Assembly: GCA_028685755.1 (NCBI GenBank)
Contig: JAQUDJ010000009.1
Coordinates: 36,549 to 49,673 of the forward strand
Length of the DNA stretch: 13,125 bases
Source: Eubacteriales bacterium
GTDB taxonomy: Bacteria; Bacillota; Clostridia; Saccharofermentanales; UBA5734
Direction of reading: 5' to 3'
Shown here: positions 1-13,125 of the stretch, one piece after another
Numbering within the stretch: position 1 is the first letter of the stretch
How the letters are laid out: each line of letters starts with the position of its first letter
The notes under the pieces: generated by a model
What the model saw: the letters and a program-made list of their open reading frames with translations, nothing else
Database searches by the model: none
What the model was told of the DNA's origin: nothing
Program-made: the position numbers and the translations under genes

Positions 1-24
1 GTCTTGATGGAGCGAACAGCATAA

Positions 25-64
25 CCGGCCGCAACTTATCTAGTGGCCGGATTTTTTATTTTTT
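25..64 (+). terminator. Probable rho-independent terminator of an upstream gene that lies outside or at the edge of the window
   Basis: All-GC stem CCGGCC (25-30) pairs with GGCCGG (45-50). It can extend by g31-t44 and c32-g43. It is followed by ATTTTTTATTTTTT (51-64). An in-frame TAA at 22-24 could be the end of the upstream CDS. Confidence 0.55.
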
Positions 65-113
65 CGGCCATCTGCCAATAACACAATATTAAGATGTATG
101 GAGAAAGTTTATT

Positions 114-632
114 ATGAAAAATGTAAGATTAAGTCTCGCTCTTGTCCTTATAGCCCTACTCGTCGCCGGTATCGGTTCTGCTGCTTTAAGTGTCATTAGC
201 CTCGACCGATCAGTCGAAGCTGGCGTTGTCCGCTCAGATGTTGATGCGGATGTGGCTGTCCAATTTGCTGCCCTCGGCAGTTATGGCGACAATGGTTTTG
301 TCAGTGTAGATGCCACCACCGGTGAAATTGCCTTTGATTTGAAAAAGGCTGTTTCCAATTCAGCTAATGGCGGCTGGAACACCGATGCCCATTTTGTTGT
401 CGGCAGTGCTGCTAACGGTGTCTTTGAAGTCGCCAATAATTCGGACGTTGCAGTAAAAGTTTCTTTAACGGGCGCAACGGGTGGTTTGACTCTAAAAGAT
501 TCATCAGGTGCAGCGGCTGGCTCAAGCGTCATCGAAGCAGGTAGCGCAGACTCATTCTACTTTGATATTGCGACAGCCGGTGTCAACAAAGCGACTGCAA
601 TCGGCGGAACGCTTGCAGTGCGGAATGCCTAA
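114..632 (+). CDS. Small secreted protein; putative TasA/DUF1102-like fibre subunit and substrate of the adjacent SipW-type peptidase
   Basis: GGAGA at 100-104 lies 9 nt upstream of the ATG. The N-terminus has K/R residues, then a hydrophobic h-region (LALVLIALLVAGIG) and small residues SAA. A conserved LSVISLDRSVEAGVVRSD segment follows. The mature part is rich in A/G/V/S/D with no Cys and looks beta-rich. It sits immediately upstream of a SipW-type signal peptidase. Family assignment is inference from motif and context only. Confidence 0.7.
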   Translation: MKNVRLSLALVLIALLVAGIGSAALSVISLDRSVEAGVVRSDVDADVAVQFAALGSYGDNGFVSVDATTGEIAFDLKKAVSNSANGGWNTDAHFVVGSAANGVFEVANNSDVAVKVSLTGATGGLTLKDSSGAAAGSSVIEAGSADSFYFDIATAGVNKATAIGGTLAVRNA

Positions 633-658
633 TACATAGGATTTAATCAGGACAGCAT

Positions 659-1762
659 ATGAAGAACATCCTGACTGGCGTGCTCATTGGTTTGATCATC
701 ATCTTGGCCGGATTCGGCCTCGTGGCGGCGACCAATGGCACGCCTTTCTTGACTTATGTGTATTCGGACAGCATGTCCCCCTTGATTGATGTCAACGATG
801 CTTTTTTAATCTGGCCAACAGGTCATTACGAAATCGGCGATGTCATCACCTATCGACCCAAGACATTACCTGCAACGTATATCACGCATCGAATTGTCGG
901 AAAGAATGAACGCGGCTTTCTGACTCAAGGCGATCATGCTCCTTATCAAGACCAACGTGTCGGGGAACCGCCGATCAGCGATGCGCAAATTGCCGGCGAA
1001 GTACTTTCTTTATATGGCCAACCACTAATTATTCCGCAATTAGGCACCCTCGCCGCAGGGATTGGTCAAGGTCTTGGCCCTTCGTCATCGTGGGTTGCGA
1101 TACTCCTCATCGCCGCGGGGATCATCAGCCTGATTTGGAATCGAATCATACCCTCTAAAAAGAAAAAAACGCGACTGCGCTGGCGCTTGCGCCATCTTTA
1201 CCGTCTGGTTGGCGTGATTGCAACGGTGTTAATTTTGACTAGCGTATTGGTTCTTTCTCAGGTGACTCAAGTTCGTTATCTAGTCAGTGAAAAGCCCAGT
1301 CAAGTTGTCAATCGCGTCCTGTTGAATCACCCGGGCGAACTTTCAATGACCGTGCGCAACCAGGGACTCTGGCCAGTGTGGCTCGAAGTTGCTGGAACGG
1401 GTGACACCGTTGCGACAAAAGCGAGCCGGATTGTCTGGCCGTACCAAGAGACAAAGGTCACGTTAATGGTTCCTGCTGAATCATCGACTGGCTGGTACCA
1501 ACGCTATCTACACATCAATCAATACCCGATACTTTTCCCAGAGGGGATACTCCGTTTGTTTTACCAGTTTTCGCCGGTCGCAGCATTAGTGGCCACCCTT
1601 GCAGCTTTCTGGCTCTGGTATCGAGCTTGGATCGGCTTAATCAGTCGCATTCACGGCCTTGAAGGCTGGATACCACTGAAAACCTTCCGCGATAAAATAG
1701 CGGCTCGACGTTGGCGTAATCTTCGCCGTCGGCTGATCAGCAAAAAGGAGCGTACGCTATAA
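659..1762 (+). CDS. Signal peptidase I, SipW/ER/archaeal type (S26B-like), with a ~200-aa C-terminal extension (two extra TM helices plus an ecto domain)
   Basis: There is an N-terminal TM helix. SDSMSP carries the candidate catalytic Ser (S38, nt 770-772). ITHRIV carries the candidate catalytic His (H77, nt 887-889), which is the Ser/His type rather than the Ser/Lys LepB type. TQGDHAPYQD resembles the conserved GDxN...D box. A second TM spans aa ~143-164. A poly-basic loop (KKKKTRLRWRLRHLYR) follows, then TM3, a ~100-aa predicted extracytoplasmic segment, TM4 and a basic tail. AGGA at 649-652 is the RBS. Confidence 0.85.
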   Translation: MKNILTGVLIGLIIILAGFGLVAATNGTPFLTYVYSDSMSPLIDVNDAFLIWPTGHYEIGDVITYRPKTLPATYITHRIVGKNERGFLTQGDHAPYQDQRVGEPPISDAQIAGEVLSLYGQPLIIPQLGTLAAGIGQGLGPSSSWVAILLIAAGIISLIWNRIIPSKKKKTRLRWRLRHLYRLVGVIATVLILTSVLVLSQVTQVRYLVSEKPSQVVNRVLLNHPGELSMTVRNQGLWPVWLEVAGTGDTVATKASRIVWPYQETKVTLMVPAESSTGWYQRYLHINQYPILFPEGILRLFYQFSPVAALVATLAAFWLWYRAWIGLISRIHGLEGWIPLKTFRDKIAARRWRNLRRRLISKKERTL

Positions 1763-2298
1763 TGCGTTTAAGAATCTCATTGATTTTGATCATATTAGGC
1801 CTCCTCGTCGCGCTTCTGCCATTGACGACAAGCGGTGCTATCAGCTTACTGACCGTTGACCGCTCGATTGGTGGCAACCTCACGCTTGCCGATTTACCGG
1901 GTCTAGTCGAATTACAAAACTTCGACAATCAGACATATCAGCTCACGAGTAGTTACAAAACGGTCGGGACTATAATTAACAACGCATCCCAAACCATGAA
2001 AATTAAAATGACGACAACGCTTGACGACAGTCAGATTACCAACACAAAATGGCAAATCAATGTGCGCGCAAACGGCGGCACCGCATTAACCTTTTCGCGA
2101 AGTGATAATTTGACCCAAACCACTAAGGAATTTCAAATCACTGCTGGATCCTCAAAAAGGATTGAAGCCAAAGAGAATTCAAGTGTTAATGGACAGTCTA
2201 TCGCTACCTATTCCTTTGCGATCATCAGTGCAGATGGTACTTATACCCAGACCTTAGCGGATAGTTCTAGCAATCCAATCCGACATATATTTAAATAA
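1762..2298 (+). CDS. Second small secreted protein, N-terminally paralogous to 114-632; putative minor, initiator or anchor subunit
   Basis: The ATG overlaps the peptidase TAA (TAATG at 1760-1764). AGGAG lies at 1746-1750. The signal peptide is MRLRISLILIILGLLVALLPLTTSGA, followed by ISLLTVDRSIGGNLTLAD, which aligns with the post-signal segment of the first ORF. The mature part is rich in T/S/N/Q and has no Cys. Confidence 0.7.
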   Translation: MRLRISLILIILGLLVALLPLTTSGAISLLTVDRSIGGNLTLADLPGLVELQNFDNQTYQLTSSYKTVGTIINNASQTMKIKMTTTLDDSQITNTKWQINVRANGGTALTFSRSDNLTQTTKEFQITAGSSKRIEAKENSSVNGQSIATYSFAIISADGTYTQTLADSSSNPIRHIFK

Positions 2299-2359
2299 AA
2301 CAAATAAATGAATCACAATTTGTCATTGCAGAAATTGGTCATAACAGAAGAGGAAGTGC

Positions 2360-3862
2360 ATGAAAATCATGAAGACAAAACAAATCATTCAAAAATCAAG
2401 GACGGGCTTGATTCTAATCTTACTTATTGCGAGTTTGCTTTGGACTGGCTTCATGAATTTCCCCACAAATCCGACCGCACTTGAATCAACCGTCCCAGCG
2501 GATGAAATTCTGACCTACGCACCTGAATACGACATTCAAGCAGGGCGGTCATTAATGATTTGGAAACAGGGAACCAGCTTGGAGCAGGGGCGCACGGCAT
2601 ATTTCTATGCGGCCGATCCAATTCTCACCCTAACACCTTCTTTTTCATTGACAGGCCAGGTTGCGAGTGAGTTGTCTGGAACGGTCCAAATACAAACATA
2701 TTTGCAGGCTGTTGATGACAACCATCAGCTCTATTGGAGCTATCCGCTAATCAATTCGGTTGCGCAACCTGTTAAACTGACTCATGCAATCGAAGGCCAA
2801 AACGATTTGCTTCAATTATCGGCCCGACCTTTTGCGATTCGGGTAAGCCAAGCCTTTGCCCAATTACAAGCTATCAACACCGAGCTTGACCTGACCAATG
2901 CCAATTTCGAGCTCGTTGTGCGGTCTTTTGTGAATCTGGATGGGCAATCCGATGGTCAGGTTATCGCCAAGCAGTTTATCAATGAATTGCCGATTTCCTT
3001 ACAAACGATTGGCTTTACACTACCTAAAACAGCAGATAATTTGTCGCAAATTATCCTGAAAAGCGCGCCGGTCAAGCCAACTGGATTAGCAGCTTGGACC
3101 ACCACCCCGGAAAAAATCGCTGCGCTCTTCTTAGATGGTCTATTGCTGGCGGCACTCATCTTATCGATGGTCATCAACCGGCCACGTCAGAAGGACCGGG
3201 CATTAGATCATCAGAAATTTCGAGAATGGATTACGGAGGGCAGTGTCAGTCTGCATAACAGCTCGCCGATCCAAGTCAATTCCTTAGAAGGCCTTGTTGA
3301 CTTAGCGATTGATCTCGACAAACGCGTGTTATACGACCCATCACGCCAAAAATATTTTGTCCCAGATGAAGGGATGCTCTATCTATATGACCCAAATCAG
3401 CTCAATCCATCACAGATCAAGCGCACACAACTCGGGCGGCTCCTGCTCGATGCAGGTGTTATCAGCCGTGAGCAGCTTGAGACGGCACTGTTTTATCATC
3501 AGCGGTTAAATGTACCGTTAGGTGAATCACTGATTGCATTGGGCTTTATCGAAGAAAAAAACCTGTACCAAACGTTGGCTGCCCAGGCCAAACTGCTGTA
3601 TCTCGACGCCGAGCCAGAAGATTTCCGGGTCGATACTGACGCGCTGGCGCGTCTTACAGTCAAGCAGGCGCAAATCTTACGTGTCTTGCCACTTCAACGG
3701 CAACAAGACGAAAAATTACGACTGATTTGCAGTGATCCCGGGCGCATCAAAATAAAAAATGCCCTTGAAGAAATTATCGAATCTGAAATTGAACTCGTAA
3801 TTGTCAATCCATCTGTTTTGCAGGTGGCACTCGATAAAATAAATGCCAAAACCCAAAGCTAA
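2360..3862 (+). CDS. Bitopic membrane protein: N-terminal TM, ~215-aa ectodomain, second TM, and a cytoplasmic T2SSE_N/MshEN-like domain
   Basis: GAGGA at 2350-2354 lies 5 nt before the ATG. TM1 is aa ~15-35 and TM2 is aa ~252-272 (IAALFLDGLLLAALILSMVIN), followed by RPRQKDR (positive-inside). The C-terminal ~140 aa matches the GspE/MshE N-terminal domain pattern: tandem LGxxLLxxG..L...L..Q motifs, then LPLQRQQDEKLRLICSDP, resembling the usual 'lPl...g..l.va.sdP'. The N-terminal two-TM module resembles, from memory, the DUF5305 family often found beside SipW-type peptidases; this is unverified. Confidence 0.8.
   Translation: MKIMKTKQIIQKSRTGLILILLIASLLWTGFMNFPTNPTALESTVPADEILTYAPEYDIQAGRSLMIWKQGTSLEQGRTAYFYAADPILTLTPSFSLTGQVASELSGTVQIQTYLQAVDDNHQLYWSYPLINSVAQPVKLTHAIEGQNDLLQLSARPFAIRVSQAFAQLQAINTELDLTNANFELVVRSFVNLDGQSDGQVIAKQFINELPISLQTIGFTLPKTADNLSQIILKSAPVKPTGLAAWTTTPEKIAALFLDGLLLAALILSMVINRPRQKDRALDHQKFREWITEGSVSLHNSSPIQVNSLEGLVDLAIDLDKRVLYDPSRQKYFVPDEGMLYLYDPNQLNPSQIKRTQLGRLLLDAGVISREQLETALFYHQRLNVPLGESLIALGFIEEKNLYQTLAAQAKLLYLDAEPEDFRVDTDALARLTVKQAQILRVLPLQRQQDEKLRLICSDPGRIKIKNALEEIIESEIELVIVNPSVLQVALDKINAKTQS
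3428..3586 (+). other. Tandem MshEN-type 24-aa motifs with a 5-aa spacer (candidate c-di-GMP binding site) inside CDS 2360-3862
   Basis: Motif 1 (aa 357-380) is QLGRLLLDAGVISREQLETALFYH. The spacer is QRLNV. Motif 2 (aa 386-409) is PLGESLIALGFIEEKNLYQTLAAQ. The published consensus is RLGxx[LVI][LVI]xxG[LVI][LVI]xxxxLxxxLxxQ. Deviations: the leading Arg is Gln in motif 1 and Pro in motif 2; the final Q of motif 1 is H; and one F sits at an LVI position. Confidence 0.65.
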
Positions 3863-5055
3863 TCTACTTCGACTTCAACGGGAATACTTGGGATTGGCAC
3901 GAGAATATCAACGTCAGCAGCGTAATCAACACCAGGCATTTGGAAACCAAACATCTGGTAAAAATCTTCCCAATAGCCGGTGATGTCGCAGTATTCTGTG
4001 ACATTTTCGGTTCTTACATTCGGCCAGATGTTATCAACTGCCTGTTGAATGGCAGGCTCCATTTCCCAGTCATCGACGCGGAGTCGGCCGGCTTCATCCA
4101 CGATCGGATTTTCAACAAACAACTTATCCTGATAAAGGCGAGCAATTTGTTCAATGCAGCCCTCGTGTGTTCCGGCGGCTTTCATAACCTTGTACAGAAT
4201 TGAAATATAAAGCGGGACAACCGGAATGGCGGCACTCGCTTGAGTCACAAGGGCCTTGTTCACGGAAATATATGCGGTGACATGTTGCATGTCACGGGTC
4301 ATTTTTTGCGCAGTCGCATGAAGGTGTTCTTTGGCGCGGCCAATCGAACCCTTGAGGTAGATCGGATGCGTCAGTTCTGGTCCAAGGTAGGAGTAGGCCA
4401 TGGTTACTGTGTGATCAGCCAAACAACCAGCTTGATCAAGGGCAACAACCCAATCCTGCCAATCTTCACCCCCCATGACTTTCACAGTAGCTTCGATTTC
4501 TTCAGGAGACGCCGCGGAAATGCTGACCATCGAAATGGAGTTATCCTTGAGATCGATTGAACGATTGGTATATTCACCATCCGTTGATTTGAGTACCGAA
4601 TTGTAAATCGTACCGTCAGCCATCGTCCGCCGAGGGGAAGCCAAGCTATAGACGATTAGGTCTACTTGACCGAGATCTTGCTTGATCAGATTGATCACTT
4701 GATCTTTGACTTCTTGGGAGAACGCATCGCCATTGATTGTTTTGGCGTAAAGGCCTTCTTGGTTGGCGCGTTGTTCAAATGCTGCTGAATTATACCAGCC
4801 AGCAGATGCTGTACGATTACCAGAGGCCGGTTTATCAAAGATAACGCCGATTGTTGCAGCGCCACAGGAAAAGGCGGAAGTAATGCGGGAGGCTAAACCA
4901 TAGCCAGTCGAAGCACCGAGGACGAGGACTTTTTTTGGGCCATCGACTTTAGGTTGCGCGAGAACATAATCGATCTGGCGGTTAACATTGGCGGCACAAC
5001 CGACCGGGTGTGCGGTGATGCAGATAAAGCCACGGGTTTTTGGTTCAACAATCAT
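3859..5055 (-). CDS. fabV: FabV-type enoyl-[acyl-carrier-protein] reductase / trans-2-enoyl-CoA reductase (NADH), Ter family
   Basis: The 398-aa protein starts MIVEPKTRGFICITAHPVGC, with the nucleotide-binding motif VLGASTGYGLASRI. The Y-x8-K catalytic spacing is present in IYLKGSIGRAKEHL. Length and both termini are typical of the FabV/Ter family. GGAGGA (plus-strand tcctcc at 5064-5069) lies 8 nt upstream of the ATG. Confidence 0.9.
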   Translation of the reverse strand: MIVEPKTRGFICITAHPVGCAANVNRQIDYVLAQPKVDGPKKVLVLGASTGYGLASRITSAFSCGAATIGVIFDKPASGNRTASAGWYNSAAFEQRANQEGLYAKTINGDAFSQEVKDQVINLIKQDLGQVDLIVYSLASPRRTMADGTIYNSVLKSTDGEYTNRSIDLKDNSISMVSISAASPEEIEATVKVMGGEDWQDWVVALDQAGCLADHTVTMAYSYLGPELTHPIYLKGSIGRAKEHLHATAQKMTRDMQHVTAYISVNKALVTQASAAIPVVPLYISILYKVMKAAGTHEGCIEQIARLYQDKLFVENPIVDEAGRLRVDDWEMEPAIQQAVDNIWPNVRTENVTEYCDITGYWEDFYQMFGFQMPGVDYAADVDILVPIPSIPVEVEVD

Positions 5056-5084
5056 CTGGAATGTCCTCCATTAATCTCCACACT

Positions 5085-5112
5085 ATAATAACAAAAAGTC
5101 CTGCTTTGACAA
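5085..5112 (-). promoter_or_regulatory. Candidate sigma-A-type promoter for fabV
   Basis: On the minus strand, -35 TTGTCA is at plus 5107-5112, followed by a 16-nt spacer and -10 TATTAT at plus 5085-5090. This leaves a short leader containing the GGAGGA RBS. The call rests on motifs only. Confidence 0.35.
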
Positions 5113-5128
5113 GTTCAGAGCCCTGTTG

Positions 5129-5137
5129 TGCTAAAAT
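5129..5137 (+). promoter_or_regulatory. Candidate extended -10 element (TGcTAAAAT) for the ABC operon
   Basis: TG at 5129-5130 is followed by c and then TAAAAT at 5132-5137. The TTGACA at 5106-5111 is 20 nt upstream, too far for a canonical -35. If real, this promoter would depend on the extended -10. The leader to the ATG at 5247 would be about 100 nt. Confidence 0.3.
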
Positions 5138-5246
5138 TAACTTAATTCACGGAACTTTCAGGTGATTATTGACGTCTATCTAAACAATCAACGTTCATGA
5201 CACCTGCGGATTTTCAAAGTATGCCGATCGGAGTCCTACTGACACC

Positions 5247-6206
5247 ATGACTAGGCGCAACCCATTGCGAAACCTGCCAGCTTTAGCCAAAGGTAAATTA
5301 TCAGCACTTTGGATAATGCTCCGCGATAAACTGCGCCGCGATTGGCCTGCGGTTCTGTTTTTGACCCCCAGTATGATTGGCACCGGATTGTTTTTCTTTA
5401 TTCCCTTTATATTAGTCATCGGCTACTCGCTCGTTGATAATCCTGTCATGATGCGTTTTGTTTTTTTGCGCAACTATGTCGATCTCCTCACAAATCAGGC
5501 CTATTTACAGGCAGCAGGCAACACCTTGCTTTTTTCACTGATTAGCTTGCCACTTGTCGTGGTTATGTCCTTATTGCTCGCGATGCTGCTGAACGGAAAA
5601 CTCAAAGCCAAAAGTGCTTTGCGGTCACTTTTTCTATCGCCCCTGCTTGTGCCAGTAGCGTCGGTTGTGCTTGTTTGGCAAGTTGTGTTTAGTTATCATG
5701 GCGCTTTAAATTCAACACTATCCGGCTGGACGTGGCTCGTTGACTCGGGTTGGCTACCGGTCGATTGGCTCAAAAGCAGCAATGCGCGATACGTGATCAT
5801 TGGACTCTATTTGTGGAAAAATCTTGGCTATAACATGGTGCTTTTTCTCGCTGCATTAAACAATGTCCCGTCCCACTTAACTGATTCGGCGCGGGTCGAT
5901 GGCGCAACTGCTTGGCAACGTTTTATGAGCATAACGCTGCGATTCATCACGCCGACCTTGTTATTTACGACGATCATATCCTTTATCAACTCATTCAAAG
6001 TTTTCCGAGAAACTTATTTGTTAGCGGGTGATTACCCCTACGATGTGCTCTATATGCTCCAACATTTTATGAACAACATGTTCCGCTCACTCGATTATCA
6101 GAAATTATCCGCTGCGGCGATTGTCATGGCCCTTGTCATGATTGGGATCATAGGCGCTTTGTTTATCGTTGAAACCCGATCGGGCAAAGATCTGGAGGAC
6201 AACTGA
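5247..6206 (+). CDS. Carbohydrate (CUT1-type) ABC transporter permease, MalF/UgpA-like
   Basis: The N-terminus WPAVLFLTPSMIGTGLFFFIPF is typical of this family. There are six predicted TM segments. The EAA loop is DSARVDGATAWQRFMSITLRFITP. The start is uncertain because the weak GGAG lies 13 nt upstream; an internal Met at aa 24 is an alternative. Confidence 0.88.
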   Translation: MTRRNPLRNLPALAKGKLSALWIMLRDKLRRDWPAVLFLTPSMIGTGLFFFIPFILVIGYSLVDNPVMMRFVFLRNYVDLLTNQAYLQAAGNTLLFSLISLPLVVVMSLLLAMLLNGKLKAKSALRSLFLSPLLVPVASVVLVWQVVFSYHGALNSTLSGWTWLVDSGWLPVDWLKSSNARYVIIGLYLWKNLGYNMVLFLAALNNVPSHLTDSARVDGATAWQRFMSITLRFITPTLLFTTIISFINSFKVFRETYLLAGDYPYDVLYMLQHFMNNMFRSLDYQKLSAAAIVMALVMIGIIGALFIVETRSGKDLEDN

Positions 6207-7129
6207 TGCATCCCGCAAACAAGTGGCGCCGCGCCAAACGCGAAACACCAATCTATCTCAAAACCGGCTTAATCCTAATCCTCGCACTGATCTTTGTTTT
6301 TCCAATCGTGATGACCATTCTCAATTCATTCATGTCATCGGATGAGATTGTCGCCAATTACGGCATGCTTTTCGACAAAAACACAGATCCCTGGGCGATG
6401 CCCACCGCGCCTGAATTGCCCTGGATTTCGCCATCTGCCCACTTTAAACTGATCCCAGACCTCGTATCCGTGCAACAATATGTTGAGATTCTTTTTAAAA
6501 GTACAGATTATTTGATTAAATTCTGGAACTCCGTTTTTCTGGTGCTTCCGATAGTCGCCGGGCAGATATTTATAGGTGCGCTTGCGGCTTATGGGTTCAC
6601 TCGCTTCCGTGGTCGGATTGCCCAACTGATTTTCTTTTCGTACATCATATTGATGTTGATGCCCTTTCAGGTCACACTCGTGCCCAATTATTTAGTTGCA
6701 GAATGGTTTGGTCTGCTTGACAACCCACTATCGATCATCCTGCCAGGCGTTTTCTCGACATTTAGTGTCTTTTTGCTGACCAAATACATGCGCCGGATCC
6801 CACGTGATTATTTAGAAGTTGCTCAACTCGATGGTGCCGGCCATTGGGCCATTTTCACCCAAATCATGCTGCCGATGTGTAAAACCGCCCTCTATTCCTT
6901 GGCGGTACTCGTGTTTATTGATTACTGGAACATGGTTGAGCAACCGATAATTTTCTTATCCGATCCGCTCAAGCATCCGTTGTCTGTCTTTCTCGTTAAA
7001 GTCAATGAAGGCGATATTGGTCTAGCCTTTGCGGCATCCACACTTTACATGATACCGGCGCTCCTCATGTTCTTTCATGGTGAACAGTACCTCGTTGAGG
7101 GCATTACACATTCTGGTTTGAAAGGATAA
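6206..7129 (+). CDS. Carbohydrate (CUT1-type) ABC transporter permease, MalG/UgpE-like
   Basis: The start overlaps the upstream stop by 1 nt (TGATG). GGAGGA lies at 6194-6199. The EAA loop is EVAQLDGAGHWAIFTQIMLPMCKTAL, and the N-terminus FVFPIVMTILNSF is typical. The first extracytoplasmic loop is enlarged (aa ~45-105). Confidence 0.88.
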   Translation: MHPANKWRRAKRETPIYLKTGLILILALIFVFPIVMTILNSFMSSDEIVANYGMLFDKNTDPWAMPTAPELPWISPSAHFKLIPDLVSVQQYVEILFKSTDYLIKFWNSVFLVLPIVAGQIFIGALAAYGFTRFRGRIAQLIFFSYIILMLMPFQVTLVPNYLVAEWFGLLDNPLSIILPGVFSTFSVFLLTKYMRRIPRDYLEVAQLDGAGHWAIFTQIMLPMCKTALYSLAVLVFIDYWNMVEQPIIFLSDPLKHPLSVFLVKVNEGDIGLAFAASTLYMIPALLMFFHGEQYLVEGITHSGLKG

Positions 7130-7132
7130 CCC

Positions 7133-8719
7133 ATGGACGATTATACACCGACAAAAGCAAGCCCCCGCACGCGCCTTGTCAGGCGTGCTACGGTCATTTT
7201 TTTTAGTGGCATGGCGGCGCTGACCTTGTTCTCCAATACAATTGTCAATTACTCCTTGCCGCGCGTACAGGTTAAAAATTTTGAATCAGGGATCATCTCG
7301 CGCCAAATTCAGACCGACGGTACAGTTGCCGCCTCATTACAACACACGATCAATTTCGGTGCGGCGCGGACTGTCGAAAAGGTCAATGTCGAAGTGGGGT
7401 CACCGGTCTTAGTTGGGGATGTGCTCGCGACCTTGAAAGCAACCGATGGATTAGAACTTTTGGAGATGGAAAAGGCATATGAAAATGCCCAGATCGATCT
7501 CGCGCGCATGAAAGAAACGGCGGCGACGACATCCGTCCCAGCCGCGGAAAAAGCAATCCAAGCCGCGGAAAAAGCGATCGCGGTCGCGTTGAAAACAATC
7601 ACTCGGAATGAGGAAGCTATTGTTGACGCAAAAGAAGCATTAGATACGGCTTGGGATGATCTTAAACAAGCGGCTGAGGATGCTGAAGACGATTTAAATG
7701 ATGCCCAAGACCTTCAAGAAGAAAAAGAAGATCTTTTAGTGGCCGCCCAACTGGCTCTGGACACAACAACAGAAACGCCGGGTACCACTGCATACATCGC
7801 GCTACAAGACGCAGTGACAGCTGCTGAACTTGCCCTTGAAGATGCGCAAGATTCAGTCGATTCATTCGAAAAAATCTTAGCTGATGCAAAAAAGGCTCGA
7901 GATCGAGGTCCGACAAGCTTTGAAGATAGTGTCGTTTTAGCCGAAGAAGCGTTAGTTGCTGCAAAAGAAGCACACATAGAAACTGTAGCTGCGCTTGCCC
8001 AAGCTCAACTTGATCTCACTGCGGCCAAGAAAACAGACGCACAGACCGCGAAAGATCGCACACGTGAGATCACCAAAGCAGAGAATAATCTGACCATTCA
8101 GAAGAAGAAACTTGATCAATTCAAATCAACGCAAGATGTCACTGAAATCAAGGCTGATTATGCTGGTCGCATTTCCAAATTGACGCTATCTGCTGGTGGC
8201 GTCATTAATCCGGCTGAAGCGATTGTGACGATTGATGCTGCCGACGCTAAATATGAATTGCGCGCCACACTGCCAATCGAGCAGGCAAAGGTACTTGTCA
8301 TCGGCGATCGTGCCGATGTGATGATGGGTAATATGGGCTGGGCGCAAGCTGTCTTGCGCGAAGTCCGTGAAGACAAAGATCAGCCAGGGATCGTTAAGCA
8401 GCTAATCTTTGATATTGATGGCGAGGTTACACTCGGCCAACAGGTTACGTTAAGTATTTATAAAATGAGTCGGCAGTACGATATCATCGTGCCCAATGCC
8501 GCGGTTCGTCAAGACGCGAATGGCAGCTTTATCCTCGTGATGAAGCAAAAAAATGGTCCACTCGGCAGCCGTTTCACTTTAGAGCGAGTCAGTGCAACCG
8601 TGCTCGAATCAGATAGCACGCGTGCTGCAGTCAGTGCAACAATTGACTATGGAACACCTCTCGTGACAGCCGCCAATAAGCCGGTAGAAGCCGGCAGTCG
8701 CGTTTTGCCAACCAAATGA
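7133..8719 (+). CDS. HlyD-family membrane-fusion protein (periplasmic adaptor subunit) with an exceptionally long coiled-coil hairpin
   Basis: AGGA lies at 7123-7126. There is an N-terminal TM (VIFFSGMAALTLFSNTIV). The lipoyl half-motifs are VEVGSPVLVGDVLATL and ADYAGRISKLTLSAGGVINPAEAIVTI. About 240 aa (aa ~100-345) are A/E/D/K/L-rich and heptad-like. The C-terminal beta-barrel/MP-type segments include IIVPNAAVRQDANGSFILVMK and LVTAANKPVEAGSRV. Confidence 0.85.
   Translation: MDDYTPTKASPRTRLVRRATVIFFSGMAALTLFSNTIVNYSLPRVQVKNFESGIISRQIQTDGTVAASLQHTINFGAARTVEKVNVEVGSPVLVGDVLATLKATDGLELLEMEKAYENAQIDLARMKETAATTSVPAAEKAIQAAEKAIAVALKTITRNEEAIVDAKEALDTAWDDLKQAAEDAEDDLNDAQDLQEEKEDLLVAAQLALDTTTETPGTTAYIALQDAVTAAELALEDAQDSVDSFEKILADAKKARDRGPTSFEDSVVLAEEALVAAKEAHIETVAALAQAQLDLTAAKKTDAQTAKDRTREITKAENNLTIQKKKLDQFKSTQDVTEIKADYAGRISKLTLSAGGVINPAEAIVTIDAADAKYELRATLPIEQAKVLVIGDRADVMMGNMGWAQAVLREVREDKDQPGIVKQLIFDIDGEVTLGQQVTLSIYKMSRQYDIIVPNAAVRQDANGSFILVMKQKNGPLGSRFTLERVSATVLESDSTRAAVSATIDYGTPLVTAANKPVEAGSRVLPTK
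7541..7582 (+). repeat. Tandem 2 x 21-nt direct repeat inside the MFP coiled coil (AAEKAIQ / AAEKAIA)
   Basis: gccgcggaaaaagcaatccaa (7541-7561) is followed by gccgcggaaaaagcgatcgcg (7562-7582). The first 18 nt differ at one position. The period of 21 nt equals one heptad. Confidence 0.8.
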
Positions 8720-10083
8720 AACGACTTGCGCTGCTCGCAGCTGTGCTTTGGACAACGACCGCCTTGTTGACCCAGGCGCTTGTGTTTACTGCACAGGGCC
8801 TCCTTTCAGAAACCACGCGCGACAATCAGGTCAAGACTTTTGCCGTCTATTTAGCGAAACCGGTGCCAAGCAATTCGGGTTCAACAGCCGGTTTTATTGC
8901 TGGATCAACAGCAGCCAAAGTGGCTGCTGCAGGCTTTACGAGCGATAGTGGGATCGGTTTGCAAGCGCGGGCAGTCGAAAGCATGCGACAATCTCTCAAG
9001 AAAGCGATTGCTGAACAACAAGTGCAAATAGTCGATGCATTTGCGGGCTTTTCTGAACAAGTGCTGACACGCGTTTCAATGGACAATCAAAGCAACGGCA
9101 CGATCACGGTGAATCTCACCGGAATCGGTGGGCGATTTGCCGATTTTCGCCAATTGCAGATTTTAAGTGGTTCGTTTATCAATGAACAAGATTGGAATGA
9201 ACGGTCAATCGTTCTCGATGAAACCGCGGCTTGGCAATTGTTTGGGGCGATCGATATTGCGGGTATGACGTTATCGATCCAGAACCACAATTACACCGTC
9301 AATGGAGTCGTGCGAATCCCTCAAAACGATCAGAATTTACTCGCTATCGCTGAGAAACCGCAAGCCTTTGTCAGTTATGCGGCGCTACACGCGCTAGATC
9401 CCCAATCGAGCATCACGGCATATGAGGTCAGACTGCCTGAACCAGTACCCGGTATGGGTCAAAGTTATTTTAATGATGCACTCAATGCCGGAGGGCTCAA
9501 CCCTAATGATGCGATCATCGTTCTGCACGAACAGCGTTTAACCTTCACCCACTTACTGGCAGATTGGGCAAAGATCGGGCGCCGAGCCATACAAGATTCG
9601 ACCATTGTCTTGCCCTGGTGGGAAAATGCGAACCGGGCTGCCGCTGATTGGGCTAGTGTGCTCATCGCCATATCAGGCATGGCGTTGCTTTTGCTGGGTT
9701 TAAGTGTTTCCAACTTGACTTGGCGGGAACAAAAAGTTCGACCAGCTCGTCCAATATGTTGGACACAAATCGGACAATTGAGCGCCGCCAGTCTGTTCGG
9801 CCTCGTGCTAGCGATGATTTTGATCCATGTGCACGGCGAGCTTGTTCCAAGTGGTTGGTCTTGGTTTTTCACCTTGCTTGGGATTTTACTTTTGCCTGCA
9901 GCACTCGTTACTGGTTTCGGAGGATTTCAGAAACTTCGAATCGTGTTACCAGATAAGACGCGTAGCCTTCAGGTTTTGCGATCAACCAGTCAATCTATAA
10001 CCGAAAAGACCCGTATTTACATACTTGTTTGGATCAAATGGCTGAAGTCGCACTGGCCAGCCACAAAGGAGACCCCCTTATGA
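8716..10083 (+). CDS. MacB-periplasmic-domain / FtsX-like ABC permease homologue with a divergent C-terminal TM bundle
   Basis: An ATGA overlap joins it to the MFP stop. It has an N-terminal TM and an A/G/S-rich linker. The MacB_PCD-like core is ITVNLTGIGGRFADFRQLQILSGSFINEQDWNERSIVLDETAAWQLFGAIDIAGMTLSIQNHNYTVNGVVR. Three C-terminal TM helices follow in FtsX-like topology, but the usual ER.rEIG..(K/R)alGA loop is not recognisable. No SD precedes the start, so translational coupling is presumed. Confidence 0.6.
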   Translation: MKRLALLAAVLWTTTALLTQALVFTAQGLLSETTRDNQVKTFAVYLAKPVPSNSGSTAGFIAGSTAAKVAAAGFTSDSGIGLQARAVESMRQSLKKAIAEQQVQIVDAFAGFSEQVLTRVSMDNQSNGTITVNLTGIGGRFADFRQLQILSGSFINEQDWNERSIVLDETAAWQLFGAIDIAGMTLSIQNHNYTVNGVVRIPQNDQNLLAIAEKPQAFVSYAALHALDPQSSITAYEVRLPEPVPGMGQSYFNDALNAGGLNPNDAIIVLHEQRLTFTHLLADWAKIGRRAIQDSTIVLPWWENANRAAADWASVLIAISGMALLLLGLSVSNLTWREQKVRPARPICWTQIGQLSAASLFGLVLAMILIHVHGELVPSGWSWFFTLLGILLLPAALVTGFGGFQKLRIVLPDKTRSLQVLRSTSQSITEKTRIYILVWIKWLKSHWPATKETPL

Positions 10084-12449
10084 ACACCCGTATGATTCAA
10101 AACCATTCCGTTATCGGTGAACCGAAAATGAAACGGCAACCGCTCCGATCATTAGCGCTGTTGCTAGTGATTACCCTGACCTTTGCGCTCCTGCTCCCTC
10201 TGACCGCGTGTGCCAAAAAACCAGCACTTGATCTTGGACTTGATCAAGTCGCAATCTATGATGCAGCTGAATATACGATTGGCGAACAATTTAACTATGT
10301 GCAAAATATGATTTGGTCCAATAACGAGATCATCGCCATGGCCATGGATGCGCAAGGCATGACGAGTTTAGTGCGGCTTAGCACCGACGGCCAGATACTC
10401 GGCAACATTTCACTAGCCCAGATTAAGAATTTACCAACCACCGAAAATATGGGCTCATCGGCATCGCTCGATGGTTTTTTTGCAGGACCCAATGGTAGCC
10501 TGATCGTGACGGTCACAGATTATAGCGACCCCGCAGCAACTGTGCGCACGCTTTACCAAATCGATTCAAATGGCACGATACTCAAGAGCTATCCAATCTT
10601 TACCGCAAAAAATGATGGCAGTACGACTGACTATGTGCAGAATTTAATTGTCGATGCACAAGGTCAAGTTTTACTTGTCTTTGGCACTCGCGTGGAATTA
10701 CTTGACACAAACGGCCAAAAAATCGGCGAATATAAATTAGACGGTCCCTATGTCGCGCTTGCGATGTTTATGCCCAATGGCCATCTCAGCCTAAGCTATT
10801 ACGAAAATGAAGGCGGCATGAGTTCAATCGAAGTTGATTTAAAAACTGGCACAAAAATTGCGGACATCAGCGTCTTGTCACAGTTTTTTAACACGCAGCC
10901 CCAACTCGGGAGCGATGGTCAGTATTATTTGAACGGTTATCAATATCTCTCCCGCTATGATGCTGCAACGAATGAAGTCGTCAAAATCATGAGCTGGCTC
11001 GACTTTGATCTCAATCGCAACAATCTCAGTTATTACTGGGTTGCTGCTCCGGATGGCAGCTTTTATTTCAGTGAATTCATTTACCCAGAAAGCAGCTTGC
11101 CAGACCCCAACACGGGAATGTACCCCAATCCAACCTTTAAGCTCGTCAAATTAACAAAGTCTGCTGACCAAACGGCGGCTAAAAAGACAACTATATCCAT
11201 CGGGGCATTCTGGATCAATGAAAGCCTGCGCAAAGCAATTATCGAATTTAGAAAAACCCACCCGGATGTTCGATTTACCATTTACGATTATTCAGATGGA
11301 ATTGATTACTCTAAAACGACAGCCTTTGATGATGCCATCGCGAGGATTAATGCGGATATTATCGCTGGAAAAATGCCAGATATGATGGTCACCAACTCAC
11401 TGCCGTGGAAAAACTACGCGAGTAAAGGCTTGTTTGATGACCTTGGCGCGCGGATGGACAAAGACAAGGATTTTGACCAAAGCCTCTTTTTGACGAATCT
11501 AATCGATGCGCAAAAGCTCAATGGCAAACTCTATTCACTCAGCAGTACAGCAGCACTAACCGGCATCATCGCATCACGCAATGTGGTTGGCGATCGGACA
11601 AGCTGGACCGTGCAAGACTTTCAAAATATCGTTGATCAGCAACCTGATCAGAAAAATGTCTTCTATCAAATGCCTGGCGAATCCATTCTCAGCATGCTTT
11701 TGATGGGCAATCTCGACGCTTTCATTGATAAGGAAGCCGGCAAGGCGAATTTTGACAGCCCTGAATTTATCCAATTACTAGAATTTGCCCAAAAATATGG
11801 TGTGCCACAAGATCAAATGGTCTATCAGGAAGGCGATGGCATGAATGCCGGCGAATATATTCCACCGGTCATTCAAACAACTTATATCAGTCGTTTTGAA
11901 GACTACGCAATGAATGTTCAACAGTTCCAGGGCAATGCCGTGATCCTCGGTTATCCATCACCGAAGCAAACGGGACCGATGCTACAAGTCAGCGCCCCTT
12001 TGGCGGTTGCTGCCAATAGTCGCAACAAAGAATTGATCTGGGAATTCATCAAATTTACGCTCAGCGAAGACATGCAGGATCAGGCAATCAAAAACTATGA
12101 GGGTTTTCCACTCTTGCGAGCAAGTCTTGAAAAAGCTGGAGCTCAAGCGATTATCGACACACAAAAGCAGTGGGAAGAACAGCAGAAACAAGAACAACAA
12201 GCAGGTGTTCAACCCATGGATGAATTGGCAAAAAGTTCAATCTGGTACGGGGTCTCACGTGTGACGCAGGCCGATGTCGACTACGTCATCGGCATATTGA
12301 ACCAAGCTGATACCGTACTCAGTTATGATGAGAAAGCCAACCAATTGATTTATGAAGAATCCACACCATTCTTTGCAGGTGACAAAACAGCAGCGGAGAC
12401 TGCTGCATCGATTCAAAGCCGCCTCAAAGCCTATATTGGCGAACAATAA
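10080..12449 (+). CDS. Large lipoprotein: N-terminal beta-propeller-like repeat module fused to a family-1 extracellular solute-binding domain (carbohydrate ABC SBP)
   Basis: The preferred start is the ATG at 10080 (ATGA overlap with the upstream stop; AAGGAG at 10066-10071, 8 nt upstream). The ORF-track start at 10029 lacks an RBS. The ATG at 10128 (MKRQPLRSLALLLVITLTFALLLPLTAC) is an alternative. The lipobox is L-T-A-C, with Cys at nt 10209-10211. The C-terminal half has SBP_bac_1-like features: DVRFTIYDY, GKMPDMMV, ASKGLFDDLG, LNGKLYSLS. Confidence 0.85.
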   Translation: MNTRMIQNHSVIGEPKMKRQPLRSLALLLVITLTFALLLPLTACAKKPALDLGLDQVAIYDAAEYTIGEQFNYVQNMIWSNNEIIAMAMDAQGMTSLVRLSTDGQILGNISLAQIKNLPTTENMGSSASLDGFFAGPNGSLIVTVTDYSDPAATVRTLYQIDSNGTILKSYPIFTAKNDGSTTDYVQNLIVDAQGQVLLVFGTRVELLDTNGQKIGEYKLDGPYVALAMFMPNGHLSLSYYENEGGMSSIEVDLKTGTKIADISVLSQFFNTQPQLGSDGQYYLNGYQYLSRYDAATNEVVKIMSWLDFDLNRNNLSYYWVAAPDGSFYFSEFIYPESSLPDPNTGMYPNPTFKLVKLTKSADQTAAKKTTISIGAFWINESLRKAIIEFRKTHPDVRFTIYDYSDGIDYSKTTAFDDAIARINADIIAGKMPDMMVTNSLPWKNYASKGLFDDLGARMDKDKDFDQSLFLTNLIDAQKLNGKLYSLSSTAALTGIIASRNVVGDRTSWTVQDFQNIVDQQPDQKNVFYQMPGESILSMLLMGNLDAFIDKEAGKANFDSPEFIQLLEFAQKYGVPQDQMVYQEGDGMNAGEYIPPVIQTTYISRFEDYAMNVQQFQGNAVILGYPSPKQTGPMLQVSAPLAVAANSRNKELIWEFIKFTLSEDMQDQAIKNYEGFPLLRASLEKAGAQAIIDTQKQWEEQQKQEQQAGVQPMDELAKSSIWYGVSRVTQADVDYVIGILNQADTVLSYDEKANQLIYEESTPFFAGDKTAAETAASIQSRLKAYIGEQ

Positions 12450-12638
12450 GCTAATCCCCTAGTTTGCCCATCAATTTGCCAAATCAAGCCCCACAGTAGG
12501 CAAGCCACGTTCGCTCAAAATGATAGTTGCTGATTTAGCTCAGGATGCTTATTATCAAAGACAGGACCATCGCTTTAAACACGCGTACGAGGCAACATCA
12601 CCAACAATCGAATAAGCCCTTGTTCAAAGGAGCAACAC

Positions 12639-13109
12639 ATGAAAATCGGGATCATTGTCTATTCTTACACAGGCAATACGTTTTCAGTCAGCGAAAAAAT
12701 CCGCACCAAGCTTGAACAAAAAGGGCACACCGTGGAAGTCAAACGGATCACTGCCAAGAACGACAATCCCAATACTCAACAAATGATTCAGTTGCTCGAC
12801 AACCCTTCGCTAGACGGTTACGACCGCGTAGTGCTCGGCACACCAGTGAATGGCTTTGCGCCCGCGGGTGTAATGCAAGAATTCTTAAAAAATCGCACAG
12901 ATTTAGCGCATCAAACCGTTGATCTTTTCGTGACACACTTTTTCCCGTTCCGATTTCTCGGCGGCAATCAATCCGTTGAACGAATGAGGCGCGATTGCCA
13001 AGCCAGTGGGGCGACGATTGGGCGCAGTGGCGTGATCAATTGGTCGAGTGCTAACCGCGAACGTGCTATCAATGCACTCGCCGAACAGTTTAGTTCCTTT
13101 GAGCTATAA
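12639..13109 (+). CDS. Flavodoxin-like fold protein (short-chain flavodoxin family)
   Basis: AGGAG at 12627-12631 lies 7 nt before the ATG. The N-terminus MKIGIIVYSYTGNT matches the flavodoxin FMN phosphate-loop signature pattern. The 156-aa length fits, with VVLGTPV as the second beta-strand motif. Confidence 0.8.
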   Translation: MKIGIIVYSYTGNTFSVSEKIRTKLEQKGHTVEVKRITAKNDNPNTQQMIQLLDNPSLDGYDRVVLGTPVNGFAPAGVMQEFLKNRTDLAHQTVDLFVTHFFPFRFLGGNQSVERMRRDCQASGATIGRSGVINWSSANRERAINALAEQFSSFEL

Positions 13110-13125
13110 TGCAGCAGGTCAGCTC

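What the first reader, a model, noticed from the sequence alone, without database searches (positions are those of the whole stretch)
114..3862. Uncharacterised SipW-centred four-gene module resembling a TasA/TapA/SipW extracellular fibre operon
A Ser/His (SipW/ER-type) signal peptidase is flanked on both sides by small Cys-free secreted proteins, and a dedicated bitopic membrane protein follows.
- The four genes are separated by 26 nt, a 1-nt overlap and 61 nt, and none of these gaps contains a terminator.
- In Bacillus subtilis, tapA-sipW-tasA uses exactly this logic: a dedicated SipW processes a major and a minor fibre subunit.
- TasA-like subunits next to SipW-type peptidases also occur in archaea (bundling pili), where they polymerise by donor-strand complementation.
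- The two subunits here are much shorter than TasA (~145-150 aa mature) and lack the camelysin/M73-type N-terminal motif. Their DRS-containing N-termini instead recall archaeal DUF1102-type proteins.
- The fourth gene has no counterpart in the Bacillus operon.

Together this looks like a distinct, undescribed fibre or matrix assembly system.
Basis: partly seen in the sequence, partly recalled or inferred. Interest (0 to 1): 0.82.

Follow-up and report, generated by a model that had tools for sequence, protein, structure and literature searches.

The report
Bacterial Tafi-like pilus operon, c-di-GMP sensor
This is a conserved four-gene operon in a Clostridia-type bacterium that most likely builds a thin surface fibre of the kind recently found in archaea (Tafi / TasA superfamily); what looks new is that its membrane helper protein carries a receptor domain for the biofilm signal cyclic di-GMP.

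Summary
In detail: four co-directional, tightly packed genes (114-3862) lie between an upstream terminator and a convergent fabV gene.

- **Gene content.** The genes encode a small acidic secreted protein (g1), an archaeal/ER-type Ser/His signal peptidase with four membrane segments (g2), a second small secreted protein (g3, a distant paralogue of g1), and a two-TM DUF5305 protein (g4).
- **Conservation.** All four genes occur together in 22 of 27 related bacterial loci (25 distinct, mostly Bacillota MAGs), 19 of them in the window's order. The other five loci are cut by a contig end.
- **Not undescribed.** g2 and g4 are clear homologues of TafD and TafG of archaeal Tafi loci. The g1 family connects by profile to DUF1102-type pilins, the subunits of the archaeal "taf-like" clusters published in 2025.
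- **Relation to TasA.** No Pfam family, camelysin/M73 included, matches g1 or g3, and there is no TapA.
- **Not tested.** Donor-strand polymerisation itself was not tested. The g1 model is only moderate (pLDDT 69), and its best PDB match, the AbpA bundling pilin, is weak.
- **What looks new.** In this Bacillota branch the cytoplasmic end of DUF5305 is fused to an MshEN c-di-GMP receptor domain (TM 0.80 to MshE-c-di-GMP). It is the most conserved part of the protein and is absent from the haloarchaeal and high-GC homologues examined.

This suggests post-translational c-di-GMP gating of pilin processing or assembly. I rate it a new variant of a known kind.

The parts
25..64 (+). Intrinsic-terminator-like hairpin (8-bp GC-rich stem, 25-50) plus U-run (51-64). 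It probably ends the upstream gene and marks the 5' boundary of the module.
   Evidence: sequence. MFE -15.7 kcal/mol, z -2.57. The scanner missed it; its loop limit is 3-8 nt and this loop is 10 nt.
114..632 (+). g1: candidate major pilin. Sec signal peptide aa 1-24 (nt 114-185), with inferred cleavage GSAA|LS. Conserved N-terminal segment aa 25-45 (nt 186-248, LSVISLDRSVEAG...) is the putative donor strand. Beta-sandwich core aa 49-171. The mature protein is 148 aa, pI 4.3, with no Cys.
   Evidence: A23, R32, D42 and others invariant. AF2 pLDDT 68.6, residues 18-43 below 50, strands from residue 49; top PDB hit is the AbpA bundling pilin 7ueg, E 0.026, prob 0.82; link to DUF1102, hhalign 98.8%; the N-terminal segment is the most conserved part; pI.
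659..1762 (+). g2: dedicated TafD-type signal peptidase I (ER/archaeal Ser/His type). TM1 aa 4-22; catalytic domain about aa 27-120 (S38 = nt 770-772, H77 = nt 887-889); TM2 146-164; basic cytoplasmic loop; TM3 184-202; second outside domain about aa 205-296; weaker TM4 about aa 297-318; basic C-terminal tail.
   Evidence: TIGR02228 1.1e-16, 61.1 bits vs cut-off 51.85. TM segments; S38, M39, P41, H77, R78, G91, D92, D98 at least 95% conserved in 29 aligned sequences, three of them haloarchaeal; 29% identity to a haloarchaeal TafD-like protein over residues 27-306, E 6e-31. TM4 hydropathy 1.5.
1762..2298 (+). g3: second, minor pilin-like subunit, translationally coupled to g2 (TAATG). Signal peptide aa 1-26 (nt 1762-1839), inferred cleavage TSGA|IS. 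Carries the same N-terminal motif (ISLLTVDRSIGG). The mature protein is 152 aa, pI 8.2, with a conserved C-terminal D(S/T)xxxP(R)Rxxx(Y/K) tail.
   Evidence: only itself found by the word-indexed search; homologues in 25 related loci; hhalign of the g1 vs g3 families, prob 96.9%, E 1.9e-10 over 139 columns; alignment and pI.
2360..3862 (+). g4: TafG-like DUF5305 membrane protein fused to an MshEN domain. TM1 aa 3-33; outside beta-sandwich aa 49-234; TM2 aa 250-273; conserved cytoplasmic alpha/beta domain aa 277-343. The Pfam DUF5305 match covers aa 156-343 (nt 2825-3388).
   Evidence: PF17231 8.3e-25. AF2 pLDDT 88.2; 25% identity to a haloarchaeal TafG-like protein over residues 78-357, E 6e-16; 71 homologues, most annotated DUF5305 plus MshEN.
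3419..3856 (+). MshEN (T2SSE_N / GSPII) c-di-GMP receptor domain of g4, aa 354-499. The 53-residue tandem binding motif is aa 357-409 (nt 3428-3586): QLGRLLLDAGVISREQLETALFYH-QRLNV-PLGESLIALGFIEEKNLYQTLAAQ.
   Evidence: PF05157 2.6e-9. NF053729 c-di-GMP motif 1e-14, 54 bits vs cut-off 38; 5HTL MshE 2.2e-12 over residues 354-482. Foldseek 5htl_B E 2.8e-9, TMt 0.80, rmsd 2.7 A, 34% identity; the motif is the most conserved region; G11, L25, G40, L54 and Q61 equivalents are 63/63.

Best explanation
The module is a bacterial (Bacillota) version of the archaeal 'taf-like' surface-fibre cluster, which belongs to the TasA superfamily of donor-strand-complemented filaments.

**Proposed mechanism**
- g1 (major, acidic) and g3 (minor, basic) are exported by Sec as precursors. 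Their conserved motif (G-S/G-A-A | L/I-S-x-h-x-h-D-R-S-V/I) lies directly after the signal peptide.
- The dedicated four-TM, two-domain Ser/His signal peptidase g2 (TafD-like) works with the DUF5305 membrane protein g4 (TafG-like). g2 cuts after the small residues and frees an N-terminal beta-strand.
- That strand inserts into the incomplete beta-sandwich of the neighbouring subunit, giving a g1 polymer that g3 nucleates, adapts or terminates.
- Particular to this branch, the cytoplasmic end of g4 carries an MshEN domain that binds c-di-GMP. I propose it couples pilin processing or assembly to the cell's c-di-GMP level, a post-translational switch for attachment or biofilm.

**Shown here**
- Gene order and its conservation.
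- Peptidase type and catalytic residues.
- Homology of g2 to TafD-like and of g4 to TafG-like proteins.
- Homology between g1 and g3, and between the g1 family and DUF1102-like proteins.
- MshEN fold and motif conservation.

**Inferred**
- The cleavage site, donor-strand polymerisation, the roles of g1 versus g3, c-di-GMP binding, and what that binding controls.
For: **Synteny**
- All four genes are found together in 22 of 27 related bacterial loci (25 distinct). 19 have the window's order g1-g2-g3-g4, two have g1-g3-g2-g4, and one (L003) is rearranged with extra g1 copies. The other five are cut by a contig end.
- Nothing else in the flanks is conserved beyond regulators.

**g2 (peptidase)**
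- TIGR02228 scores above its cut-off.
- S38, H77, R78, D92 and D98 are at least 95% conserved.
- g2 aligns to a haloarchaeal TafD-like protein through both outside domains, E 6e-31. The 4-TM layout matches the published TafD.

**g4 (DUF5305)**
- Pfam DUF5305 scores 8e-25. g4 aligns to a haloarchaeal TafG-like protein at E 6e-16.
- The literature places DUF5305 next to the signal peptidase in Tafi, taf-like and AbpX loci, sometimes fused to it.

**g1 and g3 (subunits)**
- The two families are paralogues: hhalign 96.9%.
- The g1 profile finds only 87 proteins among 1.84 billion representatives. The tail of that list contains Pfam-DUF1102 proteins. hhalign of g1 against them gives 98.8%, E 8.6e-17.
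- A profile of those same DUF1102-like proteins hits Tat-type pilin ORFs beside TafD/TafG in a haloarchaeal locus at 3e-23. These ORFs carry the motif GTGAF..(D/N)R.
- In the g1 AF2 model the post-signal segment (residues 18-43) is unstructured and is followed by a beta-sandwich. Its best PDB match is the AbpA bundling pilin, with the Sulfolobus thread subunit ranked fifth.
- The N-terminal segment is the most conserved part of g1.

**MshEN domain**
- Supported by Pfam, NCBIfam, PDB sequence search and Foldseek.
- All hydrophobic and Gly ligand-contact positions are kept, and the motif is the most conserved part of the family.
- Per PMC5013675 these positions dominate affinity, while changes at the polar residues alter it less than 5-fold.
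- GGDEF proteins lie within 7 kb in 6 of 27 loci.
Against: - No oligomer model or coordinates were available, so the donor-strand groove was never seen.
- The g1 model is only moderate (pLDDT 68.6). No PDB fold match reaches E <= 0.001: AbpA gives E 0.026 and TM 0.36.
- Pfam DUF1102 and Peptidase_M73 do not hit g1 or g3 directly. The sequence profile finds no solved pilin in the PDB, only spurious designer-propeller repeats.
- No tip or adhesin (TafC-like) gene and no anchor gene is visible in the window, and none is conserved in related loci.
- In the window's g4, three of the four polar motif positions differ from MshE: R9 to Q357, Q32 to H380, R38 to P386. Q at the first position is the family norm, 53 of 63. 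Binding affinity could therefore be lowered.
- No GGDEF, EAL or HD-GYP gene lies in the window, and no c-di-GMP riboswitch was found.
- The function of DUF5305/TafG is itself only a literature hypothesis.
Confidence: 0.62

Rival explanations
1. It is a dedicated secretion and maturation module for two monomeric cell-surface or matrix proteins. A private signal peptidase and its helper process them, but no donor-strand fibre forms. The beta-sandwich proteins act as adhesins, wall-associated coat proteins or a non-filamentous matrix.
For: The only direct structural evidence is a moderate monomer model and weak fold matches. No tip or anchor gene was found. Private SipW-type peptidases also process non-fibre substrates (own knowledge).
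Against: The subunits are homologous to DUF1102-type proteins. In archaeal TafD/TafG clusters these are modelled as donor-strand oligomers, and their haloarchaeal relatives form filaments solved by cryo-EM (PMC11821415; PMC12337348). The strongly conserved post-cleavage N-terminal strand is shared by g1, g3 and the archaeal pilins. Residues 18-43 are not part of the folded core in the model.
Confidence: 0.2
2. The fibre system is real, but the MshEN domain of g4 is a degenerate, non-binding GSPII-type module, as in XpsE. It would serve as a protein-protein docking or structural domain, so the system would not be c-di-GMP controlled.
For: Q replaces the Arg9 equivalent in 53 of 63 family members. 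The window's protein additionally has H for Q32 and P for R38. GSPII domains that do not bind c-di-GMP exist, such as XpsE (2d27/2d28) and PilB-N bound to PilZ. No c-di-GMP enzyme gene is present in the window.
Against: Every hydrophobic and Gly contact residue that dominates affinity is retained, most at 62-63 of 63 (G18 equivalent 50/63, L29 equivalent 59/63). The score exceeds the curated cut-off of NCBIfam's c-di-GMP motif model. The closest structures are the ligand-bound MshE and PilF GSPII-B, not XpsE. The motif is the most conserved region of the protein. GGDEF genes are neighbours in 6 of 27 loci.
Confidence: 0.25
3. It is a TasA/TapA/SipW operon proper, that is, a divergent orthologue of the Bacillus biofilm fibre system.
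For: It has a SipW-like ER-type peptidase and two secreted subunits. The literature places TasA and Tafi in one superfamily.
Against: No Pfam family, Peptidase_M73/camelysin included, matches g1 or g3 at E <= 1. There is no TapA. The peptidase has the four-TM, two-domain TafD architecture and pairs with DUF5305, which Bacillus lacks. The nearest sequence relatives of the subunits are DUF1102-like proteins, not TasA.
Confidence: 0.05

Closest known systems
Tafi (Tat-fimbriae) loci of haloarchaea and the Sec-dependent 'taf-like' clusters of Thermococcus, Pyrococcus and Archaeoglobus (TafD signal peptidase, TafG DUF5305, DUF1102-type pilins; PMC11821415, PMC12337348)
   Same: The four-TM, two-domain Ser/His signal peptidase is homologous over both outside domains. 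The adjacent DUF5305 protein is homologous. Both have two or more beta-sandwich subunits of 150-200 aa with a conserved G-x-G/A-A|F/L...(D/N/E)R N-terminus. The subunits use Sec signal peptides, as in the non-halophilic archaeal clusters.
   Different: This module is bacterial (Clostridia-type MAGs). It has only four genes, with no TafC-like tip, TafF-like anchor or TafB regulator seen. The subunits do not reach Pfam DUF1102 directly. g4 has an extra C-terminal MshEN c-di-GMP domain that the haloarchaeal homologues examined lack.
Bacillus subtilis tapA-sipW-tasA biofilm fibre operon
   Same: It uses the same logic: a private ER-type signal peptidase encoded between or next to a major and a minor secreted subunit. 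It belongs to the same superfamily according to the literature.
   Different: There is no TasA/camelysin (M73) domain and no TapA. The peptidase is a larger four-TM TafD type. A DUF5305-MshEN partner is present that Bacillus lacks. The subunits are about 100 aa shorter.
AbpX / AbpA bundling-pilus loci (archaea and some Bacillota/Chloroflexota; bioRxiv 10.64898/2026.01.04.697558; PDB 7UEG)
   Same: Both have a signal peptidase I, a DUF5305 accessory and acidic small beta-sandwich subunits. c-di-GMP enzymes are noted near the bacterial loci. AbpA is the best PDB fold match of g1.
   Different: The AbpX-associated peptidase is reported to have ten TM helices, whereas g2 has four. [quoted passage not shown] No SLH or LPXTG anchor genes are present here.
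MshEN-domain c-di-GMP effectors (MshE and PilB/PilF pilus ATPases; NfrB glycosyltransferase; PMC5013675, PMC8669469)
   Same: g4 shares the domain, fold and 53-residue tandem motif. As in those systems, the domain is attached to machinery that makes an extracellular polymer.
   Different: The output partner is not an ATPase or glycosyltransferase but a DUF5305 membrane protein paired with a signal peptidase. The domain sits at the C-terminus. Gln replaces the first Arg of motif I.

Membership tests
Taf-like cluster (TafD + TafG + DUF1102-type pilins) | TafD-type signal peptidase I: Ser/His(/Arg) catalytic residues, four TM helices and a second extracytoplasmic domain | tested here: met
   TIGR02228 scores above its cut-off. 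S38, H77 and R78 are at least 95% conserved. Three clear TM segments plus one weaker one. 29% identity over residues 27-306 to a haloarchaeal TafD-like protein, E 6e-31.
Taf-like cluster (TafD + TafG + DUF1102-type pilins) | Adjacent DUF5305 (TafG) membrane protein | tested here: met
   PF17231 8.3e-25, 87.9 bits vs cut-off 29. E 6e-16 to a haloarchaeal TafG-like protein. Adjacent to the peptidase gene in every locus that retains one; two loci cut by a contig end retain no peptidase gene.
Taf-like cluster (TafD + TafG + DUF1102-type pilins) | Two or more secreted DUF1102-type subunits of 150-200 aa | tested here: inconclusive
   Pfam DUF1102 does not hit g1 or g3. However, the g1 profile retrieves proteins that match Pfam DUF1102: P0165 scores 30 bits against a cut-off of 22.2, and P0166 scores 21.7, just below it. 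hhalign gives 98.8%. g1 is therefore a homologue but falls outside the Pfam model.
Taf-like cluster (TafD + TafG + DUF1102-type pilins) | Tip/initiator (TafC-like, about 300 aa) and anchor/terminator (TafF-like) subunits | tested here: not met
   None is present in the window, and no such gene is conserved in the flanks of the 27 loci. Only 113 nt upstream of g1 are visible. Some relatives have longer g1-like proteins nearby or elsewhere. g3 may fill one of these roles.
Taf-like cluster (TafD + TafG + DUF1102-type pilins) | Filament assembled by N-terminal donor-strand complementation | not testable with these tools
   Only monomer prediction was allowed. The post-signal N-terminal segment is left unstructured in the g1 model.
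TasA/TapA/SipW operon | TasA-family (Peptidase_M73/camelysin) major subunit | tested here: not met
   No Pfam family, Peptidase_M73 included, matches g1 or g3 at E <= 1. No PDB TasA hit by sequence and none in the listed top 50 Foldseek matches.
TasA/TapA/SipW operon | SipW-type (ER-type, Ser/His) signal peptidase in the operon | tested here: met
   The architecture is TafD-like rather than SipW-like.
TasA/TapA/SipW operon | TapA accessory/nucleator protein | not tested
   No direct comparison with TapA was run. g3 (178 aa) matches no Pfam family at E < 0.1, and its own family is a distant paralogue of g1.
MshEN c-di-GMP receptor domain | MshEN/T2SSE_N domain with the MshE-like fold | tested here: met
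   PF05157 2.6e-9. PDB 5HTL 2.2e-12. Foldseek TMt 0.80, rmsd 2.7 A.
MshEN c-di-GMP receptor domain | Tandem 24-residue motifs RLGxx(L/V/I)(L/V/I)xxG(L/V/I)(L/V/I)xxxxLxxxLxxQ separated by 5 residues | tested here: inconclusive
   The spacing and all Leu/Gly positions are met, and NF053729 scores 54 bits vs cut-off 38. The polar positions differ in the window protein: Q357, H380 and P386 replace R9, Q32 and R38. Only Q409 (the Q61 equivalent) is kept.
MshEN c-di-GMP receptor domain | Binds c-di-GMP | not testable with these tools
   Needs ITC or DRaCALA on g4 aa 274-500.
AbpX-type loci | [quoted passage not shown] | tested here: not met
   g2 has about 4 TM segments. The inferred mature g1 N-terminus is LSVISLDRS.

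The most novel reading that the evidence does not exclude
In a branch of Bacillota, donor-strand fibre assembly is gated after translation by c-di-GMP. The gate is an MshEN receptor fused to the DUF5305/TafG partner of a dedicated signal peptidase. Ligand binding in the cytoplasm would switch pilin signal-peptide cleavage, and hence release of the donor strand, on the outside. This would be the first second-messenger-controlled signal-peptidase complex. It would also give the first functional handle on what DUF5305/TafG does in Tafi, AbpX and TasA-like systems of both domains.
Probability: 0.4. Interest if true: 0.75.

Novelty: new variant of a known kind. Interest (0 to 1): 0.58.

Why it matters
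TasA-superfamily donor-strand fibres (TasA, AbpA, AbpX, Tafi, Sulfolobus threads) have only been recognised since 2022-2026 as a cross-domain biofilm scaffold. How they are assembled at a cytoplasmic membrane, without a chaperone or usher, is open, and the role of DUF5305/TafG is a guess.

- **Minimal module.** This window shows a self-contained four-gene bacterial version: two pilins, a TafD-like peptidase and a TafG-like protein.
[quoted passage not shown] This argues that DUF5305 is a regulatory or transducing subunit of the peptidase-assembly platform.
- **Cheap experiments.** It suggests direct tests: c-di-GMP binding, motif mutants, and cleavage or fibre read-outs.
- **Wider reach of c-di-GMP.** It would add a new output class, protein-fibre processing in Gram-positives, to c-di-GMP signalling.

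Tried and rejected
- **Direct family searches of g1 and g3.** Pfam and NCBIfam gave nothing at E < 0.05, and no DUF1102, Peptidase_M73 or SipW-cognate signal model matched.
- **Single-sequence PDB searches of g1 and g3.** Nothing meaningful.
- **Profile of 33 g1 homologues against PDB sequences.** The apparently strong hits (Cake and Bagel designer propellers, down to E 5e-17) are artefacts. A 35-residue stretch is summed over 8-9 identical repeats, and each individual match has E >= 9. Rejected.
- **Word-indexed homology search for g3.** It found only itself. Homologues had to be recovered from neighbouring ORFs in related loci.
- **Look-up of the window's own contig.** Tried in order to see upstream genes; nothing on record.
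- **Rfam scan for c-di-GMP riboswitches or other RNAs.** Covered the window and 9 related loci; no match.
- **Search for conserved extra genes (tip, anchor, sortase) in the flanks of the 27 loci.** None found. Only response regulators (7 loci), GGDEF proteins (6) and histidine kinases (5) recur.
- **Literature search for a link between MshEN and DUF5305, TasA or signal peptidase.** No relevant paper.

Full report
**1. The observation**

The window holds four + strand ORFs exactly as described:

| Gene | Coordinates | Length |
|---|---|---|
| g1 | 114..632 | 172 aa |
| g2 | 659..1762 | 367 aa |
| g3 | 1762..2298 | 178 aa |
| g4 | 2360..3862 | 500 aa |

- The gaps are 26 nt, a 1-nt TAATG overlap and 61 nt.
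- The consensus scan finds no terminator-like site on the + strand within 114-3862.
- Just upstream, nt 25-50 form an 8-bp GC-rich hairpin followed by AUUUUUUAUUUUUU (dG -15.7 kcal/mol, z -2.6). This is most simply the terminator of the preceding gene.
- At the 3' end the g4 stop codon abuts the stop of a convergent FabV enoyl reductase gene (3859..5055 on the - strand).
- The four genes therefore look like one self-contained transcription unit.
- g1 and g3 have no cysteine and a single N-terminal hydrophobic segment.

**2. Is it more than chance?**

A motif-plus-tblastn scan of one genome per species (185,579 species) with the g4 family returned 30 loci. phmmer of the four window proteins against all ORFs of those loci gave the following.

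- Of the 27 bacterial loci, mostly Bacillota MAGs, 22 contain homologues of all four genes. Five are cut by a contig end, and L015 and L022 look like near-duplicates.
- The lineages include Oscillospiraceae, Herbinix, Mobilitalea, Lachnoclostridium, Peptococcaceae, Erysipelotrichaceae, Mageeibacillus and unclassified Clostridia.
- 19 loci have the window's order g1-g2-g3-g4. Two have g1-g3-g2-g4. One (L003) is rearranged around extra g1 copies, and another locus also has extra copies.
- Clustering of all flanking ORFs shows no other conserved gene. Only response regulators (7 loci), GGDEF proteins (6) and histidine kinases (5) recur.
- One high-GC bacterial MAG (L028, labelled Mycobacterium leprae; it may be mis-binned) has the same four-gene order. 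Three haloarchaeal loci share only the g2-g4 pair.

**3. The peptidase (g2)**

- g2 passes the curated threshold of TIGR02228, the archaeal/ER-type signal peptidase I (61.1 vs 51.85 bits).
- In an alignment of 29 sequences, including three haloarchaeal ones, S38 (SMxP), H77-R78, G91-D92 and D98 are at least 95% conserved.
- It is not SipW-shaped, however. It has TM segments at 4-22, 146-164 and 184-202, and a weaker one near 297-318. A poly-basic cytoplasmic loop and tail are present, and a second outside domain spans roughly 205-296.
- It aligns at 29% identity over residues 27-306, through both outside domains, with the peptidase of a Haloarculaceae locus (E 6e-31).
- This is the architecture published for TafD of Haloarcula hispanica Tafi: four TM helices, two extracytoplasmic domains, and Ser/His/Arg catalytic residues (PMC11821415).

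**4. The fourth gene (g4)**

- Pfam assigns DUF5305 (8.3e-25, aa 156-343) and MshEN (2.6e-9). NCBIfam assigns the MshE-related c-di-GMP-binding motif model NF053729 (1e-14, 54 bits vs cut-off 38).
- DUF5305 is TafG of Tafi loci. It is the "signal-peptidase accessory" found beside the peptidase in taf-like clusters of Thermococcus, Pyrococcus and Archaeoglobus and in AbpX loci, and is sometimes fused to the peptidase.
- g4 aligns with the haloarchaeal TafG-like neighbour of the TafD-like gene (25% over residues 78-357, E 6e-16).
- A 63-sequence AF2 model is confident (pLDDT 88.2). Its parts are:
  - helix 3-33 (TM1);
  - beta-sandwich 49-234 (outside);
  - helix 250-273 (TM2);
  - a small alpha/beta domain 277-343 (cytoplasmic, very conserved: W290, I291, G294, L309, G311-D314, A316-D318, R322);
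  - a helical-plus-alpha/beta domain 358-499.
- g4 is therefore a two-TM protein with a large cytoplasmic portion, not simply bitopic.

**5. The MshEN domain**

- Residues 354-482 align with V. cholerae MshE(1-145) (PDB 5HTL, E 2.2e-12).
- Foldseek places the c-di-GMP complexes of MshE (E 2.8e-9, TMt 0.80, rmsd 2.7 A, 34% identity) and of Thermus PilF GSPII-B at the top. The non-binding XpsE domains rank lower.
- Mapped on the published 53-residue motif (PMC5013675), the window protein reads QLGRLLLDAGVISREQLETALFYH / QRLNV / PLGESLIALGFIEEKNLYQTLAAQ.
- All Leu/Gly contact positions (L10, G11, G18, L25, L29, L39, G40, G47, L54, L58) and Q61 are present.
- Across 63 homologues, the G11, L25, G40, L54 and Q61 equivalents are 63/63. 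This motif is the most conserved stretch of the protein, with mean pairwise column identity 0.71 against 0.33 for the outside domain.
- The deviations are at polar positions. R9 becomes Q in 53 of 63 homologues. In the window's short subgroup, Q32 becomes H and R38 becomes P.
- The MshEN paper reports that hydrophobic substitutions cost more than 10-fold in affinity and G11/G40 substitutions abolish binding. Changes at Arg9, Asp12 and Gln32 alter affinity no more than about 5-fold.
- c-di-GMP binding is thus likely but unproven.
- The DUF5305 proteins of the haloarchaeal loci and of L028 stop after DUF5305. Among the loci examined, the fusion is therefore confined to the Bacillota branch. That fits what I know of c-di-GMP being a bacterial messenger.
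- Most family members are about 650 aa, with a further 150-aa helical C-terminal extension. The window's protein, P0002 and P0039 are natural short forms.

**6. The small proteins (g1, g3)**

- No Pfam or NCBIfam model matches either one with any confidence, and DUF1102, Peptidase_M73/camelysin and the SipW-cognate signal model are not among the weak hits. There is no useful PDB sequence hit.
- g1 has 9 relatives in the word-indexed search, and g3 finds only itself. Neighbour-gene recovery nevertheless gives g1 relatives in 23 loci and g3 relatives in 25.
- The two families are distant paralogues: hhalign 96.9%, E 1.9e-10 over 139 columns.
- They share a signature directly after the hydrophobic core. 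In g1 it is ...G-S-A-A-L-S-x-h-S-h-D-R-S/T-V-x-A-G. In g3 it is ...S-G/A-A-L/I-S-x-x-x-h-D/E/N-R.
- In g1 this segment (aa 21-45) is the most conserved part of the protein (0.56 vs 0.41).
- A full HMMER scan of 1.84 billion representative proteins with the g1 profile finds only 87 proteins at E <= 1e-3. The family is small.
- Its weakest members include P0165 and P0166, which match Pfam DUF1102 (30.0 and 21.7 bits; cut-off 22.2). They carry the same N-terminal signature (ATGAFSTVKAERNV, GTGALDVFSAERDV).
- Profile-profile comparison of 33 g1 homologues with four such proteins gives 98.8%, E 8.6e-17 over 165 columns.
- A profile of those same four DUF1102-like proteins hits, at 3e-23 and 6e-22, Tat-signal ORFs (RRKV...GTGAFDAVSANRT) lying beside the TafD/TafG genes in a haloarchaeal locus. 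The g3 profile touches them weakly (2e-4).
- The published mature N-terminus of TafA, determined by MS, is Phe30, upstream of the SignalP-predicted site. By analogy I place cleavage at GSAA|L25 in g1 and TSGA|I27 in g3. This is an inference.

**7. Structure of g1**

- With 9 sequences, AF2 gives pLDDT 68.6 and pTM 0.62.
- The model has a signal-peptide helix, an unstructured low-confidence stretch at 18-43, and then a nine-strand beta-sandwich at 49-171.
- No Foldseek match against 350,542 PDB chains reaches E <= 0.001. The best is AbpA, the donor-strand bundling pilin of Pyrobaculum (7ueg_A, E 0.026, prob 0.82, full-length alignment). The Sulfolobus thread subunit (7pnb_A) is fifth.
- This is suggestive, not proof.
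- Mature g1 is acidic (pI 4.3), as reported for AbpX and Tafi subunits. g3 is basic (pI 8.2) with a conserved C-terminal ...D(S/T)xxxP(R)Rxxx(Y/K) tail.
- g1 is the first gene and is duplicated in some genomes. g3 is translationally coupled to the peptidase gene. I therefore read g1 as the major subunit and g3 as a minor one (adapter, nucleator or terminator). This too is an inference.

**8. Mechanism proposed**

- Sec exports pre-g1 and pre-g3.
- The TafD-like peptidase, paired in the membrane with the TafG-like g4, cleaves after the small residues. This releases the N-terminal strand that had been held at the membrane.
- That strand completes the sandwich of a neighbouring subunit, giving a g1 fibre that contains g3.
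- Donor-strand polymerisation needs no ATP, so the natural control point is cleavage or hand-over at this platform.
- The MshEN domain on the cytoplasmic side of g4 would make that step depend on c-di-GMP. The signal would be relayed through the conserved 277-343 domain and the two TM helices.
- This is analogous to MshE/PilB for type IV pili, and to NfrB or BcsA for exopolysaccharides.
- Shown here: the homologies, the domain organisation and the conservation. Inferred: everything about polymerisation, ligand binding and gating.
- GGDEF genes within 7 kb in 6 of 27 related loci fit the idea, as does the AbpX preprint's remark that bacterial AbpX neighbourhoods encode DGCs and HD-GYPs. Neither proves it.
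- No c-di-GMP riboswitch was found.

**9. Comparison with the known, and novelty**

- It matches the taf-like cluster on peptidase type, the DUF5305 partner and DUF1102-like subunits. It lacks recognisable tip and anchor genes and is bacterial.
- It differs from AbpX loci, which have a ten-TM peptidase and an aromatic/acidic donor-strand signature.
- "Undescribed" is therefore too strong. The class has been in the literature since 2023-2026, and DUF5305 proteins in bacteria are mentioned there.
- What I could not find in 8 million papers and preprints is any mention of the DUF5305-MshEN fusion, or of c-di-GMP acting on a signal-peptidase or donor-strand fibre platform.
- The database annotation of the window's own protein is just "DUF5305 family protein [Eubacteriales bacterium]".
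- Verdict: a new variant of a known kind, with a specific testable regulatory twist.

**10. Scores**

It stays well above ordinary because of the conserved c-di-GMP receptor on the least-understood component.
- Confidence in the overall explanation is about 0.62. By component:

| Claim | Confidence |
|---|---|
| g2 and g4 are homologues of TafD and TafG | about 0.95 |
| g1/g3 are related to DUF1102-type subunits | about 0.85 |
| A donor-strand fibre forms | about 0.6 |
| g4 binds c-di-GMP | about 0.65 |
| c-di-GMP gates processing or assembly | about 0.4 |

Noticed in passing
window 25-64 (+): A GC-rich 8-bp hairpin with a 10-nt loop followed by AUUUUUUAUUUUUU. It is probably the intrinsic terminator of the gene upstream of the window. 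The consensus scanner missed it; its loop limit is 3-8 nt.
   Followed up: yes
window 5247-12449 (+): An odd-looking transporter cluster: two binding-protein-dependent ABC permeases, an HlyD-like membrane-fusion protein (528 aa, long coiled coil), a MacB-periplasmic-core-domain protein with no FtsX hit reported at E <= 0.001 (455 aa), and an 806-aa solute-binding protein with a roughly 390-aa N-terminal extension. No ATPase gene lies in the window. It is unrelated to the finding.
   Followed up: partly
L020 13620-14804 (-); L008 9350-10138 (+); proteins P0091, P0098, P0107, P0153: Some relatives encode longer proteins (262-589 aa) with an N-terminal g1-like pilin domain followed by a Pro/acidic linker and a large C-terminal domain without a Pfam match. 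They may be tip or adhesin subunits of the same fibre. One sits directly downstream of g4 in L008.
   Followed up: partly
L003 2764-6276; L008 3985-5206: The g1 gene is present in two or three tandem or dispersed copies in some Oscillospiraceae and Peptococcaceae MAGs. Two of the L003 copies score almost identically against g1. This is consistent with g1 being the major, variable subunit.
   Followed up: no
g4 homologues, alignment A1 columns ~545-725: Most DUF5305-MshEN proteins are about 650 aa and carry an extra conserved helical C-terminal extension of about 150 aa (consensus ...SYYRG...ANYLT...) with no Pfam match. The window's protein and two others are natural short forms that lack it.
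   Followed up: partly
L031 6719-8317: In one haloarchaeal TafG-like protein the conserved cytoplasmic DUF5305 sub-domain (WIT...LEGLVDLAID...) appears twice in tandem, at the position where the Bacillota proteins carry MshEN.
   Followed up: no
L028 (record titled Mycobacterium leprae MAG): A high-GC contig carries the same g1-g2-g3-g4 order with a DUF5305 protein lacking MshEN. The taxonomic label may be a mis-binning. It shows that the four-gene core predates or is independent of the MshEN fusion.
   Followed up: partly
L015 / L022 3573-4673 (-): A GGDEF-LuxR(GerE) fusion protein is encoded divergently, immediately upstream of g1, in two Erysipelotrichaceae-type loci. It is a possible local c-di-GMP source or transcription regulator for the module.
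   Followed up: no

Follow-up and report, generated by a model that had tools for sequence, protein, structure and literature searches.

A DUF5305 membrane protein carrying a cytoplasmic MshEN domain, encoded beside a SipW-type signal peptidase, is a candidate for c-di-GMP control of extracellular fibre production in Clostridia

We analyzed a stretch of 13,125 nt, referred to here as the window, from the Eubacteriales bacterium assembly GCA_028685755.1 (contig JAQUDJ010000009.1, positions 36,549-49,673, forward strand). It carries a leader followed by a compact four-gene cassette, all on the + strand. The leader contains an aptamer of the c-di-GMP-II-like riboswitch type, of which only the 3' portion is present (1..39, corresponding to model positions 47-85, the 5' side being cut by the window edge), and an intrinsic terminator (25..64), in which an 8-bp hairpin pairs 25-32 with 43-50 and is followed by a U-run. 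The cassette starts with fibA (114..632), coding for a secreted protein of 172 aa whose signal peptide ends in GSAALS and which is the candidate major fibre subunit. This is followed by the gene for a SipW/archaeal-type signal peptidase I of 367 aa (659..1762), and by fibB (1762..2298), coding for a secreted protein of 178 aa, a candidate minor subunit or tip; the start of fibB overlaps the stop codon of the peptidase gene. The fourth gene is a 500-aa ORF (2360-3862) that combines a DUF5305/TafG-type module (2360..3388), an MshEN_N four-helix bundle that includes a 53-residue c-di-GMP motif (3428..3586), and an alpha/beta subdomain of the MshEN_C (T2SSE_N1-like) type (3587..3856).

The small secreted proteins are conserved in related loci, fibA as the first cassette gene in about 25 of them and fibB, in most, as the gene that follows the peptidase and precedes DUF5305. 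Neither protein matches a Pfam family, and the same holds across nine fibA homologs. The AlphaFold2 (AF2) model of fibA, with a pLDDT of 68.6, is beta-rich and disordered at its N-terminal aa 18-43. Its top Foldseek match, to the archaeal bundling pilin AbpA (7UEG, E 0.026, probability 0.82), is non-significant, and the 0406 thread (7PNB) appears at rank 5; a fibA profile run against the PDB gave no significant match either, with AbpX (9SJ2) at only E 1.6 below spurious top matches to designed repeat proteins. We took membership of the TasA superfamily to mean a jelly-roll core preceded by a donor strand at the N-terminus, together with homology to a known member that searches can detect, and no significant match of fibA or fibB to this superfamily was obtained with Pfam, Foldseek or the profile search of the PDB. 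The description of this operon as SipW/TasA-like in an earlier note on this DNA stands as regards the dedicated SipW-type peptidase and the small secreted proteins, and is weakly supported as regards likeness to TasA.

The neighbouring peptidase scores 61.1 bits against TIGR02228, an archaeal/SipW-type signal peptidase I model with a cut-off of 51.85, and beyond its catalytic domain (aa 2-116) it continues into a long C-terminal extension that spans the membrane and resembles that of TafD. The N-terminal 345 residues of the 500-aa protein are of the DUF5305/TafG type, with a match to PF17231 (DUF5305, Pfam) over aa 156-343 (87.9 bits against a gathering cut-off, GA, of 29; E 8e-25). The AF2 model contains a first transmembrane helix (aa 4-33), a beta-sandwich ectodomain (aa 49-234), a second transmembrane helix (aa 250-272) and a cytoplasmic alpha/beta module (aa 276-343), which bears out the two-helix ectodomain topology first read from the sequence, and both its secondary structure and its confidence agree with the published description of DUF5305 (bioRxiv 10.64898/2026.01.04.697558). 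The TafG/DUF5305 proteins of haloarchaeal Tafi and of AbpX/TasA-superfamily loci share PF17231, the two transmembrane helices, the beta-sandwich and the alpha/beta module, and their genes likewise always have as neighbours those for a signal peptidase of the SipW/TafD type and for small secreted subunits (PMC11821415; bioRxiv 10.64898/2026.01.04.697558). In our set a peptidase gene adjoins the DUF5305 gene in all cassette loci (about 25, bacterial) and in three haloarchaeal ones (L043, L046, L049). DUF5305 has been proposed to be an accessory subunit of signal peptidase I, to which it is sometimes fused (bioRxiv 10.64898/2026.01.04.697558; PMC11821415); that proposal rests on gene context and fusions. 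On the basis of gene arrangement, we propose that the DUF5305-MshEN protein would be the membrane partner of the dedicated SipW-type signal peptidase I.

Described TafG/DUF5305 members end after the alpha/beta module, whereas the window protein belongs to a subclade that adds MshEN. Among the best 150 representative DUF5305 clusters, 108 end after this module and 42 continue into MshEN; the other long DUF5305 proteins carry no PilZ or other alternative c-di-GMP domain, and one of them has an HHH domain. The complete MshEN domain of the window protein occupies residues 357-499 (nt 3428-3844 cover residues 357-495). The NCBIfam model NF053729 ('c-di-GMP_motif') matches aa 357-409 (54 bits, above its cut-off of 38; E 1e-14), and the search with Pfam PF05157 (MshEN), which the earlier note had suggested as a check on its domain call, gave a significant match at aa 418-496 (37.4 bits against a GA of 23.1). 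In a phmmer search of the PDB, the 500-aa protein matched MshE (5HTL, E 4e-13) and PilF (6F8L, E 1e-16). The AF2 model has a pLDDT of 89, with values of 87-97 across aa 360-500, and Foldseek aligned it to MshE bound to c-di-GMP (5HTL) over 139 columns with E 1.9e-9, TM 0.80 and rmsd 2.7 A. Both MshEN subdomains are covered by the alignments to 5HTL and to PilF (8PDK), and the model reproduces the MshEN fold, a four-helix bundle (aa 358-364, 370-383, 387-393 and 399-409) followed by the alpha/beta T2SSE_N1 subdomain. Judged by sequence and predicted structure, this match is far beyond chance, and the 500-aa ORF codes for a membrane protein of the DUF5305/TafG type with a complete MshEN domain as an acquired cytoplasmic tail.

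The motif tested consisted of two tandem copies of (R/K/L)LGxx(L/V/I)(L/V/I)xxG(L/V/I)(L/V/I)xxxxLxxxLxxQ separated by a 5-residue spacer. Motif 1, QLGRLLLDAGVISREQLETALFYH (aa 357-380, nt 3428-3499), and motif 2, PLGESLIALGFIEEKNLYQTLAAQ (aa 386-409, nt 3515-3586), are present exactly as quoted earlier, with the 5-residue spacer QRLNV between them (nt 3500-3514). The V. cholerae MshE and the GSPII-B/C domains of T. thermophilus PilF share this tandem 24-residue arrangement and the fold (TM 0.79-0.80), with 34% identity to MshE over the 139 aligned columns. In those proteins, however, the domain forms the N-terminus of a T2SS/T4P ATPase, whereas here it lies at the C-terminus, as the tail of a two-helix membrane protein that, as the earlier note had stated, has no ATPase domain. 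The spacing agrees with the motif, as does every hydrophobic and Gly position, and three polar positions deviate from it: motif 1 starts with Gln (Q357) and ends with His instead of Gln (H380), and motif 2 starts with Pro (P386).

The replacement of the first-position Arg by Gln and Pro had led to the caution that binding might be impaired; the H380 deviation was overlooked. The two substitutions are real, but the caution was over-weighted, since the position-1 Arg is dispensable in PilF and Gln at position 1 of motif 1 is the consensus of the subfamily (52 of 61 members in a residue census). PilF GSPII-B, with Lys/Leu at position 1, binds c-di-GMP at 6 nM, and GSPII-C still binds with Pro at position 1 of motif II (PMC11731258), so that an Arg is not required there; in MshE, alteration of charged residues including Arg9 shifts the affinity less than 5-fold (PMC5013675). 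The subfamily consensus and the PilF precedents largely defuse the caveat. Where the window protein has P386 and H380, most subfamily members have the canonical R/K and Q. In MshE the terminal Gln of motif 1, the position of H380 here, hydrogen-bonds the ligand backbone; in a reconstruction of PilF GSPII-A, H33 was changed to Gln jointly with other residues (PMC12002112).

Although overall identity within the family is only 30-40%, the LG, the turn Gly, the Leu-x3-Leu and the motif-2 Gln are invariant or nearly so in 64 sequences. The majority-residue frequency is highest in MshEN_N (0.81), followed by the alpha/beta module (0.71), and reaches 0.49 in the ectodomain. In MshE the conserved LG-x positions read the guanine through their backbone amides (PMC5013675). 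Binding of monomeric c-di-GMP at sub-micromolar to micromolar affinity would be expected of an MshEN domain. Since the helix bundle, too, is built from the conserved hydrophobic positions, part of the motif conservation could be structural. An extra degenerate MshEN_N repeat in the C-terminal extension of long homologs was considered and rejected, because hhalign gave it a probability of only 2% against MshEN_N.

The cassette order fibA, signal peptidase, fibB, DUF5305-MshEN recurs in about 25 species-level MAGs of Bacillota. Genes coding for GGDEF, GGDEF-EAL, REC-GGDEF and PAS-GGDEF-HD proteins lie within 10 kb of the cassette in seven related loci; in four of these seven they are found within about 330 bp of it, and GGDEF genes directly adjoin it in L016, L023, L025 and L021. 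Diguanylate cyclase (DGC) and HD-GYP genes have also been noted near bacterial abpX loci (bioRxiv 10.64898/2026.01.04.697558; PMC11821415).

The leader provides a further link to the same messenger. Our own covariance model R1 matches window 1-39 with 23.3 bits (E 0.002, flagged as 5'-truncated), and window 1-125 is 72% identical to L055:9892-10012, with a peak over the aptamer and terminator. In this closest relative, the element at L055:9846-9930 scores 39.6 bits against RF01786 (E 3.5e-7 in 501 nt, 4e-5 in 56 kb), below the Rfam GA of 53.5, as does L056, because of a weak outer P1. The c-di-GMP-II-like elements lie directly upstream of fibA in L055/L056 and in L002, with core nucleotides and stems kept, and between L055 and L002 4 of 14 pairs are changed on both sides; the core nucleotides and these double-sided changes support the view that they are a real structured relative. 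In a different locus, L018, the fibA leader carries a c-di-GMP-I riboswitch (55.5 bits against a GA of 35). The terminator folds with -15.7 kcal/mol (z -4.0), and the sequence CCGGCC serves both as its 5' arm and as the aptamer's 3' strand, an overlap that recurs in L055 and L002. Since this strand is shared, the terminator would be a putative expression platform, and we infer that the leader is an ON switch. The c-di-GMP-II riboswitch (RF01786) upstream of C. difficile pilA1 is an ON switch, and the core and stems of the L055/L002 elements, the terminator over the aptamer 3' strand and the surface-filament operon downstream all resemble it; the differences are the score under GA and, in the window, the presence of only the 3' 39 nt. 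At the Rfam gathering threshold the window gave no match and 22 related loci gave only the c-di-GMP-I element of L018, while a permissive scan of window 1-400 returned noise only, as the aptamer is truncated at the window edge. A search of 36 loci with a second covariance model, R2, added no class II-like element, a metagenome pattern scan with the conserved 3' segment of the aptamer gave no match, and most cassette loci (about 21 of 25) show no riboswitch.

The suggestion that a second messenger gates fibre biogenesis gains independent support from the riboswitch remnant, from the full riboswitches of three relatives (L055/L056, L002 and L018) and from the flanking GGDEF/EAL/HD-GYP genes. As the protein carries a predicted MshEN receptor domain and its operon lies behind a c-di-GMP riboswitch, c-di-GMP probably controls fibre production at two levels.

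The precedent named in the earlier note for an MshEN domain outside ATPases, E. coli NfrB, was confirmed in the literature: NfrB is a glycosyltransferase with a C-terminal MshEN domain, activated by c-di-GMP from DgcJ, and, like the window protein, an ATPase-less inner-membrane protein, which controls export of an extracellular polymer (PMC8669469). The NfrB models of NCBIfam give local alignments with aa 354-497 of the 500-aa protein. The outputs differ, since NfrB is a glycosyltransferase and its product a polysaccharide, whereas the window protein has a DUF5305 ectodomain, a signal peptidase as proposed partner and a protein fibre as predicted product, in a Gram-positive Clostridia lineage. 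For the mechanism, the LapD-LapG system of Pseudomonas fluorescens, in which c-di-GMP acts from the inside out on a periplasmic protease whose target is the adhesin LapA, offers a working analogy only. Both systems have two transmembrane helices, an extracytoplasmic domain, a cytoplasmic c-di-GMP receptor (predicted here) and a protease deciding the fate of an adhesin or fibre. However, LapD has HAMP and degenerate GGDEF-EAL domains in place of MshEN, with no sequence or fold relationship, and Pfam and NCBIfam found no LapD-type domain (HAMP, degenerate GGDEF-EAL, LapG-binding) in the 500-aa protein; LapG, a cysteine protease, takes the adhesin away, whereas a signal peptidase is needed for fibre production.

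Together, this evidence makes us lean, with moderate confidence, towards LapD-like inside-out control by c-di-GMP through the MshEN-DUF5305 protein, with the riboswitch as an additional layer. Binding of c-di-GMP by the tail would reorient the MshEN subdomains, and this change would pass through the conserved cytoplasmic alpha/beta module and the two transmembrane helices to the beta-sandwich ectodomain, which would then switch on, or permit, the neighbouring peptidase to process and release fibA and fibB for assembly into an extracellular fibre. At the level of transcription, the same messenger would act on the c-di-GMP-II-like riboswitch whose 3' strand overlaps the terminator, so that transcription and post-translational activation would both need c-di-GMP, as in a coherent feed-forward gate. 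More specifically, and more tentatively, this may be an undescribed inside-out receptor of a clade of anaerobic Firmicutes, in which MshEN on DUF5305 allosterically licenses a signal peptidase across the membrane and the riboswitch makes the gate two-layered.

To our knowledge, most c-di-GMP effectors of Gram-positive anaerobes are riboswitches, and next to nothing is known of protein receptors with an action on matrix fibres; the fusion of DUF5305 with MshEN is an obvious candidate for the missing protein receptor. If the proposal is correct, fibres of the TasA superfamily or of the donor-strand type would gain their first post-translational c-di-GMP effector, and this would be the first signal peptidase complex under second-messenger regulation. 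The fusion also gives the uncharacterised 'peptidase accessory' family DUF5305 a testable regulatory role, and the four genes offer a system in which one could reconstitute the control that a second messenger would exert on the cleavage of signal peptides and the assembly of fibres. The architecture is not listed in the accessible part of Supplementary Table 4 of Wang et al. 2016.

Two other readings have to be weighed against control of the peptidase. The tail might bind c-di-GMP for an output other than peptidase gating, such as control of fibre anchoring or release, with the DUF5305 ectodomain as the fibre's anchor in the membrane or as a platform for its assembly, recruitment of a specific DGC that signals locally, or an outside-in relay of fibre status; we consider this unlikely. 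The strict DUF5305-peptidase adjacency from haloarchaea to Clostridia, together with the fusions in some bacteria, argues for a peptidase-centred role (PMC11821415; bioRxiv 10.64898/2026.01.04.697558). Pointing the other way, the ectodomain, predicted to be Ig/Fn3-like, could accept a donor strand; NfrB-type MshEN effectors pair with a dedicated local DGC (PMC8669469), and GGDEF genes adjoin the cassette at the four loci named above. Furthermore, the cytoplasmic module has paralogs, both soluble ones and ones that lack the ectodomain, at loci away from any peptidase gene (L029-L039), which suggests that this module can work without a neighbouring peptidase.

It is likewise rather improbable that MshEN has lost nucleotide binding and docks a cytoplasmic partner to the peptidase complex, as the N1 domain of GspE does on GspL. 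The three deviations Q357, H380 and P386 fit such a loss, and in T2SS ATPases the MshEN_C subdomain is known to serve as a surface for interactions (Wang 2016 supplement). Non-binding MshEN/GSPII domains do exist, in XpsE and PilF GSPII-A, and their motifs are degenerate (PMC5013675, PMC12002112); however, the LG, Gly and Leu positions lost in them are invariant here, within the best-conserved segment of the protein, and the score exceeds the curated NCBIfam cut-off for the c-di-GMP motif. Nor does the cassette contain a conserved candidate gene for a docking partner, and its links to riboswitches and DGC genes put the operon into the c-di-GMP regulon.

That the substitutions at the first and last positions of the motifs redirect the domain to a different cyclic dinucleotide, for example 3'3'-cGAMP, which MshEN binds weakly (KD about 0.33 mM; PMC5013675), is very improbable, for although Q, H and P stand at ligand-facing positions, the guanine-reading LG-x positions are intact (PMC5013675), relatives have riboswitches of c-di-GMP classes I and II in their operon leaders, and the P and H of the window protein are exceptions within its subfamily. 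If c-di-GMP binding is confirmed, Gln at position 1 of motif 1 would extend the accepted MshEN motif.

The 500-aa protein encoded by the ORF at 2360-3862 (+) contains a complete MshEN domain (nt 3428-3844, +, residues 357-495), as independent profile and structure evidence confirmed, and both 24-residue motifs and the 5-residue spacer QRLNV were found exactly as the earlier note quoted them. Residues 357-409 align over the full length of the NCBIfam model NF053729 ('c-di-GMP_motif'), scoring 54 bits against a cut-off of 38, and the NfrB, PilB and EpsG models of NCBIfam align locally to the same region. The HMM comparison with PF05157 suggested in that note gave a match at residues 418-496, above the Pfam gathering score, and the E-values of a phmmer search of PDB were 4e-13 for V. 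cholerae MshE(1-145) and 1e-16 for T. thermophilus PilF. An AF2 model built with 64 homologs as input (mean pLDDT 89.2) has a four-helix bundle at residues 358-409 and an alpha/beta subdomain at 418-499; its closest structural matches in PDB are 5HTL, MshE with c-di-GMP (TM 0.80, rmsd 2.7 Å, 34% identity), and 8PDK, holo PilF GSPII-B (TM 0.79). The protein carries no ATPase domain, as had been claimed.

In 64 sequences sharing only 30-40% identity overall, no segment is better conserved than the 53-residue motif: its majority-residue frequency of 0.81 exceeds those of the alpha/beta module (0.71), MshEN_C (0.56) and the ectodomain (0.49). Little or no variation occurs at the LG dipeptides, at the turn glycines, in the Leu-x3-Leu pairs and at the motif-2 Gln. 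The caveat had been raised that replacement of the first-position Arg by Gln in motif 1 and by Pro in motif 2 may weaken binding. Position 1 of motif 1 is Gln in 52 of 61 sequences, position 1 of motif 2 is Arg or Lys in 51 and Pro in 5, and the last position of motif 1 is Gln in 50 and His in 9; all three states of the window protein (Q357, H380, P386) are shared by its closest relative, P0002 (57% identical). The literature on MshE and PilF tempers this caveat. MshE contacts its ligand mainly through Leu clusters and the backbone amides of Gly and the next residue, and altering charged residues, including Arg9, shifted affinity less than 5-fold (PMC5013675). PilF GSPII-B, whose two motifs start with Lys and Leu, binds at 6 nM, GSPII-C, with Pro at position 1 of motif II, binds about as well as MshE, and the published consensus has been widened to (R/K/L)LG (PMC11731258). 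The caveat partly stands, since such first- and last-position substitutions are not always neutral: the non-binding GSPII-A ends motif 1 in His, binding being restored when this residue was mutated jointly with others, and Ser at position 1 of motif II abolished binding in a reconstructed GSPII-A context (PMC12002112). On balance, we consider it likely that the MshEN domain binds c-di-GMP.

The remainder of the protein matches Pfam DUF5305 (residues 156-343, E 8e-25). In the AF2 model, TM1 (residues 4-33) is followed by a beta-sandwich ectodomain (49-234) and TM2 (250-272); on the cytoplasmic side, a small alpha/beta module (276-343) and then a disordered linker (349-354) lead to MshEN. Apart from MshEN, TafG/DUF5305 proteins have been described with just this architecture. 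Three recent papers report them from haloarchaeal Tafi and AbpX/TasA-superfamily fibre loci, propose that they serve the dedicated signal peptidase I as accessory subunits, and record occasional fusions of the two (PMC11821415, PMC12337348, bioRxiv 10.64898/2026.01.04.697558). P0169, a 575-aa protein from the DUF5305 HMMER search, has a C-terminal helix-hairpin-helix (HHH_5) domain and no MshEN; this is a surprising cytoplasmic appendage in the partner of a membrane peptidase.

Three genes lie upstream: fibA (114-632; 172-aa secreted protein), a 367-aa signal peptidase of SipW/archaeal type (659-1762) and fibB (1762-2298; 178-aa secreted protein). The peptidase scores above the TIGR02228 cut-off, which bears out the SipW-type operon of the earlier note. 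No Pfam family was found for fibA or fibB. The AF2 model of FibA, of moderate confidence, is beta-rich with a disordered segment after the signal, and its top PDB neighbour, the archaeal bundling pilin AbpA, is a weak match (E 0.026), so that the label 'TasA-like fibre' is tentative and draws mainly on context. A fibA-like domain also occurs within larger proteins of 262-406 aa (L021:16620-17804 (-), L022:17821-19041 (-) and L009:12350-13138 (+), all in related loci), and locus L004 has three fibA paralogs in tandem (5764-9276); these are candidate anchor, tip or variant fibre subunits.

With each GTDB species represented by one genome, a scan recovered 52 loci, whose genes were assigned by ORF calling and phmmer. 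The order fibA, peptidase, fibB, DUF5305-MshEN (occasionally fibA, fibB, peptidase) recurs in about 25 Bacillota MAGs, including Oscillospiraceae, Herbinix, Mobilitalea, Lachnoclostridium, Peptococcaceae, Erysipelotrichaceae and Mageeibacillus; haloarchaea have peptidase-DUF5305 pairs without MshEN. When 1.84 billion cluster representatives were searched exhaustively with HMMER, the DUF5305 part alone being the query, 455 of them matched. Among the best 150 of these, 42 have MshEN and 108 are plain 320-450-aa proteins ending behind the alpha/beta module, so that the fusion is a clade-specific acquisition. Most fusion proteins (among homologs P0003-P0066) reach about 650 aa through a further C-terminal domain, conserved and mainly helical, whose length is about 150-170 aa (alignment columns ~550-744) and which is absent from the window protein, P0002 and P0039. 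This extension has no Pfam match, and an additional MshEN_N repeat was rejected because hhalign gave no significant relation to MshEN_N. Our literature search found no paper that joins DUF5305 and MshEN, and the fusion is absent from the examined part of the architecture table of Wang et al. 2016. The fusion proteins form a conserved, unstudied subfamily in which an established receptor domain is joined to a new kind of output partner.

Some of the operon leaders contain c-di-GMP riboswitches or riboswitch-like elements. In locus L018 of Mageeibacillus sp. UBA5734, a c-di-GMP-I riboswitch (RF01051, 55.5 bits, GA 35) at 1806-1904 (+) sits about 120 nt upstream of fibA. In the closest relative (L055/L056), the 300-nt fibA leader holds a c-di-GMP-II-like element with an intact conserved core and a weak outer P1, which scores 39.6 bits against RF01786, below the GA of 53.5 (E 3.5e-7 locally, 4e-5 in 56 kb). 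A covariance model built from this element detected another complete copy, immediately upstream of fibA, in an Oscillospiraceae locus (L002:7618-7687, 49.3 bits, E 2.5e-11) and a 5'-truncated match at window 1-39 (+) (23.3 bits, E 0.002). L055 and L002 show double-sided changes at 4 of 14 pairs, and 89% of cells are paired, versus 25-46% in slid controls. Window 1-125 aligns with L055 across exactly the riboswitch region; the window starts inside a c-di-GMP-II-like riboswitch, bases 1-39 matching the 3' part of an aptamer that is whole in L055:9846-9930 and in L002. The aptamer 3' strand, CCGRCC, does double duty in all three leaders (window, L055, L002) as the 5' arm of a hairpin with a U-run behind it; the window has this terminator at nt 25-64 (+) (-15.7 kcal/mol, z -4.0). 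This double use of one strand suggests a c-di-GMP-dependent anti-termination (ON) switch, a direction that we infer. As L018 has class I and the others are class II-like, two riboswitch classes front the same operon type in different lineages.

Seven loci have Pfam-verified genes for c-di-GMP enzymes no more than 10 kb from the cassette: PAS-GGDEF in L002/L003, REC-GGDEF-Hpt in L004, divergent and adjacent GGDEF-LuxR in L016 and L023, divergent and adjacent GGDEF-EAL in L025, and REC-GGDEF, GAF-GGDEF and PAS-GGDEF-HD in L021 and L022. The 11 control loci (L029-L039), taken from similar genomes, showed none, an enrichment that is only suggestive. The GGDEF-GerE (LuxR-type HTH) fusions at L016:6573-7673 (-) and L023:4277-5377 (-), divergent and about 110 bp from fibA, are possible c-di-GMP-linked transcription factors for the cassette. 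That DGC and HD-GYP genes occur close to bacterial abpX loci has been pointed out independently in the AbpX preprint, which mentions neither a receptor nor MshEN (bioRxiv 10.64898/2026.01.04.697558).

The evidence fits best with the DUF5305-MshEN protein acting as a transmembrane effector through which c-di-GMP controls the fibre system; the second-messenger gating proposed in the earlier note is supported, and strengthened by the riboswitch and enzyme links of the operon. Ligand binding reorients the two MshEN subdomains (PMC11731258). By way of the alpha/beta module, which is highly conserved, and the two TM helices, this movement could reach the ectodomain, which would pass it to the extracytoplasmic domains of the peptidase and so license cleavage or hand-over of FibA and FibB. 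With the riboswitch included, the operon would need c-di-GMP for transcription and again for activity. The likeness to LapD-LapG is formal, namely inside-out signalling, whereas the parts are unrelated.

One rival is that c-di-GMP is bound with another output (for instance anchoring, recruitment of a DGC or outside-in signalling); the adjacency of DUF5305 and peptidase genes and their fusion in some bacteria favour the effector reading, and the L029-L039 paralogs keep the rival alive. These paralogs (400-450 aa, for example L029:9821-11164 and L037:10001-11203) lack the ectodomain, have two closely spaced TM helices or none (soluble), and retain the C-terminal extension, the cytoplasmic alpha/beta module and an MshEN whose motif is perfect. 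They sit away from any peptidase gene, which shows that the cytoplasmic module can have peptidase-independent roles. Their context is conserved, with a radical-SAM-like and an aldo/keto-reductase-like gene nearby, and some share a MAG with a full cassette (Mobilitalea). A ligand-free docking module, towards which the GSPII-A results would point and against which the motif conservation and the riboswitch and enzyme links weigh, is about as probable as this rival. Retargeting to another dinucleotide is improbable, as the riboswitches in related leaders belong to the c-di-GMP classes.

Downstream, a FabV enoyl-ACP reductase gene (3859-5055 (-); NF043048, 606 bits) converges on the DUF5305-MshEN gene with a 4-nt overlap of the 3' ends, a synteny also present in L001; no terminator-like site was found between the two. 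An unusual transporter cluster, conserved with L001, follows at 5247-12449 (+), and no ATPase gene is visible within the window. The cluster encodes two permeases of the BPD_transp_1 family, a HlyD-like coiled-coil protein of 528 aa, a membrane protein with a MacB_PCD domain and a lipoprotein of 806 aa whose C-terminal domain is SBP_bac_1.

Follow-up and report, generated by a model that had tools for sequence, protein, structure and literature searches.

A conserved gene module of Clostridia joining a CUT1-type ABC importer core to a periplasmic adaptor and a MacB-type core domain protein

Introduction

The importers closest to the locus examined here are the CUT1 systems that use a shared ATPase, such as MalFGK2-MalE, UgpAEC-UgpB and C. 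thermocellum transporter B. Like our module, these have two EAA-motif permeases of family PF00528 and an SBP_bac_1 lipoprotein, with no ATPase gene in the cluster; transporter B, a CUT1 system without its own ATPase, is served by the stand-alone shared ATPase Clo1313_2554 (PMC9601137). The module differs from them in having obligate genes for a membrane-fusion protein (MFP) and a periplasmic core domain (PCD) protein within the operon, a solute-binding protein (SBP) that is roughly double the usual size and carries an extra N-terminal domain, and permeases that form their own highly conserved subfamily.

A second point of comparison is C. thermocellum transporter C (Clo1313_2783-2786 / Cthe_2125-2128), whose SBP, CbpC, is the nearest solved relative of the module's SBP domain. 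In the transporter C cluster CbpC comes last, after two sugar permeases and a third gene; at 438 aa it has no N-terminal domain, unlike the module SBP. Yan et al. name an 'acra' gene among the transporter clusters in their Fig. 1 legend, and gene 2785, annotated 'ATPase', may encode an MFP. CbpC was found to bind no tested sugar and to have an occluded pocket, and the transporter knockout grew normally (Yan 2022), which contradicts an earlier account of glucose and cellodextrin binding (Nataf 2009).

The adaptor half of the module resembles other systems. MacAB(-TolC), Spr0693-0695 and YknXYZ (type VII) likewise pair an MFP with a MacB core domain held between two transmembrane (TM) helices, and HlyD/EmrA-type adaptors likewise combine one TM helix at the N-terminus with a long alpha-helical hairpin as well as lipoyl and beta-barrel domains. 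To our knowledge, MFPs and PCDs are otherwise known only from efflux, outward-acting or mechanotransmission systems. Unlike the MacAB-type pumps, the module's pair has no FtsX domain and no nucleotide-binding domain (NBD) fused or adjacent, most members of its PCD family have only two TMs, the pair always lies inside an importer operon, and an outer-membrane partner is not expected in a Gram-positive cell. Unlike HlyD and EmrA, the module's MFP partners importer-type permeases rather than an exporter, and its hairpin is highly variable in length. We found no published description of an importer, MFP and PCD combination.

Organization of the module

The window, which is the whole stretch of 13,125 nt that was analysed, holds five co-directional genes that overlap or nearly abut at 5247-12449 on the plus strand.

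5056..5246, plus strand: intergenic region of 191 nt, shared with the FabV gene, which is divergent; presumed to carry the module's promoter and 5′ UTR
5247..6206, plus strand: permF, CUT1-type ABC importer permease (MalF/UgpA-like), 319 aa
6206..7129, plus strand: permG, CUT1-type ABC importer permease (MalG/UgpE-like), 307 aa
7133..8719, plus strand: MFP, membrane-anchored periplasmic adaptor (HlyD/MacA-type) with a long predicted coiled-coil hairpin, 528 aa
8716..10083, plus strand: PCD protein, membrane-anchored with a MacB-type periplasmic core domain and no detected FtsX domain, 455 aa
10080..12449 or 10128..12449, plus strand: giant lipoprotein SBP, 789 aa or 773 aa

Reading the sequence at the junctions gave TGATG at 6204-6208 between permF and permG (the genes share 1 nt, and GGAGGA lies 7 nt upstream), TAA at 7127-7129 followed by ccc and ATG at 7133 between permG and the MFP (with AAAGGA upstream), ATGA at 8716-8719 between the MFP and the PCD protein, and ATGA at 10080-10083 between the PCD protein and the SBP, preceded by AAAGGAG at 10066-10072. 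The five genes are an operon-like coupled unit, and the gene content and tight coupling described in the earlier note hold at all ORF coordinates and all four junctions. No convincing sigma-70 consensus was found on the plus strand of 5056-5246, the sole strong match (5112-5085) being on the minus strand and facing FabV, and no Rfam family matched this region at E<=1. The module promoter is presumed to lie within it.

The SBP start at ATG 10080 is plausible, having a good Shine-Dalgarno sequence and the same 4-nt overlap in the gene calls of relatives L001 and L002. The alternative start at ATG 10128 yields a textbook lipoprotein signal (MKRQPL...LLPLTAC), and the mature protein is identical from either.

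Conservation of the module

The earlier note had asked whether the arrangement might be unique to this genome, and this is ruled out. A search started from the PCD protein recovered the module in the same gene order in 14/14 informative genome loci (Oscillospiraceae, Mageeibacillus, Lachnospiraceae, Roseburia and Acetatifactor), with PCD identities of 25-50%. A search started from the permeases gave at least 588 metagenomic relatives, and in the 80 of these on which our counts rest, permF was present in 68/68 loci, the MFP and the PCD protein were each found in 56/56, and 33/33 had a giant SBP. Gene order was identical in 56/56 loci and all 80 kept the genes on one strand, with median gaps of -4, 24, 10 and -15 nt. 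A more distant version, L022, has CbpC-like SBPs alongside a permease pair, an MFP and a MacB_PCD protein. The co-occurrence of these genes is far beyond chance, and the module is real and widely conserved among gut and digester Clostridia.

The component proteins

Both permeases belong to PF00528 (permF 48.4 bits, cut-off 26.4; permG 53.4 bits). The top NCBIfam matches were UgpA, GlcT and MalF for permF, each under its equivalog cut-off, and GlcU, UgpE and MalG for permG, which has six hydrophobic segments. The EAA-type motif reads DSARVDGATAWQRF..ITP in permF and EVAQLDGAGHWAIF..MLP in permG. Identity of permF is 75-79% to close relatives, 52-56% to Lachnospiraceae modules and 43% to L022; permG is the module's most conserved gene, at 85-89% to close relatives and 53-58% to distant ones, with the family signatures MP[YF]QVTLVPNY and FIDYWNMVEQP. 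In one comparison permG was 89% identical, the neighbouring FabV 78% and the PCD protein 47%. The two permeases are a distinct, strongly constrained subfamily.

The MFP matched HlyD_3 (31.7 bits, cut-off 22.2), with sub-threshold matches to HlyD_D23 and Biotin_lipoyl_2 and 44 bits to TIGR01730 RND_mfp, under its cut-off; profile matches in the PDB were TriA/B, HlyD, LipC, MacA and EmrA. Its single N-terminal TM and the juxtamembrane stretch carry a motif, FSNTIxNYSLP, that is near-invariant across relatives and suggests fixed membrane partners. Helices are predicted at 94-212 and 218-333, giving a hairpin of ~115 residues per arm, or roughly 17 nm, a length that is only an estimate because the model is poor (pLDDT 46). 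The coiled coil is longer in some relatives and very variable overall, with MFPs of 318-748 aa among the metagenome modules.

The earlier note described the fourth gene as "MacB_PCD/FtsX-like", of which the first part stands: MacB_PCD scored 43 bits (cut-off 27), and PF02687 (FtsX) gave no match up to E<=5. The profile matches MacB PCD structures (E 1e-8), and Foldseek placed the AF2 model (pLDDT 64.6) near Spr0695, MacB, YknZ-PCD, LolE and YbbP, the alignment to Spr0695 covering the full chain. The family is large (~660 clusters at 50% identity, E<=1e-10), and 102/146 representatives consist of TM1-PCD-TM2 only (median length 367 aa), so that most members lack both the FtsX bundle and the cytoplasmic coupling loop. 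Distant homologues have one TM after a conserved PWWEN motif; the window's clade has TM1 and three poorly conserved C-terminal TMs. We considered and rejected the idea that gene 4 is a MacB/FtsX permease bereft of its ATPase, as only the PCD is detected in it and TM1-PCD-TM2 is the family norm.

The SBP has an N-terminal extra domain of ~340 aa followed by a C-terminal SBP_bac_1 domain (37.2 bits, cut-off 26, residues 382-666), and its lipobox Cys is invariant in the family. With the C-domain profile, CbpC (7x0o) came first (E 1.3e-32), followed by Lmo0181 and YesO. The N-domain gave nothing above noise against the PDB and Pfam, with weak beta-propeller-type hints (SdiA-regulated, arylsulfotransferase, SGL, GH62, SBBP; E>=0.002) and repeated D/N-G motifs. 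SBP size varies widely between lineages, up to 1082 aa in metagenome modules, and many modules have two giant SBPs (30 upstream, 17 downstream).

The missing ATPase

As the earlier note had reported, no ATPase is encoded here: ABC ATPase families of Pfam and NCBIfam had no match in the ten largest ORFs of the window, and the cluster has no nucleotide-binding ORF. Nor does the gene for a conventional MacAB ATPase lie just outside as a rule. None was found within 10 kb of the module in L001 and L002, and among 56 metagenomic modules one (L078) is adjoined by such a gene, an ABC_tran-FtsX fusion 340 nt downstream. For the MFP and PCD protein the apparent paradox largely dissolves, since the PCD family has no FtsX domain and is mostly TM1-PCD-TM2, and the absence of a MacB-type ATPase is thus intrinsic to it. 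An MsmK-type NBD was found in none of the modules, and by analogy the importer core presumably relies on an MsmK/MsmX-type ATPase that is shared.

Flanking genes and the ligand

No CAZyme was seen in the scanned flanks of the core modules, which held housekeeping genes, phosphatases or kinases, and no sugar regulator, a further difference from CUT1 systems; the only CAZyme-type neighbour was a GH10 gene ~2.7 kb downstream of the L022 version. An OmpR/HAMP-HisKA two-component system directly adjoins the module in 11 of the 37 loci with enough upstream sequence (~5 groups), one subclade being linked to this OmpR-type system and not to a sugar regulator. ABC exporter genes adjoin some modules (L078, L074/75/90/101). 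The module is not obviously a glycan-utilisation locus, which qualifies the earlier note's suggestion that a large glycan is captured. We see no sign of a carbohydrate substrate in the scanned flanks, the two-component link or the Yan 2022 findings on CbpC, and the ligand need not be a dietary glycan.

Proposed function and alternatives

We propose, with a probability of about 0.5, that the five genes are one functional unit, an ABC importer of CUT1 type to which two envelope proteins are dedicated as accessories, together forming a hollow scaffold. PermF and permG would be the membrane translocator, their EAA loops docking the shared ATPase encoded elsewhere, and the giant lipoprotein SBP would capture the ligand and hand it over. 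The MFP and PCD protein would descend from a MacA/MacB-type pair, the latter having kept only the membrane stalk and extracytoplasmic core domain; on this proposal, loss of the FtsX bundle and the ATPase-coupling loop means that it cannot be an energised pump. It most likely dimerises and seats the MFP ring, as the PCD of MacB seats MacA. The pair would make an ATP-independent hollow scaffold, its coiled-coil hairpin reaching into or through the Gram-positive wall, that funnels or holds an extended or wall-proximal ligand beside the SBP and translocator. We infer the complex, its stoichiometry, the uptake direction and the nature of the ligand, and a wall-spanning conduit or scaffold role for the pair is a reasonable reading. 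If an MFP ring sits on a PCD dimer, it is not obvious that the SBP would still have space to dock at the same translocator. The PCD protein of the window's own clade may also retain a residual FtsX-like bundle, since its three C-terminal TMs are kept and the whole chain aligns to Spr0695.

MacB, LolCDE and FtsEX do extracytoplasmic work with their own ATPases. It is possible, and in our view unlikely, that the MalFG-like translocator, energised by an ATPase in trans, serves mainly for such work rather than nutrient import. A loaded SBP would trigger ATP hydrolysis, and translocator motion would pass through the TM1/TM2 stalk to the PCD and MFP, which would expel or extract an envelope-associated molecule or remodel the wall. 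The outward-acting company that PCDs and MFPs otherwise keep, with which the fold matches agree, favours this, as do the CAZyme-free flanks with no catabolic genes, the adjoining two-component systems and exporter genes, and, for CbpC, the blocked pocket and missing sugar ligand together with the normal growth of its transporter knockout. The extreme conservation of the permeases and the MFP TM is also consistent with a tight intramembrane machine, but the poor conservation of the PCD TM helices speaks against a precisely matched interface for transmitting force. No type I importer fold is known to drive a PCD, a lipoprotein SBP with EAA permeases is the canonical uptake signature, and the neighbourhood evidence comes from particular lineages that do not include the window's clade.

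Rather doubtful is a scaffold without a conduit, in which the MFP and PCD protein anchor the giant SBP or SBPs through the propeller-like N-domain at a fixed height within the wall and so let a polymeric ligand be captured over a wider radius. The presence in every complete module of one or more giant SBPs that carry the extra domain, the frequent second giant SBP and the wide variation between lineages in both MFP coiled-coil length and SBP size fit this, but the SBPs of L022 and CbpC are ordinary-sized (438-460 aa) without the N-domain, and L022 keeps its MFP and PCD protein all the same.

That an ordinary sugar importer merely neighbours a degenerate MacAB-like resistance pump, with its MacB-type ATPase elsewhere, is already disfavoured and very improbable: the L078 gene and the 1+3 TM topology and Spr0695 alignment of the window's PCD protein lean that way, but the MFP and PCD genes are placed between the permease and SBP genes, stop and start codons overlapping, the association holds over very large evolutionary distances whether the search starts from the permease or from the PCD protein, an FtsX domain is lacking, and most of the family has no cytoplasmic loop for binding an NBD.

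Layout of the module

Five ORFs, all on the + strand, occupy 5247-12449 in the window. They encode two CUT1-type permeases, an HlyD/MacA-type adaptor (MFP), a MacB periplasmic core domain (PCD) protein and a giant solute-binding lipoprotein (SBP), and the gene junctions were read from the sequence as follows.

5247-6206, +, permF, permease
6204-6208, +, permF/permG junction, TGATG
6206-7129, +, permG, permease
7133, +, permG/MFP junction, 3-nt gap and then ATG 7133
7133-8719, +, MFP
8716-8719, +, MFP/PCD junction, ATGA
8716-10083, +, gene 4, PCD protein
10080-10083, +, PCD/SBP junction, ATGA
10080 or 10128 to 12449, +, SBP

Direct reading of the sequence bore out all four junctions described in an earlier note on this DNA, and three of the four starts at these junctions have a Shine-Dalgarno-like sequence 7 nt upstream. 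For the SBP, ATG 10080 has the better Shine-Dalgarno sequence and fits the 4-nt overlaps called in the syntenic relatives L001 and L002; the alternative start, ATG 10128, would give a canonical lipoprotein signal with the lipobox LTAC at its end, and the mature protein is identical from either start. Rfam (E<=1) and tRNA scans of the window returned no matches, so there is no riboswitch to hint at the ligand of the module. No convincing terminator was found in the window on the 3′ side of the SBP gene, and the terminator-like matches inside genes are probably due to chance.

Conservation of the module

The five-gene arrangement is strongly conserved, as seen from two independent starting points. 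The earlier note had named conserved synteny as a check to make, and the module proved to be kept across genomes and metagenomes when approached from the PCD side and from the permease side. In MAGs of Mageeibacillus/Oscillospiraceae (PCD 43-50% identical) the five genes keep their order and are again flanked by the FabV and flavodoxin genes, and all five genes are also found in Lachnospiraceae, Roseburia, Acetatifactor and other Clostridia, with the PCD 26-34% and the permeases 52-58% identical. The position of the SBP gene differs among the distant genome loci: it is the last gene of the module in some and the first in others. A second, word-index based homologue search with a broader alignment returned nearly the same 17 proteins. 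In the window the flanking genes are a FabV-type trans-2-enoyl reductase upstream (3859-5055, -) and a short flavodoxin downstream (12639-13109, +); both are kept in the Mageeibacillus/Oscillospiraceae relatives L001-L009 (FabV 71-79% identical), so the local synteny of the window clade extends beyond the module.

Searched with a permG profile, the metagenomes gave at least 588 matching stretches, 80 of which were fetched, and presence was counted only where the contig extended far enough. Within these 80 of at least 588 loci, permF was present in 68/68, the MFP in 56/56 and the PCD gene in 56/56, while at least one giant SBP was encoded in all 33 loci with enough sequence. In every one of the 80 loci the module genes share a strand, and the median gaps between them are -4, 24, 10 and -15 nt. 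The giant SBP gene was upstream in 30 and downstream in 17 of the fetched loci, and many modules therefore carry two. Two and sometimes three giant SBP genes were seen per module, one before permF and one after the PCD gene (L032, L035-L037, L039, L042, L043, L045, L047, L049 and others), suggesting that the SBPs serve several ligands or act structurally. A more distant version of the module, L022, has two CbpC-like SBPs of ordinary size with two permeases (43-48% identical to those of the window), an MFP and a MacB_PCD protein.

Gene 4 is a PCD protein

The only domain that Pfam and NCBIfam found in gene 4 (455 aa) was MacB_PCD (PF12704; 43 bits against a cut-off of 27). Its profile matched MacB PCD crystal structures in the PDB at E about 1e-8, and a Foldseek search with an AF2 model of medium confidence (pLDDT 64.6) returned Spr0695, MacB, YknZ-PCD, LolE and YbbP. 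Judged by profile and model together, the extracytoplasmic domain is a genuine MacB-type PCD. The gene had been described in the earlier note as MacB_PCD/FtsX-like; the PCD was borne out but the FtsX part was not, as PF02687 gave no match at E<=5 in four PCD-family proteins (those of the window, L022 and two further fetched loci, L017 and L013), nor in the C-terminal fragment of the window protein. An NCBI entry from a Eubacteriales MAG that is 100% identical to this protein is annotated as an ABC transporter permease.

Past the conserved LPWWEN motif, proteins of the window clade show little conservation, with indels in the would-be coupling loop, and their extra TMs are poorly conserved as well. 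Distant homologues end after one TM helix. An exhaustive profile search gave about 1000 clusters at 50% identity, 663 of them at E<=1e-10, mostly 340-400 aa long, and in 102 of 146 representatives exactly one hydrophobic segment lies on each side of the PCD (median length 367 aa). The family norm is therefore a TM1-PCD-TM2 ectodomain protein unable to couple to an ABC ATPase subunit (NBD), and this removes the missing-ATPase paradox that was central to the earlier note.

Two other identities for gene 4 were considered and rejected. A MacB permease does not agree with the lack of FtsX signal or with distant homologues having one TM after the PCD, and a pseudogenised MacB does not agree with an intact ORF and a short form that is kept in about 660 clusters.

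The MFP and its membrane segment

HlyD_3 scored above its gathering score in the MFP (528 aa), with lipoyl and HlyD_D23 sub-threshold and RND_mfp weaker, and the profile matched TriAB, HlyD, LipC, MacA and EmrA in the PDB. The protein has one N-terminal TM, a lipoyl half-domain and a coiled coil of very variable length, and in metagenomic modules it ranges from 318 to 748 aa. It has the characters of the adaptor family, namely lipoyl and beta-barrel domains split by a helical hairpin and an N-terminal anchor, but no energised exporter partner was found for it, since 56/56 loci encode only importer-type permeases as energisable membrane partners. A single-sequence fold was poor (pLDDT 46) and was used for secondary structure alone; this low-confidence model predicts helices at 94-212 and 218-333, and we estimate arms of about 115 residues, which would reach roughly 17 nm if they form a canonical hairpin.

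The beta-barrel and membrane-proximal parts of the MFP are conserved among relatives, and the juxtamembrane motif FSNTIxNYSLP is strikingly invariant. Residues 23-45 (window about 7199-7267), F..LTxFSNTIxNYSLPxV, are almost invariant among relatives that are otherwise 26-27% identical, and this TM/juxtamembrane segment is far more conserved than the TM helices of the PCD protein. Such near-invariance suggests, from the alignment, that the MFP may have a specific intramembrane partner.

The permeases and the ATPase question

Both permeases belong to PF00528 (BPD_transp_1), permF with 48.4 and permG with 53.4 bits against a cut-off of 26.4, and their top NCBIfam matches are UgpA/UgpE, GlcT/GlcU and MalF/MalG, all under the equivalog cut-offs. 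The EAA motif is DSARVDGATAWQRF...ITP in permF and EVAQLDGAGHWAIF...MLP in permG, and both are kept in the family alignment. As these are EAA-type coupling motifs, an ABC ATPase is expected. The module thus has the CUT1 importer characters that were tested: two PF00528 subunits, EAA motifs and a cluster-D type SBP lipoprotein.

The ten largest ORFs of the window, scanned against Pfam and NCBIfam, gave no ABC ATPase family match, in agreement with the earlier note, which had described the module as lacking an ATPase. For the fetched loci NBDs were searched by phmmer with five NBD queries and then Pfam; a simple motif scan for Walker A plus LSGGQ detected too few NBDs and was dropped. This search found no MsmK-type ATPase gene in or adjoining any module in the fetched loci, and none of the genome loci has a cognate MacB-type NBD, fused or adjacent, inside its module. 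L001 and L002 were scanned with 10 kb on either side of the module, and every NBD there belongs to a separate importer of BMP type or ribose type. The earlier note had named, against its own reading, a MacAB-type ATPase gene just outside the window; no such gene lies within 10 kb in these two relatives. The ATPase-less state is therefore a property of the module and not an accident of the window edge.

A MacB-type fused gene adjoins the module in 1 of the 56 metagenomic modules with complete downstream sequence. In this module, L078, the PCD gene is followed after 340 nt by a gene for a 971-aa MacB-type fusion protein of ABC_tran and FtsX (L078:11967-14882); hhalign of the PCD family against this protein, with the single sequence as template, gave no match. 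Four metagenomic loci of one lineage (L074, L075, L090, L101) have an ABC_tran/ABC_tran_2 (PF16949) gene pair ~1 kb downstream of the PCD gene, which is probably an unrelated exporter, and in L050 a partial NBD ORF follows a truncated PCD gene at the contig end.

The SBP and its relation to CbpC

SBP_bac_1 was found in the C-terminal half of the ~780-aa SBP (37.2 bits against a cut-off of 26), and the lipobox Cys is invariant in the family. The nearest solved relative of this binding domain is CbpC (PDB 7x0o, E 1.3e-32), the SBP of transporter C of C. thermocellum, then Lmo0181 and YesO, and AbnE-type binders are also among the PDB relatives. The N-terminal ~340 aa contain repeated D/N-G-hydrophobic motifs, with hints of a beta-propeller at noise level only.

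Neither ITC nor NMR showed CbpC to bind any of the sugars tested, an extra loop obstructs the pocket between its domains, and inactivation of transporter C left growth on glucose, cellobiose and Avicel unaffected (Yan et al. 2022, PMC9601137). These results contradict Nataf et al. 2009, who reported binding of glucose and cellodextrins by CbpC. Transporter C comprises Clo1313_2783-2786 (two sugar permeases, a gene annotated 'ATPase', and CbpC), followed downstream by a second SBP and then two hypothetical proteins. Yan et al. 2022 (PMC9601137) name an 'acra' gene among the transporter clusters in the legend to their Fig. 1. Going by these descriptions, we infer that Clo1313_2785 is a putative coiled-coil MFP and transporter C a putative member of the module. 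The same study describes a CUT1 transporter without its own ATPase that uses the stand-alone Clo1313_2554 (Yan et al. 2022, PMC9601137), providing a precedent for energising the module in trans.

Acetivibrio proteins 78-86% identical to CbpC are encoded by orphan SBP genes (L019:8001-9380, L024:2252-3447) with no adjoining permeases and with DUF2089/DUF4097 neighbours, plus a response regulator in L019 only. The CbpC homologue P0166 (86% identical) and the one of A. straminisolvens are such orphans in a different context, so binders of this kind also occur outside transporter operons.

Neighbourhood and possible ligands

No glycoside hydrolase or sugar regulator was found in the scanned neighbourhoods of the core module, and the sole CAZyme-type neighbour seen was a GH10 gene ~2.7 kb downstream of the distant version L022. 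Housekeeping genes (AlaRS, EF-G, GroEL, PFL) flank the module in the distant genome loci. Phosphatase- and kinase-type neighbours recur across lineages, namely Inositol_P, Metallophos, HAD Cof-type with an Mbeg1-like protein, and FGGY kinase (L001:13798-16311, L002:13686-14489, L011:13237-15717, L018:6052-8520, L016:1263-3188), a weak hint of a phosphorylated or glycerol- or inositol-containing ligand.

Of the 37 loci that extend more than 2.2 kb upstream, 11, representing about five groups (L063-L065, L070, L074-L076, L078, L090, L098, L101), have genes for an OmpR-type response regulator and a HAMP-HisKA kinase adjoining the module upstream, on either strand. Modules of this subclade end with the PCD gene, and these regulators are not of the usual sugar-operon kind. 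While the family assignment of the module is CUT1 importer, a role in the cell envelope is as plausible as uptake of nutrient glycans.

Proposed mechanism and significance

We propose, with a probability of about 0.5, that the five genes encode one machine. Its SBP-dependent importer core would be energised in trans, and the MFP and PCD protein would form a MacA/MacB-derived, ATP-independent assembly beside or above this core, acting as a wall-penetrating scaffold or funnel. That the module is a single unit, with no ATPase of its own and a PCD-only gene 4, is held more confidently than the funnel role.

A different possibility is that the importer core mechanically drives the PCD and MFP to do outward work, which we regard as unlikely. 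In a specific form of this idea, an SBP-triggered type I translocator with a borrowed ATPase would drive the MacB-derived PCD/MFP to do outward or extracytoplasmic mechanical work in the envelope; this we find rather improbable, although if true it would be a new class of ABC machine merging type I and type VII principles. The MFP-PCD pair could instead be a docking scaffold for the giant SBPs, a doubtful explanation that is weakened by the normal-sized SBPs of L022. Two unrelated systems lying side by side is very improbable: the co-occurrence counts and the lack of an FtsX domain both weigh heavily against it.

To our knowledge, no systems other than exporters and mechanotransmission machines are known to contain periplasmic adaptors or the MacB core domain. 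The literature searched held no description of an MFP or MacB PCD with a binding-protein-dependent importer, though absence there is not proof. The components of the module are known families, but their combination is not a known one: here the MFP and PCD protein are obligate operon-internal partners of an importer, and the PCD protein has shed everything needed for ATP use. Should the MFP-PCD assembly be a passive wall-spanning conduit, it would correspond, in Gram-positives, to outer-membrane uptake channels; should the importer drive it, it would represent a new ABC mechanism. Clostridia of the gut, the rumen and digesters, Roseburia and other Lachnospiraceae among them, have the module in abundance, and its function therefore bears on how dominant Gram-positive commensals handle molecules that lie at their thick wall or outside it. 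The module may also account for a loose end in C. thermocellum, where transporter C and CbpC have been without an assignment for more than ten years, perhaps through having been studied as an ordinary sugar transporter.

A further gene set in the window

A four-gene set is located at 114-3862 (+) in the window.

First gene of the set, +, ORF, 172-aa secreted protein
659-1762, +, archaeal-type signal peptidase I, SipW-like, extended at its C-terminus by a long membrane region (TIGR02228, 61 bits against a cut-off of 51.9)
Third gene of the set, +, ORF, 178-aa secreted protein
2360-3862, +, DUF5305 protein ending in an MshEN-type c-di-GMP-binding domain (NF053729, 54 bits against a cut-off of 38)

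This set looks like a TasA/SipW-style fibre or pilus-like operon controlled by c-di-GMP.
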